This document shows positions 1 through 64,000 of a stretch of DNA of 64,000 nucleotides, piece after piece. Within the stretch, counting starts at the first letter, position 1, and every line of letters starts with the position of its first letter. The notes below the pieces were generated by a model. The model was given only the letters and a program-made list of their open reading frames with translations, did no database searches and was not told the origin of the DNA. Both the position numbers and the translations under genes were made by a program. The DNA is from Acidobacteriota bacterium (GTDB taxonomy: Bacteria; Acidobacteriota; UBA6911; RPQK01; JADFOI01): NCBI GenBank assembly GCA_963663035.1, contig OY760074.1:3360001-3424000 (forward strand), read 5' to 3'.

Positions 1-2
1 CG

Positions 3-1853
3 CCACTGGAGAACCTGGCTTGCCTCTCATCCTTTGACAAAGCCAGTCGCAAGTTGAAGGTTTGGTGCAATGGCCAGAACCCGCAGGTCATCTACGATGC
101 CCTGGGGGAGGCCCTGAGCCTGAAGGATTACCGGGTGATCATACCCGACATTGGGGGAGGCTTCGGGCAGAAGATCCACTTGATTCGCAAGTACGTGGTT
201 TTGACCAGCCTGATGTCTGTGAAGACGGGTAGGCCCGTCAAGTGGATTGAAGACCGCAGTGAGCACATGATGGCTGCGGGTCAGTCCTGTGGTATGGAGT
301 TTGATATCGAGGCAGCGGTTAAAAACGACGGAACCGTTCTGGGCTTGAAAATCAAAGAGGTTGATGACGTTGGGGGATCCGTTAGCACCCTCACCATTCA
401 TTTCACCAATAAACTGAATAACCTGTTCAGTACCTACAAGGTCAAAAACCTCCGGCTTGAGGGCCGCTCCGTAGTGACCAACAAATGTCCTGTGGTCCCC
501 AACCGCGGCATTGGCAAGCCGAGTATGTGTTTCATCTGGGAACGCGTGATGGATCGAATCGCCAAGGAGCTGGGGAAGAGTCCAGTAGAGGTGCGTTCAC
601 AGAATTTAGTTCCGGCCGGTGAGTTTCCCTATTCAGCTCCCAACGGCAATCTTTACGACAGCGGGGATTATCAAACACTGTTAGAGAAGGCCCTCAAGAA
701 ACTGGATTACGACAACCTGAGGGAAGAGCTGCGGCAGGAGAGAGAGAAGGGAAGGTACCGGGGCGTCGGAGTCGTCATCGGGCTAGAACCGGGGGGGAGA
801 AACGCGGCCCGCGATATGGCAATCTTCCCCAATGTGAAAGAGCTGCCCGGGGCGGGCGGAGTGGAAGGTGCCACCATCAAGCTGGAAAGAAACGGAAGTA
901 TAACCGTTTTTCTGGGTGCGCCCAGCTGTGGCCAATTTCACGAAACCACTACCGCTCAAATCGTGGCAGAACTTCTCGGTATTGTACCTGAGCACATCAG
1001 TGTCGCCAGCCGCTTTGACAGCGAGGTTTCCCCTTGGGGGATTGGTTCATCCAATACCGGCAACAACTTTCATCTTTACGATATCGGTGCCGTACATGGT
1101 GCTGCCCTGAGACTTCGCGAGAAAATTCTCGAGCTCTCGGCCCATGTGCTCAAAAGCCCTAAGGAGAAACTGACCATCCAGGAAGGCGTGGTCAGTGCCG
1201 ACCACTCGTCCGATAACCAGGTAAGCTTCGCTCAACTGGGCCGAATAGCCTATAGCAATCAATCTCTTATTCCGGAAGAACTGGAGGGTGGGCTGCAGAC
1301 CACTTTTTTTTACAAGTTTCCTCATGCCCAGCCCTTCATGGTCCCGGACAAACAGGGTCGCGTGAGAGCTCAGTTTACCTTCTCGGCAGCGGCCCACGCA
1401 GCGGTGGTGGAAGTCGACCCGGAGACGGGCCGGGTGAAGGTTGAGCGCTACATCATCGTGAGCGACAATGGCACCATGATCAACCCGGATGTGGTGGACG
1501 GGCAGATCTACGGATCGGTCGCCCATGGAATTTCGGTGGCTCTGGGGGAGGGCTTTGTCTACGATTCAGAGGGACAGTTGCTCACTATTACCCTGACCGA
1601 TTACACCAAGCCAACCACCTGTGAGACGCCCCGGGTCGAAATCGAACACAGCCCGGTGCCCTCTCCCTTTTCTGTCTTGGGACAAAAGGCAGCCGGGGAA
1701 GGGGCCGCTATCCCCTCTCCAGCAGCCATCGCCAGTGCCGTGGAGGATGCCTTGCAGCCTCTGGGGATCAGGATCCGGGAACTCCCTCTTTCACCCGAGG
1801 TGGTGTGGCGTCTCATGAATGAGAGTAAAAAAGGGGAAGCTGAGTCTCCCTAG
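3..1853 (+). CDS. Xanthine dehydrogenase family molybdopterin-binding (large) subunit, 5'-truncated by the window edge
   Basis: Frame is open from nt 3 (PLENLACL...). Motifs GGGFGQK, PNRGIG, YDSGDY, GQFHETT, VEVDPETGRV and KAAGEG (catalytic Glu). Lacks the CO dehydrogenase AYxCSFR loop. Confidence 0.92.
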   Translation, partial: PLENLACLSSFDKASRKLKVWCNGQNPQVIYDALGEALSLKDYRVIIPDIGGGFGQKIHLIRKYVVLTSLMSVKTGRPVKWIEDRSEHMMAAGQSCGMEFDIEAAVKNDGTVLGLKIKEVDDVGGSVSTLTIHFTNKLNNLFSTYKVKNLRLEGRSVVTNKCPVVPNRGIGKPSMCFIWERVMDRIAKELGKSPVEVRSQNLVPAGEFPYSAPNGNLYDSGDYQTLLEKALKKLDYDNLREELRQEREKGRYRGVGVVIGLEPGGRNAARDMAIFPNVKELPGAGGVEGATIKLERNGSITVFLGAPSCGQFHETTTAQIVAELLGIVPEHISVASRFDSEVSPWGIGSSNTGNNFHLYDIGAVHGAALRLREKILELSAHVLKSPKEKLTIQEGVVSADHSSDNQVSFAQLGRIAYSNQSLIPEELEGGLQTTFFYKFPHAQPFMVPDKQGRVRAQFTFSAAAHAAVVEVDPETGRVKVERYIIVSDNGTMINPDVVDGQIYGSVAHGISVALGEGFVYDSEGQLLTITLTDYTKPTTCETPRVEIEHSPVPSPFSVLGQKAAGEGAAIPSPAAIASAVEDALQPLGIRIRELPLSPEVVWRLMNESKKGEAESP

Positions 1854-1876
1854 CACGAAACGAGTGGAGGTTTTCC

Positions 1877-3601
1877 ATGAGTAAAGTGTCACTTCGAGTG
1901 TTTTTATTTCTGATTCTTGTCGCCGTACCCCGTTCGGGGTTCTCTCAGAGCACGGGAGCCGCCCTTTCCCTGCAGGATCTGCCGCCGGAAGTACTGGCTT
2001 ATCCCCAAACCATCCTCTTCGGGGGAAAGATCTTGACTGTGGATGACCGGTTCTCGATGGTGCAGGCCCTGGCCATCCGAGGGGAGCGGATCTTGGCGGT
2101 GGGTGATGATGCCCGGATCTTGAAGATGGTGGGGCCTGACACAGAGAAAATCGATCTTCAAGGGAAAACAGTGATTCCCGGCTTGATCGACACCCATTAT
2201 CACCTGGGTGACTATGTGCTGCGCCACATGTTGTTGGAAGAGAAGGGAATCCAGTGGGAGGGAACGGTCGAGAAGCTGGGCGTTCTTTGGAAAGATGCCG
2301 ATCAGGCGCTTCGCGACATCAAACAAGCTGTGGAAGCTGCAAGTCCTGGCGAACTGGTGCGGGTCCCCAGTCGGAATGCCGGTGTGCTGAGAGGTGTCTC
2401 CATGAATCAGCTGGATGCCATCTCGTCGGACAATCCGGTGGTGATTGTCTCTGCCTCTCAGCTGCGACCGGCCGCAGCTAATACCCCGGCCATCGAATGG
2501 GCCAAAATTTCCGGCGAGACACCCGGCCTGCCCACTGATGGCACTGTGATGATTTCTGGCGAGGCGGCCAGGGCACTGGCGGAGTACGTGATCCGGGATA
2601 TTTCGCCGGAGAGGGTGATCTCCTGGAGTAAGAGAGTCATGAAGCTGGTCAATAGCTGGGGCTTGACCATGGCGGTAACGCGCATCGCCCCCGATCAGTT
2701 CAATACTCTGCGGGAAATCTGGCTGCAGGATGAGCTGACAGTCCGGTGGCGGGTGGGCTTTCCGGGTCCTCTGAATATCCCCCAAACGGGAAATGTGAGT
2801 GATATTGGAGACGACTGGCTGCGCATCTCCGGTGCGGGCGGCGGCATGGCCGTGCCTGGGAGCAACGATGCCATGGGTCACTGGTCCTCCAAATTACCGC
2901 CCACCAGTGAGGAGATTTCCGGTTGGCCAGAGAGACGCAGGCAGATTCTGGAGACTCTGCGTTACGGCTGGAGTACGCCCAACAGCCACATCAAAGGGGA
3001 TATTGCGGTACGCGTGATTCTGGATGTCATCCAGGAAGCGCAGCGCGATCCGATTGTGACCAGCTCCAATCAACGATTTACCATGGACCATCTGGAAGAG
3101 GTCAATGAGGAGGATATTCCTCGCATGAAGCAGCTGGAAGTCATTCCCAGCAGCATGATGAAGGATATCTTTTCCGACCAGCACTCGGAAGGATCCTCCG
3201 CCTATCAGGCCGCTTTTGGTGCCGACTACGTCAACAGGATGTTGCCCATTTCATCCTATCTGGAAGCTGGACTTCAGCCCACCGTGGAAGGCGACATGGG
3301 TGATGAGATGCTGGGCAGACCCCTTTGGACCGTGGAGAAGGCAGTGTGCCGCTGTGTGGAGGGGTCCACACGCATTTGGGGCAGGGATCAGAAGGTTTCG
3401 CGCCAGGATGCCCTGCGCATGAAGACCATCTGGGCAGCGGCTTACGTGGGAGACCAGAGCCGGGCTGGGAGTCTGGAACCGGGGAAGTGGGCAGACCTGG
3501 TAGTCCTGGATGGGGATTATATGAGTGTGCCGGAGGATCAGATTGCTGACCTGCCGGTGGTGCTCACCATCGTGGGAGGAAAGACCGTCTACTCGCGCTA
3601 G
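1877..3601 (+). CDS. Secreted amidohydrolase-3 (YtcJ/NfdA-like) metal-dependent hydrolase
   Basis: GGAGG RBS, N-terminal signal peptide, GKILTVD...DLQGKTVIPGLIDTHYH, HIKGD, DH, GSLEPGKWADLVVL, TIVGG. Confidence 0.9.
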   Translation: MSKVSLRVFLFLILVAVPRSGFSQSTGAALSLQDLPPEVLAYPQTILFGGKILTVDDRFSMVQALAIRGERILAVGDDARILKMVGPDTEKIDLQGKTVIPGLIDTHYHLGDYVLRHMLLEEKGIQWEGTVEKLGVLWKDADQALRDIKQAVEAASPGELVRVPSRNAGVLRGVSMNQLDAISSDNPVVIVSASQLRPAAANTPAIEWAKISGETPGLPTDGTVMISGEAARALAEYVIRDISPERVISWSKRVMKLVNSWGLTMAVTRIAPDQFNTLREIWLQDELTVRWRVGFPGPLNIPQTGNVSDIGDDWLRISGAGGGMAVPGSNDAMGHWSSKLPPTSEEISGWPERRRQILETLRYGWSTPNSHIKGDIAVRVILDVIQEAQRDPIVTSSNQRFTMDHLEEVNEEDIPRMKQLEVIPSSMMKDIFSDQHSEGSSAYQAAFGADYVNRMLPISSYLEAGLQPTVEGDMGDEMLGRPLWTVEKAVCRCVEGSTRIWGRDQKVSRQDALRMKTIWAAAYVGDQSRAGSLEPGKWADLVVLDGDYMSVPEDQIADLPVVLTIVGGKTVYSR

Positions 3602-3624
3602 CCGGGATTATGCATAATCCCGGC
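3601..3624. repeat. Perfect 24-bp palindrome GCCGGGATTATGCATAATCCCGGC (member of a MITE-terminus-like repeat family)
   Basis: Self-reverse-complementary. The half-site resembles TTATGCATAATCCTGGCTA at 20330-20348 and GCATAAGCCGGGCTAG at 35743-35758. Confidence 0.8.
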
Positions 3625-3637
3625 AATAGCTGATGCA

Positions 3638-3840
3638 ATTCAAAAATTTGTTGAATTATTCAGAAAATTGAACCGCCCGGGAACCACGGCTGCTGAAAAC
3701 AAAGGAGTTAGGTCAGTGGCACAGATCTTGCTATTATTCCACCTAAGTAATAATGACCGATTCAATTAAAGTTCAAAATTCAACAAATAATCAAAAAGCT
3801 TTAGATTTCGCTTGAAGTGTATTGCAGTTTAGATTCTAAT
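3638..3840 (+). promoter_or_regulatory. Promoter module of TBDR1: dyad activator-like sites, sigma54 -24/-12 box, downstream sigma70-like promoter
   Basis: ATTCAA-N7-TTGAAT 3638-3656, TTCAGAAAATTGAA 3659-3672, TGGCAC-N5-TTGCT 3717-3732, TTGAAG-N17-TCTAAT 3812-3840. The module recurs upstream of the paralogs. Confidence 0.8.
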
Positions 3841-3952
3841 AAGGCTCAAAGGTAGGGAGAGAACTTTTTTCATTATCTTTCTTAAATTGCGAGATTTTGC
3901 ATCGCAGGTTTTAAATCATTTCGAACTCTTACCAAAGGGAGAAGGAGTTTCC

Positions 3953-6900
3953 ATGTCTAAAAAATTGCTAGGACTATTTGTCATCCTGTTGGCGGCAGTT
4001 ATCTGCAGCCCGTCCGTCTTGGGACAGTCGACTGCAGGTATCTTTGGAGTTGTCCAGGATCTGACCGGTGCCGTGCTGCCGGGGGTCGAGGTGACGGTCA
4101 CCCATGTTGACACCCAGAGGACCAGGGTGATCATTTCCGATGATGAGGGCAGATACCGCGCCTTGAATTTGAATGTGGGAACTTATGAAGTCGAGGCCAG
4201 CCTGCCTGGCTTTCAAACATCGGCCAGGACTGGAATCGTGCTGAGCATCGGCCGCCAAGCTGTGGTCGACTTTACCCTGAGCGTGGGAGAGATCACCGAG
4301 CGGGTGACCGTAACCGGGGAGGCCCCCTTGATTGAGACCAGCTCGGGAAGCCTGGGGGATCTGGTGGACCGTCGAACGGTTCTTGAGCTTCCCCTCAACG
4401 GCCGTGACCTGACCGATCTGCTGACGCTGCAGGCGGGAACCGCCAATGTCTCCACAGCCAACTCGAACAACGCCAGCCGGGGCTTCAGCCAGAAGGTCAG
4501 TATTTCCGGATCTCGTCCCAACGACGTCTCGGTTTTGCTGGACGGAACGGATGTCAAGGGCCTGGACCAGAGTGTTCCTGCAGGTGTCTCGGGTAATTTT
4601 ATCGGTGCCGAAGCCATCCAGGAGTTCAAGATCGAAAGAAACGCTTACAGTGCCGCCTTTGGAGGGGCTTCAGGAGGCGTCATCAACGTGGTCAGCAAGG
4701 CGGGCAGCAACGTGTTTCATGGCTCCGTCTATGAATTTCACCGCAACGACAATATGGACTCCGCCGCTTTCCGCGCCGCTGAGAAGGGAGAATTCAAGCG
4801 CAATCAGTACGGCTTCAGTCTAGGAGGCCCCGTCATAGAGAATAGGACTTTCTTCTTCTTCAATTTCGAAGGCCTGAAAGAGCGGTTGAGCCTGGCGTCC
4901 TTCCGCGAGGTTCCCACCCTGGACGCGCGGAATGGCATTCTGCCCAGCGGACCGGTGGCGAATGTAGACCCGTTGGTTCTTCCCTACTTCGACCTTTTCC
5001 CCTTGCCCTCAGCGGGAGCAGAGGACCTGGGAAATGGGATCACGAGAGAAGCGATCACGAAGTCCCGGCCCACCGACGAAGACTTCTATCAGGTTCGAGT
5101 CGATCACCAAATCTCCGACTCAGACTCCATCTTTGTGCGCTTTACCTATCAGGACTCCGAGCGGATTACCCCCCAAAACATTCCGCAGTGGTCTCTTAAG
5201 GACTTCACCACCAATCGGTTTTCGACCATCGAGCAACAGCATATCTTCTCGCCTCAATTCCTGAACACCTTTCGCTTTGGGTTCAACCGCCGGGGAGTCG
5301 GGTCGGCAGGTTTTGAAGACCCCCTCAGCGACACCAGCCTTCGCTTCGTTCCCCTCTCGGTCTGGAGAGCACCGCTGGGTGCCGAATATGTTCAGGGTGC
5401 CGTCAATATTTCGGACCTTGACCTGGTGGGGTTGGGCCGGGGCTGGGCGGATCGCAAGACCAACAGCTTTGAATATATGGACGACCTGGTCTACCAGCGG
5501 GGCCAGCACTCCCTGAAGTTCGGGTTCACCTGGCGTCGAATTCAGCTCAACGGCGACAGCCCCTCACGTGCTGGGGGAGAATTTAGCTTTGACGGCCTCA
5601 CTGAGTTTCTGCAGAACTCACCCAGCCGATTTCGAGGCGACGTTGCAGCTGCTTCCATTAGCATTCGGGGACTTCGCATGAACACAGCCGGCTGGTACAT
5701 CCAGGATGACTGGCAGGTTTCTCCCCAACTCACCGTGAACCTGGGCTTCCGGCACGAGTTTTACACGGTGCCTTATGAGGTCAACGGCCTGCTGGCCGGC
5801 TTACGGGATCCTTTGAACGACACTGAAGTCACATACAATGCACTGCTGACCCCCGACGAGGCCTGGTTTAACAATCCTTCAAAGGCAAGTCTCATGCCTC
5901 GAGTCGGCCTGGCCTGGGATCCCACCGGATCGGGCAAGACCGCCCTGCGGGCCGGCCTCGGACTCTTTTACAATCACATCCAACCGGATACTTTCCGGCG
6001 GGCCATCTTTCGCACCCAACCCCACGCTTTGGAGTCGCAGGCTCGAGGCTCATCCATCAGGTCGGGTTGCATCGACGAAGCCGGGAACCCTGGTGCGTCT
6101 TGCTTTCCCGGATTTCGTATTTTTGACGCCATCAATTCCGGTGGCTTTGGGGACTTCGACCTTCAACTTTTTCCCTTTGACTATATGCGAAACCCCCATA
6201 CCTGGCAGTGGAATCTAAACGTCCAGAGAGAAATTCTTCCCGGAACCGGGCTGACGGTAGGCTATGCCGGCACTCGAGGCCTCAACCAGATGCACCAGAC
6301 CAACTTAAACGCTCCTACGGCCACTGTCGTCAATGGGCGCCTGACCTTTCCAGCGGGTACTGAGGTGCCCAATCAGGCCTTTGACAACCTGGGTCTGCTC
6401 AGCCAGGAGGCCTCCACCGATTCCTATTACCATGCCCTGCAAACGGGTCTTCAGCGTCGCTTTCAAGCCGGCTGGCAGCTGCAGGTCTCCTACACCTTTT
6501 CCAGAGCCGTGGATGAGGCCTCTCAGATCAATAGCGCCTTTACAAACGACGCCGGCGGCGTCAGCTATTACCCCGATCCCGACCTGCGCAGAGGCCTGGC
6601 GGCCTATCATGTGGCTAATGTTTTCACCGCCAGCAGCGTCATGGAGCTTCCCTTTGGGCCGGGCCGGGCATTTGGGAACAACCTGAGCGGGGTGGCCGCA
6701 AAGCTTCTGGGCGGCTGGCAGATGGGCGCCATTTTGAAGCTGGCGGATGGGCCAGCGGTTACTGTCTCAGTTCAAGGCGACCGCGATATATCAGATCTGA
6801 ATATCGGTGGTCAAACTCCGGATCTGGCTCCAGGTGCCAGTACCAGTCCGGTCTTGGGAGGTGCCGATCAATACTTTGACACCTCGGCTTTTATTTTCCC

Positions 6901-7177
6901 TCCCGATAATACCCTTGGTACTGTAGGACGAAATACCTTGATCGGACCCGGTTTGGCCAGTTTAGACTTTTCCCTGATCAAAAAGACCCGGGTGGGAGAA
7001 ACGGTGACGGTGGAGTTTCGGAGCGAATTTTTTAACATCTTCAACCGGCCCAACCTCGCTTTGCCGGATACGGGTGTCTTTAGAAGGTCGGGCTCGCGAG
7101 ATTCGGACGCCGGGCGTATTGAGAATACAACCACCAAGATGCGCGAGATTCAGTTCGGCTTGAGAATCGTCTTCTAA
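3953..7177 (+). CDS. TonB-dependent receptor (Oar-like, N-terminal carboxypeptidase-regulatory-like domain), TBDR1
   Basis: AAGGAG RBS before ATG 3953, signal peptide, GVVQDxTGAVLPG, LPLNGRD, AIQEFKI, YIQDDWQV, C-terminal QFGLRIVF (outer-membrane Phe). Confidence 0.93.
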   Translation: MSKKLLGLFVILLAAVICSPSVLGQSTAGIFGVVQDLTGAVLPGVEVTVTHVDTQRTRVIISDDEGRYRALNLNVGTYEVEASLPGFQTSARTGIVLSIGRQAVVDFTLSVGEITERVTVTGEAPLIETSSGSLGDLVDRRTVLELPLNGRDLTDLLTLQAGTANVSTANSNNASRGFSQKVSISGSRPNDVSVLLDGTDVKGLDQSVPAGVSGNFIGAEAIQEFKIERNAYSAAFGGASGGVINVVSKAGSNVFHGSVYEFHRNDNMDSAAFRAAEKGEFKRNQYGFSLGGPVIENRTFFFFNFEGLKERLSLASFREVPTLDARNGILPSGPVANVDPLVLPYFDLFPLPSAGAEDLGNGITREAITKSRPTDEDFYQVRVDHQISDSDSIFVRFTYQDSERITPQNIPQWSLKDFTTNRFSTIEQQHIFSPQFLNTFRFGFNRRGVGSAGFEDPLSDTSLRFVPLSVWRAPLGAEYVQGAVNISDLDLVGLGRGWADRKTNSFEYMDDLVYQRGQHSLKFGFTWRRIQLNGDSPSRAGGEFSFDGLTEFLQNSPSRFRGDVAAASISIRGLRMNTAGWYIQDDWQVSPQLTVNLGFRHEFYTVPYEVNGLLAGLRDPLNDTEVTYNALLTPDEAWFNNPSKASLMPRVGLAWDPTGSGKTALRAGLGLFYNHIQPDTFRRAIFRTQPHALESQARGSSIRSGCIDEAGNPGASCFPGFRIFDAINSGGFGDFDLQLFPFDYMRNPHTWQWNLNVQREILPGTGLTVGYAGTRGLNQMHQTNLNAPTATVVNGRLTFPAGTEVPNQAFDNLGLLSQEASTDSYYHALQTGLQRRFQAGWQLQVSYTFSRAVDEASQINSAFTNDAGGVSYYPDPDLRRGLAAYHVANVFTASSVMELPFGPGRAFGNNLSGVAAKLLGGWQMGAILKLADGPAVTVSVQGDRDISDLNIGGQTPDLAPGASTSPVLGGADQYFDTSAFIFPPDNTLGTVGRNTLIGPGLASLDFSLIKKTRVGETVTVEFRSEFFNIFNRPNLALPDTGVFRRSGSRDSDAGRIENTTTKMREIQFGLRIVF

Positions 7178-7205
7178 GAGAACTCGGGCTAATTTCAGCA
7201 GCGAA

Positions 7206-7240
7206 AAGTGCCCCCTGAAGCCTGGCTTCAGGGGGCACTT
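7206..7240 (+). terminator. GC-rich hairpin, probable intrinsic terminator after TBDR1
   Basis: AAGTGCCCCCTGAAGC-CTG-GCTTCAGGGGGCACTT. The same stem follows TBDR2 and TBDR3. Confidence 0.75.
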
Positions 7241-7272
7241 GCAGTTTTGCACCCACCTCAGGCGCCGTTGCG

Positions 7273-7445
7273 ATTCAAAAAATAGTTGAATTATTCAAAA
7301 AATTGAACCGCCCGGGAGAGAGGGCTGCTGAAAACAAAGGAGTTAGTTCATTGGCACAGATCTTGCTATCTGTGCCAATGAGAGGTTAAAAAAAGTTAAG
7401 AAACATGAGATTTAACTTGAACTCTGGTTTCACTTGGTTTCTAAT
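7273..7445 (+). promoter_or_regulatory. Promoter module of TBDR2 (dyad sites, sigma54 box, sigma70-like promoter)
   Basis: ATTCAA-N7-TTGAAT 7273-7291, TTCAAAAAATTGAA 7294-7307, TGGCACAGATCTTGCT 7352-7367, TTGAAC-N17-TCTAAT 7417-7445. Confidence 0.8.
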
Positions 7446-7556
7446 GGGGCTCAGAAAAGGCACGAAAAGGCACAATAATCTTTGACTTCATTCATTTTTA
7501 AGTTTTGTGTAGCAAGTTTCAGAACATTTCAACTCTTAACTCATTAAGGAGTTTCC

Positions 7557-10500
7557 ATGTCTAAAAAATTACTAGGAATCTCTATCATTCTGTTAGCGGC
7601 AGTGATCTGCAGCCCGGCCGTTTTGGGACAGGGCACGACTGGAGCCATCTTTGGAACTGTCCAGGATTCGACGGGAGCGGTGCTGCCGGGGGCCGAAGTC
7701 ACGGTCACCCAGGTAGAGACCGGGAGATCCAGGGTGATCATTTCCGACGATGAAGGCAGATACCGCGCCCAGAGTTTGAATATAGGAAATTATGAGGTCA
7801 CTGCCAGTTTGCCCGGTTTTCAGACTTCGGTCAGAAGTGGCATAAGTCTGACGATTGGAAGAGAAGCGGTGGTCGACTTCACCCTGAGTATTGGAGAGAT
7901 CACAGAAAGAGTGACAGTCACCAGCGAAGCTTCGCTGGTGGCGACCACCTCGGGCTCCCTGGGGTCTCTGGTGGACCGGCAAACGGTTCTCGAACTCCCC
8001 CTCAATGGGCGTGACATGACTGTTCTGCTGACGCTGCAGGCGGGAGTTGTTAATCCCAGGACGAATAATACAGGAACCAGCTCGGGTTTTAGTCAACAGA
8101 TCAGTATTTCCGGAGCCCGTCCCCACGACAACTCGATTTTGCTGGACGGGACCGAGGTCAAGGGTATGGACCAGAGCGTTCCGGCCGGTATGTCGGGGAA
8201 TTTTATCGGGTCGGAAGCCATCCAGGAGTTCAAGATCGAGAGAAACTCCTACAGCGCCCAGTTTGGCGGAGCCTCGGGGGGTGTCATCAACGTGGTCAGC
8301 AAGGCCGGCACCAATGAGTTTCACGGCTCCATCTATGAATTTCACCGCAACGACGTCCTGGATGCCGCGGAATTTCGGGCTGCCACTATTGTGGATTCGT
8401 CTGGCGCTTTCGCCGGCAAGGATAAGCAGCCCTTTATTCGCAACCAGTTTGGGTTCAGTGTAGGAGGCCCCATCATCCCCAATAAGACCTTCTTTTTCGG
8501 GAATTACGAAGGCCTGCGGGATCGGCTCAGCTCCACGGGCTTCATGACCACCTTCACAGACGCGAAGCGGCTAGACCCGACAATTGATCCCGAGGTACTC
8601 CCCTATCTTGAGCTGTGGCCGCGGGCCGGGTCTTTAGGCGTAGATCTGGGGGATGGAAGGTCCCGGGAGCCGATAGGCCGATCCCAGCCCACGAATGAGA
8701 ACTTCTACCAGGTTCGGATCGATCACAACATCTCCGATGCTGATTCCATCTTCGCGCGGGTCACCCGTCAGACCTCAAACCGGATCAGGACGGAAAACAT
8801 TCCTGTGTGGTCGCATGACAACTTTGCCAACAATTTGTTTTTCACTCTTGAGGAGAAAAAGATTTTCTCGCCTCAAGTTCTCAATTCCTTTCGTGTTGGG
8901 TTCAACCGCCGCGGCATTGGGGAGTTTTCCAGTGAAACTCCTGAGCAAAACCCCAGCCTTCGCTTCGTTCCCGATGAGTTCTGGAGATCTCCGCTGGGTG
9001 CACCTCCTGTTGTAGGTAGGATTAATATCAGCGGCATGTCGGGCGTAGGTCTGTCACGCGGTTGGGTGGATCGCAAGGTCAACAGCTTTGAGTTCCTTGA
9101 CGATGTCATTTACAACCGGGGCCCTCACTCCCTGAAATTTGGGGCTACCATTCGCCGAATTCACCTAAACGGCCAGAACCCGTCTCGGATCGGAGGAGAA
9201 TTTGCGTTTTCGGACATCGACGATTTCCTGGCCGGTGAACCGAACCGATTTCGAGGCGATATCCAACCAACAAGCGACAGCACGCGGGGAATCCGCTACT
9301 GGATCGCGGGCTGGTACATTCAGGACGACTGGCAAGTGACTCCTCACTTGAACCTCAACATGGGCTTCCGGCATGAGTTTTACACCGTGCCCTATGAGGT
9401 CAACGGCAAGACGGCCAACCTGAAGAACCCTTTAACCGACACCTCTATCACGCTCTTGGACCAGGCGGTGGATTCCGCTGGTGCTCCGCTGGGCGGCGGC
9501 CGTCTCGGGAATGACTGGTTTGAAAATCCTTCTTTCAAGAGCTTTATGCCCCGCCTAGGCCTGGCCTGGGATCCCACCGGATCGGGAATGACGGCTGTGC
9601 GAGCAGGCTTTGGGATCTTCTACAATCACATTCAATCTGAAGTTTTCCGGCAGGCTTCTTTTCGCACCCAGCCTTTTTTGATTGAGACCAATATTCGGGG
9701 GAGTGGCAATGACATTCCTTTCCCCAACATCTATGATCCGGTGGTCAACCAGGGTCTGGGTCAAGGCGACATGCACCTGTTCCCCTATGATTGGGCAAAG
9801 AATCCCCACATGCTCCAGTGGAATCTGAACGTTCAGCAGGAGATCTTTAACCAGACGGCAGTGACGGTGGGTTATGCCGGAGCCCGGGGCATCAGCCTGC
9901 AAACGAGTATAAATCTGAATCAACCCCTGACCCATGAGGTGATCGACGGCCGCGTCACCTTTCCAGACGATGCTGTGGTTGCCAATCCCTTCTGGGAGAT
10001 AGACCTGCAGACCCGGGCGCAGGCGGCCGATTCCTATTACAACAGCCTGCAGATGGGTCTGCAGCGTCGCTTTCGGGACGGCTGGCAGCTACAGGTTTCC
10101 TACACCTTTTCCAAGACCCAGGATACCTCTTCCCAGACCAATCCGACCTTCGGCAATGAGGGAGGAGGCATCGTCTATACCTATCTGCCCCACATGCGCA
10201 AGAGCCTAGCCGCCTTCCATCTAGCAAACAGCTTTTCAAGCAGCGCCGTGTGGCAGCTTCCCTTTGGTTCGGGCAAGCCCTTTGGCAGCAATTGGACCGG
10301 TCTCATGGACAAGATTCTCGGCGGCTGGCAGCTCAGCACCATCGTCACGATTGCCGATGGGTCACCGGACAGCATCGAGGAAAGCGAGTCCAGCTTTCTG
10401 AGCAACCTCAGTATAGAAACCAATACTCCCGATGAGGCATCCGGAGGCAGCAACAATCCGGTGCTGGGAGACCCCGACCTCTACTTTGACCCCGCCGCCT

Positions 10501-10808
10501 TTGAGTCTGTTTGTACATCCAGCACCTGCGACCGAGACCAAACCTTCGGGAAGGTGGGACGCAATACCCTGATTATTCCGGGCCTCGCCAATGTGGACTT
10601 GTCCTTCACCAAAAAGACGGGGATCGGCGAAAACGTGAGTGTGCAGTTTCGGGCTGAGATGTTCAACATCTTCAACCGCCCCAACTTTGAAGGTCCGAGC
10701 GTCAGAGTCTTCAGGACCCGCAGCAGAACTGATAGCAGTGCGGGATTTATAGGCGGTACGATCGTGCCGATGCGCCAGGTCCAGTTCGGTCTGAGAATCG
10801 TCTTCTAA
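7557..10808 (+). CDS. TonB-dependent receptor (Oar-like), TBDR2
   Basis: Paralog of TBDR1 with signal peptide and the same conserved blocks; ends QFGLRIVF. Confidence 0.93.
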   Translation: MSKKLLGISIILLAAVICSPAVLGQGTTGAIFGTVQDSTGAVLPGAEVTVTQVETGRSRVIISDDEGRYRAQSLNIGNYEVTASLPGFQTSVRSGISLTIGREAVVDFTLSIGEITERVTVTSEASLVATTSGSLGSLVDRQTVLELPLNGRDMTVLLTLQAGVVNPRTNNTGTSSGFSQQISISGARPHDNSILLDGTEVKGMDQSVPAGMSGNFIGSEAIQEFKIERNSYSAQFGGASGGVINVVSKAGTNEFHGSIYEFHRNDVLDAAEFRAATIVDSSGAFAGKDKQPFIRNQFGFSVGGPIIPNKTFFFGNYEGLRDRLSSTGFMTTFTDAKRLDPTIDPEVLPYLELWPRAGSLGVDLGDGRSREPIGRSQPTNENFYQVRIDHNISDADSIFARVTRQTSNRIRTENIPVWSHDNFANNLFFTLEEKKIFSPQVLNSFRVGFNRRGIGEFSSETPEQNPSLRFVPDEFWRSPLGAPPVVGRINISGMSGVGLSRGWVDRKVNSFEFLDDVIYNRGPHSLKFGATIRRIHLNGQNPSRIGGEFAFSDIDDFLAGEPNRFRGDIQPTSDSTRGIRYWIAGWYIQDDWQVTPHLNLNMGFRHEFYTVPYEVNGKTANLKNPLTDTSITLLDQAVDSAGAPLGGGRLGNDWFENPSFKSFMPRLGLAWDPTGSGMTAVRAGFGIFYNHIQSEVFRQASFRTQPFLIETNIRGSGNDIPFPNIYDPVVNQGLGQGDMHLFPYDWAKNPHMLQWNLNVQQEIFNQTAVTVGYAGARGISLQTSINLNQPLTHEVIDGRVTFPDDAVVANPFWEIDLQTRAQAADSYYNSLQMGLQRRFRDGWQLQVSYTFSKTQDTSSQTNPTFGNEGGGIVYTYLPHMRKSLAAFHLANSFSSSAVWQLPFGSGKPFGSNWTGLMDKILGGWQLSTIVTIADGSPDSIEESESSFLSNLSIETNTPDEASGGSNNPVLGDPDLYFDPAAFESVCTSSTCDRDQTFGKVGRNTLIIPGLANVDLSFTKKTGIGENVSVQFRAEMFNIFNRPNFEGPSVRVFRTRSRTDSSAGFIGGTIVPMRQVQFGLRIVF

Positions 10809-10838
10809 GAGACGCCGGGCTGATTTAAGAAGCGAAAC

Positions 10839-10869
10839 GTGCCCCCTGAAGCCAGGCTTCAGGGGGCAC
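10839..10869 (+). terminator. GC-rich hairpin, probable terminator after TBDR2
   Basis: GTGCCCCCTGAAGC-CAG-GCTTCAGGGGGCAC. Confidence 0.75.
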
Positions 10870-11051
10870 TTGCGGTTTTACACCCATCTGCACCAGGTTG
10901 GATCCCTGTTTTCCTGAAGGTGAGAGGAGCCTCTACGGAAAGCACGGTGCTCCGGAGGTCTCTCCTGAGAATCAACTAACTTAGCAGGCAGTGACCAAGA
11001 GTTGTCTGGGGATTCAGCGCCTTGAGCCAAGTCTCCTCAGGAGCCCTTGCG

Positions 11052-11223
11052 ATTCAATAAATTGTTGAATTATTCAAAAAATTGAACCGTCGGAAAGCAA
11101 CAGCTGCTGAAAACAAAGCAGTTAGGTCATTGGCACAGATCTTGCTTTCTGTGCCAAACGACGTTAGAAAAAGTTAAGAAACTATAGATTTAACTTGAAC
11201 TATGGTCTCATTTAGTTTCTAAT
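11052..11223 (+). promoter_or_regulatory. Promoter module of TBDR3 (dyad sites, sigma54 box, sigma70-like promoter)
   Basis: ATTCAA-N7-TTGAAT 11052-11070, TTCAAAAAATTGAA 11073-11086, TGGCACAGATCTTGCT 11131-11146, TTGAAC-N17-TCTAAT 11195-11223. Confidence 0.8.
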
Positions 11224-11321
11224 AGGGCGCGAAAAGGCACAATAATCTTTGACTTCATTCATTTTATAAGTTTTGTGTATCAAGTTTCAGAACATTTCAA
11301 TCTTTAACTCGAGGAGTATCC

Positions 11322-14300
11322 ATGTCTAAAATTTACTTAGGACTATTTGTCATTCTGTTGGCGGCAGTGATCTGTAGCCCGGCCGTCTTGGGACAAACGA
11401 CTGCAACCATCTTTGGAGTTGTCCAGGATTCGACGGGAGCGGTGCTGCCGGGGGCCGAAGTGACGGTCACCCAGGTAGAGACGGGGAGATCCAGGGTTCT
11501 CATTTCCGATGATGAAGGCAGATACCGCGCTTCCAATTTGAATGTGGGGAACTATGAAATCGAGGCCAGCCTGCCCGGCTTTCAGACCGCGGCCAGAAGT
11601 GGAGTCGAGCTGAACATCGGCCGGCTGGCCGAGGTGGACTTCACCCTGACGGTAGGAGAGATCACCGAGAGGGTGACAGTTACCGGTGAGGCACCCTTGA
11701 TTCAGACCACCTCCAGCAGCCTGGGCGATCTGGTCGACCGAAACACAGTGCTCAATCTCCCCCTCAACGGGCGTGACCTGACGGCTCTGCTCACCTTGCA
11801 ATCGGGAACGACTGTCTCTACCAGTGCCAGCACGGGAGCCAGCCCCGGATTTAGCACCAAGATCAGTATTTCAGGAGCCCGGCCTCAGGACAACGCCGTC
11901 TTGTTGGATGGAACAGAAGTGAAGGGCATGGATGGAGGCGTCCCGGCCGGTATGGCGGGGAACTTTGTTGGTATTGAGGCCATCCAGGAGTTCAAGATCG
12001 AGAGAAACGCCTACAGTGCCCAGTTTGGGGGCAATGCGGGCGGCGTCATCAATGTCGTCAGCAAATCGGGCACCAATGATTTTCATGGCTCCCTCTATGA
12101 GTTCCATCGAAACGACAATCTGGATTCAGCCAAATGGGAGACCAACCGGGCTGGCGGAGAGAAAGACGAGTTCAAGCGCAACCAGTTCGGGTTCAGTATT
12201 GGAGGTCCAGCCATCAGAAACAAGACCTTCTTTTTCTTTAACTACGAAGGCCTGAGGGACAGGCTGGGCGTGACAAGTCAACCGGTAGTATGGACCGACG
12301 CCACACGAAACGGACTGCTGCCGCTGGTTGGCGGAGAAGTTGTGACCGGCGCACCTCTGGTGCCCTACACAATTGCTCCCAATCTGTCTGTGGGTGGCGT
12401 ATCCTATCTGGACCTGTGGCCAAGGGCAGATGCCTCGTCACAGGATACGGGGGAGGGAACGGCGCGAAAGACCATCTCAATATCACAAGCCACCGATGAG
12501 AACTTTTACCAGTTGCGCGTTGACCACAACCTGTCGGATTCCGACTCCATATTTGGGCGGCTCACCCGCCAGACCTCCGAACAGGTGACCCCGCCGCTGT
12601 TCTTCTGGGCCACTGAGTCCTTCGCCCCCAATTTCTTTCTCACTCTAGAAGAGAAAAAGATTTTCTCGCCTCACGTCCTGAACACCTTTCGGGCGGCCTT
12701 TAACCGCCGCGGGCAGGGGCAACGTTCCTTTGAAGAAGGCCTGGACCCCTCTCTTGACGTCCTGAAATTCGTTCCCCTGGCCAATTGGCAGGCCCCCTTG
12801 GGTGCCCAGTGGAGTCAGGGTAGTATCGGCGGCACCGGCGCCTCTGGTGTTGGCCTTGGACGCGGCTGGGTCGATCGCAAGATCAATCGTTTTCAATGGG
12901 CTGACGATCTGGTCTGGAACCAGGGCAGCCACTCCTGGAAATTTGGCTTTGACTGGCAGGTCATTCAACACAATGGCGCCAATCCATCGCGCCCAGCCGG
13001 TGCCTACACCTTTAGCGGTATCGAGGACTTTCTGCTGGATGCGGATGTTAGTGGATTCAGAGGCGACATCTCGCCCAATTCCGAAGGCGTCCGAGGTCTG
13101 CGCTGGGATATCTTTGGCTGGTACGTTCAGGACGATTTCCAAGCGACTCGCAATTTGACCTTGAACCTGGGCTTTCGGCACGAATTTTTCACCGTGCCCT
13201 ACGAAGTCAATGGCAAGATCGGCAACATTAAGGATCCTGTGAATGACGGGTTGGCCGACTATATCGTAGGAGACTGCAACGTGAACAGTGAGCCTTGCGC
13301 CAGCTTCCCGAACAGGGGAGAGGACTGGTTTTTAAATCCTTCCATAAAGAGCTTCGCACCCCGCATCGGTTTCGCCTGGGATCCCACAGGTGAAGGGAAG
13401 ATGGCCCTCCGAGGTGGAGCTGGAATCTTCTGGAATCATATCGCGCCTGGGACTTTCCGCCAGGCGGTCCACCGCACTCACCCCTGGTTGATTGAAACAA
13501 ACATCCGCAGCGGCGGCAAGATAACACTCCCCGACGGATCCGTCGTAGATATTCCCTTTCCCGGGATTTTTGATTTGATAGCGTCTCAGCCTATTATTGG
13601 CGATATTCAGGGATTCCCGTATGACTACGCAGACAATCCTTCCGCCTACCAGTGGAACCTGAACATCCAGCGCGAGATCCTTGCCAACACCGCACTGACG
13701 GTGGGTTACGCTGGAACACGAGGGCTCAACCAGGTCCAGCAAGTCAATCTCAATACTGCTACGGCCACTGAAGTTAATGGCCGCTGGGTATTCCCGGATG
13801 GTGCCGCGCGGCCCTCCCATCCGGACTTTCAACACTTGAACCTGCGTTGGCGAGACACCTCGGCGGACGCCTGGTACAACAGTCTGCAAGTGGGTGTTCA
13901 GCGGCGCTTTTCGAGCGGTTATCAGTATCAACTCTCCTATACCTTCTCCAAGACCATGAACACGGCCTCTCAGATCAACAATGACTTCCGTGCTGGTGAA
14001 GGCGCAACCATGGAGTATTATTTTGACCCGGCCATGCGGACGGGCCTGGCGCCCTGGCATGTGGCGCAGTCCTTCCGGGCCAGCTGGGTGGCTGAGCTGC
14101 CCTTGGGTCAGGGTAAGGCCTTTGGCGGCGGTATGACGGGCGTGGCACAGGCGCTCCTGGGTGGCTGGCAGGCAGGGGGCATTTTGAGCCTGTCTGACGG
14201 ATCACCGGTGACCATCGACATGTCAAGTCCCAGATCCAACTCCTTGAGCGGTCTGGGATTGGGAAATACCCAGCCTGACCTGATGCCCGGAGGCGATAAC

Positions 14301-14669
14301 AATCCGGTCTTCGATGGTCCGGGCCGTGGGGACCTTTATTTTGACGTGAACCAATTTGTGCTTCCTCCTGAGAACGTAGGGGGAATTTGGGATGGTGATA
14401 TCAGAACCATCGGTAATTTAGGCCGCGCCACCTTGATTAATCCGGGCTTTGCCCAGCTGGACTTCTCGCTGGGTAAAAGCTCCTATGCAACAGAAGACCT
14501 CAACGTGGAAGTTAAATTCGAGGGTTTCAACCTTCTCAACCGGGCCAATTTGGGTACCCCAGACGACACTATTTTCAGCTCGAGCGGACGAAGGCGTAGT
14601 AGTGCCGGCCGCATCGGCAGTACCCGCGGCGAGCGCCAGATCCAGATCGGCCTGAGACTTTCCTTTTAA
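11322..14669 (+). CDS. TonB-dependent receptor (Oar-like), TBDR3
   Basis: Paralog of TBDR1/2; GAGGAG RBS; ends QIGLRLSF. Confidence 0.93.
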   Translation: MSKIYLGLFVILLAAVICSPAVLGQTTATIFGVVQDSTGAVLPGAEVTVTQVETGRSRVLISDDEGRYRASNLNVGNYEIEASLPGFQTAARSGVELNIGRLAEVDFTLTVGEITERVTVTGEAPLIQTTSSSLGDLVDRNTVLNLPLNGRDLTALLTLQSGTTVSTSASTGASPGFSTKISISGARPQDNAVLLDGTEVKGMDGGVPAGMAGNFVGIEAIQEFKIERNAYSAQFGGNAGGVINVVSKSGTNDFHGSLYEFHRNDNLDSAKWETNRAGGEKDEFKRNQFGFSIGGPAIRNKTFFFFNYEGLRDRLGVTSQPVVWTDATRNGLLPLVGGEVVTGAPLVPYTIAPNLSVGGVSYLDLWPRADASSQDTGEGTARKTISISQATDENFYQLRVDHNLSDSDSIFGRLTRQTSEQVTPPLFFWATESFAPNFFLTLEEKKIFSPHVLNTFRAAFNRRGQGQRSFEEGLDPSLDVLKFVPLANWQAPLGAQWSQGSIGGTGASGVGLGRGWVDRKINRFQWADDLVWNQGSHSWKFGFDWQVIQHNGANPSRPAGAYTFSGIEDFLLDADVSGFRGDISPNSEGVRGLRWDIFGWYVQDDFQATRNLTLNLGFRHEFFTVPYEVNGKIGNIKDPVNDGLADYIVGDCNVNSEPCASFPNRGEDWFLNPSIKSFAPRIGFAWDPTGEGKMALRGGAGIFWNHIAPGTFRQAVHRTHPWLIETNIRSGGKITLPDGSVVDIPFPGIFDLIASQPIIGDIQGFPYDYADNPSAYQWNLNIQREILANTALTVGYAGTRGLNQVQQVNLNTATATEVNGRWVFPDGAARPSHPDFQHLNLRWRDTSADAWYNSLQVGVQRRFSSGYQYQLSYTFSKTMNTASQINNDFRAGEGATMEYYFDPAMRTGLAPWHVAQSFRASWVAELPLGQGKAFGGGMTGVAQALLGGWQAGGILSLSDGSPVTIDMSSPRSNSLSGLGLGNTQPDLMPGGDNNPVFDGPGRGDLYFDVNQFVLPPENVGGIWDGDIRTIGNLGRATLINPGFAQLDFSLGKSSYATEDLNVEVKFEGFNLLNRANLGTPDDTIFSSSGRRRSSAGRIGSTRGERQIQIGLRLSF

Positions 14670-14700
14670 GCAGAAGGCGGGCTGATTGAAGAAGCGAAAG

Positions 14701-14731
14701 GTGCCCCCTGAAGCCAGGCTTCAGGGGGCAC
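14701..14731 (+). terminator. GC-rich hairpin, probable terminator after TBDR3
   Basis: GTGCCCCCTGAAGC-CAG-GCTTCAGGGGGCAC. Confidence 0.75.
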
Positions 14732-14824
14732 TTGCTATTTTGCACCTAATTGCAAGAGGGTATCGCTTTTGGTGCTTGGGTGGTGGTATTGTGTTTTTTT
14801 CCATGGGGCACTGTTCGAGTTAAT

Positions 14825-14913
14825 TCGGCACCTGAGGTGCCTTGGCACAAGTGCCTCTCACCTTGAGGCTGGTTCCCTATCTTCCTGAAGGTGGGAGGCG
14901 CCTCAGGCGCCGA
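14825..14913. repeat. Inverted pair of REP-like palindromes
   Basis: TCGGCACCTGAGGTGCCT (14825-14842) and GTGGGAGGCGCCTCAGGCGCCGA (14891-14913) are near reverse complements. A fragment, CCTCAGGCGCCG, also occurs at ~7256. Confidence 0.5.
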
Positions 14914-14934
14914 ATCATAACGGAGGAGAATTTA

Positions 14935-16689
14935 ATGAACAAGCACGGTTGGCATTCTTTTCAGGCTTTTCTATTACTCACGGTACTCTTTTTCACGCTG
15001 GGACCGGTTGCAGCTCAGAGCACCGGCAGCCCGCCTCCTGAAGTCCTTGCCTATGCGGATCTGGTTTTTTACAACGGCAAGATTTTAACGGCCGATGAGC
15101 AGTTCACCATCGTCCAGGCGGTGGCCATTCGAGACGGGAAGTTTCTGGCCCGTGGAGATGACAGGAGGATCCTGGCCATGGCCGGGCCCCGAACGCGGCG
15201 AGTTGACCTGGAGGGCCGCAGCGCGATTCCCGGGTTTATTGATACCCACTTGCATTCCGCTTGGGTGACCAGCCCGCGCCGGGCAACTGGGGAGGCGGCC
15301 GTGCGCCCCGCAGCACCGCGGATAAACTTCGACTCGCTGGAAAATGCCCTGGAGGGTTTACGGGCCCGCGTGGCAGAGGCCCAGCCTGGCGAGGTCATTG
15401 CGCTGAGCGGACCCAGCAACCCAGTCGTGAACCACGAGCTCAACGTCACTCTTCTGGATGAGATTGCTCCGGACAATATGCTCTGGATTGAAGCTTCCAA
15501 TGATCAGATTGTGGGCAATAGCCTGGTTATGGCCAAAATTCCTGAAGGAATTCCGGGCGTCATCACAGACGAGCAGGGTCGTAGGACAGGCCACCTGAGA
15601 GGAGCGGCTGCCGGGATTCCCACCTATGAGCTGGAGCCCTGGCCGGATGTGGAGCTTTTACTGGAACCTCAGATCGACTCCTTCCGACGCTACAATGAGT
15701 TGGGACTGACCACCCTGATGGGGCGTGCCGGCGGTCTGTCGGTAACCGTCTTTAGGGATTTGATGGTGCAGGATGCACTCACCATGAGAGTTCGTGTCCA
15801 CCACCACTTCCTGCGTCAGAATGGATTTGCCGAGGCCTACTTGAAAAGAATGGGGAACCTGACCGGTGTGGGCAACGAAATGTTCAAAATCGTGGGGACC
15901 TCGGTCCAGGTGGTGGATGGCACTTCCGGAAACGGGTCGGCCGCAACCACTCAAGCCAAACTCAAGATCCTTCCGGGAGATCCTTACGGACCTTTCGGCA
16001 TGAACAAGTGGGAAGAAAGTGGTGATCTGGCTACCAGTGACCGGCAAAGCATTATCCTGGCCAATCGTTACGGCTGGTCGGTGGGATCGCTGCACAGTTC
16101 TGGAGACCTGAGCAACACCCTTTTGCTGGAGGTCTTTGAGGAAGCGCATCAGGAGAGGTCCTTAGTGGGTCGCCACTTCGGAATCGATCACGGCATGATG
16201 TGGAAGCCCGAGCACTATGCAAAGATCATCGAGATGGACGTTATTCCCAGTGTCTATTCCAAGGCCCTCTACAACAACGATAATCTGGTTGAAATGTATG
16301 GAATGGACGCCGTCTACAAGATGCAGCCGGTCAAGTCCCTGATCGAGGCCGGCATCAGGCCGGCGGCGGAAGCCGACACCGGTGGTACTGCCGCGGCACC
16401 TCTGTACAACATGCAAAGGTGGATCACTCGGCGGGACGACAAAGGGCGGCAACTGGATCCGGCTGAAGCGGTCAGCCGGGAAGAAGCCCTTTACCTGTAC
16501 ACCCTCTGGGCGGCCGCCTACAGCGGGGAAGAGGACATCCTCGGTTCCATCGAAGCCGGAAAGCTGGCCGATCTGGTGGTATTGGGAGGCGACTACATGA
16601 CCTTTCCCGAAGACGATCTGGACAAACTCCGGATATTGATGACCGTGCTGGGAGGTGAAGTCGTCCACGAGGCCGACGGCGCTTTCTAA
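14935..16689 (+). CDS. Secreted amidohydrolase-3 (YtcJ-like)
   Basis: GGAGGA RBS before ATG 14935, signal peptide, YADLVFYNGKILT, IDTHLH, LHSSGD, DHG, GSIEAGKLADLVVL. Confidence 0.9.
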   Translation: MNKHGWHSFQAFLLLTVLFFTLGPVAAQSTGSPPPEVLAYADLVFYNGKILTADEQFTIVQAVAIRDGKFLARGDDRRILAMAGPRTRRVDLEGRSAIPGFIDTHLHSAWVTSPRRATGEAAVRPAAPRINFDSLENALEGLRARVAEAQPGEVIALSGPSNPVVNHELNVTLLDEIAPDNMLWIEASNDQIVGNSLVMAKIPEGIPGVITDEQGRRTGHLRGAAAGIPTYELEPWPDVELLLEPQIDSFRRYNELGLTTLMGRAGGLSVTVFRDLMVQDALTMRVRVHHHFLRQNGFAEAYLKRMGNLTGVGNEMFKIVGTSVQVVDGTSGNGSAATTQAKLKILPGDPYGPFGMNKWEESGDLATSDRQSIILANRYGWSVGSLHSSGDLSNTLLLEVFEEAHQERSLVGRHFGIDHGMMWKPEHYAKIIEMDVIPSVYSKALYNNDNLVEMYGMDAVYKMQPVKSLIEAGIRPAAEADTGGTAAAPLYNMQRWITRRDDKGRQLDPAEAVSREEALYLYTLWAAAYSGEEDILGSIEAGKLADLVVLGGDYMTFPEDDLDKLRILMTVLGGEVVHEADGAF

Positions 16690-16710
16690 GGAAATTTGTA
16701 AATGCGGTGT

Positions 16711-16744
16711 AAATGCGGGGACAGTCTACTCTGTCCCCACATTT
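16711..16744. repeat. REP-like hairpin AAATGCGGGGACAG-N6-CTGTCCCCACATTT
   Basis: 14-bp imperfect inverted repeat. Half-copies occur at 57327-57343, 59261-59280 and 60962-60972. Confidence 0.6.
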
Positions 16745-16771
16745 CCCACATTCATAGGGAGGGAGGATCTG

Positions 16772-18499
16772 ATGAACAATAAAGGTTTGCATTCTTTTCA
16801 ATGTTTCCTTTTACTCACGGTACTCTTTTTCACGCTGGGGTCAGTTGAAGCTCAGAGCCCGGGCAGCCTGCCCGCTGAAGTCCTCGCCTATGCTGACATG
16901 GTGTTTTATAACGGCAAGGTCATTACCGCCGATCAAGGGTTCACCATCGCCGAGGCGGTAGCCACTCGAGACGGGAAGTTCTTGGCCCTAGGGAACAGCC
17001 AGAGTATTCTGGCCATGGCGGGACCCTCTACGCGGCGCATTGACCTGCTGGGCCGGAGTGTCATCCCGGGGATGATTGCCACCCACCAGCACAGCTATAT
17101 AGGCAACAGCTCGAAGGCGGGTGTGAGGCTCCAGTCGACCGATGTGGCCGGTATTATGGAGGAGATCAATGCTGTCTTGGCCGAGCTCTCTCCCGGTGAG
17201 TATGCCTTCTTTAGCGGACCGAGCATCGCAGCCCTGATGTGCCATAACGAGCAGCCAGATGTACCCTGTGTAAGTCTAGCGCAGCTGGATGCGGCCGCTC
17301 CCAACAACCCACTGGCAATTGTCTTGCAGAACAATCAAGTCATCGTCAACAGCCTGCTTCTGGAGGAGCTGCCCCCGGATGTCTCTGGACTTCTGAGAGA
17401 CGAAGAGGGTCGGCCGACCGGTCAACTGAGGGGAGGGGCAGGTGGAATCGTTGTCTATGAGCTCATGCCCTGGCACGATGACGTTTTTGGGAGATCAGTC
17501 GCCGAAGAGAGGCAAAACCTCAAGCGTTGGCCTCCGCTCGGGATCACGACACTCATGGGACGGGGGCAGGGTCAGGCGATTACCATCCTGCTGGAACTGT
17601 GGAAGGCCGGGGAACTACAGACGCGTATCAGAATCGTCCATGAGTTTCTGCGTCAGAACCCAAGACCCGAAATATTCCTGAAACGCGTCGGCAACCTGAC
17701 TGGCCTCGGAGACGATTGGTTCAAAATTATCGGCGCGACCACACAGGCTGCAGATGGCACGCCATTCACCAACAAGTTCGCCAGAATCAACCTGGCCGAG
17801 AATGATTCCTACGGTCGCTTTGGGAACGACAAGTGGGGGGAAACTGGAGACCTTGCCACCAGCGAGCATCTCAATATTATCCTGGGTGCCCGCTATGGGT
17901 GGAGTCTCAAGGGCTACCACACTGCTGGTGATATGGCGAATACGAGGATGTTGGATGCGTTTGCCGAAGCCCACCAGGAAAGATCGCTCGTGGGCCGAAA
18001 CTTTGGACTGGACCACAACGAAATGGTGCGGCCCGAACACTTGGCCGCCTTGAAAGAAATGGATATCGTTACGGCCGTGAGAGGTTCATCGTTTCGTGGG
18101 AGCAACGATGGACTTTTGCACGAATTCGGCGCCGATGCCGTCAATGAGATGGGTCTAATCAAGTCACTGATTGAGGCCGGCCTCAAGCCTAGCATTGAGA
18201 TCGGAGGCGGTCTCCAATCGATTGCTGACTTCATCCTCCGACAAACGGACGATGGGCGTGTCTGGAATCCCGACGAGCGGGTCTCGCGCGAAGAGGCGCT
18301 CTGGATGTACACGCTCTGGTCGGCCCACTATAGCGGCGAGGAGGATTCCCTGGGCTCAATTGAGCCGGGGAAACTGGGCGACCTCGTGGTGTTGGGAGGC
18401 GATTACATGACCTGGCCCGAGGAAGAGCTGGGCAGTCTGCGAGTGCTCATGACCGTCGTCGGAGGCGAGGTGGTCTATGAGGCCTCCGGAGCTTTCTAA
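16772..18499 (+). CDS. Secreted amidohydrolase-3 (YtcJ-like), tandem paralog
   Basis: GGAGGA RBS before ATG 16772; leader nearly identical to the upstream paralog; IATHQH, YHTAGD, DHN, GSIEPGKLGDLVVL. Confidence 0.9.
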   Translation: MNNKGLHSFQCFLLLTVLFFTLGSVEAQSPGSLPAEVLAYADMVFYNGKVITADQGFTIAEAVATRDGKFLALGNSQSILAMAGPSTRRIDLLGRSVIPGMIATHQHSYIGNSSKAGVRLQSTDVAGIMEEINAVLAELSPGEYAFFSGPSIAALMCHNEQPDVPCVSLAQLDAAAPNNPLAIVLQNNQVIVNSLLLEELPPDVSGLLRDEEGRPTGQLRGGAGGIVVYELMPWHDDVFGRSVAEERQNLKRWPPLGITTLMGRGQGQAITILLELWKAGELQTRIRIVHEFLRQNPRPEIFLKRVGNLTGLGDDWFKIIGATTQAADGTPFTNKFARINLAENDSYGRFGNDKWGETGDLATSEHLNIILGARYGWSLKGYHTAGDMANTRMLDAFAEAHQERSLVGRNFGLDHNEMVRPEHLAALKEMDIVTAVRGSSFRGSNDGLLHEFGADAVNEMGLIKSLIEAGLKPSIEIGGGLQSIADFILRQTDDGRVWNPDERVSREEALWMYTLWSAHYSGEEDSLGSIEPGKLGDLVVLGGDYMTWPEEELGSLRVLMTVVGGEVVYEASGAF

Positions 18500-18602
18500 C
18501 CCCGGGGGCATTGACTCCCCGACAAGGGCCAGAGCCCTTTGATCTGCCCACACCCTTCAAGAGCAATGAAGATGCTGTTCGATTGCGGTTCGTTCTCCAT
18601 CA

Positions 18603-18624
18603 GAGCCGCAGGCTTTAGCCTACG
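18603..18624 (+). repeat. Single REP-like element GAGCCGCAGGCTTTAGCCTACG
   Basis: Matches the REP pair at 20142-20189. Confidence 0.55.
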
Positions 18625-18652
18625 GGCCATTTCCCTCCCCATTCCCCTTTGA

Positions 18653-20080
18653 ATGATTGTGTCAGAGACTTCCCAAGACACTCCGGAAGAGTCCCTGACA
18701 GCCTACCTGGCCTCCTTTGTCTCCAGGACTCGAGCCTCGGATATTCCCGAAGAGGTTTGGCATCTGGGCAAGCGTTCTATTCTGGACGGTCTTGGCCTGG
18801 CCCTCTCAGGAGCGGTATCTCCAACAAGCCACCTGATTCGAGAGCATTTGAGGTCGCTTTCCTGCAGCAGTGACAGTGGAGCAAGCGTCCTGGGAAGTGA
18901 TCTGTGCCTCCCGCCTCGCTTCGCAGCCTTCGCCAACGGAGCATCGATCCACGCGGATGACTACGACGATACTCAGCTGGCCGTCGCCAAGGATCGCGTT
19001 TACGGACTGCTGACCCATCCCACAGCGCCTGTCCTGCCCGCAGTTCTGGCCATGGGTGAGCGTGAGCATCACTCCGGCAGCGATCTCCTCACCGCTTATC
19101 AGGTGGGTGTGGAGGTCGAGACAAAGATCGCTGAAGCCATCAATCCCAGGCACTATGAACAGGGCTTTCACAGCACCGCTACCTGCGGAACGCTGGGTGC
19201 TGCTGCGGGTGTTGCCAACTTGCTGGGCTTTGATGTGGAGACAACTCGCCGCGCCCTGGGCATTGCCGCCAGTCAGTCGGCAGGCCTGAAAGAAAACTTT
19301 GGAACCATGGTGAAGCCATTTCACGCAGGACGCGCTTCGGAAAGTGGCGTTGTGGCGGCCCAACTGGCTGCCCTTGATTTCACAGCCAGCCTGAGGATCC
19401 TGGAGGCCCCTGGCGGCTTTTTTCAGGCCGCAGGTGGGGGCTATCAGGTCGGGATGATCGATGGAAAGCTCGGTCATCCCTGGACATTCACCTCTCCCGG
19501 TGTCTCCATTAAGCCTCACCCCAGTGGATCACTGACCCACCCGGCTATGGGTTTGATGCTGGATTTGATCTACCGCCATGACATCCGGCCAGAGCAGGTC
19601 AAGCGGATCTCTGTGGGAACCAATCGAAATATGCCCGCGGCCCTGATTCACCACCGCCCCATGAACCAGTTGCAGGCCAAGTTCAGCATGGAGTTTTGTG
19701 TGGCCATTCTGCTTTTAGAGGGGAAAGCCGGTTTGCCCGAGTTCACTGACGAAGTGGTGACTCGAGCCGACGTTCAAGCCCTGATCCAGAAAGTTGATTT
19801 TGGAGTGCATCCTGAAGCGGAAGCCGCTGGATATGAGAAGATGACGACGCTTGTCCAGATCGAGTTGGAAAACGGCCAAGTGGTCTCGGGCCGGTCCGAT
19901 TTCGCCAGGGGCAGTCCCGTCAATCCCGTGAGTGACAAGGAACTTTCCGAGAAGTTTTGCGAGTGTGCAAGCTGGGGTGGGCTGCCCGAAGTCCGGCTGA
20001 AAAAGGCCCTGGAGGTGATCTGGAGGCTTGATGACTTGGAGGATGTCGGTGAACTCACCGATGCTCTGAGCCTTCAGTAA
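18653..20080 (+). CDS. MmgE/PrpD family protein (2-methylcitrate dehydratase / iminodisuccinate epimerase-like)
   Basis: AAFANG..HADDYDD, HPTAPVLPA, HYEQGFHST, NFGTMVKPFHAG, IKPHPS, QAKFS, RGSP. Confidence 0.9.
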   Translation: MIVSETSQDTPEESLTAYLASFVSRTRASDIPEEVWHLGKRSILDGLGLALSGAVSPTSHLIREHLRSLSCSSDSGASVLGSDLCLPPRFAAFANGASIHADDYDDTQLAVAKDRVYGLLTHPTAPVLPAVLAMGEREHHSGSDLLTAYQVGVEVETKIAEAINPRHYEQGFHSTATCGTLGAAAGVANLLGFDVETTRRALGIAASQSAGLKENFGTMVKPFHAGRASESGVVAAQLAALDFTASLRILEAPGGFFQAAGGGYQVGMIDGKLGHPWTFTSPGVSIKPHPSGSLTHPAMGLMLDLIYRHDIRPEQVKRISVGTNRNMPAALIHHRPMNQLQAKFSMEFCVAILLLEGKAGLPEFTDEVVTRADVQALIQKVDFGVHPEAEAAGYEKMTTLVQIELENGQVVSGRSDFARGSPVNPVSDKELSEKFCECASWGGLPEVRLKKALEVIWRLDDLEDVGELTDALSLQ

Positions 20081-20086
20081 CTCTTT

Positions 20087-20348
20087 CAGCCAGGGTTGTG
20101 CATAGGTTCTCGTCACGAAGCGGCGAAAACGCCGGAAAACAGAGCCGTGGGCTTTAGCCCACGGGCCCGCAGGCTAAAGCCTGCGGCTCCGACTGGCGCG
20201 CGAGGGGTACCCGCCACGGGTCGGGCACCGCAAACGTACTCTTGAGTACGTTGAGGAGGCGAGGGGTACCCGCGTGCGGGTCGCGGAACGATGGCAGGGC
20301 GGATGGGTTTCGTCGCTGCAGTAGAGAATTTATGCATAATCCTGGCTA
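20087..20348. mobile_element. MITE-like element with ~19-bp imperfect terminal inverted repeats enclosing a REP pair
   Basis: Left end CAGCCAGGGTTGTGCATAG vs reverse complement of right end TAGCCAGGATTATGCATAA (15/19). Inside: inverted REP pair 20142-20189, direct repeat GCGAGGGGTACCCGC x2, hairpin AACGTACTCTTGAGTACGTT. Confidence 0.6.
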
Positions 20349-20350
20349 AG

Positions 20351-21295
20351 ATGTCCGATCCAATTCTGGGAGCCCTGTTTGCCGCGCTAGCTACGATATC
20401 CTGGGCAGCCGGTGCCGTGCTGGCCCGCGTCGGCATGCAGCATGTTCGCTCGAGTACGGGCACTTTTATCTCTCTAACGGCAGGCTTTGTCACTATTTCG
20501 GCTGTTGCAGTGGGAATCGACTGGCGGGCCCTGTTGGCTGTCTCCCAGTCGACCATTCTCTGGTTCGTCCTTCTGGGCGTGATCCAATTTCCGGGGGGAC
20601 GCTTCCTGAACTACTCTGGAATTCGCTTGGCGGGTGTTACGCGTGCAACGGCGATCTCTGGTACCAGTCCCCTTTTTGCAGCCTTACTGGCTATCGCTTT
20701 CCTCCAGGAACAGGTCACGCCCTGGATCCTCCTGGCAACCCTGGCGGTTGCCGCGGGGTTGGCCCTGGTGATGAGTGACCAACGGGCCTTTGGAGATTCT
20801 GTAGGCAACACCCATCCGGCCCAGACACAGAACAGTCGGCGCAAGCGACCTCGAGGGCCAGTCCTTTTGGGACTCCTGTGTGCCACAGGCGGCGCAGCTG
20901 CCTATGGAACGGGTCATACCATTGCCCGGCACGTCGTCACCAGCGCCGCCTCGGCTCCGGTAACCGCGACTTACACCCTCTTTTTCGGAATGCTGATGCT
21001 CTTTGCCATCTCAGCCCGCCACCTGAGGAGGGACTTGAAGGCACCCCGGTCGGCTCTGATCATGATGGCGCTGGCCGGGGCCTGCTCCTCCCTGGGCATC
21101 TTCTTCATGTACACAGCTCTCTCCAGGGCCCCGGTGACATTGGCTTCTCCCATTGTGACAGCCTACCCCCTCGTTGCCATGACCTTAACCCACATTTTTC
21201 TCCAGCGTTTGGAGCGGGTCACGGCTCCCATGGTCTTGGGAGCCATCCTGGTCGCTTTCGGCATTACCTTTGTCATCCTGGGGCGAGCGGGATAA
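20351..21295 (+). CDS. EamA/DMT family transporter
   Basis: Two repeated hydrophobic EamA-like halves (GRFLNYSGIRLAG, SPLFA, APVTLASPI..YPL). Start placed at ATG 20351 because the upstream in-frame stretch lies inside the MITE. Confidence 0.85.
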   Translation: MSDPILGALFAALATISWAAGAVLARVGMQHVRSSTGTFISLTAGFVTISAVAVGIDWRALLAVSQSTILWFVLLGVIQFPGGRFLNYSGIRLAGVTRATAISGTSPLFAALLAIAFLQEQVTPWILLATLAVAAGLALVMSDQRAFGDSVGNTHPAQTQNSRRKRPRGPVLLGLLCATGGAAAYGTGHTIARHVVTSAASAPVTATYTLFFGMLMLFAISARHLRRDLKAPRSALIMMALAGACSSLGIFFMYTALSRAPVTLASPIVTAYPLVAMTLTHIFLQRLERVTAPMVLGAILVAFGITFVILGRAG

Positions 21296-21307
21296 GATAC
21301 CCCCACT

Positions 21308-22966
21308 ATGAAACCAGACAAACCGTACTATCAGGATTTAAGAGAGTTTATTCGAGTGCTTGAGGAAAATGGCAAACTCTTGCGTATCAAGCGGGAGATT
21401 AACAAGGATAGCGAGCTTCATCCCCTGGTTCGCTGGCAGTTCAGAGGATTAGAGGAGGAGGATCGAAAGGCCTTTCTGTTTGAGAAGGTGACCGATTCGA
21501 AAAAGAGAGCCTACCGGGGTTCTGTTCTGGTGGGCGGGCTGGCGGGCTCGGCTGCCATCTACTGCCTGGGGGTTGGATGCCAGGAGGGGGAGATTGCCGA
21601 CCGATGGCTCCATGCCATGGACCATCCAATTGAGCCTGAGCTGGTCAGCCAGGGTGCCGTCATGGAAGAGATTCACACCGGTAAAGACCTCCTTTCCCAC
21701 GGTGGTTTTGCAGAGTTTCCCATCCCCATCTCGACTCCCGGTTACGATAATGGCCCTTACATTACCGGAGGTCACTGGATCACCAAGGATCCCGAAACCG
21801 GGGCGAGAAACGTGGGCAATTATCGCGCCTTGATCAGAGGGCCGGGACTCAGTGGCCTGATGATCGGGACGCCCCAGGATCTCTCCAGCCACTGGGAAAA
21901 GTGCAGGAAACAGGGGAGGCCGCTGGAAGTGGCCGTGGCCGTGGGAGCAGTGCCTGCTGTCTCCTATGCAGCCACCCAAAAGGTCCCTCCCTCCATGGAC
22001 GAAATGAGTCTGGCAGGAGGCTTGATAGGAGAGCCCATCCCACTGGTCAAGTGCCAGACAGTGGATCTGGAGGTTCCGGCCAGTTCTGAGATTGTTTTTG
22101 AAGGAATCATTCCCACTTCCTACCTGGAAGAAGAGGGTCCTTTCGGCGAGTCAATGGGGGTGGTGGATCCACGGACGCTGAGCCCGGTCTTTGAGCTCAC
22201 CGGCATCACACACAGAAAAGATCCCGTTTGGGTATCGATCATCAGCCAGGTGACACCCAGCGAAAGTTCCAAGATCAAGGCCATGGGGATGTCCACTCTC
22301 ATCTACCGCTACCTTCAAAAGAAGGGCTTTTCCAGTGTGCTGGAGGTGTCCCTGATGGAGCCTCTGGTGAACCTGCGCCCCTATGTCGTCCTGCGTATGA
22401 AAAAGAAGGACTACCAGGAGCCGTGGAAGGTCATGGATGCCCTGTTGGACTACGGAGATCGTGTGGGCAAACTGGTAGTGACGGTGGATGAGGACATTAA
22501 TCCAGCCGATCCTGTGGCCGTGCTTTGGGCCATCACCCACCGCTCCCAGCCTCACAAAGACACCAAGATCGTGGGCAATCGGCCTTTCGGCGCTACCCCT
22601 ATCGGTATGGTCCTAAGCCATCCATCCAGCCATTACGACAACGAGGAGTCCTCTCTGCTCATCGACGCAACACGCAAGGCCGACTTTCCTCCGCTCTCCC
22701 TTCCCAAAAAGGAATTTATGGAACGGGCACGGGTGATTTGGGAGGAATTAGGTCTGCCTGAGCTGAAGCCGAAGGAGCCCTGGCACGGTTATTCCCTGGG
22801 TTTTTGGCCTGAAGACTTGGCGGAAGAAGCGCGACTTGCGGTGGCAGGCGAGTACACGCAGCTGGAGGAAAAGTTAAAAGGCACCCGCGTCCAGGTCGGT
22901 GAGGATGAGACGCTGGGTTCGGTGAGAGCCAAGTGGGGAGCCACCCATGCCGGGAGAGCTGAATAA
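21308..22966 (+). CDS. UbiD family (prFMN-dependent) decarboxylase
   Basis: DLREFI, KDPETG.RNVGNYR, VPASSEIVFEG, EGPFGE, VDEDI. No ubiX is present in the window. Confidence 0.9.
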   Translation: MKPDKPYYQDLREFIRVLEENGKLLRIKREINKDSELHPLVRWQFRGLEEEDRKAFLFEKVTDSKKRAYRGSVLVGGLAGSAAIYCLGVGCQEGEIADRWLHAMDHPIEPELVSQGAVMEEIHTGKDLLSHGGFAEFPIPISTPGYDNGPYITGGHWITKDPETGARNVGNYRALIRGPGLSGLMIGTPQDLSSHWEKCRKQGRPLEVAVAVGAVPAVSYAATQKVPPSMDEMSLAGGLIGEPIPLVKCQTVDLEVPASSEIVFEGIIPTSYLEEEGPFGESMGVVDPRTLSPVFELTGITHRKDPVWVSIISQVTPSESSKIKAMGMSTLIYRYLQKKGFSSVLEVSLMEPLVNLRPYVVLRMKKKDYQEPWKVMDALLDYGDRVGKLVVTVDEDINPADPVAVLWAITHRSQPHKDTKIVGNRPFGATPIGMVLSHPSSHYDNEESSLLIDATRKADFPPLSLPKKEFMERARVIWEELGLPELKPKEPWHGYSLGFWPEDLAEEARLAVAGEYTQLEEKLKGTRVQVGEDETLGSVRAKWGATHAGRAE

Positions 22967-22982
22967 GAAGGGTGCAGCGGCC

Positions 22983-23276
22983 CTATCTTTCAGACCGCAA
23001 GACCACCAGCACATCGAACTGTTCAACATCAGGCTGGCCTGCGACCTGGAAGACATCTGGGATACTGCGAGCCAGTTCTGATTGCCGGAATTCCTGAAGC
23101 GCTTCTTCTGATTTCCAGATGTAGATGCCTCCGAATCCACCATTCTTCTTGTCGCGGACGTAGTACTTCTGGAGCAGACCCGGCAGCTCACGATACTGCG
23201 GTGCGCGGGCCTCCATCAATTTGAGTACATCGTCTTCGGACAGGCCACTGCGAAATCTGACAAATTGCATGATCAT
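22983..23276 (-). CDS. YdhR-like / dimeric alpha-beta barrel putative monooxygenase
   Basis: PGLLQKYY...GGIYIWKS pattern, 97 aa, last gene of the minus-strand operon. Confidence 0.75.
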   Translation of the reverse strand: MIMQFVRFRSGLSEDDVLKLMEARAPQYRELPGLLQKYYVRDKKNGGFGGIYIWKSEEALQEFRQSELARSIPDVFQVAGQPDVEQFDVLVVLRSER

Positions 23277-23279
23277 TTT

Positions 23280-24491
23280 CTAATCCTCATCCAGTTTGAA
23301 TAACCGGCGGGCGTTCTCGCCCAGGATGTTTCGCCTGGCCTGCTCGCTGAGAAAGGGCAGGTCGAAGATCACGCTGGGCAAATCGAAGTCCCAGTGAGGC
23401 CAGTCTGACGAATAGAGAAGCTGAGTCTCGGCGTTGATCATCTCAAAGGTCAATTCCAGTGCCTTGGGATGATCGGTCTCCATAGGTTGGGAGGTATAGA
23501 ACATCTCGCGCATGTACTCGCTGGGCGGCTTTTTGAGTAAGGGCGCTTCAGACGTCCGCATCATGTACTCATGGTCCAGCCGCTGCATCAGGAAAGGCAG
23601 CCAGGCAAGGCCGCTCTCCATCCAGATGGTCTTGAGCCCGGGGAAACGCTCGGGCAGTCCGTTTAACACCCAGTTGGTCATGTGCACCAGATTGCAGATG
23701 ACAAAGGAGAGGGCGTGCATTCCAATGAACCGGTTAAGTTGCAGCATGGAGGGATCCTGCCAGTAATACCCGGCATGGAAGCACAGCGGCATCTCCCGCT
23801 CCTCTAATGCGGCGTAAACCTTCATGTAGTGGTTGTGATGTACGGGCTTGTAGCGGGTACTGGTGATCATGAATCCGATCGAACCTTTGACCTCGGAAAA
23901 TTCCTCAACCGTGCGCAAAGATGCCTCCGGATCATTAAAGGGCAGGAACATAAAGCTTTTGATCCGTTTGTCACCGGGCAGGATTCTCTCAGCCAGCCAG
24001 CGGTTGTAGGCCCGGCCCAGAAGAACTTCCATCTCAGGTTGTGGGTGCACGCCCAGAAACAACATCCCGGTTGGGAAGACCACCATGTAGTCGAGGCCGA
24101 GGCTTTCTATGGCGCGCCGGGTCAGGATCACATCAGGATGGACGTCTTTTTCCTCCACCTTTTCCAGCCGGTTGTCGGTGTGGGGGATGCGACCGCCCAC
24201 GCCTTGATAGCGAAGGCCAAAGTCACCGCTCAGGCCATAGGGTGGTGCGCCGGTCCTGAACTGTTGGTACTCCAGCGCCTGGGAGCGGATGACCGGATCC
24301 TCGATATACTGGATGATCTCATGCCACGAGGTGGTCTCCATGTGATGGGCATCGATGTCAACGATGAAGTAGTCTTCGAAGTTGCGTTCATCCGCTTGCT
24401 GCCTTGCGTGTGCCAGGATGTCACGCGTGTCCGTATGAACATCTATTTGCCGGATCGGAATCTCCCGGCTCTTCTCACTCGATGTGCCCAA
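23280..24491 (-). CDS. Amidohydrolase-2 family protein (LigW/ACMSD-like)
   Basis: VDIDAHH, RAYNRWL, LCFH, GLPERFPGLK..MESG, YSSDWPHWD. TTG start at 24491 chosen from the purine-rich RBS. Confidence 0.88.
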   Translation of the reverse strand: MGTSSEKSREIPIRQIDVHTDTRDILAHARQQADERNFEDYFIVDIDAHHMETTSWHEIIQYIEDPVIRSQALEYQQFRTGAPPYGLSGDFGLRYQGVGGRIPHTDNRLEKVEEKDVHPDVILTRRAIESLGLDYMVVFPTGMLFLGVHPQPEMEVLLGRAYNRWLAERILPGDKRIKSFMFLPFNDPEASLRTVEEFSEVKGSIGFMITSTRYKPVHHNHYMKVYAALEEREMPLCFHAGYYWQDPSMLQLNRFIGMHALSFVICNLVHMTNWVLNGLPERFPGLKTIWMESGLAWLPFLMQRLDHEYMMRTSEAPLLKKPPSEYMREMFYTSQPMETDHPKALELTFEMINAETQLLYSSDWPHWDFDLPSVIFDLPFLSEQARRNILGENARRLFKLDED

Positions 24492-24532
24492 TCTTTCCTC
24501 TCTCCTGAACTCGCTCAAACCAGTCGAGAGCC

Positions 24533-24862
24533 TCACTCCGGTCGGGTTCGCTGGAACCACATGGCAAGGTCGAAGGTATTGAGGTTGACGGCCTTAAGGA
24601 TCTCTGACACGCTGACGACCACCTCTGTTGGAGTCACGACCTCGCCCAGGATGGGCGAGAAAAATCGGTCGTCCCTCTCCACCTTGGCCGCAAACAACTT
24701 CATCGCCGCGGTCATCAACTGCTGCACCGTTTCGTCGGAAAAGCGTTCCGGCTTGCTCTCCGCCAGGGCCTGCTGCGCCTCAGCCCAGATGGAGCCTGCG
24801 GCCTCCGCCGGATTGAAATCGAGGTTAGGTGACTGATCTGCTTTAGCCTTAAAGGACGACAT
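24533..24862 (-). CDS. Small hypothetical protein between the Rieske and amidohydrolase-2 genes
   Basis: Overlaps the Rieske stop codon; helical 109 aa ending LNTFDLAMWF; function unknown. Confidence 0.6.
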   Translation of the reverse strand: MSSFKAKADQSPNLDFNPAEAAGSIWAEAQQALAESKPERFSDETVQQLMTAAMKLFAAKVERDDRFFSPILGEVVTPTEVVVSVSEILKAVNLNTFDLAMWFQRTRPE

Positions 24863-25211
24863 AGACACCCCCATCGCGCACCTTGACGTCATATTTTTTC
24901 AAGCCCACTCCCTTGTTGCCTGGATGCAAACCGCTCTTGAGATCGTACTCATAGCCGTGCCACGGACAGATGATGTGGATATGCTCCTGCGAGAACTTTA
25001 GCCCCTGGCTCGTCTTGTCCTGTGCTATAACCTCTTCGACCTTCTTCAGGATCTTGCCCTGGCAGACCGGACCGCCCTGATGGACGCACTGGTTCCGATA
25101 AGCGTAGAAATCACCATTGAGGCGGAACACGCCGATCTCCAGATCTTGGTAGGCAATGATCTTGCGGTCCCTCTGCTTGAAGGCTGTTTCCTTCGCCACA
25201 AACAAGTCCAT
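24849..25211 (-). CDS. Rieske [2Fe-2S] ferredoxin-like protein
   Basis: CVHQGG and CPWHG motifs; GAGGA RBS. Confidence 0.92.
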   Translation of the reverse strand: MDLFVAKETAFKQRDRKIIAYQDLEIGVFRLNGDFYAYRNQCVHQGGPVCQGKILKKVEEVIAQDKTSQGLKFSQEHIHIICPWHGYEYDLKSGLHPGNKGVGLKKYDVKVRDGGVYVVL

Positions 25212-25303
25212 CTGTGCTTTTCCTCAAATGGAAGGTCTCAGACAACATGAGCCGAATGGCCTGAATAGTAGTGTCGCCTTGAGTCCCCTGTCAAATTGTC
25301 GCT

Positions 25304-26494
25304 GTGGGATGGAATTATCTGATATATAATACGCTCCCGAAAGTGGAAGAAGCCGCCAAGTTCCTTACAACCATACCGGCCACGATTATGAGAGGTGGGA
25401 CGAGCAAAGGTGTCTTCATCAAGCGCTCCGATTTCCTGGAATGGGACGATGCGGTCAGAAGAGACCAGATCATCCTGGCCATCATGGGGACTCCGGATCC
25501 CATGCAAATCGATGGCCTGGGAGGCACTCACTCCAGTACCAGCAAGCTGGTTGTGGTTGGCCCTGCTTCACAGAAAGATCTGGATCTGGAGTACACCTTC
25601 GTTCAGGTGGGGATCGATGCCCCGATTCTGGACTACAAGGGGAATTGCGGAAACCTCACTTCTGCCGTGGCTCCATTCGGACTTTTCGAAGAGCTGATGG
25701 CAGGTGTCGAACCTGTCACCAAGGTTGTGCTTTGGAATACCAATACCCAAAAGCGCATCATTGCCGAAGTCCCCTATCGACAATCGGTGGTGGAGCAGGG
25801 GGACTTCCAGATTGACGGGGTGCCACGTCCGGGAGCACCCGTCGTCATCCACTTCCTGGAACCGGCGGGTACCTCAACGGGCAAGTTATTCCCGACCGGG
25901 AGGTCAAGAGACGTTGTTCACACCTCCCGGGGGGAATTCGAGGTTTCGATTCTGGACGTGACCAATCCGGTGGTTTTTCTTCGAGCCAGTGCTCTGGGTC
26001 TGGAGGGGATTGAGCTTCCCTCCAGCCTGAACGGTGATTCTTCCCTCCTGGAGGGCCTTGAGGAGATCCGCCGCAAGGCGGCTGTCCTGGCCGGCGTACA
26101 TGGAGATGAGGAAGAAGCTGGACGGAGCAACGTGCCGTCCATCGCATTCGTCGGGCCTCCCCAGGATTATCAAACGGCGGCAGGGCGTACCGTCGATGCC
26201 AGTGATGTGGATCTGGTCGCGCGGATCGTCTCCATGCGTCGTGTCCACCACGCTTACCAGGGGACGGGGGCCATGTGCACGGCGGCGGCCGCTCGCCTGG
26301 CAGGAACCATCCCCTGCCAGGCGGCCGGCGGGCAACGCCAGAAGAAGGAAGTTGTCATAGGACACCCGAAAGGCATGATTCGTACAAAAGTAGAGGTTGA
26401 AAGGACTGAATCGGGAGATGAGAATGTGACCAGGATTTCGGTTACAAGAACGGCACGACGTCTCATGAGCGGGAAGGTTTATGCCTACTGCTAA
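25304..26494 (+). CDS. PrpF family isomerase (methylaconitate / methylitaconate isomerase or oxalomesaconate tautomerase-like); start uncertain
   Basis: MRGGTSKG, QIDGLGG..SSTSK, GNCGNL, HHAY..TGAMC, GHPKG, RTARRLM. Confidence 0.9.
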   Translation: MGWNYLIYNTLPKVEEAAKFLTTIPATIMRGGTSKGVFIKRSDFLEWDDAVRRDQIILAIMGTPDPMQIDGLGGTHSSTSKLVVVGPASQKDLDLEYTFVQVGIDAPILDYKGNCGNLTSAVAPFGLFEELMAGVEPVTKVVLWNTNTQKRIIAEVPYRQSVVEQGDFQIDGVPRPGAPVVIHFLEPAGTSTGKLFPTGRSRDVVHTSRGEFEVSILDVTNPVVFLRASALGLEGIELPSSLNGDSSLLEGLEEIRRKAAVLAGVHGDEEEAGRSNVPSIAFVGPPQDYQTAAGRTVDASDVDLVARIVSMRRVHHAYQGTGAMCTAAAARLAGTIPCQAAGGQRQKKEVVIGHPKGMIRTKVEVERTESGDENVTRISVTRTARRLMSGKVYAYC

Positions 26495-26525
26495 CACTAA
26501 CTGATGCAAGACATGTGAGGTGGGA

Positions 26526-26954
26526 ATGAAAGAAGAAGACATACGCCAATACGTAGTGACTGAGGATGAGGCTCAACGTTACAGTCCACCGGCCCATACG
26601 GATACGACCAATTTGCTGTACCTTCCCAGGGGAGCATGCGGGTCAAAGCAGTTCGAGGTCGTGCTGGGCATACCGCGCAAGGGCGGCGGAGGTGAGCCTC
26701 ACTTCCACGACCAGGCCGAGCAGATCGTTTTTGTGCTGGCGGGGCACGGCGAGACGGAAATTGAAGGGGCCCGTTATCCAATCGGCCCTCGCACACTCAT
26801 TTTCCACCCTCCCGGACAGGTCCATCGAGAACTTGCCGTCAGCGAAGATTTCGAGGTGCTGGTTGTTTATTCCCCGGCCATTGGTGTTCAGGACGGTCGA
26901 TCCTTCCGCATCCGACAGGACGGAGAATCCGGCCAAAATCGGAAGAACGGGTAG
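26526..26954 (+). CDS. Cupin domain protein
   Basis: PHFHDQAEQ and PPGQVH cupin metal motifs. Confidence 0.85.
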   Translation: MKEEDIRQYVVTEDEAQRYSPPAHTDTTNLLYLPRGACGSKQFEVVLGIPRKGGGGEPHFHDQAEQIVFVLAGHGETEIEGARYPIGPRTLIFHPPGQVHRELAVSEDFEVLVVYSPAIGVQDGRSFRIRQDGESGQNRKNG

Positions 26955-26958
26955 GGTC

Positions 26959-27420
26959 ATGCGGCTGGAAAAAGAGGCCACAATCCGTGCGGCACCCTCG
27001 GATGTGTGGGCCAGACTCTGGGATGTCAAGAGACTGATTCACTATATTCCCTCGGTGGAGGAGGTGAAGTCGGTGGAAGAGGGGAAGCGCTACTCGGTTC
27101 GTGTCAGCGACCGAGTGGGGCCGATCCAGATCCACTTCGATCTGGATGTGGTGGTGGATGGACTCGATCAGGATAGGTTCCTGCGAGTCAAGGTTTCCGG
27201 GAGAGCGAAAGGATTGGCAAGCAGCTTGCGGCAGGTGCTCGAGATCCGGCTGGAAGAGGCACCCCCTGACGGCACCCGTCTGGCGCTCAGCACCGAGATC
27301 TCCATCCTGGGAAAGCTGGGTTCGCTGGGTGACGGACTGATACGCAACAAGGCAACGGAGGTGTTTGCCAACTTTGTGGGAAACCTCAAAAAAGATCTCG
27401 AGTCGGATGAAATAGAGTGA
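26959..27420 (+). CDS. CoxG/SRPBCC family protein
   Basis: VWARLWD...IP, RVGPI, GKLGSLG..LI..KA pattern. The true start is ATG 26959, inside the listed 26566 ORF. Confidence 0.85.
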   Translation: MRLEKEATIRAAPSDVWARLWDVKRLIHYIPSVEEVKSVEEGKRYSVRVSDRVGPIQIHFDLDVVVDGLDQDRFLRVKVSGRAKGLASSLRQVLEIRLEEAPPDGTRLALSTEISILGKLGSLGDGLIRNKATEVFANFVGNLKKDLESDEIE

Positions 27421-28277
27421 GCGAATTTACTTGGCAGGAACCTGAGAGTCTGGAGGAGGTTCTGGCAATCCTGGCCCGAGGGCAGGCTGACACACGTCTG
27501 GTGGCCGGCGGGACAGCTCTGGGGCTCATGATTCAACAGGACCTGCTATCCCCTGGCCCCCTTGTCAGTTTGAGGAAGCTCCGGCATGAGTTTGGGGGAG
27601 TGGTCCGGCAGGAGGATGGCACCATTCACATCGGGGCCCTGGCAACCTTGCGTGAGCTCGAGCGCTCTGAGCCTTTGAACAGGTGGGCGCCCGTTCTCAT
27701 CACCGCACTTGGTCACATAGCCAATCCTCGCATTCGCAATATGGCCACCATTGGAGGTCATCTTGCTTATGCCGAACCTCATCTGGACTTACCCCCGGTG
27801 CTTCTGGCCATGGGAGCCAGCGTAAGAGTCAGGTCGCTGGAGGGAGAACGATGGATAGCCCTCTCCGAACTCCTTCAAGGTTATTATTCTACGACTCTGG
27901 AACCCGGCGAACTGCTGCTGGAGGTAGCATTCCCCCAGCAGACCAGTGTCTCACAGGGATCCTATGTCCGATACACGGCTTCCTCCAGCGATGACTGGCC
28001 CATGCTCGGATTGGCCTCGTTTGTGGAGAGCGATGGTGGCGCTGTAAAGGATATCCGGCTGGTGGTCAGTGGCATTTGCCCGGCTCCGACCCGACTGTCC
28101 GCTGTGGAGGAACTGCTTTGTTCGGAGAAACTGTCGCTTTCCTTGATCGATGAGGCGGCGCGAATGGCAGCGGGGCAATTCGAGGTTTTTGATGATATTC
28201 GGGGCAGTGCGTGGTACAAAAAGGAAATACTCCAGGTTCTGATCCGACGCGTCCTGAAGCGTCTGACAAGTCTGTGA
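27417..28277 (+). CDS. Xanthine dehydrogenase family FAD-binding (medium) subunit
   Basis: LVAGGT, IRNMATIGG, DDIRGSAWYK. Confidence 0.92.
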   Translation: MSEFTWQEPESLEEVLAILARGQADTRLVAGGTALGLMIQQDLLSPGPLVSLRKLRHEFGGVVRQEDGTIHIGALATLRELERSEPLNRWAPVLITALGHIANPRIRNMATIGGHLAYAEPHLDLPPVLLAMGASVRVRSLEGERWIALSELLQGYYSTTLEPGELLLEVAFPQQTSVSQGSYVRYTASSSDDWPMLGLASFVESDGGAVKDIRLVVSGICPAPTRLSAVEELLCSEKLSLSLIDEAARMAAGQFEVFDDIRGSAWYKKEILQVLIRRVLKRLTSL

Positions 28278-28309
28278 AGAGGACCGACGCCCCACCAGAA
28301 TAAAGGAAC

Positions 28310-30676
28310 ATGGACAAGTCAGAGAAGCAGGACAACAGCGGGAGGAAAGGGCGACCGGTCATCGGAACTTCGCCTCCCAGAATGGAAGCGGCAGCGAAGG
28401 TGTCGGGCAAGGCCCAATACACTGACGACCTGCCCTTTACTCACCTGCTTTACGGAGCCCTGGTGCGGAGCACCATTCCCCACGGCCGGCTGCGTCGCAT
28501 CGACAGTTCAGCAGTCGAGCAACTGCCGGGCATCGTTCGGGTCATTACCGGGGAGGACCTTCTCCCTCACCTGGCCGACCCCTACTATGGACCGGCCTTT
28601 CGAGACCGGCCCGTCCTCACCGCAGACAGGATCAGGCATGTGGGGGAGCCGCTGGCGGTGGTGGTGGCGGAAAGCTCCAGAATGGCCCGCCAGGGGGCCA
28701 GACAGGTCCAGGTAGACTACCAGGAGCTGCCCGCGGTCTTCGATGTAATGGAGGCGATCCGGCCCGATGCGCCCATCATCCATGACCGGATTCGACCCTC
28801 GGGCAGCTTCGCCGATCTCAAAAACCTCCTCCCACGTGAGCAAAGCAACATAGCTCTTCACTACAAGCTGCGTCATGGAAACATCGAAGAGGGTTTTGCC
28901 AGTGCGGATCGGATTTTCGAAGACGTCTTCAGCACTGCCCCCGTTGCGGCTATTCCCCTGGAACTTCTGGTCAGCGTCGCCAGTACCGAAGCCAGCGGCA
29001 AGGTGAACATCTGGAGCGCGACTCAATGCCCCCTCTTTGTGCGGAGCGAAGTCGCCCATGTCCTGGGCGTGCCGGAGGACCAGGTCCGGGTCCATGTCCC
29101 CAATCTGGGAGGAGGATTCGGCAACAAGATCTACGTGAAGCTGGAAATCCTGGCAGCGGTCCTGGCCGGCCTGCTGAGCCAGCCCGTGAAGTTGTCCCTG
29201 GAGCTGGATGAGCACGTCCACTTTGTGACCTCGCAGGCGGCCCCGGTCCTTTCTCTCCGTACTGGAGTCTCAAAGGAAGGCAGGATTCTAGCCCGAGAGT
29301 GCACGATTTTCTGGGACTGTGGTGCCTATGCCGAAATAGGACCTCGAATCGCACAGAAGTCAGCCTGCGTGGCGGCCGGCCCCTATGACATTCCCAACGT
29401 GCACATTGATTCGTCCCTTGTGTACACCAACAACATACCCGGAGAGGCCGTTCGTGGCTTTGGGGTCCCGGACGCAGTCTGGCCTGGTGAGGTCCAGATG
29501 GACATCATTGCCAGAGCCATGGGCTGGGATCCTCTCCAGTTTCGAAAACAGAACCTGCTGGTTGAAGGGAAGGTTCACGCCACCGGTCAGACCCTTGATT
29601 CAACTCCTCTTGAGAAGGTGCTGGACAGTCTGAGTGGACGGATCGGCTGGAGTGGATCAGGCAGCAGGCAGAGCCAAGGCCGCCCGGGAAGACGGCGGGG
29701 AAAAGGCGTGGCCCTCGGCTTAAAGCCGGTCCTGACCCCAACCGAGTCTTGCGCCCTGATCAGCATGGCGGCTGACGCAAGTGTCAAGCTGTACACCAGT
29801 ACTGTTGAGATGGGACAGGGAGCTCATACCTGCCTGCGCCAAATGGTGGCGGAGGCACTGGCTCTTCCCCAGGAGAAGGTTTCCGTCGTGGGGCCGGACA
29901 CCGATGTGACGCCATTTGATCAGCTTTCTGTTGGAAGTCGTTCCACCTTTCACATGGGCAACGCCGTGCTTCGAGCGGCGGAGGAGATCCGAAAACAGCT
30001 GATTTCCCATGTGAGCAGGGAATGGGGAGTTCCCGGTGAGGCCCTTGATTTGAGGGAGGGAAGGGTGATTCACCGAGAAGAGGACTCACGGGCGATTCCC
30101 TATAGCGAAGTGATCAGACAAATCGACCCCATGCCGGAGGGGAGTCTGATGGGGCGAGGATCTTATATCCCGGAATACACGAGTCCCGATCCAGAGACCG
30201 GTCAATCCGAGCGGGTGGCGGTTTTCTGGTTTGGCGGGGGAAGTGCGGTCGAGATCGAGGTCGATCCGGAAACGGGCAAGGTGAAAATCCTGAAGCTTGT
30301 CACCGTCGGTGAAGTGGGCAAGGCCATCAATCCGGTCAGTGTCCGCACTCAGCTGAGCGGTGCCGCCATCATGCGGCTCGGACACAGCTTGTTTGAGGCC
30401 TGTCGGTTCGATGGCGGACAGATGGTCAACAACACACTTTCCGACTACAAGGTTCCCACATTCCTAGATGTTCCGCAGGTCATGGAGACCGAGTATATTG
30501 AGTTGAAACATCCCGAGGGGCCCTTCGGGGCAAAGGGTGTCGGTGAAACGGGGACCTTTGCGCTTTCACCGGCCATTGCCAATGCCCTCTACGACGCTGT
30601 CGGTGTTTGGGTCAAGGATCTACCCCTGACCCCGGAGAAGGTACTCCGTGCCATTCGAGATTTGGAGGCCAAATGA
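28310..30676 (+). CDS. Xanthine dehydrogenase family molybdopterin-binding (large) subunit
   Basis: KVSGKAQYTDD, GGGFGNK, AVRGFG, EMGQG, GSRSTF, AKGVGE. Not a CO dehydrogenase motif. Confidence 0.93.
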   Translation: MDKSEKQDNSGRKGRPVIGTSPPRMEAAAKVSGKAQYTDDLPFTHLLYGALVRSTIPHGRLRRIDSSAVEQLPGIVRVITGEDLLPHLADPYYGPAFRDRPVLTADRIRHVGEPLAVVVAESSRMARQGARQVQVDYQELPAVFDVMEAIRPDAPIIHDRIRPSGSFADLKNLLPREQSNIALHYKLRHGNIEEGFASADRIFEDVFSTAPVAAIPLELLVSVASTEASGKVNIWSATQCPLFVRSEVAHVLGVPEDQVRVHVPNLGGGFGNKIYVKLEILAAVLAGLLSQPVKLSLELDEHVHFVTSQAAPVLSLRTGVSKEGRILARECTIFWDCGAYAEIGPRIAQKSACVAAGPYDIPNVHIDSSLVYTNNIPGEAVRGFGVPDAVWPGEVQMDIIARAMGWDPLQFRKQNLLVEGKVHATGQTLDSTPLEKVLDSLSGRIGWSGSGSRQSQGRPGRRRGKGVALGLKPVLTPTESCALISMAADASVKLYTSTVEMGQGAHTCLRQMVAEALALPQEKVSVVGPDTDVTPFDQLSVGSRSTFHMGNAVLRAAEEIRKQLISHVSREWGVPGEALDLREGRVIHREEDSRAIPYSEVIRQIDPMPEGSLMGRGSYIPEYTSPDPETGQSERVAVFWFGGGSAVEIEVDPETGKVKILKLVTVGEVGKAINPVSVRTQLSGAAIMRLGHSLFEACRFDGGQMVNNTLSDYKVPTFLDVPQVMETEYIELKHPEGPFGAKGVGETGTFALSPAIANALYDAVGVWVKDLPLTPEKVLRAIRDLEAK

Positions 30677-32331
30677 AAAGGACTTACGAACTTATGAACC
30701 CGGTTGAGTTGAGGAGCGGCCGTTTCCAGGGGTTGGCCCCCGGCCTAGACACCCTGAGCGGGAAGACGGTGGGGATCCTGAGCAACCAGAAGATTAACGC
30801 TGACACGGTGCTGGACCGACTGGCCGCTGAACTGGGCAAACGCTATGGGCTGGGCAAGGTGCTCAAGCGCGCCAAGAGAATTCAGTCCCAGGAAGCTCCC
30901 GATCAGACCCTCAATGAGCTGGCCGAGCAGGCCGACTTCGTGATCAGCGGAGTCGGTGACTGAGGATCCTGCTCGTCATGGTGTACCCATGACTCAATTG
31001 AGCTGGAACAGCGGGGCATTCCCACCATCTCCGTCTTCACCTCCGCCTTCGCCTCCCTGGCAAAGACCGCGGCCAGCACCTGGGGGATCGAAAAGTTCCA
31101 CCTGGTGACGGTTCCTCATCCTCTGGAGTCCATGGGGGAGGAGGAGATTGGCAGGGCCGTGGAGGCGGTGGTCGAGGCGGCGGGCAGCGGTCTCATCGGG
31201 GACCGTGGCGCCTCCAATGACCCGCTCCCCCAGCCTGGTGAGCAGAAGAAAGAGCTGGAGAGAATCCTGCACTTCCAGGGGTCAGAAGAGGAGTTGTATG
31301 AGTGGTTTCTGACCCAGGGCTGGACGGACGGTCTGCCCGTCATTCCGCCGACGCCGGAAAGAGTGGAAGCCATGTTGAGCGGAATAGCACGCAGGCCGGA
31401 AGAAGTGCTCCGTCTCATCCCTCCGCGTTGGGCCGAATTGACCATGGAAAAGCTGGCGGCCAACGCCGTGATGGCCGGCTGCACTCCGGAACATATGCCT
31501 GTCCTGATTGCCGCCATTGAGGGGCTTTGCTCGCCCCCCTTCAACCTCTTTGGCATCCAGGCCACCACCAATCCAGCAGGTCCCATGCTGGTCGTCAACG
31601 GACCTGTGGCGGATCGAGTGGGAATACAAAAGGGGGTGGGAGCGCTGGGGTCTGTCTGGAGGGCCAACGTGACCATTGGAAGAGCCATACGGCTGGCTTT
31701 GATAAACGTGGGAGGTGGTCTGCCCGGCGACACGGATCGGGCCACCCACGGCATGCCGGGCAAGCTTTCTTTCTGCTTTGCTGAAAACGAAGAAGAGAGT
31801 CCCTGGGAACCTCTCCACGTGGAGAAGGGACTGTCTCGGCAGGCAAGCGCGGTGACGGTGTTCTCTGCTTCCGGTACTCTCAACCTCCTGGACCAGGGAA
31901 GCCTGACGGGGGAGGGGTTACTGAAAACCTTTGCCAGCGCCCTGCAGGTCACCGGAACCAACAACATTCTTTTGGGTGGTGAGCCTGTGCTCATCATCTG
32001 TCCCGAGCATGCCAGTACCTTGAGTGAAGGTGGATTCGACAAGACAAAAATCAGGGAGTGGTTGTTTGACAACGCCCGTGTGCCCTTGAAGGAGTTCTCG
32101 CAGGACAATGTCAGGAACGTTTTGAGGAAACGGCGACCTCACCTTTTTGAACAAGGTGATCCCCAGACGGTTTCACTCGTCGATCGAATGGAAGACCTGG
32201 TCATCGTCGTCGTGGGCGGACCCGGGAAACATTCGGTTTTTGTGCCGACCTTTGGAGCAAGCCACAGTGTGACCACCCCCATCGAGGAGGCTGCTCCAGA
32301 ATCAAAGGAGGCAGACAAAGGCAAGGAATAG
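30673..32331 (+). CDS. Probable selenoprotein: UGSC-family thioredoxin-like N-terminal domain (Sec97) fused to a GWTDGLP-type domain, 552 aa
   Basis: ATG 30673 overlaps the upstream stop. In-frame TGA at 30961-30963 in ISGVGD-U-GSCSSWCTHD. The frame stays open into the 31105..32331 ORF, and a SECIS-like hairpin starts 11 nt after the UGA. Confidence 0.85.
30961..30993 (+). other. Bacterial SECIS-like element
   Basis: UGA, 11-nt spacer, 7-bp stem GTCATGG/CCATGAC (30975-30981/30987-30993), loop UGUAC containing GU. Confidence 0.75.
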
Positions 32332-32342
32332 GTGTTGCTCGC

Positions 32343-32852
32343 ATGCCCTTGGAGATAACTTTCAAACTCAACGGCAAACCGGTTTCGACAACGGTGACCC
32401 CCAGTCAGAGCGCGGCCGACGTTCTCCGCGAGCAGTTTCAACTCAGCAGCGTCCGTCAGTGCTGCAAACAGGGGATCTGCGGAGTGTGCACAATCTGGCT
32501 TGGCAAAAAAGCGGTAAGCTCCTGCTTGTTGCTCTCACCTCTTCTGGACGGTCAGGAGGTATTCACCGTGGAGGGTATTTCCCAAGATGTTGCCGGACTC
32601 GATCCCTTGCAGCAGGCCTTTGTGGCCGAGGACGCACTGCAGTGCGGTTTCTGTACTCCAGGAATGGTCATGATGGCGGGGGCACTGCTGAGAGACCATC
32701 CGGAAGCGGACGAAAGTCTGATTCGGGAATACATGGTGGGGAATATTTGCCGCTGCGGCTGCTACCCTGAGATTATTCGCGCCATACAGCGCGCCTTGGG
32801 GGATGATCTGAAAGGGAAGAAACAGCACGAATTTTCGGAGGGGGTGACATGA
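32343..32852 (+). CDS. Xanthine dehydrogenase family 2Fe-2S (small) subunit
   Basis: CxxGxCGxC, SSC, QCGFCTPG, GNICRCG. Confidence 0.93.
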   Translation: MPLEITFKLNGKPVSTTVTPSQSAADVLREQFQLSSVRQCCKQGICGVCTIWLGKKAVSSCLLLSPLLDGQEVFTVEGISQDVAGLDPLQQAFVAEDALQCGFCTPGMVMMAGALLRDHPEADESLIREYMVGNICRCGCYPEIIRAIQRALGDDLKGKKQHEFSEGVT

Positions 32853-33340
32853 AGACAGTTCCGGAGCTTGTGGAAGTGACCAGAAAAGTGATCGCCCAGC
32901 GGGCCGGTGCCCAGGGGCAGGGCCAGGGAACACTGCGCGCAGATGTTCAACATCGCCAACAGAAGACTCTTGAGGCAACCGTCAAGGCCGGGGGTGGAGA
33001 ATTCACGTTCCTCATTGATGAACCCCGGGCCCGGGGGGGTCTGGGGGAGGGGGCTAACCCTCTTGGGTATTTTCTGGCAGGTGCCGGTGGCTGTCTTCTG
33101 ATGCAGTATGTGAGCCTGGCCATTGCCCAGGATCTGCCCATCCAGACCTTGTCGATGATCGTGCGGGCGCACATCCTCCGGCAAGTTCCCTGTCACTTTC
33201 AGGACATCGTGTATGACATATTCATAGTCGGTTCCGTCTCCCAGGAGCAGGTCGAGCAGCTGGCCGAGGAGGCCATCCCGGTCGAAACCATCATCCACCT
33301 CAACGGCAAAATCGTCCTGAATCGAAAGAAAGCTCCCTAG
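32849..33340 (+). CDS. OsmC/Ohr-like protein, second Cys missing
   Basis: DEP..GG.G.G.NP..YFLAG.GGC. The usual C-terminal Cys segment is absent (EQLAEEA-IPVET). Confidence 0.75.
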   Translation: MKTVPELVEVTRKVIAQRAGAQGQGQGTLRADVQHRQQKTLEATVKAGGGEFTFLIDEPRARGGLGEGANPLGYFLAGAGGCLLMQYVSLAIAQDLPIQTLSMIVRAHILRQVPCHFQDIVYDIFIVGSVSQEQVEQLAEEAIPVETIIHLNGKIVLNRKKAP

Positions 33341-33387
33341 AGCTGACCCCGGAAATGTTCGTGCTAAGATATTCTTGACAAAACCAA

Positions 33388-34272
33388 GTGGTGCATCCGA
33401 GAAAAGTCTTCAAACAATTGCTCCAGAGTGAAAGACTCCTGGTCGTGCCGGGGTGTTTCGATGGTCTTTCCGCACGCCTTGTGGAGGAAGCCGGATTCGA
33501 AGCCGCTTACTTGAGCGGTGGTGCAGTGGCCCGCAGCCTGGCGCTGCCCGACATCGGTCTGGTGACCCTGTCCGAGAATGTCCAGAGAGCCGCCCAGGTC
33601 GCAGCGGCTGTCAAAATACCCATTGTTGGAGATGCGGATACCGGCTATGGCAACGCTGTCAATTTGGTGAGGGCGGTACAGGAGTTTGAACGGACCGGTG
33701 TGGCCGCAATTCACATCGAAGACCAGATCACACCCAAGCGCTGTGGGCATCTGGAGGGAAAAGAGGTGATTTCGCTTGCCGAGATGGAGAAGAAGCTGGA
33801 GGCGGCTCTGGTGAGCCGGACGGACCCCGACTTCGCGATCATCGCACGCACGGATGCGCGCGCCGTACATGGGTTGGAAGAGGCCATTCGAAGGGGACGA
33901 GCCTTCGCGCGGATGGGAGTTGACGCGGTCTTTGTCGAGGCGCCTCAGTCCGAGGCCGAGCTGGTGACGATCGCTACTTCCCTGTCTGATGTGCCGCTCA
34001 TGGTCAACATGTTCAAGGGAGGAAAGACTCCCCTCCTACCGGTTTCGAAATTGGAGCAGATGGGATATCGACTTGCCATCTTTCCCTCCGAGACCCAAAG
34101 AGCGGCCATTCATGCCATGCGCAAGGCCCTGCAGCATCTCAGGGAGCAGGGAGCTACCGAGGCCATGGATCATGAGCTCACGACCTTCCAGGAGAGAGAC
34201 AGGATCGTTGGCCTGGATGACTGGCAGGAACTGGAGCAGCGGTTTCTGGTGCCGAAGCCAAAAAAGGCCTGA
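33388..34272 (+). CDS. Isocitrate lyase / PEP mutase family enzyme (methylisocitrate or dimethylmalate lyase-like)
   Basis: AGFEAAYLSG, DADTGYG, IEDQ..PKRCGH, IIARTDA, FVEA, GGKTP. Confidence 0.92.
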   Translation: MVHPRKVFKQLLQSERLLVVPGCFDGLSARLVEEAGFEAAYLSGGAVARSLALPDIGLVTLSENVQRAAQVAAAVKIPIVGDADTGYGNAVNLVRAVQEFERTGVAAIHIEDQITPKRCGHLEGKEVISLAEMEKKLEAALVSRTDPDFAIIARTDARAVHGLEEAIRRGRAFARMGVDAVFVEAPQSEAELVTIATSLSDVPLMVNMFKGGKTPLLPVSKLEQMGYRLAIFPSETQRAAIHAMRKALQHLREQGATEAMDHELTTFQERDRIVGLDDWQELEQRFLVPKPKKA

Positions 34273-34305
34273 GCCGGGCTAGCCGAGGCTATGTATAGGT
34301 TTTCG

Positions 34306-34347
34306 TTAAAAGAGCTTCGACCAATTTTCCTTGAGTTTCTCTCTCTT
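34306..34347 (-). pseudogene. Isolated 3' remnant of a ubiD-family gene (KREKLKENWSKLF-stop)
   Basis: About 40 nt with 4 mismatches to the 3' end of the ubiD pseudogene at 35766-35805. Confidence 0.7.
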
Positions 34348-34542
34348 AATCGGCTACTTTGCGAAATCGCTGACTTGCTGACCTAAGGATATTTTTTTTG
34401 CCTTTGACCCCCTCAGCGCGTAGCATTGACCTCAGCTACATTGCACAGTGAGGGGCAGGTCCGTGCTCGGTACGACCATTGAGCCGCATCCAATTTTTTG
34501 TATGCGATTTGAAACCAGGCTGCAGTGAAGAAAGGGGGGTCC

Positions 34543-35748
34543 ATGACGACCACGCGAAGAGAACTTCTCCTGACCTCGGGAGCCCTGGCAGGAGCGTCGA
34601 TGCTTCCAGTGGGGGCAGCACCCGCGGCGCAGTCAACCACTAATCTCCAGAGTGCCCAGCAATTGGCCGATGACGTAGGCAATGCCCTGAATGTCTGGGA
34701 TTTCAAGGGCATTGCGGAAAAACGCCTACCCTACTCATCCTGGTCTCAAATCAGAGGGGCTGCAGCCGATGAGCTCACCTTCAGATGGAACCGGGAGTCC
34801 TTTGACCGGATTCGCCTGCGGCCCGATGTCCTGGTGGATCACACAGGTTTGGACACCCGTACGCGCCTGTTTGGACAGGAAATGCCGTTTCCTATCTTGA
34901 TATGCCCAACCGGCGCAAGCCGGAACTGTCATCCTGACGCGGAAGTCGCCACGGCCCGCGGTGCCGGTATGGCTGGAGCTACCATGGCGATCAGCAGCAA
35001 TGCCAGCAAGACGGTGGAGGAGATCGCCGCGGCAGCCACCAGCCCCCTCTGGTTTCAGGTCTACATGCTGAGGGATCGTTCCTTTCTCCGCGATCAGGTC
35101 CAGCGGGTGGAGGACGCAGGCTGCAAGGCCCTCTGTTTGGTCCTGGACAGCCCTATCCAGGGTCCTCGCAACCGGGCCCGGCGGGCCTCTCAGACCGGGA
35201 CTCCCTCCAGCGGCGGCTCCGGTCGTCCCAACCTCCAGGGCCAGAGGTTAGCCGAGCAGTTGGAACACCCGAGATTGCACCGGTACAAGGATCCCTCCGC
35301 CACTTGGAAGGACCTCAATTGGCTCTGCTCCATCGCCCGTGTTCCCGTTCTGATGAAGGGTGTGCTCGATCACCAAAACGCGGAACAGGGAATACAAGAA
35401 GGAGTGGGCGGCATTATTGTCTCCAATCATGGGGGTCGCAACCTGGACACCGCTCCGGCCACCGTCGATGCGTTGCCTGAAATCGTTGACCGGGTGGACG
35501 GTCGAGTACCGGTTCTGATCGATGGTGGCATCCGCCGCGGCACTGACGTCTTGAAGGCCCTGGCTCTGGGTGCCAACGCTGTCATGATTGGACGAGCCTA
35601 CCTTTACGGGTTAGCTGCCAACGGTCCTGAAGGGGTGAGCCGCGTACTTGAGATTCTGCAGACGGAGTTGGAGATGGCCATGGTTCTTACCGGCCGTCCC
35701 ACCATTGCCAGTATCGACCGAAGTGTGCTCTGGTCTCCCCCGGCATAA
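34543..35748 (+). CDS. FMN-dependent alpha-hydroxy-acid oxidase/dehydrogenase with twin-arginine leader
   Basis: TRRELL leader, RLRP.VL, LWFQVY, KG, VSNHGGRNLD, DGGIRRGTDVLKALALGA. Confidence 0.92.
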   Translation: MTTTRRELLLTSGALAGASMLPVGAAPAAQSTTNLQSAQQLADDVGNALNVWDFKGIAEKRLPYSSWSQIRGAAADELTFRWNRESFDRIRLRPDVLVDHTGLDTRTRLFGQEMPFPILICPTGASRNCHPDAEVATARGAGMAGATMAISSNASKTVEEIAAAATSPLWFQVYMLRDRSFLRDQVQRVEDAGCKALCLVLDSPIQGPRNRARRASQTGTPSSGGSGRPNLQGQRLAEQLEHPRLHRYKDPSATWKDLNWLCSIARVPVLMKGVLDHQNAEQGIQEGVGGIIVSNHGGRNLDTAPATVDALPEIVDRVDGRVPVLIDGGIRRGTDVLKALALGANAVMIGRAYLYGLAANGPEGVSRVLEILQTELEMAMVLTGRPTIASIDRSVLWSPPA

Positions 35749-35765
35749 GCCGGGCTAGGATGTCG

Positions 35766-37206
35766 CTAAAACAGCTTCGACCACTTTTCCTTGAGTTTCT
35801 TTCTCAGCTCAGGGGTAACCTTTGATGGTACTGAAAACTCTTTGATCCAGTAGAAAGGCTTGCAGGCATCGATAATGGCCAGCGAGTGCTCGAATTGCCC
35901 ACGCTTTCTTTGCTCAGGAGGCAGCAGGACGTCGGGACCTGGGCCAGCCCACCAGCCTCTAATAATATCGATGGACTCCACTGGATCGCACCTAGTTCCC
36001 AAAGCCCAAAGAACGTCTGAGATATTGGTTGGGTCTACGTCTTCGTCTACCACGATGACATATCTCAGCATGTAAGCAACGGCATTGCAGCTGGCGGCCG
36101 CCAGTGCCGTCTGCTTGGCATGCCCTCCATACATCTGCTTGATAGAGACCACTGCCATGTGGCGAAGTCCGGCCTCACCAATAAGCCAGGTGCCCTGAAC
36201 ACCGGGTACCTGCTTATCCAGTTCATCCCATAGGACTGCTGACATATGGATGTCTCGGCCCAGTGTCCACAGAGACGGGTGAACTGCGGGCGGATTTCCC
36301 AAGATTATGGGATCGTTACGGTATAACATGGACTTGACCTTGAAGACAGGCATATCTTCCCCTGGGTCAATATAATAACCAGCCCAGTCACCAAACAAAG
36401 GTACCGGCCTTGGCGGTTCTACCTCTGGTCTTAGAATTTCCCCTTCCAGTACGATCTCAGCGGCGGCTGGCAGGGGTAGATCGGTGGTTTCACCTCTGGT
36501 CACCTCCACGGGGGCGCCCCTATACCATCCCGCATAGTCGTATTCAGATGTCCCCCAGGGGACGTTCAGGCCAGCTGCCATTTGAAGTCCTGGTTCCTGG
36601 CCGCAGGAGACGGCCACTGGACAGTTCTGCCCCCTGGAAAAATTTGTTCATGATGATCCGGTTGTGCCTGCCAGGCGACATAAAGACCGCGGATGTTGTC
36701 TTGTCAAAGATTGGAACCATCTGAGCGGCAATGTTCACCCAACCCTCGTCCGGGTCTCTCGTTAGCACGAGGTCACCGGTACCAATATATCGGCCTGTGT
36801 CACCTTCGCGCCATCTCGGTGCCGGCAACTTGAACAGGTCTACTTCATCACCAACCAGTATATTTTCCTTGAGCGGGCCGCTCTCAACCTCCACAGGAGG
36901 CACCAGCTTGACTCCCTGCTTGAGCTTACTTCGCATCGTCTTGACCTGGTCTGCCTTGCTCGCCTCCAAGGGCAAGTCCAAACCGAGAGCAGTACGTCTG
37001 GACGAGGCGAAAGGGTTGCTGGCCACACGATATCCCGGTGGGTAATCCTTGATGTTGTCAAACATCAGCAATGGAGAGTCAGGAGTTTCCGCCTTCAAAT
37101 CCGAAAGGGCTCCCAGTTCCACATCCCAGTGGGCTCCGTCAATCACTTCCACCTCTCCCAATTCCTCAGCTTTTTCTATGAATTCCCTGAGATCATTAAA
37201 GGGCAT
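35766..37206 (-). pseudogene. UbiD family decarboxylase, frameshifted and degenerate
   Basis: The N-half starts MPFNDLREF at 37206. A frameshift falls in the homopolymers at ~36630-36642. The EGPFGE motif has decayed to VPLFGD and NxGxYR to NIAAQM. Confidence 0.8.
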
Positions 37207-37399
37207 CTTGTCCTCCTCTGGGTAGTTGCACGTTACTCTGTTTTGAGTGCCACGGTGGACCACAAGACTGAGTTAATCAGAGCAGAGGGTAGATGGCTAC
37301 GCAACTTTTTTTCTCTCTTTTTCGGTTTGAGACAGGATTTCACACACCTTTGCCGTGGGCAGCGCAGCCCCGGGGTGGGGGAATTCGCTTCTTGGATCT

Positions 37400-37770
37400 A
37401 ATCCAAATTTTTGGATTGCCTTGGTGTTATGGACTAAGTGATTTAAAAACAACCAGTTAACGAATCTCTTACCCGCTAGGATCAGCCAGCCAATCCAAAT
37501 TTTTGAATTTTGAGGTACCGCTCGGTTGGCTGTCGGTTAAAAGTTCTCCTTTAAAATCAATAGGTTGAACGAAATATGCCGTTGGTGGAACGTGTTTTGC
37601 TTGCATTAACCTAAATTTCACGATATATCCACGTGAAATTGGGAGAGAGCAAATTTCTTGAAATTGCGGGAGTGGAGAGGGTCCAGCGCAGATGCCGATC
37701 GTCAGCCTGAGTCCACTTCTGACTGCGGCTTGAAAACTTTGCTTGACAAGTTGCGAAACCTCGATGTAAT
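37400..37770 (+). promoter_or_regulatory. Promoter module of TBDR4: two dyad sites, IHF site, sigma54 box, sigma70 promoter
   Basis: AATCCAAATTTTTGGATT 37400-37417, AATCCAAATTTTTGAATT 37492-37509, IHF consensus AATCAA-TAGG-TTG 37555-37567, TGGAAC-N5-TTGCT 37586-37601, TTGACA-N16-TGTAAT 37743-37770. Confidence 0.75.
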
Positions 37771-37876
37771 CTCAAGAAAAACCAGAACACTTAAGATTTT
37801 ATTCGGGATCCGAACATACCTGTAAAAGTCTATACATCAATCGTGTGAGAGAAATCTCAAGAAGGGGGACAAAACG

Positions 37877-40800
37877 ATGAGACTCTATTATCTAGCCTTG
37901 GTTGGTATTCTTTCTCTAAACAGTGCCCAACTGCTCTTTGCCCAGACCACTGGGACGATTTCTGGGGCAGTCACAGATGAAACTGCTGCCGCGTTGCCGG
38001 GAGTGGAAATGACCGCAACCCATGTGGACACGGGTATCACCCGTACCGTGGTCTCCGATGACGTGGGCCGATACCGGATAACCAATCTCAACGTGGGCAG
38101 CTACGAAATAGTGGCCAGCCTTCCCGGTTTTCAGAGCGGGGTTCGAAGTGGACTCTCCCTGACCATGGGCCGCGAGGCAGTAGTCGATTTTACCCTCAGA
38201 GTTGGAGAAATCACGGAGCGGGTCCAGGTCATCGGAGAAGCTTCGTTGGTGGAGACTACCTCCAGCAGCCTGGGCAGCCTGGTGGATCGGAAGACGATCC
38301 TGGATCTGCCTCTCAATGGCCGCGATCTGACCACCCTGATTTCGCTGCAGCCCGGGGCGACGCGGTCCACCACCGGCAGCACCGGCGGCAGTGCAGGATT
38401 CAGCCGGGACGTCTCCATCTCGGGAGCCCGGCCCTCCCACAGCGCCTTTTTGCTGGATGGGACCGAGGTCAAGTCAATAGACGGAGGACTTCCGGCGGGA
38501 GTCTCTGGCAATTTTCTGGGTGGAGAAGCCGTTCAGGAATTTAAGGTGGAGAGAAATGCCTACAGTGCTGAGTATGGGGGCAGTGGCGGAGGAGCGATCA
38601 ACGTTCTGAGCAAGGCGGGGAGCAATATTTACCACGGCTCGCTCTACTACTTTCACCGCAACGACAACCTGGATGCCGCGGAATTTCGGGCTGGCACTGT
38701 TGTGGATTCGTCTGGCGCTTTCGCCGGCAAGATTAAGCCGGAATTCAAGCGCCACCAGTACGGTTTTAGCGCCGGTGGGCCGATTATCACGAATCGGACC
38801 TTCTTCTTTGGCAACTATGAAGGACTGCGGGAGGGCCGGGGATTTACCTCCACGCTGCGCACCCTCACCGCGGCTGCGCGAAACGGCGACTTGCCGAGCG
38901 GACAGGTGCAGGTTCTCCCTGGAATGGTCCCTTACCTGGCTTTGTGGCCCTTGCCCGGACCTGGCGCCATAGACCAGGGAAACGGAACAACCCGGGAAGC
39001 AGTGGGCCGCGTTCAACCGACGCAGGAAGACTTCTACCAGGTGCGGGTGGATCACAACTTCTCGGATGCGGATTCTGTCTTTGCGCGGGTGACTCGCCAA
39101 GATTCCGAGCGAATCCCCCCCGGGACCCTGAGATGGGACAAGCGCCAGTGGACCTACAACACCTTCATTACCCTCGAGGAGAAGAAAATTATCTCGCCCA
39201 CTCTGCTCAATACCCTTCGTTTCAGCTTCAACCGCCGTGGACTGGCAGAAGAGGACATTGAAACCGACCCGGTTGATCCCAGCCTGCTGTTTGTACCGGC
39301 GGACAAGTGGCCACTTCGGGTCCCTCAGACTCTGGGAATTGTGAGTGTCGATGACCTTTCAACCTTAGGATCGGATCGCGGCCTTTTCGATCGCTTGGTA
39401 AACTACTTTCAGTTGGGCGAGGATCTTGTCTACCTCCGCGGAGCGCATTCTCTGAAGGCCGGATTTAGCTTTCGGCGCATTCAACTGAATGGGGACAGCA
39501 ACTCCCGTAAGGCTGGAGACTTCAGTTTTGGCCCCATTGAGAACTTGCTGCGCGGCGAGCCGGAGACCTGGCGAGGCGAGTTCCTGCCCGAGGGCATCGG
39601 TATCCGCGGATTTCGTTGGTCCCTCTGGGGCTGGTACCTTCAGGACGACTGGAAGGTCCATCCACAGCTGACTTTGAACCTGGGCTTCCGGCATGAGTTT
39701 TACACCGTGCCCACGGAGGTCAACGGGAGAATTGCCAACCTGAAAAATCCCTTTACGGACACTGTTCAGGCCATCGCCGAAAACACAGACTCTTCTATCG
39801 TCGGCACAACCCTAACGCAATGGTTTGAGAATCCTTCTTTGAAAAGTTTCATGCCCCGCATCGGTCTGGCCTGGGATCCTACCGGCGACGGCAAGATGGC
39901 CATCCGGGCAGGTGGTGGAATCTTCTATAATCACATCCAGCCGCAGTTGTTTCGGCAGACGGCCTTCCGCGGAGCGCCCTTTACCCTGCAAACGCGACTG
40001 ACCGGTGATGCGCCGGGGGACATTCCCTTTATAGGCATTTACGACTTTATCGTAAACCAGGGAGAAGGGGAGTCGGAGATATACGCTTTTCCCTTCGACT
40101 GGGGAAGAAATCCACACATGCTCCAGTGGAATCTGAACATCCAGCGGGAGATTCTGCCCCAAACTGCGCTCACGGTGGGCTATGCCGGTTCCCGGGGTTT
40201 AAACCTGATGGATATACAGAACCTGAATGTGGCCGAGGCTGAGAACGTCAATGGCAGGTATGTATTCGCAGCGGACGCTGAGCGACGCAATACCTTCTAT
40301 GATCTGCAGCTGAGAAGCCTGGAATCGTCGATCAGTTCCTGGTATCACAGCTTTCAGGCGGGACTGCAGCGTCGCTTCCAGGCGGGATGGCAGCTGCAGC
40401 TTTCCTACACGCACTCCAGAACCCAGGATCAGAGCTCCCAGGTCAGTAGCGCCTTCCGCAATGACTCTGGCGGAGTTAACTATTATCCGGATCCGATGAT
40501 GCGCTGGAGCCTGGCTGCTTTTCACCTCGCCGATAACTTTTCAGGCAGCTGGGTGTGGCTGCTGCCTGTCGGTCCCGGCCAGCAATTTGGCGCCGATTGG
40601 ACCGGCGTGGCAGGCAAGATCCTGGGCGGCTGGCAGCTGTCTGGAATTCTGACTCTGGCTTCGGGACCTCCGGCTACCGTTGGCACTTCAACGCCGAGGG
40701 CTCTGACCAGACTCAAGTTCGGGAGCCAGGGACCCGATCTGGCACCCGGGGGGGACCTGAGTCCGGTGACCGGGGATCCAGACCAATATTTCGACGTCTC

Positions 40801-41092
40801 GAACTTTGTTTTTGCGCCGTCTCGAACCATCGGCAACGTGGGGCGAAACACGCTGAAAGCGCCGGGCGTGGCTAATCTGGATTTCTCTCTGACCAAGAAC
40901 ACGGAGGTTTCCGAGCAGGCCACGTTGCAGTTTCGGGCCGAGTTCTTTAACCTGCTCAACCGGCCGAACTTTAGCTTGCCTGCCACAAGGGTTTTTGGTA
41001 GCACTGGAAAACCCTCTAGTAGCGCCGGATTCATCAGCGGCACGACCACCACGTCGCGCCAGATTCAGTTTGGTCTGCGCTTGGAGTTTTAG
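37877..41092 (+). CDS. TonB-dependent receptor (Oar-like), TBDR4
   Basis: Signal peptide, LPLNGRD, AVQEFKV, YLQDDWKV; ends QFGLRLEF. Confidence 0.93.
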   Translation: MRLYYLALVGILSLNSAQLLFAQTTGTISGAVTDETAAALPGVEMTATHVDTGITRTVVSDDVGRYRITNLNVGSYEIVASLPGFQSGVRSGLSLTMGREAVVDFTLRVGEITERVQVIGEASLVETTSSSLGSLVDRKTILDLPLNGRDLTTLISLQPGATRSTTGSTGGSAGFSRDVSISGARPSHSAFLLDGTEVKSIDGGLPAGVSGNFLGGEAVQEFKVERNAYSAEYGGSGGGAINVLSKAGSNIYHGSLYYFHRNDNLDAAEFRAGTVVDSSGAFAGKIKPEFKRHQYGFSAGGPIITNRTFFFGNYEGLREGRGFTSTLRTLTAAARNGDLPSGQVQVLPGMVPYLALWPLPGPGAIDQGNGTTREAVGRVQPTQEDFYQVRVDHNFSDADSVFARVTRQDSERIPPGTLRWDKRQWTYNTFITLEEKKIISPTLLNTLRFSFNRRGLAEEDIETDPVDPSLLFVPADKWPLRVPQTLGIVSVDDLSTLGSDRGLFDRLVNYFQLGEDLVYLRGAHSLKAGFSFRRIQLNGDSNSRKAGDFSFGPIENLLRGEPETWRGEFLPEGIGIRGFRWSLWGWYLQDDWKVHPQLTLNLGFRHEFYTVPTEVNGRIANLKNPFTDTVQAIAENTDSSIVGTTLTQWFENPSLKSFMPRIGLAWDPTGDGKMAIRAGGGIFYNHIQPQLFRQTAFRGAPFTLQTRLTGDAPGDIPFIGIYDFIVNQGEGESEIYAFPFDWGRNPHMLQWNLNIQREILPQTALTVGYAGSRGLNLMDIQNLNVAEAENVNGRYVFAADAERRNTFYDLQLRSLESSISSWYHSFQAGLQRRFQAGWQLQLSYTHSRTQDQSSQVSSAFRNDSGGVNYYPDPMMRWSLAAFHLADNFSGSWVWLLPVGPGQQFGADWTGVAGKILGGWQLSGILTLASGPPATVGTSTPRALTRLKFGSQGPDLAPGGDLSPVTGDPDQYFDVSNFVFAPSRTIGNVGRNTLKAPGVANLDFSLTKNTEVSEQATLQFRAEFFNLLNRPNFSLPATRVFGSTGKPSSSAGFISGTTTTSRQIQFGLRLEF

Positions 41093-41110
41093 CCGAGAAG
41101 GGTTGCAGTC

Positions 41111-41187
41111 GAGCTTTTCCGCTGGCTAAGCGGAAAAGCTCAAGATAGAAAAAAGGAGTTCTTCCTAACCAGGGGGACTCCTTTTTT
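41111..41187 (+). terminator. Two consecutive hairpins; the second is a bidirectional intrinsic terminator
   Basis: GAGCTTTTCCGCT-N5-AGCGGAAAAGCTC (41111-41141), then A6-GGAGTTCTTC...GGGGGACTCC-T6 (41149-41187). Confidence 0.8.
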
Positions 41188-41230
41188 CATTTTAAGAGAG
41201 ACGAAGGGGTTAACAAGAAAATCGGTCACC

Positions 41231-41413
41231 ATGGGCGAATTTTTACTTTTTCTTTCTCCTTACTATTGCCAGTGTTCTGTACCGTTTTGCTGATGACGGC
41301 CGGGGCCATAAGTCAATCCATCCCCTCCAAGCTGATCGTCTATCCCGAACTGATCGTCAACAACGGCAAGATTTTGACTGCGGACGAGCAGTTTTCCATC
41401 GTTGAGGCGGTGG
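41231..41413 (+). pseudogene. 5' stub of an amidohydrolase-3 gene
   Basis: Frameshifted signal peptide, then YPELIVNNGKILTADEQFSIVEAV. Homology stops abruptly at ~41413. Confidence 0.8.
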
Positions 41414-41509
41414 GCCCGCTGGATGATGACCTTGCGGATTGGCCCAAAGACCGGGACACTCGGTTGGTCGAAGAACAGAGACAGCGTCTTCGATCTTTGA
41501 ACTCAGGCG

Positions 41510-41625
41510 GAGACGAAATAGAGGTCTCCTGTGACCCATCCACGGGTCGAGTTCGGTCGAGGGATCTGCAGTCAGACGCTCGGCCGTCCCTCCGGTAGCG
41601 GGGATGATCCAGATTTCTTCCATCA
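41510..41625 (-). pseudogene. Decayed TolB/PD40-like repeat fragment
   Basis: EIWIIPATGGTAERLTADPSTELDPW, followed in shifted frames by DGSQ and LYFVS. Confidence 0.5.
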
Positions 41626-41726
41626 GGTCGACGGCCTGTCAACTGATGACTTTATAGTCGATGCGTTTCTCTGACCAGTGCAGGATGCCGACGCAGGGGG
41701 CCTCAAGCTCTGGCGAGGTGCGCATC

Positions 41727-41891
41727 ACCGTTGAAAAACGCCATTTGCCCGCTTCCTCACAGCTTGCCCTGCCTGCCCTGAGCGAAGTCGAAGGGTCGCG
41801 GCTCGGAATGGGCGGGCTGAAAAGGCTGCACTTGCCAAGCCTCGCGCGTTAGCAAGCGGACCCAGACACCAGTTATTCAACAACCTCCTAG
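41727..41891. mobile_element. MITE-like element containing a REP pair, one REP interrupted by a second repeat
   Basis: Ends GTTGAAAAAC / GTTATTCAAC. Inside: CCGCTTCCTCAC...GTCGCGGCTC split by CTTGCCCTGCCTGCCCTGAGCGAAGTCGAAGG, and the inverse REP AGCCTCGCGCGTTAGCAAGCGG. Confidence 0.5.
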
Positions 41892-41939
41892 AGGACTTCA
41901 AGCGCGGCCTCAACGAAAGAAAAATCAACCTCGCCCGAA

Positions 41940-43241
41940 TTACTGCGATGTCTCGCCGGTCCACCGTGCCCTCAAGGCGGCGCGATCGACTTCCGTTCCG
42001 CGGAGATAGACTGCGGCGATTCGCCGCGTATTCGTGATGTCGTCGAGCGGATTTGCGTCCAGTACGATGAAGTCCGCGCTCTTGCCCGCCTCCACCGTGC
42101 CGACGTCAGTGAGTTGCAGCAGATCGGCCGAGTTGCGGGTCGCAGCCGTGATGACCTGAGCCGGCGTCATCCCTGCCGCCACCATTTCCACCATCTCGAT
42201 GGGCGGCCTCCAAGCGTCGCTTCCGTCCGTGCCAAAGCCGATCCGAACGCCCGCCGCATGGAGCTTTGCCAGATTGCGGGCCTGGATTCCGAACGCCTCC
42301 TGGACGGCTGGCCGGTCCGTGCTCGCCTCTTGAAGTTGCTGCAACTCTTCGGCGGGGACAGTCTCGCCGAGCCAACTCATGTCCATCGCAACTCCTTGAT
42401 CGGAAAGGGTCGGCACGAGGAACACGTTCGGGCGCTCCCTGAACAGCTCAACGATCTCCTCGTCAATGTCCTTGTCCCGGATTCCATGAGCGAACGCGTC
42501 GATGCCCGCCCGGAGGAGCCCCTTCGCATCCTCGAGCGTAAAGATATGGGCCGTGACGCGGAGGTTGTGCTTGTGGGCCTCGTCGATGATTGCGCCATAC
42601 AGGGCTGGGCTCAACTTCTCGTACTGGCCATTTCGGTCGTCGACCCAGATCTTGACTAGGTCGACCCTCCTCTCGGCCAGCTCCTGGACGGCCGTCCGGG
42701 CCTCGTCTTCGCTTGTGATCCAGTACGGCAGCTCAGAGCGCCCCGGCTCCGGCGTCGTAATCCCAAGTCCTGCGGTGCGCGATCGCGCGGCGTTGGGGAT
42801 CGTTTCTTCCCGTATCTGGAACGCTAGATCGCCGACATCACGGCCGAGGCTCATCACCACGCCGACCCCGTAGTACGCCAGATGCTGCAACTGATCAACG
42901 AATTCCTCTCGAGTCCCCGCCAGGTGCTTGTGGGTGTCGATTATCGCCGGCATGACGGTCTTGCCGGTCAGATCCACACGCGTCGCGCTCGCCGGAACGT
43001 CGAGCTGCCCTCTTCGGCCGACCGCGGTGAACCGATCGTTCTCAACGATGAATGCGGCATCCTCGATGGGCTCGCTGCCGTTCCCAACAATGAGCCGCGC
43101 CCCCTCGAACACCGTCACGGTTGTCGCCTGCGGCGCCTCGACCGTCTCCGGCGTTGAACAACCCGTTACCAAGAAGAGAGCGATCGAAAACAGACTCGCA
43201 AGGAACCTCACCTGGCGTGATTCCGCATTGACACGGCGCAT
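41940..43241 (-). CDS. Amidohydrolase-1 family lipoprotein (imidazolonepropionase-like fold)
   Basis: Lipobox LVTG-C, IIDTHKH, VKIW, TAH, FAH, FGTDG, GTVEAGKSADFIVL. Confidence 0.88.
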   Translation of the reverse strand: MRRVNAESRQVRFLASLFSIALFLVTGCSTPETVEAPQATTVTVFEGARLIVGNGSEPIEDAAFIVENDRFTAVGRRGQLDVPASATRVDLTGKTVMPAIIDTHKHLAGTREEFVDQLQHLAYYGVGVVMSLGRDVGDLAFQIREETIPNAARSRTAGLGITTPEPGRSELPYWITSEDEARTAVQELAERRVDLVKIWVDDRNGQYEKLSPALYGAIIDEAHKHNLRVTAHIFTLEDAKGLLRAGIDAFAHGIRDKDIDEEIVELFRERPNVFLVPTLSDQGVAMDMSWLGETVPAEELQQLQEASTDRPAVQEAFGIQARNLAKLHAAGVRIGFGTDGSDAWRPPIEMVEMVAAGMTPAQVITAATRNSADLLQLTDVGTVEAGKSADFIVLDANPLDDITNTRRIAAVYLRGTEVDRAALRARWTGETSQ

Positions 43242-43290
43242 AGAAACCTCCTGCCTGTTACTGAAATTGCGATGGTCAGCGAACCCTCAC

Positions 43291-43353
43291 AGTAAATAAG
43301 AAGTTACTTTCTGGAGGCAAGTCTATCAGGGAGGGGAAAGTAGGGCAACAGAG
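43291..43353 (-). promoter_or_regulatory. sigma70-like promoter/leader, copy 1 of a 63-bp direct repeat
   Basis: Minus strand TTGCCC-N17-TAGACT; repeated at 47332-47394. Confidence 0.7.
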
Positions 43354-43635
43354 TACTTTTTGAGCGCTCTGGGCCGAGAAAGAGGGTAGAGAATGGTTGT
43401 GAAGCGCCTGCCAGGCCGCCCAGCGCGGTACCACCCTTCAGGAATCGCCTCCTATCAGATTGCGTAGAAAACACTGGCTTTGCTGAGCCCCTTCAGGACT
43501 CGTAATGCGTGCTCGTCTCCGCCACATTGATGGTGAGTGTTTCTGACTTAACTGGGGAACCAGATTCATTTTTAAGGCGCCCGGAGCCACGTTGCCGAAC
43601 CATTTTGACCCGTTCGGTGGTAAAGCGTTCTTGCC

Positions 43636-43664
43636 TTGCACTTATTACATGAGCGGTTTAGGAT
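43636..43664 (+). promoter_or_regulatory. Candidate sigma70 promoter of the SoxC-like gene
   Basis: TTGCAC-N17-TAGGAT. Confidence 0.45.
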
Positions 43665-43736
43665 ATCTTCATGAACCCAGCGAAGTACCACAACACAAAT
43701 TGAGAACGGGCTCATCATCGGAGGGGGACAACACCT

Positions 43737-44993
43737 ATGGAGGCCAAGAAAGGTGGCCGCAGACGATTCCTGAGTGGCGCGTTAGCCGGTTTGATGGTAG
43801 GAGGGACTCGGTCCGAGAGCGGCCAGGCACTCGGGGCCCAAACACCCGAAGTACCCTCCGGAGACCTCCTCGCCTATGGCGAGCGCTCACGTTTCGAGAC
43901 CTCCAAACGCACGAGCCAGGGCTCTTTTTCCTGGCTCTTCAACCGTAGGCCCGATTTGTTGACGCCGCTTCAGGACTCGTTGGGAATCATCACGCCGCCC
44001 TCCCTTCATTACGAGGTCTCTCACGGCAGCCAGCCCCCGGACATCGACCCCAGCCGGTATCGTCTCACGATCCAGGGCCTTGTGGACAGACCTCGGAGTT
44101 TCACGCTGGATGAGTTGAAGCGTCAGCCGTTCGTATCGCGGATTCGTTTCCTCGAGTGCGCCGGAAATACAACTTCCCACCTTCGGCAGGCGCAGAATGC
44201 CGAGACAGTGCAGCTTTCGCACGGATTCACCAGCTGCAGCGAATGGACCGGCGTGCCGCTCTCCCTGTTGCTCCAGAAGACTGGCGTGCAAGAAGGAGCA
44301 GGCTGGTTGGTTGCAGAAGGTGCAGAGGCGGGAAAGCATATCAGGAGTATTCCGTTGGAGAAGGCCAGAAAAGACGTGATCGTAGCCTACGGCCAAAATG
44401 GTGAACCGCTGCGACCCGAGAATGGGTACCCCTTGCGGCTGGTGGTCCCCGGCCTTGCAGGATTTTACAGCGTTAAGTGGTTGAGACGAATCAAGCTGTC
44501 GGATCAGCCCCACCTGGTCCATCAGGGACGCTTCAGGCACTCGCCGTCGCAGGACGATTCGGGTGGGTTCCGTTTCGAGATAGGACCGAAATCGGTCATC
44601 ACTTTCCCTTCCGGCGGGCAACGGTTGCCCAGCCGCGGATTTTTTATGATCGGCGGCCTGGCATGGTCCGGTGGGGGCGCCATCCGCACGGTCGAAGTAT
44701 CTTCCGACGGCGGCCGAAGCTGGAAGGAAGCGCAGCTTCAGGATCCGGTGCTTCCAATCGCCCATACCCGGTTTAGCTTTGCCTGGAATTGGCACGGAGA
44801 AGAGGCCATACTCCAGTCCCGCTGCACGGATGAACTGGGCCAGGTTCAACCGACGCTTGCTGAGTTTGCCCGATCCAAGGGCGTCACCCGGGAGCAATTG
44901 CTATCAGGCTCGATACGAGAGGTCGGTCACTTCAATGTCATTCAACCCTGGAAGGTGACCCGCGATGGGAGCGTTCACAATGCGCTGACGTGA
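43737..44993 (+). CDS. Sulfite oxidase family molybdoprotein (SoxC/SorA-like) with Tat signal
   Basis: GRRRFL leader, TPLQ..GIITP..LH, FLECAGN (Mo-ligating Cys), SCSEWTGV, NGEPLRPENGYPLRL, VKWLRRI, GLAWSG. Confidence 0.9.
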   Translation: MEAKKGGRRRFLSGALAGLMVGGTRSESGQALGAQTPEVPSGDLLAYGERSRFETSKRTSQGSFSWLFNRRPDLLTPLQDSLGIITPPSLHYEVSHGSQPPDIDPSRYRLTIQGLVDRPRSFTLDELKRQPFVSRIRFLECAGNTTSHLRQAQNAETVQLSHGFTSCSEWTGVPLSLLLQKTGVQEGAGWLVAEGAEAGKHIRSIPLEKARKDVIVAYGQNGEPLRPENGYPLRLVVPGLAGFYSVKWLRRIKLSDQPHLVHQGRFRHSPSQDDSGGFRFEIGPKSVITFPSGGQRLPSRGFFMIGGLAWSGGGAIRTVEVSSDGGRSWKEAQLQDPVLPIAHTRFSFAWNWHGEEAILQSRCTDELGQVQPTLAEFARSKGVTREQLLSGSIREVGHFNVIQPWKVTRDGSVHNALT

Positions 44994-45481
44994 AGGGCCC
45001 CGGCCTGCGACCTCGCCTATTACCCGGACAGTCTCCAAGCTTAGAATTACACAAGTTCTCCCTGCAGGCCTACTCCGATCTATTGGACCTGATCTCAACC
45101 ATTGCTGGGTACAATGGCCAAGAGAACGCCGCTCTGATGTTCAACGGACTCACGGTATCGATCCATACTCGAGCTAACGCACTCAAGCTAAACATCCAGC
45201 TTAAGCTTCTCCAGACCGGCGTTGACGTGCCAGAGACCTCCGCAGCAGCAGGTCCAAATAGCGAGGGTCATCGCGGAGGGGGTCCAAAAGTTGGACTGGC
45301 TTGAGTTGATTCCTGTGATCTCAGAACTGAGTTAGGTGTAGTTTAGCTGATCTGATCCTTCTTCATTCTCGTGTCCAGCAGCTGTCGGTGCTGGTCTTCC
45401 TTTTCCACCTGAAGGAACTCAAAACCAATTGAGTTGACGTATTTGCCCTTTTCTCACGGTGGCAGCTCAAATCAGGAGCCT

Positions 45482-47287
45482 TCACCGCTTTGATAGGTTT
45501 GAGACGGCGACGCGTTCACGCGCGGCACGCTTACGATTCGTACTGATGATGTAAACGGTAGCCGCGGCAATCAGAACGATGATCAGGCTCCCAACATTGA
45601 AAACGCCCTTCTGTGAATACCAAACAATCAGGTAGCCGACGCTACCGGGCAATAAGGCATAGTACAGGAAGGGGAACAAGGTCTTGCGAATAACCGATCC
45701 CTCTTTTCCAAGCAAACCAACCACAGCGGACGCGGCGACAACGTTATGGACGCAAATGATATTTCCCGCCGCTCCTCCCACAGCTTGAAGAGCCACGATC
45801 CAGGTAGGGTCTACCCCAATCCGCTGGCCCACCCCGAATTGAAACAGCGAAAACATCATGTTGCTGACCGTATTACTGCCTGCCACGGCAGCGCCAAATC
45901 CGCCAATGAAAGGCGCGAAGATGGGCCAGGCGGAGCCGACCAAGGCAGCGACCCCTTCAGCTAAAGCAATCGGCATATTGTCATAACCGGCTGCCCCTCC
46001 GCCCGAGTTGATGAACACCTGGACCATGGGAACTGTAAAGACAAGCGCTGCAGAAGCACCCACCATTGCCTTTGCCGAGTTCCAAGAGGCACGCTTGAAG
46101 GCTGAGAAATCCATCTGATGTAAGAAGATGGTAATAAAACAGACCGCCAGAAAAATTGTTCCCGGCAGATAGAGAGGCTGAGCGGTTGCCGTAATTTCAG
46201 TGCCGAGGATGTTGGGTATCATTATGGTCCAGGATCTGAGCAGGTCGCTGAATGGCAACACCCTCAGACGAGTAAAGACCAGAAAAAGGGCGACCAGAAC
46301 ATAGGGAGACCAAGCCTTCATCATACTCATACCACCGCTGCGATGAGTCACATCCTTGATTTCGATAGATCCCGTCCACTCCGGATCCCAATTTTCTCTG
46401 GAGTCAAAGTTCCAGTACTCTTTCTCTGATGGCATCAGAAGACCTTTTTTTGCCGCGGTTATGACAATGGCTAGGCCGATTAGTCCGCCAAGGATCGCTG
46501 GGAATTCAGGTCCGAGCAAGTAGGCAACGATGATATAGGGTATGGTCATTGAGAAGGCGGCGAACAGGGCAAACTTCCACACCTGGAGACCCTCGGCGAA
46601 GGACTTGTTCTTGCCAAAGAACCGTGTCATGAAGGCCACCACGAAGAGAGGAATCAGAGTTCCAGCGATAGCGTGCAAACTGGCTACTTTCAACCCAATC
46701 ATGGCCAGGAACTGCGGCCAGTCGTATCCCAATTGTTGGGCGAACGCCGCAATTGATTCATCCGCTGACAAGCCGGTATGGACTCCCACCAGGATTGGAG
46801 TTCCCATAGCGCCAAAAGAGACCGGGGTACTCTGAATGATCATCCCCGCCACAACAGCCGCCATGCCGGGAAATCCAAGACCCACCATTAGAGGAACGGC
46901 TACGGCGGCGGGCGTGCCAAAGCCGGATGAGCCTTCGATGAACGACCCAAAAAGCCAGGCGATAATAATCACCTGAATTCGCCGGTCCGGTGTAATGTCG
47001 GTAAAACCTTGCCGAATCGTCCTCATTGCCCCGCTTTCCTGGAGGGTGTTTAACAGTAGAATGGCTCCAAAAATGATATAAAGCAGTGTTGCCGCAACTA
47101 CCAGGCCCCTAATGGAGGCTGCAGCTGCCTGGGCCATTGAAATCTTCCATACAAAGAGAGCGAGGCCAACCGCCACAATGTAAGAAATCGGCATAGCCTT
47201 ACTGGCAGGCCATCGCAGAATCACGAGAAATAAGGCAACTGCCGCAATCGGCATCAAAGAAAGGATAGCCAGGATTCCTATACTCAT
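45482..47287 (-). CDS. lctP: L-lactate permease family transporter
   Basis: DRRIQVIII.W.FG.FIEG..GFGTP, PVSFGA.GTP, GSNTVSN.MF, GN.IC.HN. Confidence 0.9.
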   Translation of the reverse strand: MSIGILAILSLMPIAAVALFLVILRWPASKAMPISYIVAVGLALFVWKISMAQAAAASIRGLVVAATLLYIIFGAILLLNTLQESGAMRTIRQGFTDITPDRRIQVIIIAWLFGSFIEGSSGFGTPAAVAVPLMVGLGFPGMAAVVAGMIIQSTPVSFGAMGTPILVGVHTGLSADESIAAFAQQLGYDWPQFLAMIGLKVASLHAIAGTLIPLFVVAFMTRFFGKNKSFAEGLQVWKFALFAAFSMTIPYIIVAYLLGPEFPAILGGLIGLAIVITAAKKGLLMPSEKEYWNFDSRENWDPEWTGSIEIKDVTHRSGGMSMMKAWSPYVLVALFLVFTRLRVLPFSDLLRSWTIMIPNILGTEITATAQPLYLPGTIFLAVCFITIFLHQMDFSAFKRASWNSAKAMVGASAALVFTVPMVQVFINSGGGAAGYDNMPIALAEGVAALVGSAWPIFAPFIGGFGAAVAGSNTVSNMMFSLFQFGVGQRIGVDPTWIVALQAVGGAAGNIICVHNVVAASAVVGLLGKEGSVIRKTLFPFLYYALLPGSVGYLIVWYSQKGVFNVGSLIIVLIAAATVYIISTNRKRAARERVAVSNLSKR

Positions 47288-47331
47288 GTATCAATCCCCC
47301 CCTTTGGGCAGAGTCCTAAAGCTGTGTAAAT

Positions 47332-47394
47332 AGTAAATAAGAAGTTGCTTTCTGGAGGCCAGTCTATCTGGGAGGGAAAAGCAGGTCAACAGAG
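47332..47394 (-). promoter_or_regulatory. sigma70-like promoter/leader of the lactate permease, copy 2 of the 63-bp repeat
   Basis: Minus strand TTGACC-N17-TAGACT; abuts the IS left end. Confidence 0.7.
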
Positions 47395-48930
47395 CGAATT
47401 GCCTCATCAAGAATCTATCCGAAAGGGCCCCGTTGCCTCACGTAAAAATCTATTCGAAAGGGTATTGGTTGCCTCATTAAAAAATCTATCCGAAAGGGAT
47501 TGCAGGAAGGGGTGGAAAAAAGCACCAGCCAGAGGAGTGGCAAAGTCTTGTTCAACACCCGCAGCCTGTAGCCAGAGAAAGATTTTCACATCCAGCCCGC
47601 TTCGCATCGTTTCTTCTGTTCAGGAGTCAGTTTGAGTAAAAGGCAATTCTGAAGCCAGCCGATCTGCCGTGCCAGCTGGGCTGGATTGAGCTCCTCATAC
47701 TCTTGGGCCAGTTCCCGCTTGATCTTGTCCGCCACCTCAGGGGACTGGCAGATCCGCCGGTAGGGAGTTCTGGGCACATCATACGTTTTCCAGATCCGAG
47801 ACCCTCGACGTTGCTTGGCCACCATCTTCATGACCGGCTTGAAAAAGTTGATCTGCAGTCGCAGCCGATCGTACAACTCGTTGACCAGTTCCAGTTCTCG
47901 CTCTCCCTCGTAGCGAGCATAACCCACGGCCCGCCGAACCACCGAATAGTTTTTCTGTTCCACATAAGGGTTGTCATTCTTGCGCGAGGGGCGGGTGCGG
48001 GTGAAGGTGATCTTGTGCTGCTCACAAAAACGAATCAAGTGTGGGTTGATGAACTCGCCGCCGTTGTCCGAAGCGATCCCCAGCCAGGGAAAGGCGAGCG
48101 CGCTTCTGCAGGAGCTTCATCGCTTCCAGGACCCACACCTGGGCCTTATTGCGCACCGCTCGCACCTCCGTCCAGCCCGTGTACACATCCGTTACATCCA
48201 GGGTTTGACAGTAATCCCCCCGCCCTATGCCTCCCTCATGGCCCACCAGGTCCACTTCCAAAAACCCGGGGCGATCCTCTTGCCAGTCGGCGAAACGCTT
48301 GATCGGAATCTGGTGTTTGAGCAGCGTCCCCGGCTTGGTCCCGGATCGCCCCTTGAGCTGATGCTTGCGCCTCTCGGGCTCCAGCAGCCGATCGATGGTG
48401 GCGGCGCTGATCTGGATCAACCGCTCTCGTGTCCTGGCATCCACTTTCAGCTCCCCATGTCTTTCTAAAATCGGCACCACTTCCGGCAAAATGGCCACCA
48501 GACGTTTCCCACACAAATAGTCCAGTATTTTCCAGATGATCTTGAGCGCCTCCACAACTTTCTGGTCGTATTTGCGGGCCCGCTGCCCACCACCTTTCTT
48601 GCCCACATCCCCCAGAGCCACCACTTTGGGGCTCAACCAAATCCGCTTGCCCTGGTGGCGAAGCAGATAGGCCCCATAGCAGCGGTTGTAGCCCGTCATC
48701 TCGGTAAACTCCGTCAGCACTTCCCCCTTCACCTTCTTGCGCTTCTTCCGGTAGCGGGGGGCAAAGCTTTTGATCAAGACACGCTTTTCGCTCATCGTTA
48801 ACCTCATGGGTGCCCTCCATTCCTTCATGGAGGACACTTCTATTCCCCTGCCTACGCACAGGCAATTTCGAATAGATTTTTAAATGAGGCAACGAATCCC
48901 TTTCGAATAGATTTTTGATGAGGCAATTCG
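47395..48930 (-). mobile_element. Insertion sequence with DDE (rve-type; IS481/ISNCY-like, family not certain) transposase
   Basis: Terminal inverted repeats CGAATTGCCTCATCAA.AATCTAT.CGAAAGGG. The TTGCCTCA..AATCTAT.CGAAA unit occurs 3x at the left end and 2x at the right end. Confidence 0.9.
47586..48807 (-). pseudogene. Frameshifted DDE transposase
   Basis: Starts MRLTMSEK at 48807; KPGTLLKHQIP, PGFLEVDLVGH; one extra base near 48099, then SDNGGEF and KNDNPYVEQKN. Confidence 0.88.
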
Positions 48931-48935
48931 TGTCC

Positions 48936-48968
48936 TTGACAAGCCCAGTCGTGATAACTAGACTGGGC
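48936..48968 (+). promoter_or_regulatory. sigma70 promoter just outside the IS right end, overlapped by an 8-bp inverted repeat
   Basis: TTGACA-N17-TAGACT (48936-48964); GCCCAGTC...GACTGGGC. Confidence 0.65.
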
Positions 48969-49002
48969 GCACCAGAAAAGAAGTCCAAACGACATGAGTA
49001 GA

Positions 49003-49106
49003 AATTGCCTCACTGCTTTGGCGAGATGTTTCCAACAAGAAACAGGAAAGAATTGGGAATTATGCTCTTCAATATGGTGCTCTTCAATAAGGAAGAGTGT
49101 GTCGAC
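49003..49106 (+). repeat. Left 104-bp inverted repeat of the cargo segment
   Basis: 102/104 identical to the reverse complement of 57018-57121; begins AATTGCCTCA like the IS termini. Confidence 0.95.
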
Positions 49107-49341
49107 TCACCGTGACCGCTAAGCAAGGTATAGCCCTGGCCACGGTATCGTTGCCATTCTCGTCTTCAAGGTCGCCGAAGAGTCTCCGGAGCATCAAGCG
49201 TTCAAGCTCAGAAACGTGGCCCGTGCTTTAGGCACCGATGACCCACCCAGCCCCATCGAACCCGTAACAGGCAGCGACGGTGAAATTGAACTGTTCGGAT
49301 CGGCGCCCCCTGTTGCGGCGTGCTTTTCTTACATGCACTGA
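49106..49341 (+). pseudogene. 3' remnant of a cohesin-like protein ending ACFSYMH-stop
   Basis: LTVTAKQGIAL / frameshift / HGIVAILVFKVAEE...GSDGEIELFGSAPPVAACFSYMH*. Aligns by eye with the C-half of 51811..52377. Not in the ORF track. Confidence 0.8.
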
Positions 49342-49569
49342 ACGACAACGGATCGGTTGGAAATGCGCTCAGCGGACCACTTGCCTTGGGCGAGACAGAG
49401 ACTGACTCTATCCACGCGAGTCAGCCGCCCGGGCAAGCTAGCCAGGAGTACAAATTTAAATTGGCCGTGTAGGCTATTCAGGGTGAGGAATATACATTCC
49501 CGGTGCGCTGAATAGAAGTAGAAAGTGGAGGTCAAGCGTTGTTGAGGTGTTCTATGAAGGAGGTGTTCT

Positions 49570-51285
49570 ATGAAGAAGGAGAGTTGGTTTTTTCGTAGGG
49601 TTTCGGTGTGGGTGTTTTCTTTCGTGAGCGTGGGTTTGGCTGGGGCTCAGAGCCTACCCCGGGAAGTGATCGCCTATGCCGACATGGTGTTGTACAACGG
49701 CAAGATTCTGACCGTCGATGAGCAGTTCTCGATCGCCGAAGCAGCAGCCATTCGAGATGGAAAGTTTCTGGCGGTAGGAGACAAGGAGAAAATCCTTGCC
49801 ATGGCGGGGCCCCAGACCCGGCGAGTGGACTTGCAGGGACGCAGCATGGTTCCGGGATTTATCGACACCCACCTGCACTCGGCCTTTCTCGGCAATATTG
49901 AAAAGGGTGGATTGCCGGTTAAGTTCAAGGATGTCGCCAGCGGTCTGGAGGAGATCCGACAGATCGTGGCGAAGTTTGCTCCGGGAGAGCCGGTTTACAT
50001 AAGAGGACCGAGCGTCAAACCCCTGGTGGCGGACGTCACTTTAGCCCAGCTGGATGCGGCTGCACCTGAGAACCCCATCTCCATTAGCTGCCAAAACAAC
50101 CAGGTGGTGGTCAACAGCTTGATGCTGGAAAAGGTTCCAGCCGATACGCCGGGTATCTTAAAAGACGCCCAAGGCAAGCCCACCGGTCAGTTGAGAGGAG
50201 GAGCGTCGGGAATTGTTCTCTATGAATTGAGACCCTGGCCGGATGTGGAAGGATTGGTGGTCAAACAGAAACAGGAGTTCAGGGCCTATCTGGCTCAGGG
50301 GCTAACCACCATCATGGGGATCGCCGAGGGTTTGTCGGTGTCCGTCTTCCGGGAGTTGTGGAAAGACGAAGAGCTGGAGCCGCGTGTGCGAGTGATCCAC
50401 GAGTTCTTGCGTCGAAATAGCAGCCCGGAAGCCTATCTGAAGCGAATTGGCAATCTGACCGACTTTGGTGACGACAAACTGAAGATCATGGGGGTCACGG
50501 TCCAAGTGGTGGATGGTTCCACCGGGCCCGGGTCGGCTCTGACCTCCAAGCCAAAGCTGAATTCGCCTTCCGGCGATCCGTACGGGCCGTACGGCCAGAA
50601 CAAGTGGGAGGAAACCGGTGACGTGGCCACCAGCGATCGCCGCAACATCATCCTGGGCAATCGCTATGGCTGGACCATTTCGGGCCTTCACAGCTCCGGA
50701 GACGTGAGCAACACCCTTTTGCTCGATGCTTTTGAAGAGGCGCATCAAGAGAAATCCCTGGTGGGCCGGCACTTTGGGATTGACCACGGCATGATGTGGA
50801 AAACGGAGCACTATGATCGGATCAAGGAGATGGACGTGGTTCCTAGTCTTTATTCCAAAGCGCTTTACAACAATGACAGTCTGGTTCAGATGTACGGGAT
50901 AGACCAGGTGTATACTTTCCAGCCAGTCAAATCCATGATCGCTGCCGGTATCAAACCGGCAGCGGAAGGGGACGCGCGCCCCCCTCACTCAGCTCCCCTG
51001 TTCAATATCACAAAGTGGATTACGCGAAGGGATGATCATGGTCGTCTCATCAATCCGGAGGAGAAGGTCAGCAGACAGGAAGCGCTTTACATGTACACGG
51101 TGTGGGCCGCTCGTTACAGCGGCGAACAGGACATTCTTGGCTCCATCGAACCGGGAAAGCTGGCTGATCTGGTCGTACTGGCGGGCGACTACATGACCTT
51201 CCCCGAAGATGAGCTGGACAAACTTCGGGTCTTGATGACGGTGGTTGGGGGTAAAGTCGTTTACGAGGTGTCCGGGGCTTTTTAG
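49570..51285 (+). CDS. Secreted amidohydrolase-3 (YtcJ-like), close paralog of 14935 and 16772
   Basis: Signal peptide, IDTHLH, LHSSGD, RHFGIDHGMMW, GSIEPGKLADLVVL. Confidence 0.92.
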   Translation: MKKESWFFRRVSVWVFSFVSVGLAGAQSLPREVIAYADMVLYNGKILTVDEQFSIAEAAAIRDGKFLAVGDKEKILAMAGPQTRRVDLQGRSMVPGFIDTHLHSAFLGNIEKGGLPVKFKDVASGLEEIRQIVAKFAPGEPVYIRGPSVKPLVADVTLAQLDAAAPENPISISCQNNQVVVNSLMLEKVPADTPGILKDAQGKPTGQLRGGASGIVLYELRPWPDVEGLVVKQKQEFRAYLAQGLTTIMGIAEGLSVSVFRELWKDEELEPRVRVIHEFLRRNSSPEAYLKRIGNLTDFGDDKLKIMGVTVQVVDGSTGPGSALTSKPKLNSPSGDPYGPYGQNKWEETGDVATSDRRNIILGNRYGWTISGLHSSGDVSNTLLLDAFEEAHQEKSLVGRHFGIDHGMMWKTEHYDRIKEMDVVPSLYSKALYNNDSLVQMYGIDQVYTFQPVKSMIAAGIKPAAEGDARPPHSAPLFNITKWITRRDDHGRLINPEEKVSRQEALYMYTVWAARYSGEQDILGSIEPGKLADLVVLAGDYMTFPEDELDKLRVLMTVVGGKVVYEVSGAF

Positions 51286-51490
51286 TAGGAATTTGCCACC
51301 CGGGCGGCTGCAGCAAGCAAGAAAGGGCTAGGGAATAAGACCGTCCCCCCTCTTAGCTGATTTGCCATTTTGGGATCAAACAATTCATCCAGAAATACAG
51401 GGGGAAAGGTCACAGTTTTCTGGGGTAGAGTGGAAAAGATTGGCCGGTCCATGGCTCGCCTATCCTCTAAGCAACTCTCCAGCAACCACA

Positions 51491-51589
51491 AGAAGAACAC
51501 TACAGACACAGCTTGGCCACTCAAAGGTTTCTACAACCGACGACATCTACACCCACGTGGAGGACAAGGAACTGGAGAAGACAGCTTCA
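51491..51589 (+). pseudogene. C-terminal remnant of a tyrosine recombinase/integrase
   Basis: LQTQLGHSKVSTTDDIYTHV matches the LGHxxxxxTxxYxH catalytic box; no upstream RH motif. Confidence 0.75.
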
Positions 51590-51810
51590 AGCAGTGAAAA
51601 AACTCCCCTTTGTTCCGGACAATAGCCACCTGGCAAGGATCTGTTTTCAGATGAGATCGTAGTCAAAACCCAGGGAGGTCGTTCTGAGTTTTACAGACAT
51701 TGGGGAGAACTGAGGGCCGAAGGATAACCCGTTTTGAGAGGCTGGTCATTCCAGAGGGAGAGTGACTTCGGTCCCACAGCGATCGGCGGCTGAAGTACCG
51801 TAAAGTGGGC

Positions 51811-52377
51811 TCAGTGCATGTAAAAAAAACAGGCTGGAATGGCTGGAATGTATCCCAAAAACAAAATGAAGCCGTCTTCGCCACCGACCTCCAGGAACTG
51901 CCCTTCCTTGGTCTCGGCCGTCTGCCTGAGATTTCGGACAGGAATACGGCTTCCAAGCTCGGTGCCCTCCGGAATCTCGAAGGTGAGTGTACACAACACC
52001 CCCTCCGGTAGGGCTTGCTCCGCACCGATGTCAATTGTAAGGATTTTATCTCCCTCTTCGGAGTCTCGTGTCCGAACGTTCAACTCGGCATGGGCGCCAT
52101 CACTGGCAGAGCCTTTTTGGAAGCTGATGAAGGAAATCTGTTCTGGCGAGTAGGCGATCTCGAGGGATATCTTGCTCACAGACGCCGCTTCCGGCGCGAT
52201 CATGGTGATCGGTATGTCCACCTGCTCACCCGGGCTGACGGTCGCGGTTACCTTCCCCACGTCCAGGTTCACCGGGCGTTCCAACTGGGGAAAGACGACG
52301 GCCCCGATGATAATCATCGGCCAGGGCATCAGGCCATATCTGTGCAAGTATCTCCTTCCGGAGAAGCTGGAAAACAA
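51811..52377 (-). CDS. Exported cohesin-like domain protein with C-terminal ACFFYMH tail; start uncertain
   Basis: Hydrophobic N-terminus; beta-rich PGEQVDIPI, LEIAYSP..ISF, GVLCTLTFEI pattern; 12 nt downstream of an amidohydrolase gene. Confidence 0.75.
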   Translation of the reverse strand: MFSSFSGRRYLHRYGLMPWPMIIIGAVVFPQLERPVNLDVGKVTATVSPGEQVDIPITMIAPEAASVSKISLEIAYSPEQISFISFQKGSASDGAHAELNVRTRDSEEGDKILTIDIGAEQALPEGVLCTLTFEIPEGTELGSRIPVRNLRQTAETKEGQFLEVGGEDGFILFLGYIPAIPACFFYMH

Positions 52378-52389
52378 ATCCTAGTAGGC

Positions 52390-54294
52390 TTACAGGGCCC
52401 CTTCCGCCTGGTAGACAATCTCTCCACCCACGACGGTCAAGAGCGTCTTTATGGTGTGTACTTCATCCGCCGGAATCGTGAAGTAGTCCTTGTCGATAAC
52501 GATGAAATCCCCAAGCTTTCCGGTTTCCAGCGATCCGATCTGGTCCTCTCGGAGCAACTGTTCCGCACCCCATATCGTGGCGGCCTTCATCAGGGTGATC
52601 CGATCCAAGGCTTCGGCCTGATTGTACAGGATGTCCTGATCCGGCATCCTGCGGGTCAAAAAGAACTCCAGAAAAGCCCAATACGAACCATCCCATTCAT
52701 CCGGGTAGTCCATATCCTTGGATTGCAGAGGAACCTTGGTGAGGTGGGCGTCCGTGTTGAATACGACATGGACCCCGGCCTTGACCAGAGTTCTAACAGG
52801 AGCGATCCATTTCATGTATTCTTCACCAAAAACGCTCAGGAAAATACCGCCTTTGCTCCAGGACCGGACCTGATATCCGTTGAAACCGGGCATGATTCCA
52901 TAGTACGCCATCTTCTGAGCCTGATCCGGACGGATGATCGGATTGTGATCAAGACTGATCCGGACGGCTTTGACCTCATCCAAGGTCACGTTTCCACTAC
53001 CGATGGCCTCTTCAATCAATCGGAACAAACCATCGTAAGTCCCGTCGGTATAGCCATGCAGGAATCCGATTCGCAGGCCTGATTCCAGCGCCGATCTGAC
53101 GTTCCGGTAGCCTGAAGACTGCTCGAAATTGATCTGGTCCGGACACGGAGTGGTCGTCCGGGTGACCGGCGGCGTCACTCCGGGTGGAGCCTCGGCCGTG
53201 GTACAACTAAAACCGTTGGGGCTCCGGTCCTCCCAGGTTTCATTGCTGACTCCGGCGTTCCAGATGTAGTCATTCCCGATTCCCCGGAAGTCTCCAAGAT
53301 ACCGGTAAATAGGACTGAAATCATCCTGCTCGCCGGGAGCCCCTCCCCCATATTTGGTGTTCCAGATGGTGCCCCACCACCAGGCCCACCGGGTGGGCAG
53401 TTCGCCCCTTTCGTAAAGCAGTCGGGTCGCCTTCATGATCGAAGGGGTGCCGTAGTAGTGATTACCGAAGGTGGTGATGCCCTGGGGTGCCACACAGGTC
53501 AGTAACTCTCGCTTCAGAAAGTCCGCCACCACCTCTGGCTTCTTCCGAAAGAGAATGTCATAGAGGACTCCGGTTCTTGCTGGCAGCTGGAACATCTCCC
53601 GTCCCAGCAGTCTGGTCATCTCTTGGGCGGCCAGGGTGTTGTTGACACTGGGAGCGATGGCGGTGTTGCCATAGACCATGGTGGGATTGTCGGGGGCAAG
53701 CCTGTCCAAAAATTCCTTGGTGATCGAACCCCCGATCATGGGCCAGGTGATGTTCCTGGATTCCGCCACGTCGTCTTTGGCAAACAAAACCACCCAAATC
53801 CACTTACCGGGACCGAGTTCCTGTGCCCGCTGCCTAATCACGCGTTCCAGGGAAGTCAGTAATTCCTGCTCGTTATCACCCGTGGCATAGACCATTTTCA
53901 GTTGGAGATCATTGTACCTGCGGGCCGTCTCCTCACCCTCAGCGCCCAGCCAGTGCTCTACAGCCCAAAGGTGGGGGTGAGTGTGACCGTCGATCAAGCC
54001 CGGCAGCACCCTCTTGCCCTTCACATCCAGGATGCGGGTACTGGGTCCGGACAGAAACAGGACGTCATCATTGCTTCCCAGGGCCAGGATTCTTCCATCC
54101 CTGACCGCCATCGCCTCGACTTCGGACATCGCTCTGTCCATTGTCGTGATCTTACCGTTGGTGACGATCAGATCCGGGTACGCATTCAATCTGTTGAGCT
54201 TCTCTGCCAGTACCGAGTCCTCTTGTGCCAGAATCGGAGTAGCAGAGAATAAGAAGATAAAAAGATATGCCAGCCTGTAAGCGGGGTTTTTCAA
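52390..54294 (-). CDS. Secreted amidohydrolase-3, divergent subtype
   Basis: GGAGG RBS with TTG start, signal peptide, YPDLIVTNGKI, IDGHTHPH, DHN, TDAH, GSLETGKLGDFIV. Confidence 0.9.
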   Translation of the reverse strand: MKNPAYRLAYLFIFLFSATPILAQEDSVLAEKLNRLNAYPDLIVTNGKITTMDRAMSEVEAMAVRDGRILALGSNDDVLFLSGPSTRILDVKGKRVLPGLIDGHTHPHLWAVEHWLGAEGEETARRYNDLQLKMVYATGDNEQELLTSLERVIRQRAQELGPGKWIWVVLFAKDDVAESRNITWPMIGGSITKEFLDRLAPDNPTMVYGNTAIAPSVNNTLAAQEMTRLLGREMFQLPARTGVLYDILFRKKPEVVADFLKRELLTCVAPQGITTFGNHYYGTPSIMKATRLLYERGELPTRWAWWWGTIWNTKYGGGAPGEQDDFSPIYRYLGDFRGIGNDYIWNAGVSNETWEDRSPNGFSCTTAEAPPGVTPPVTRTTTPCPDQINFEQSSGYRNVRSALESGLRIGFLHGYTDGTYDGLFRLIEEAIGSGNVTLDEVKAVRISLDHNPIIRPDQAQKMAYYGIMPGFNGYQVRSWSKGGIFLSVFGEEYMKWIAPVRTLVKAGVHVVFNTDAHLTKVPLQSKDMDYPDEWDGSYWAFLEFFLTRRMPDQDILYNQAEALDRITLMKAATIWGAEQLLREDQIGSLETGKLGDFIVIDKDYFTIPADEVHTIKTLLTVVGGEIVYQAEGAL

Positions 54295-54464
54295 GAAGCA
54301 CCTCCAGAGTCTGTATCCTATTCGAGGGAAACCTGGGTGTCAATCTTGCTTTTGACGGCTCGCTACGAGGGAGAGGGGAGTTTTGCCGGATTAAGGGACC
54401 GCTTGCGTCGCCCGCACCGCAACCCAAATCGAACGCCCGAAGCGGTGGAGTGGCAGGTTGTGGA

Positions 54465-54662
54465 GCTAGCCTCGACGACCTAATGAGAGTGATGTATCTC
54501 AAGTACGACCGAGCAGACAACAGGTACAGAACCGCAGACATTGCAGACGAGCTGAAGGCACTGACCGGCAAGGATTACTCAGACTTCCGTAGACGGTACG
54601 CACAAGGTCGAGAGATTTTCCCAGTTGGTCAATCTTCAGCCTTGGTGACCTGTACCTACTAA
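54465..54662 (+). pseudogene. C-terminal fragment resembling an M61 peptidase
   Basis: SLDDLMR.MY..Y...Y...DI...L..LTGKDYSDF..RY..G.E pattern with no N-terminal part. Confidence 0.5.
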
Positions 54663-55009
54663 ATATCTCTTCGTCAGCTCAGGGCCCGGGAATGGCGCCG
54701 ATCTGGGAGGGCCGTGTCTTCTACGGCCTGCACGACAAACTCAGAGAGGACATCCTCCGCTGGGGTAAGCACCAACCGTTTGGATGGCTTTTTTCTCATT
54801 GAACCCCCAAAGAAGAAAACGTTGAAGGACAACACCGCCGATGATAACGGGAAGCTGGTCCCAGTAGAAATGCTCTGGATCCCAGCGATCTACTGGCTCG
54901 CTTTTAACCCGAATTCCGTTGATCAATTCACGTTGTCGATGGCCTCTCCTTGACGGCGATAGTCGAACGTCTTCAGCACTCAGCGGCTAGGTGAGTTCCT
55001 GACACCGAA

Positions 55010-56056
55010 TCAATACTCGTTAAAGATGCGTTGGATCTCCCTGTGATCATTTGTTTTGGTAAGGGCCAACTGCAGCAGTATTCGGGCCTTGTAGGCGGGC
55101 AGGTTATCTCCTTCGATGAACTTATCGTTAGCACTGGGCGAAATTTGTGTGTTTCCACCGCCTCGGGCCGTACGAACCACAGGCAAGCCCCTGTCTGCAA
55201 GGGCTTCCAGGATTTTGCTCTGTTCAGGTGTGGGTCTTCCGTGGCTCGTGAAGCCGCTAAGGACGATGCCTTTGACATCCAGGTTCGCCACCGCTTCTAT
55301 CACTTTCGGGTCCGCATCAAAGTAAACAGAGACGACCTCCACTTTGGGAAGGTTCCCGTTAATCTGGTCCAGGCTGAACTCTGAATTCACAGTATGTCGC
55401 CTAGTAGGAGAGCGGTAAAAGGTTATGTTATTTCCCCCCACCAATCCCAGAAACCCGAAGTCCCAGGAACGAAATGCTCCCGGACGTCCACTCGTCTTTA
55501 CAACCTCCCGAGCTGCATTGATCGTTCCGTTATGGACGAGCAATGCTCCTTTGCCCACGGCTTCAGGAGAAAGCACCACTTTGATGGAATCAATGAAGTT
55601 GTAATCACCATCATTTCCCAGAGTTCCATGCATGCGCTGGGAGTTGGTCAAAACGATTGAGTTCGTGCTTTTCACGAGAAGGTTCAAAAAGTAAACGGTC
55701 TCTTCAGAAGCGACCGTCCCATGTGTCACGATCACTCCTTTTACTCTGGGTTCTTGGATAACTGTGTTGACGGTGCGCACGATATCCAAAATGTCGTTTC
55801 CAGAAAGTGCACTGCTCGCTACAGACCGAACGTTAATGACTTCAATGTCGACACTGTCCAAAAGAGCATGGGTTTCTGGAAACGCTTTTCGAATGTCAGA
55901 GATTATGGTTTCAAACTGAGGCCGCCCATCGATAGTATGCGCGATCGTCCCGCCCATTGAGACCACCTTGATCAACGGCCTTTCTTGTGCCTCTGGCGAA
56001 CACGCCGAGAAGAATGCTACCAGAGCCAATGAAAATAAAGTCTCTAATTTCACCAT
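55010..56056 (-). CDS. Asparaginase/glutaminase family lipoprotein with altered active-site motif
   Basis: Lipobox FSA-C, GGTIA, VTHGTVA (canonical HGTDT), SQR, KARILLQLAL, QRIFNEY. Confidence 0.88.
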   Translation of the reverse strand: MVKLETLFSLALVAFFSACSPEAQERPLIKVVSMGGTIAHTIDGRPQFETIISDIRKAFPETHALLDSVDIEVINVRSVASSALSGNDILDIVRTVNTVIQEPRVKGVIVTHGTVASEETVYFLNLLVKSTNSIVLTNSQRMHGTLGNDGDYNFIDSIKVVLSPEAVGKGALLVHNGTINAAREVVKTSGRPGAFRSWDFGFLGLVGGNNITFYRSPTRRHTVNSEFSLDQINGNLPKVEVVSVYFDADPKVIEAVANLDVKGIVLSGFTSHGRPTPEQSKILEALADRGLPVVRTARGGGNTQISPSANDKFIEGDNLPAYKARILLQLALTKTNDHREIQRIFNEY

Positions 56057-56125
56057 TATTCCTTCCCCTTCTTCATCAAGTGGACTGCTTAATACACTGG
56101 CTTTTTCAAGAGAAAATCAAAAGAT

Positions 56126-56847
56126 CTAAACGTCAAAGTAACTCTTCAGCTGTGTACTAAGGCAGTAATTCTGATCACAGTTCACCGTCTGCTTCGTATA
56201 CGTTTTTCCACCGACGATCGTGCAATCAACCGGCGACTCACTAATCTTCTCCTCGGGCACGGTCATATAGTCTCCACCCAGCACTACCAGATCCGCAAGC
56301 TTACACTCCTCAATCGATCCCACGACCTTCTCATCGCCGGAGTAGGCAGCACTCCAGATCATCGCCATGCGTAGGCCGTCCTCCCGACTGATCGCCTCGC
56401 GCGCTCCCCGGGCTGAGCCTTGCTCACCCCAGCCCGAATTTCTTCGAGGCACTTCTCCACGGTCTCACATGTCAGGCTGCCGCCGTTGACCATGCCGGCG
56501 CCGCGGGCAACTAGAAAATGACCATGGCAATGCGGATCGATGAATCCAGGAACCACACTGCGACGTTCAACATCGATCACCTGCTTCGCAGGCCCCTTCA
56601 AAGCCAGGATCTCCTGATTCGTTCCTTCTTTCAGAAAACGGCCGTCGCGGATGGCTACGGCCTCAACCATAGAAAACTGATCGTCAACAGTCAGAATTTT
56701 GCCGTTCTGAAGAATCAACTCCGGATAGCTCACGAGCTCCGCCGAGATCGATTGACCCGCCGTGTCGGTTGCCGTCGAGAAAACAACCCATAACACTGTT
56801 AACGACAAGGAGAAAATCCGCTTAGCTGTGCCGAATAATACCTTCAT
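56126..56847 (-). pseudogene. Amidohydrolase-3 gene with large internal deletion
   Basis: The N-part (signal peptide, YPELILQNGKILT, IDPHCH) is joined out of frame at ~56410 to the C-part (ISREDGLRM, GSIEECKLADLVVLGGDY). Confidence 0.85.
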
Positions 56848-57017
56848 CCGAGAATCTCCTTTCTTGTTGGCTCATTACAAGCCTCACAATCTCCTTTTTT
56901 GCTATCTGTTACTCCCTAAGCCCTAACTCCGAAATTTCTTCTCCATTCGATGACCCCTTTCTCTTTCGCAATGTTCTTGTTTGCTATTCTTGCTTCCCTA
57001 ATTCAACGACGTCAAAG

Positions 57018-57123
57018 GTCGACACACTCTTCCTTATTGAAGAGCACCATATTGAAGAGCATATTTCCCAATTATTTCCTGTTTCTTGTTGGAAACATCT
57101 CGCCAAAGCAGTGAGGCAATTCG
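57018..57123 (-). repeat. Right 104-bp inverted repeat of the cargo segment
   Basis: Ends TGAGGCAATTCG, identical to the IS right terminus. Confidence 0.95.
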
Positions 57124-57126
57124 GGC

Positions 57127-57155
57127 TTGCCTTCATCCCCCATAAGGCTTAAAAT
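57127..57155 (+). promoter_or_regulatory. sigma70-like promoter just outside the right inverted repeat
   Basis: TTGCCT-N17-TAAAAT. Confidence 0.55.
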
Positions 57156-57194
57156 CTAGGCCAAGTCACACCCGTTTTGAGAGGGAGTCAAGGA

Positions 57195-57326
57195 GTGATC
57201 GGCCAAACCGTCTCGCACTACAAAGTCGCTGAGAAGCTCGGCGGTGGAGGCATGGGTGTCGTCTTCAAGGCTGAGGACACCCTCTTGGGTAAAAATGTAG
57301 CCCTGAAATTCCGAGTCAGAAAATAA
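57195..57326 (+). pseudogene. 5' stub of a Ser/Thr protein kinase gene
   Basis: [39 protein letters not shown], then RVRK-stop (Gly-rich loop and VALK only). Confidence 0.9.
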
Positions 57327-57383
57327 CTCTGTCCCCATATTTCGTCCCCAGATTCGCCCATATCTGGCAGAAAGGAAAACATC

Positions 57384-59237
57384 ATGAGTCTCAAGAAAAA
57401 AGAGAAAGAAAGAGTCAGCCGCAGAGGCTTCATCCGAGGAGCGGGCGTTGGCGCTGGGGCCATAGCTGCCGCCAGTGCGCTGCCCACTTTAAAGGCGCAA
57501 GCTCAGCAGAGCGCGGCCTCTGGCATTCCCGAGCAATGGGACTTGGAGGCAGACGTTGTCATTATCGGCTCCGGGGCCACGGGAGTTCCCGCCGCCATTA
57601 GGGCGGCAGAGGAAGGGGCCTCGGTTATGGTCGTCGACGCCAATTACGACGCCGGCGGACACGCCCTACTGAGCGGAGGAAACGTCGCTCTCGGAGGTGG
57701 GACGAGCGCCCAGAAAAAGTACGACATCGAGGATTCGCCGGACCTCCTCTTCCAGGATCTAACTGACTGGTCCGTCGTGGAAGCCAACGGTATGCCTGAT
57801 TACAGGTACAACGACCGAGGCGTCCAGCGTGCTCTTGCCGATAACGAGGCTGCCACCTACGAATTCCTGGTCGCAAATGGCGTCCGGTTTGAAGATCAGG
57901 TCCCCGACGTGAGGGGCGGGCACGCCATAGGGGTCTCCGCACCCAGAGAGAATCACGCCATCAGGGATCATGTGCCGGGCCTCGAGAGTCCGACGGGCTC
58001 AGGGGGAACCAACCTCATGAGACCCTTGGAGGCCAGTGCCAGGAAAAAGGGCGTCAAGTTCCTGCTGAACTACCACATGGACGTCATTTTCCGCGAGACT
58101 CCCACTTCGGGACGGGTGCTTGGCATCCAGGCCAGCTACACGCCCACGATCCTGCCGGGAACCACCACTCCTCTCAAGAGCTTCCGTTCCCAAGGCAATA
58201 TCGAAATGGACGCGGACTCTGTCACCGTCAAAGCCAGGAAGGCTGTCATTCTCGGCACAGGCGGGCATACGGGCAACGTCAACTTCCGCAGAATGTTTGA
58301 CTCGAGACTGACCGAGGAGATCCAATATGGCGGCGCCCCCTTCTCTCCTCAGGACGCCAGCGGGGAGCTGGCCAGCATGGCCATTGGGGCATCACTGTGG
58401 GGCACGGCCAACCAGACTTTTGAGAGAAGCGGCTATGTCAGGAAACGGAGCCTGATTGGATCTCAGTATCTCTATGTTTCCTGGAAGCTGGATAGCCCCA
58501 TCTTCCCTCTGGCCCGCGCCACGGGTCTTCGGGTTGGCGATTGGCAGAACGTGATCTCTGTGAACCAGGCGGGAAAGAGATTCTACGATGAGACTTCAGG
58601 GAACTGGCCATACGGGAGCTCCTTCGAGTTCCTGGATCCCTATGTCCCGGGGGATTGGCGCAATGCCAGGAGAATTCCCTACGATCCACAGAACTACATC
58701 GACGCGGCCTTGGCCATGAACGAGGGATCAGCTCCCCCCGACTACGGACCCGGACCGACCTGGGCCATCTTCGACTCCGACGCCGTCGGGCGGGAAGAAT
58801 GGGATCTGGAGCCGCCTGCCACCGACCCCCTCTACTTCTTCGGTGCCGACACGCTGGCGCAACTGGCTGCCAAGCTGACGCAAAATCCCTACCAGAAAGT
58901 CGAGATGCCTGCCGGGAACCTGAAAGCGACAGTGGCCAGATACAACTCTATCGTGGAGTTCGGCCACGACGTGGACTTCGAAAAACCCTCACCCCTGTAC
59001 AAGATAGAGACCCCTCCCTTTTACGCTGCCTGGGCCGGGCCGGTAGTGCACGATAGCTATGCAGGCCTCAGGATCAACATGAAGTGCCAGGTGATGGACT
59101 TCAATGGCGAGGTCATTGCGGGGCTCTACTGCGGAGGCGAGTCGGCCGGTGGCTGCAGTCAGCATGGCACGGGCCGATGCACCACCCAGGGCTACATCTC
59201 CGGAAAGGCCGCCGCCGCTGAGCCGAGCTGGGACTAG
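57384..59237 (+). CDS. Tat-exported FAD-dependent oxidoreductase (fumarate reductase / flavocytochrome c flavin subunit / KstD-like family)
   Basis: SRRGF leader, DVVIIGSGATG, GG..LSGG, KAVILGTGG, VNQAGKRF.DE, GLRIN, GLYCGGE. Confidence 0.9.
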   Translation: MSLKKKEKERVSRRGFIRGAGVGAGAIAAASALPTLKAQAQQSAASGIPEQWDLEADVVIIGSGATGVPAAIRAAEEGASVMVVDANYDAGGHALLSGGNVALGGGTSAQKKYDIEDSPDLLFQDLTDWSVVEANGMPDYRYNDRGVQRALADNEAATYEFLVANGVRFEDQVPDVRGGHAIGVSAPRENHAIRDHVPGLESPTGSGGTNLMRPLEASARKKGVKFLLNYHMDVIFRETPTSGRVLGIQASYTPTILPGTTTPLKSFRSQGNIEMDADSVTVKARKAVILGTGGHTGNVNFRRMFDSRLTEEIQYGGAPFSPQDASGELASMAIGASLWGTANQTFERSGYVRKRSLIGSQYLYVSWKLDSPIFPLARATGLRVGDWQNVISVNQAGKRFYDETSGNWPYGSSFEFLDPYVPGDWRNARRIPYDPQNYIDAALAMNEGSAPPDYGPGPTWAIFDSDAVGREEWDLEPPATDPLYFFGADTLAQLAAKLTQNPYQKVEMPAGNLKATVARYNSIVEFGHDVDFEKPSPLYKIETPPFYAAWAGPVVHDSYAGLRINMKCQVMDFNGEVIAGLYCGGESAGGCSQHGTGRCTTQGYISGKAAAAEPSWD

Positions 59238-59516
59238 ACGCTCCCCGATGAACGGGTAGTCAGTCCCCACATTTTCCCCAATGGACTTGGCAACTGTGGT
59301 GTGCTATCTAGTGGCGGATGCTTCGCGCTGGCAGCTGGTAAGGGAGGACAGAGGGGGGTATGACTTGACGACTTTGGCGGGTGGTGAGTGCGCATCATTG
59401 AATAGTTGATGCCTGTCTGATGAACAGTCATCAAGAGAGTTAATAGAAAGGAGTGTGCCCGATGAAACTAGATCATCTCACTCGTCTTCCTCATCCCGGC
59501 GGTGGGGTGGCCATGC

Positions 59517-59711
59517 TACAGCGCAGGGACACCACGGCAGCTTCATAAAGGAATATACACTTTAGATACGGGCGTTGGTCATCCACGATATGGCGTTTCA
59601 CAAGACGGCCAACACTTTTTGATGAGCAAAGCATCAGATGAAGAGCAAGGGCAACTCAGAGTTGTCCTCAACTGGTTTGAAGAACTCAAACGCCTTGTGC
59701 CTACCAACTGA
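59517..59711 (+). pseudogene. 3' remnant of a Ser/Thr kinase-TolB-type gene
   Basis: GTPRQL...YGVSQDGQHFLM...VVLNWFEELKRLVPTN*, a C-terminus typical of acidobacterial kinase/beta-propeller proteins. Confidence 0.75.
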
Positions 59712-59739
59712 CTGAAATGTGTTACACCGGGAGGTTAAT

Positions 59740-60540
59740 ATGAAGTTTTTCCATACATTAGTTCTAGTGCTTCTCGCATTTGCTTACCCGCTTTTCGCCC
59801 AGGTTCCTGACACCGTTTTTCTAGAAGAACTGACATGGACTGAAGTGCGAGATGCCATCCAAGCTGGCAAAACAACAGTCATCATTCCTACAGGTGGAAC
59901 GGAACAAACTGGCCCACACATTGTACTGGGAAAGCATAATTTCATTGTGAAACACACAGCTGAGCAGATTGCTCGCAGGCTAGGAGATGCTCTGGTAGCT
60001 CCGGTTGTTGCTTATGTACCTGAGGGTGAGCTTGATCCACCCACCAGCCACATGCGTTTCAGCGGCACAATCACACTGCCCAATGAATACTTCATGAAGG
60101 TGGTGGAATACGCGGCTCGAAGCTTTCGGGTGCATGGCTTCAAAGATATTGTGTTAATTGGAGACAGCGGAGGAAACCAGGACGGCTTGAAAACAGTCTC
60201 TGAAATGCTCAACAAGGAATGGGCTAATTCTGACATCCGAGTTCTCTTCGTATCCGATTACAACAGTGGCACCGCCTTCCGTGATTGGCTTCAGAGTCAG
60301 GGCGAAACGGCAGAGAGCATTGGAGGGCATGGGGGCATCCCAAACACCTCAGAAGTGATGGCTGTTGACTCAAATCAAGTCCGCTTGGATAAGCGGGCAA
60401 AGAGTACAGAGACTTTACCGAGTGGAGTTACGGGTGATTCGACACGCGCAAGCATCCGTTATGGAATGAAAGGTCTTGAGTTGAAGATTGAAGCAGCTGT
60501 TGCCCAAACCAAGGAACTGATGACCTCAAGCCGCAAGTGA
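59740..60540 (+). CDS. Secreted creatininase family protein with altered metal ligands
   Basis: GGAGG RBS, signal peptide, [36 protein letters not shown]...TS. Confidence 0.87.
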
Positions 60541-60545
60541 CGGGT

Positions 60546-60685
60546 ATAATCGGCAATCAAGTTTCTCACTACAAAATCCAGGAAAAGCTGGTGGTGATGG
60601 AATGGGAATCGTCTACAAGGCTGAGGGCACCCGCCTGGGTCGCAATGTGGCCTTGAAGTTCCTGCCTGAGAAGTTTGCCCAGAAT
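60546..60685 (+). pseudogene. Second 5' stub of a Ser/Thr protein kinase gene (start lost, frameshifted)
   Basis: [14 protein letters not shown] / [30 protein letters not shown]. Confidence 0.88.
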
Positions 60686-60976
60686 ACGATCCTAGAAGCA
60701 TCGGTGGGGGCTTCTCAGCGTGGCAATCTGCTCTTGCTCATACAGATCCTGAGTCTCATTCACCCGTTTCCAGACGGTCCTCGTCGAGCGGACGGGCCCA
60801 CAGGGCCGCGCGGCGGCGCTGGTAACCCTTGGCCACCACTCGGTAGCCTCTTCTCATCAGCAAGGGAAGCCGGTTGATAAGAGCTCGGTGCTTACATAAA
60901 GGGACTAACCGCCGTCTTCAGCCCATTTCGACGTGAGAATTGAGATGTATCCCGTCAGCGAAAATGGGACAGATAG

Positions 60977-61618
60977 GGACCGAGAGTTAAGAGACAGTTA
61001 AAGGATTACGGTATTTTCTTGAGCTGCGGAATGGACAGATTCAACAAGGTCACGGCCTGGATCAACGACTATGGGCCACAAATTGAGCCCTTCATCCAGC
61101 CTCTGAAAACCTATGTTGACTCGGGAGTGCAGTTGACTGGCCAGCACTTTGGTGGCGGCGCCCGAAATCCTGGAAGCCCGAGCTTCCGTCCTCCCTTTTT
61201 CTTGCCCTGGCAAATCATCACACGCAAGTATGACGGGAAGGTTTGGCAGCCGGAAGAGCGGCTTGACCGGGTGCGTGCCATAAAGATCTATACATCCTGG
61301 GCAGCAAAATATGTCCAAAAGCCGGATCAGCTCGGCTCTCTGGAGAGGGGTAAGTTTGCCGACTTGCTGGTGATCGACCGAGATTACTTTACCGTTCCTA
61401 TTGACGACATTCTGAAAATTCGTCCTTTGATGACCATGGTGGGGGGCAAGATGATCGTGCTGCAGGAGTCACTGGCAAAGGACTTTGGAATGCAACCGGT
61501 GGGTCCTGCTTACAACTTTAGGGATGAGGATGTGCGGCATGTCGGTGAGTCGCTGTCTGGAATCGAGGAAGAGTTTTCGAGTGAAGAAGAGCGCATGGAT
61601 CAAGAGAGTAGGGATTAG
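60977..61618 (+). pseudogene. 3' fragment of an amidohydrolase-3 gene
   Basis: ITRK, AIKIYTSWAA.YV, GSLERGKFADLLVIDRDYF, MTMVGG; in-frame stop at 60974; no HxH domain. Confidence 0.82.
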
Positions 61619-61695
61619 ATGTAAGAAGTTCGTGAGTTGCAAACGGCTGAAGAGCATCAACTTGAGGTGAATTGCTGTTCTGAGAGGGAAGGCTT

Positions 61696-63186
61696 TTGGT
61701 GGCCTTCTCTGTGGATATCGAGAACTTCCCTGTGAGCAAAACGAGTCCCATCCTAAAGTTAGCGGCTGGTCCCGCTGCCTTCCTGCTGATCTATTTCTCC
61801 GCGCTTGAAGGAGTTTCCTATAATGGCCGTGTCATCCTCGCCACCTTAGCCTGGGCCGTCGTCTGGTGGATGACCAAGCCGGTCCCCTGGGCCATAACCT
61901 CGCTGCTTCCCCTGGTGATTTTTCCCGTCCTGGGCGTGATGCCAATACGGGAGACAACAGCTCTGTACGGACAGAGAATCTTCTTCTGGCTTCTCGGAAT
62001 TACCATGCTTGGATATGCCCTACAGAAGCACGGATTAGCCAACCGCATTGCCCTGAAGTTCCTGGGGCTCAAGGGCATGGCCAACACGACCCGCAGACTG
62101 CTTTTCATGTACATGCTGGCCACTGCAGTCCTCTCCATGTTCATTACGGACACTGCAGTTGTGGGCATGATGATTCCCCTGGGAATGTCCATTTGTGCCT
62201 TTGTCAGCAAGATAACCGGCAGCAATCATGAAGGCAGCCACCTGGCTTCCTTTTTTGCACTGGGAACACTCTATGCAGCGGTGGCAGGAGGGGTCGCGAC
62301 CATAGCAGGGAGTTCTCATAACGCAATCGGTGCGGCCCTGGCTGAAAGTCTGGTAGGAGAACAAATCGGGTTTTTCCGCTGGATGACCGTAGGACTACCG
62401 CTGTTCGTTGTCTTGTTCATCGCCTTTTATCTGTTGCTGGTTTATTTTTACCCACCTGAAATCTCTACCATTCCTGGCGGCCGGGAATTTCTAGATGCCG
62501 AACTCAAAAAGCTGGGGAAGATGACAAGGGGAGAAGTGAATGTTCTGGTGACCATTGGATGCATGGTGTTCTTGTTTACCTTTCCCGCCCTGTTTTCTCT
62601 GGTCTTGGGCGAAGCCCATCCCTGGGCCGAGCACCTGCGAACGGCCTTGCCGACATGGGTGGTGCCGGCCGTGATACTTTTCTTGCTTTTTCTGCTGCCC
62701 GTCGATTTCATGAAAGGCGAAGGAACCTTGGTCTGGCGCGATGTCGCCGAGCATGCTCCCTGGAACATTATTTTCTTGTGCACGGGCGCTGTAGCCATGA
62801 CCGATGCCCTCACCCAATTCGGCTTCAGAGAGCTCATGACCGGGAAATTGGAGACTCTCGAGATGGGGGCAAGTCTGCCCTTTCTGGTGACTCTGACGGT
62901 GGCAGTGAGCACGAACTTCGTGTCAGGAACAGCAGCTGTGTCTCTCTTCTGTAGTATCTTCATCCCTCTGGCGGCCAACCTGGGTTTTAACCCTGTGAGC
63001 ATGGCTATTCTCATACCCAACGCCGGTGTGGGTGTTATGACTCCCTGGGCAGGCGCGTCGGCCGGTACGGCTTTTGCCTCGGGTTATTTGAAAATGACAG
63101 AGATGGTAAAGGTCGGACTAGTCGCCACAGCCTTGATCATCTTGCTCACCACAGGTATTCACATGCTCTTTGCCCCAATCCTTTAG
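61696..63186 (+). CDS. SLC13/DASS family anion:sodium symporter; start uncertain
   Basis: WWMT.PVP, LSMFITDTA..MM.P, YAA..GG.AT..GS..N, PWNI.FL..G, G.MTP. Confidence 0.88.
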   Translation: MVAFSVDIENFPVSKTSPILKLAAGPAAFLLIYFSALEGVSYNGRVILATLAWAVVWWMTKPVPWAITSLLPLVIFPVLGVMPIRETTALYGQRIFFWLLGITMLGYALQKHGLANRIALKFLGLKGMANTTRRLLFMYMLATAVLSMFITDTAVVGMMIPLGMSICAFVSKITGSNHEGSHLASFFALGTLYAAVAGGVATIAGSSHNAIGAALAESLVGEQIGFFRWMTVGLPLFVVLFIAFYLLLVYFYPPEISTIPGGREFLDAELKKLGKMTRGEVNVLVTIGCMVFLFTFPALFSLVLGEAHPWAEHLRTALPTWVVPAVILFLLFLLPVDFMKGEGTLVWRDVAEHAPWNIIFLCTGAVAMTDALTQFGFRELMTGKLETLEMGASLPFLVTLTVAVSTNFVSGTAAVSLFCSIFIPLAANLGFNPVSMAILIPNAGVGVMTPWAGASAGTAFASGYLKMTEMVKVGLVATALIILLTTGIHMLFAPIL

Positions 63187-63267
63187 CTTTCGCTCAGAAA
63201 TCAAACAGAGTTCTGAAGGAGATTAAGATAGGGGATTATATATTTAACTATCATCTTGCGGTAAGGG

Positions 63268-64000
63268 GTGCCGGAATGAGGATCAGACCTCATCTGTGAT
63301 CTGATGAAGCTTCTTGACATCGAGTATGCAGCTTTATCCCCCGGCTCGACCTTTCGAGGCATTCAAGATTCCATTGTCAATTACAGTGAAAACTCCCATC
63401 CCAAGGTCATCTTTTGTTGCCACGAGGAGATCTCTGTGGCCCTGGCCCAAGGTTATGCCAAGGCTAGGGGGAAACCGATGGTGTCCATTGTGCACAACAT
63501 CGTGGGCCTGCAACACGCCAGCATGGCGATCTTTAATGCTTGGTGTGATCGTGTCCCGGTCATCGTTCTGGGTGGCACGGGACCGATGGACACTGAAAAA
63601 AGGCGCCCCCGTATTGACTGGATTCATACGGCTCTGGTTCAAGGATCCCAGGTGCGAGATTACGTGAAGTGGGACGATCAACCCGCTAGTCTTGCCGCCG
63701 TTCCGGAGAGTTTGATCCGAGGGTGCCGCATCGCCACGACTGAGCCCATGGCCCCAGTTTATATTTGCTACGATGTCGATATACAGGAGGAAGTGGTGAG
63801 CTCAGGAGTCGAGATCCCGGATGTCAGCCGGTATGCTCCTCCACCTCCAGTGCAGGCCAATCCCCAGGCCTTGCGCCGAACAGCTCAGCTTCTGGTGGAA
63901 GCGCAGTCTCCTTTAATCATTGCTGATTATGTGGGACGTCACCCGGAGACGGTGAGTTCTTTGGTCGAGTTGGCAGAGCTTTTGACGATCCCTGTTGTGG
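63268..64000 (+). CDS. Thiamine-pyrophosphate-binding enzyme (acetolactate synthase / benzoylformate decarboxylase-like), runs off the window; in-frame TGA at codon 4, possibly a pseudogene
   Basis: VPE*GSDLICDLMKLLDIEY..PGSTFRGIQDS, CHEE, GYAKA, GLQHASMA.FNAWCDRVP, KWDDQP. Open from 63280 to the window end; not in the ORF track. Confidence 0.85.

Follow-up and report, generated by a model that had tools for sequence, protein, structure and literature searches.

The window, that is, the whole 64,000-nucleotide stretch of DNA analysed here, lies in the complete, single-contig (96.6%-complete) genome of an Acidobacteriota bacterium and carries a molybdenum enzyme of the xanthine-dehydrogenase family surrounded by a catabolic run of PrpF-like, ICL-like, FMN-dehydrogenase, PrpD, UbiD and amidohydrolase genes. 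All features given with coordinates below are on the + strand. The same-strand run is headed by a PrpF-family isomerase-like gene (25304..26494; Pfam PrpF, E 2e-121) and continues into the molybdenum enzyme block, consisting of a CoxG/SRPBCC-like protein as its first member (26566..27420; Pfam COXG, E 6e-11), the FAD-binding medium subunit (27417..28277; Pfam FAD_binding_5 and CO_deh_flav_C) and the Mo large subunit (28310..30676; Pfam Ald_Xan_dh_C, MoCoBD_1 and MoCoBD_2). The large subunit scored under all NCBIfam equivalog cut-offs, and its closest solved chain was 4-hydroxybenzoyl-CoA reductase alpha (1rm6_A, E 8e-88). Further downstream are the 2Fe-2S small subunit (32343..32852; Pfam Fer2_2 and Fer2), an OsmC-like protein in the Cys form (32849..33340; Pfam OsmC, E 7e-8), the start of which overlaps the stop of the 2Fe-2S gene, and a PEP-mutase/isocitrate-lyase-family gene (33388..34272; Pfam PEP_mutase, E 1e-48). 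Against NF041052 ('OsmC-related (seleno)protein'), the OsmC-like protein reached 68.9 bits, under the cut-off of 95.

The large and small subunit genes are separated by a complete predicted selenoprotein gene of 552 aa (30673..32331), encoding a UGSC domain and a conserved C-terminal partner domain (together called 'the unit' below). Translation of 30673-32331 with TGA read as selenocysteine gave 552 residues, in which U97 (30961..30963; context GVGD-U-GSC-SSWC) was the sole recoded codon, and the two ORFs found with translation table 11 (30607-30963 and 31105-32331) belong to the same frame, bearing out the first-pass annotation, which had described them as one frame broken only by TGA. The UxxC pair and the third Cys in SSWC that it had pointed out can both be read in this sequence, but C104 is not conserved, most homologues having SWS. 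The start codon (ATG 30673) shares the sequence ATGA (30673-30676) with the stop codon (TGA) of the Mo subunit gene, follows a Shine-Dalgarno-like GGAGG at a distance of 4 nt (30664..30668, as read from the sequence) and is matched by the aligned N-termini of full-length homologues. With this overlap and a gap of 11 nt between the selenoprotein stop and the start of the 2Fe-2S subunit gene, the start/stop coupling to the Mo subunit and the succession of 2Fe-2S and OsmC-like genes noted earlier were confirmed. The unit occurs as a single copy in the genome, and the GC and GC3 of its gene are like those of the neighbouring genes.

Recoding of the in-frame UGA

At position 97, the 90 UGSC matches from 80 genome loci had TGA (86) or TGC (4), an in-frame stop stood at the homologous site in all 13 relatives' loci and in 71 of the 76 matches from metagenomes, and 17 full-length database homologues carried Cys (13) or H or S (4). 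The TGA encoding U97 was also retained in contigs from two other studies. The machinery for selenocysteine is encoded in the genome, with selA (559 bits), selB (370 bits), selD (378 bits, the gene carrying an in-frame TGA of its own) and tRNA-Sec (selC, 66 bits) all above cut-off. Both checks proposed in the first-pass annotation, for Cys or TGA at position 97 of homologues and for selA/selB/selC/selD in the genome, thus came out positive.

A SECIS-type hairpin is located at 30975..30993, which places exactly 11 nt between the UGA and the hairpin. Its stem (GUCAUGG/CCAUGAC, loop UGUAC) has 7 bp here and 8 bp in most homologues, where it occupies columns 15-33 of the alignment, with a conserved G-U in the apical loop (G23 and U24, each at least 90% conserved). 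Folded as a lone sequence, the hairpin was no more stable than expected (z -1.0 relative to shuffles, 30 of 200 of which folded equally well). Across 87 homologous sites, 91.2% of the cells were paired, compared to 82.8 +/- 0.6 in shuffles (reached by 0/500), with slid controls giving 19-48%; 7 of the 8 pairs varied on both sides, and 36 cells were compensated relative to 7.1 +/- 2.5 in shuffles (again 0/500). The Cys-form homologues (n=4) retained 6-7 of the 8 pairs, indicating that conserved codons account for part of the pairing. The earlier description of a 7-bp hairpin with a GU loop exactly 11 nt past the UGA agreed with both coordinates and covariation, and its likeness to the E. coli SECIS held, the spacing being equal to that given for E. 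coli in PMC8659212.

Decoding of the UGA at 30961 as selenocysteine by SelB and tRNA-Sec, via the hairpin 11 nt downstream, is a prediction strongly supported by these comparisons. The TGA could alternatively be a genuine stop codon or an error in sequencing, leaving two genes or a pseudogene, as would fit the division of the frame by table-11 ORF calling and the non-significant fold of the lone hairpin sequence; however, given that a Pfam domain spans the TGA, that 86 of 90 homologous sites have TGA, that the hairpin covaries, that the genome has the Sec machinery and that the identical TGA recurs in contigs of other studies, this is extremely improbable. Judged on its sequence, the selenoprotein gene is real but mis-called and belongs to the known UGSC family. 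ORF callers split or truncate it, and in annotation the parts should be merged into a single Sec-containing protein.

Domains and genomic context of the unit

The UGSC domain (residues 7-171; 30691..31185) matched Pfam PF24696 (E 2.7e-48; 164.8 bits, cut-off 25) and NCBIfam NF041046 (146.1 bits, cut-off 125), both matches running across the TGA and above the curated cut-offs. Reviews up to 2026 list the UGSC family as uncharacterised, in agreement with its earlier designation as a predicted selenoprotein family without established function. In an AlphaFold2 model of the 552-aa protein (pLDDT 92.6, pTM 0.91), U97 lies where strand 89-95 ends and helix 98-113 begins (DSSP of the model). Structurally, residues 26-181 resembled a wide range of unrelated three-layer alpha/beta domains (Z 9-11; Foldseek E about 1e-4); the best 50 were Rossmann/flavodoxin-like (Z 8.8-11.1), with no thioredoxin among these 50. 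The model thus strongly supports a Rossmann/flavodoxin-like alpha/beta fold, with U97-x-x-C100 predicted at a helix start.

The C-terminal partner domain (residues ~195-552; 31255..32331) matched no family in a Pfam/NCBIfam profile search, while its relatives comprised 7,961 cluster representatives at E<=0.001. Cys270 and Cys368 are invariant among homologues, as are many polar residues. Structure comparison of the partner-domain model (pLDDT 91.2) identified no clear solved fold (best Z 5.7, Foldseek E 3e-3); at Z 3.4-4.2 it aligned weakly, over long stretches, with class I fumarate hydratase, L-serine dehydratase and enzymes of the PrpD type, and all partner-domain structural matches were under the stated noise level of the tool.

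In 173 fetched loci, 219 matches to the partner domain were distributed as UGSC followed by the partner domain in separate genes (95), fusion with UGSC in one frame (45), reverse order (34), one gene between the two (21), partner domain alone (15) and contig edges (9), counts that are biased towards both parts being present because the loci were retrieved with a two-domain query. That the partner domain (~350 residues) accompanies UGSC nearly always is strongly supported at the level of sequence. Among 61 longer relatives of the partner domain, 32 contained a thioredoxin-reductase-like domain (Pyr_redox_2), 17 a UGSC domain and one an AhpC/Redoxin thioredoxin-like domain; in P0122, P0144 and P0152, CxxC motifs were found in the reductase parts (CADC and CAVC) and in the thioredoxin-like part (CPTC). 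A separate thioredoxin-reductase-like gene was present in 13 of the 173 loci, directly adjoining the unit in the cases inspected. Since the partner domain is found beside or fused to UGSC and fused to thioredoxin-reductase-like domains, the unit looks like a thiol/selenol-driven enzyme, and this recurrent fusion and adjacency to thioredoxin modules makes it look like one that would depend on the thioredoxin system. In other genomes the unit occurred in several paralogous copies, beside transporters and acyl-CoA/organic-acid enzymes; the neighbours in 80 loci included TctC (23), enoyl-CoA hydratase (9), SDR (7), PrpD (6) and CoA-transferase (6), and were often isomerase/dehydratase-type catabolic genes.

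Function of the unit and its link to the molybdenum enzyme

According to the first-pass annotation, the Sec module serves a xanthine-dehydrogenase-family enzyme, for example in Mo=S/Se ligand maintenance, and a survey of UGSC-fusion neighbourhoods for XDH subunits was suggested. Such subunits proved rare, the recurrent partners being thioredoxin-reductase-like or thioredoxin-like, and the proposed service was not borne out: a homologue of the Mo large subunit lay within 8 kb of the unit in 5 of the 80 genome loci, with one further weak match, none in the same operon, in 0 of 13 relatives' loci and in 0 of 80 metagenome loci (24 of them at least 8 kb). The unit shared an operon with a xanthine-dehydrogenase-family enzyme in none of the 173 fetched loci. 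Of 11 loci with homologous Mo operons, 9 had the 2Fe-2S gene immediately before or after that for the large subunit and no inserted gene was found, and in a related genome the homologous Mo subunit adjoins ICL-like and PrpF-like genes. The position of the selenoprotein between the Mo subunit genes looks like an unusual, one-off arrangement and not a general partnership. YqeB and YqeC (TIGR03309 and TIGR03172), which PMC2276186 gives as markers of selenium-dependent Mo hydroxylases, had no match in the genome; this counts against any Mo=Se function along the known route and, together with the unit being found mostly without Mo hydroxylase genes, against the suggested ligand maintenance. A dedicated accessory or subunit of xanthine-dehydrogenase-family enzymes was rejected as a classification, with no conserved co-occurrence and homologous operons without the insert.

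The explanation that we favour, by a small degree, is that of a Sec-containing, thioredoxin-type two-module enzyme, linked to the molybdenum enzyme through co-expression in one pathway. Catalysis and substrate binding would fall to the partner domain, as part of an enzyme that depends on thiols/selenols and is most likely a reductase, a term taken from the fusion partners only as the domain has no recognisable fold or family. The UGSC domain would act as a built-in redox relay, the role held by thioredoxin-like or thioredoxin-reductase-like modules in other members, and reducing power would be supplied by the thioredoxin system of the cell. The single copy, lodged between the genes for the large and small subunits of the Mo hydroxylase, would most likely be co-expressed with it in one degradation pathway, for an organic or heterocyclic acid, and would not reflect a dedicated partnership.

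Two features of the locus sit less easily with this explanation. The ATGA-overlap insertion between the subunit genes is tighter than usual for pathway neighbours, and would allow for a physical link, or one by electron transfer, at this locus. With regard to thioredoxin feeding, no thioredoxin-reductase-like gene is present in the window, and the genome has a single such gene scoring above cut-off, at a distance of about 1.5 Mb.

The partner domain could instead be a non-redox enzyme (a two-cysteine isomerase, racemase or hydro-lyase), the UGSC and thioredoxin modules merely keeping its catalytic cysteines reduced. The invariance of its two cysteines and of numerous polar residues, the alignments to fumarate hydratase, L-serine dehydratase and PrpD types and the frequency of isomerase/dehydratase-type catabolic neighbours would fit, but those alignments are among the matches under noise level, and the fact that 32 of the 61 longer relatives carry a fused, complete thioredoxin-reductase domain of the NAD(P)H type suggests stoichiometric electron consumption, not occasional repair; overall we consider a non-redox enzyme possible but unlikely. 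Less probable again is that the Mo hydroxylase replaces the thioredoxin-reductase-like flavoprotein at this locus, electrons passing from the substrate via Mo, two 2Fe-2S clusters and FAD to the U97-x-x-C100 selenylsulfide, with the selenoprotein as the physiological acceptor of the hydroxylase, driving a reductive step on a later intermediate. The location of the gene between the subunit genes (ATGA overlap and 11-nt gap), its single copy and neighbour-like GC and GC3, and a window devoid of the thioredoxin-reductase-like gene that other loci have fused or adjacent would all be in keeping with such coupling, but the arrangement was seen in 0 of 173 fetched loci, a housekeeping thioredoxin reductase is present in the genome, and we know of no precedent for flavin-to-selenylsulfide transfer from an XDH-type FAD subunit.

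A shade more doubtful still is the notion that the Mo hydroxylase and the UGSC selenoenzyme work together as a single redox machine, the FAD subunit reducing the selenylsulfide for a later reductive step of the same pathway; if true, this would constitute an internal electron loop with no NAD(P) required and would suggest a class of substrates to consider for the UGSC family. Installation or repair of the hydroxylase's terminal Mo=S or Mo=Se ligand by the Sec module, for which the position of the gene and general selenol/persulfide chemistry could be cited, is very unlikely, as the great majority of occurrences of the unit come without Mo hydroxylase genes, paralogous copies lie near transporters and acyl-CoA/organic-acid enzymes, YqeB and YqeC were not found, and homologous Mo operons manage without the unit. 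Having a single contig, one copy of the unit, full Sec machinery and a defined catabolic operon, the genome is a clean test case, and if the link to the Mo enzyme is functional, the hydroxylase substrate would narrow the search for that of the selenoenzyme.

Related and analogous systems

Enzymes with fused or adjacent thioredoxin-system modules include AhpF/AhpC and thioredoxin-fused methionine sulfoxide reductases. The likeness to the AhpF/AhpC type lies in an essential-Cys catalytic domain fused to a CxxC carrier or a low-molecular-weight thioredoxin-reductase domain; there is, however, no sequence or clear fold relation, and the carrier here would be a non-thioredoxin UxxC domain. XdhC-type chaperones are accessory factors of xanthine-dehydrogenase-family enzymes and, like YqeB/YqeC and the selenoprotein gene here, are encoded within a Mo hydroxylase operon, but the unit has neither homology to these accessories nor co-distribution with Mo enzymes. 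Selenoprotein B (GrdB/PrdB) of the glycine/sarcosine/betaine and D-proline reductases is thioredoxin-driven and offers a works-like analogy only, in the form of a thioredoxin-fed UxxC selenoprotein with a second, substrate-binding component. Its UxxC motif is given in Table 2 of PMC2398784. Membership in this group (PF07355) was rejected, with no GRDB match in 28 UGSC-fusion proteins even at E<=5; a GRDB search of the genome also gave no match, the same search likewise matching no control genome.

PMC2398784 (2008) lists UGSC as one of the most abundant selenoprotein families predicted in GOS ocean and freshwater metagenomes, with 255 UGSC Sec forms in the GOS set, and reports a UGSC fusion to a conserved domain with a conserved Cys. 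The earlier statement that no description of such a system was known consequently stood for the embedding of a UGSC unit in a molybdoenzyme operon, of which our literature search found no description, but not for the fusion. The published 'UGSC/Unknown_1' fusion, compared by description alone, likewise joins UGSC to a conserved domain with conserved cysteine(s); Unknown_1 is said there to be confined to a few aquatic organisms, whereas the partner domain here has the 7,961 cluster representatives given above. A thioredoxin-like fold was guessed for UGSC in the same source, in contrast to the Rossmann/flavodoxin-like matches of the present model. With the UGSC family as presented by Zhang & Gladyshev (PMC1976440 and PMC2398784), the gene shares the U-G-S-C motif, the alternation of TGA and Cys and a SECIS directly downstream, to which it adds a 360-residue partner domain and the setting of a Mo-hydroxylase operon.

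A UGSC-family selenoprotein gene and its recoding signal

With TGA translated as selenocysteine (Sec, U), window positions 30673-32331 on the forward strand encoded an unbroken protein of 552 residues, in which the table-11 ORFs 30607-30963 and 31105-32331 shared a common frame and the single recoded codon was U97 (30961-30963, motif GVGD-U-GSC-SSWC). The ATG at 30673, preceded by GGAGG at 30664-30668, shares an ATGA with the stop of the upstream gene for the molybdenum (Mo) large subunit of a xanthine-dehydrogenase-family (XDH) hydroxylase. The selenoprotein gene ends in TAG, the gene for the small (2Fe-2S) subunit begins 11 nt downstream, and the start of the following OsmC-like gene overlaps the 2Fe-2S stop. 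In GC and GC3 content the selenoprotein gene matched the genes around it, and the insertion is therefore not obviously recent. All five other candidate frames in the window interrupted by TGA only were antisense to annotated genes. Every element seen in the first-pass annotation was found (one frame with its TGA, a hairpin at 11 nt, the coupled genes and their neighbours).

The Pfam UGSC model matched the N-terminal 171 residues (E 2.7e-48) and the NCBIfam model 'UGSC family (seleno)protein' matched at 146.1 bits (cut-off 125), both crossing the TGA. Among 80 loci of species-representative genomes, 75 contained a UGSC match, and in the best match per locus the aligned column held an in-frame stop in 71 and Cys in 3, and was uncovered in 1; across all UGSC matches covering the site in the same 80 loci, the codon was TGA in 86 of 90 and TGC in 4. 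A stop occupied the site in 13 of 13 relatives' loci and in 71 of 76 metagenome matches (Cys in 3, Thr in 2), and the 17 full-length database homologues carried Cys (13) or His or Ser (4). Position 97 is thus TGA or Cys in nearly all homologues. The Sec machinery was present in the genome, with selA (559 bits), selB (370 bits), selD (378 bits) and selC (tRNA-Sec, 66 bits) all above cut-off, and in contigs of two other studies that span the site the TGA was intact, with 2 and 3 differences at other positions. The selD gene (G000:C1:3111136-3112059, reverse strand, locus L010 of the source genome) holds one in-frame TGA itself, which makes selenophosphate synthetase a selenoprotein in this genome.

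The hairpin (GUCAUGG/CCAUGAC, loop UGUAC, 30975-30993) starts exactly 11 nt 3' of the UGA. Taken singly, the window's own sequence gave an unremarkable local fold (z -1.0; 30 of 200 shuffles equally good). When the 48 nt from the TGA were aligned over 87 Sec-form sites, an 8-bp stem was obtained (columns 15-22/26-33), with loop positions G23 and U24 conserved in at least 90%. Counting sequences rather than independent events, paired cells amounted to 91.2% versus 82.8 +/- 0.6 in shuffles, and compensated cells to 36 versus 7.1 +/- 2.5 (0 of 500 shuffles reached the observed value in either case). Changes on both sides were seen in 7 of the 8 pairs, and pairing fell to 19-48% when the 3' arm was slid as a control. 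Several compensations fell at synonymous positions (Ser UCA with His CAU; UCG with CAC), and a further one joined a Trp-to-Cys change (UGG to UGC) to Val GUC to GUG. Part of the pairing is probably explained by conserved codons, since the Cys-form (TGC) control sites, a small set of four, kept 6-7 of the 8 pairs; 56 of the 87 Sec forms had all eight. The E. coli-like spacing proposed in the first-pass annotation was thereby confirmed: the upper stem-loop of E. coli, which PMC8659212 places at nucleotides 15-31 with an 11-nt distance to the UGA, has the same geometry. No bacterial SECIS family was matched in an Rfam scan of 30800-31200 (E<=10), and the sole match there, Antizyme_FSE, was dismissed as chance level (14 bits). 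Altogether, the data strongly support decoding of UGA 30961 as Sec via the downstream hairpin and membership of the product in the UGSC family, and the hidden selenoprotein had been correctly spotted.

A divergent group of UGSC paralogues with TGA was also observed (L034:16968, L070:12271, L079:3150 and L086:15128), which has the motif G-x-G-A/G-U-G-A/S-C and scores about 47-54 bits against the UGSC domain of the window. The hairpin downstream of its TGA differs in sequence (GCCCGCA...UGCGGGC) but hardly in distance.

The UGSC domain and its partner domain

The full-length AlphaFold2 model (pLDDT 92.6, pTM 0.91) contained a three-layer alpha/beta domain at residues ~26-181. Over this stretch the UGSC domain (residues 7-171) resembled many unrelated Rossmann/flavodoxin-like domains (Z 9-11; 225 chains with Z>=8; Foldseek E ~1e-4), with thioredoxin absent among the structural matches listed. 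In the model U97 follows strand 89-95 and precedes helix 98-113, and C100 falls in the first helical turn; a strand-helix junction and first helical turn are the usual site of a redox-active CxxC-type pair. For residues ~195-552 (the C-domain) there was no match in Pfam or NCBIfam, and profile sequence searches of solved structures with the C-domain or the whole protein gave nothing below E 0.1. Structural matches to the C-domain model were all sub-threshold (Foldseek, best E 3e-3 at TM 0.2; VIA, best Z 5.7 over 90 residues, where three chains reached Z>=5 but no chain Z>=8), and no fold name is given. In the ESM Atlas, the natural homologue P0012 matched its own family only, under automatic 'thioredoxin family' names and with no Pfam assignment. 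Judged by sequence, the family of the C-domain is large: in the 90% clusters, 7,458 candidates matched out of 8,000 scored, and a full HMMER scan of the 50% clusters returned 7,961 representatives at E<=0.001 (2,489 at E<=1e-30). Cys368 never varied and Cys270 hardly or not at all; numerous positions occupied by Gly, Pro, Asn, Arg, Asp, Lys or Glu were invariant too. A two-module architecture is strongly supported.

In 173 fetched loci, 219 C-domain matches were classified by architecture, in proportions skewed towards UGSC/C-domain pairs because the loci were fetched with a two-domain query. In 95, a UGSC gene immediately preceded the C-domain, separated from it by a stop or a change of frame; the two were fused in one frame, as in the window, in 45; the order was reversed in 34; one gene intervened in 21; and the remainder were alone in view (15) or at contig edges (9). 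Despite the retrieval bias, fusion, fission and order reversal are a classic sign of a functional unit, and conservation of the pairing is strongly supported. Several paralogous copies occurred in some genomes, stand-alone C-domains included (hhalign probability 100). A DUF6282 gene separated the UGSC gene from the C-domain gene in three split loci (L059:3013-3861, L062:1061-1918 and L070:5803-6678) and lay near a fused gene in another (L024:11535-12431); in some lineages the unit may thus include it as a third component. The unit was found in 12 of 61 genomes searched, the source genome included; it was absent from six other genomes of the genus, and a sample of 400 additional genomes from the same phylum yielded no close orthologue (E<=1e-90). 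The database proteins P0003 and P0004 were 78-79% identical, and identity in the metagenome scan was at most 54%.

Genomic context and the molybdenum hydroxylase

The selenoprotein gene lies in a forward-strand run (25304-35748) of, in order, PrpF-like, CoxG-like (26566-27420), FAD subunit (27417-28277), Mo large subunit (28310-30676), selenoprotein, 2Fe-2S subunit (32343-32852), OsmC-like (32849-33340), PEP-mutase/ICL-like and FMN-dependent dehydrogenase genes, the five with individual coordinates having been assigned by Pfam. Upstream of the run are two Amidohydro_3 genes and then PrpD-like, EamA and UbiD-like genes, with Amidohydro_2 and Rieske genes on the opposite strand. Elsewhere in the window lie another Mo subunit of the XDH family, truncated where the window begins, a sulfite-oxidase-type Mo enzyme, and four outer-membrane proteins that are TonB-receptor-like and carry CarboxypepD_reg domains (jointly at 54-1853, 3887-14669, 37877-41092 and 43737-44993, forward strand), together with more amidohydrolases and a lactate permease. 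The region is a catabolic island rich in Mo enzymes and amidohydrolases, with an organic or N-heterocyclic acid as its apparent substrate. The gene set resembles that for nicotinate fermentation in Eubacterium barkeri, in which analogy the PrpF-like protein would presumably be a methylitaconate isomerase and the ICL-like protein a dimethylmalate lyase; this likeness is suggestive only. PrpF is related to methylitaconate isomerase, Mii (PMC4720413). The closest solved chain to the Mo subunit was 4-hydroxybenzoyl-CoA reductase alpha (E 8e-88), and the subunit fell below every NCBIfam equivalog cut-off. In locus L213 of a related genome (G015:C5:2521-7815) a 41%-identical Mo large subunit was found beside ICL-like (45%) and PrpF-like (44%) genes, so the Mo/ICL/PrpF association recurs without the selenoprotein.

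Two side observations concern neighbouring genes. The OsmC-like protein, a Cys form (Cys82 and Cys115), matched the NCBIfam 'OsmC-related (seleno)protein' model weakly (68.9 bits, cut-off 95), so that the 2Fe-2S gene is flanked by two members of selenoprotein-including families. A UbiD-family gene (35766-37263, reverse strand) seemed to be divided between two overlapping ORFs in different frames (N-terminal domains in 36544-37263, the remainder in 35766-36617), which may reflect a frameshift or an assembly error.

The first-pass annotation had proposed that the Sec module serves the XDH-family enzyme. With the window's own proteins as probes, a Mo large-subunit homologue was found within 8 kb of the UGSC/C-domain unit in five of 80 genome loci (L047, L070, L082, L096 and L097) and, at 46 bits, in L078; by coordinates, none was contiguous and co-directional with the unit. 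None was found in 13 relatives' loci (+/-10 kb) or in 80 metagenome loci (24 of these at least 8 kb long). The neighbours that recurred within 5 kb of the unit in these 80 loci from genomes were TctC-type binding proteins (23), enoyl-CoA hydratases (9), SDRs (7), PrpD-like proteins and CoA-transferases (6 each), and DUF6282, acyl-CoA dehydrogenases and Amidohydro_2 (4 each), TctC accounting for 18 of 117 immediate neighbours. The best homologues of the Mo subunit in 60 related genomes were 45% identical, and the 2Fe-2S gene directly adjoined the large-subunit gene, with no insert, in 9 of 11 homologous Mo loci. Neither YqeB nor YqeC, which mark selenium-dependent Mo hydroxylases, was found in the genome. 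Gene position aside, the comparative data thus lend no support to the idea that the unit is dedicated to serving the Mo enzyme. The insertion itself is real and was unique among the loci sampled. Near-identical copies of window 29800-33400 (at least 0.92 of sampled words) were present in public runs of four coded studies; the Mo-subunit/selenoprotein junction exists in more than one sample. Metatranscriptome data (two libraries) gave only short contigs (on 31220-31430, 32740-32896 and 33041-33255), a weak hint of transcription rather than proof.

Redox partners, proposed mechanism and known systems

Among 61 longer relatives sought with the C-domain alone as query, a C-terminal pyridine-nucleotide-disulfide-oxidoreductase domain was present in 32, UGSC in 17 and an AhpC/Redoxin-type thioredoxin-like domain in 1; AMP-binding, Amidohydro_2 and alpha/beta-hydrolase domains occurred once each, fibronectin type III in 4, and 4 had no extra domain. 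The best NCBIfam match of the oxidoreductase part was thioredoxin-disulfide reductase (P0122, 210.8 bits, below the cut-off of 343). CADC and CAVC were present in the reductase parts of P0122 and P0144, and CPTC in the thioredoxin-like part of P0152. A separate thioredoxin-reductase-like gene was found in 13 of the 173 loci, and directly adjoined the unit in the inspected cases L070, L141, L145 and L191. It is thus strongly supported that modules of the thioredoxin system are alternative fusion partners of the C-domain.

Since the redox partners among which the C-domain alternates are of three kinds, each a dithiol or selenothiol module, we infer an enzyme that consumes reducing equivalents, with the C-domain as its catalytic part and UGSC as the relay. 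The U97/C100 pair would cycle between selenol/thiol and selenylsulfide, reducing a Cys270/Cys368-based site in the C-domain that would act on a small carboxylate-type substrate. Electrons would be drawn from the thioredoxin system, and the one thioredoxin reductase above cut-off in the genome is encoded 1.5 Mb away. Alternatively, in this operon they may be supplied by the hydroxylase's flavin subunit, whose gene lies in the same run. A complex prediction of the FAD subunit, 2Fe-2S subunit and C-domain gave no answer (score 0.00) and counts neither for nor against such a link.

No selenoprotein inside a xanthine dehydrogenase operon was found in a literature search joining both terms, and titles and passages retrieved on UGSC terms included no functional study. 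The operon embedding is a curiosity, and could still be an experimental handle on the function of the UGSC family. That family was named by Zhang and Gladyshev, with the description 'a selenoprotein of unknown function' (PMC1976440), and was still without a function in reviews of 2022 and 2026; the selenoprotein described here is a fresh member of this known, uncharacterised family.
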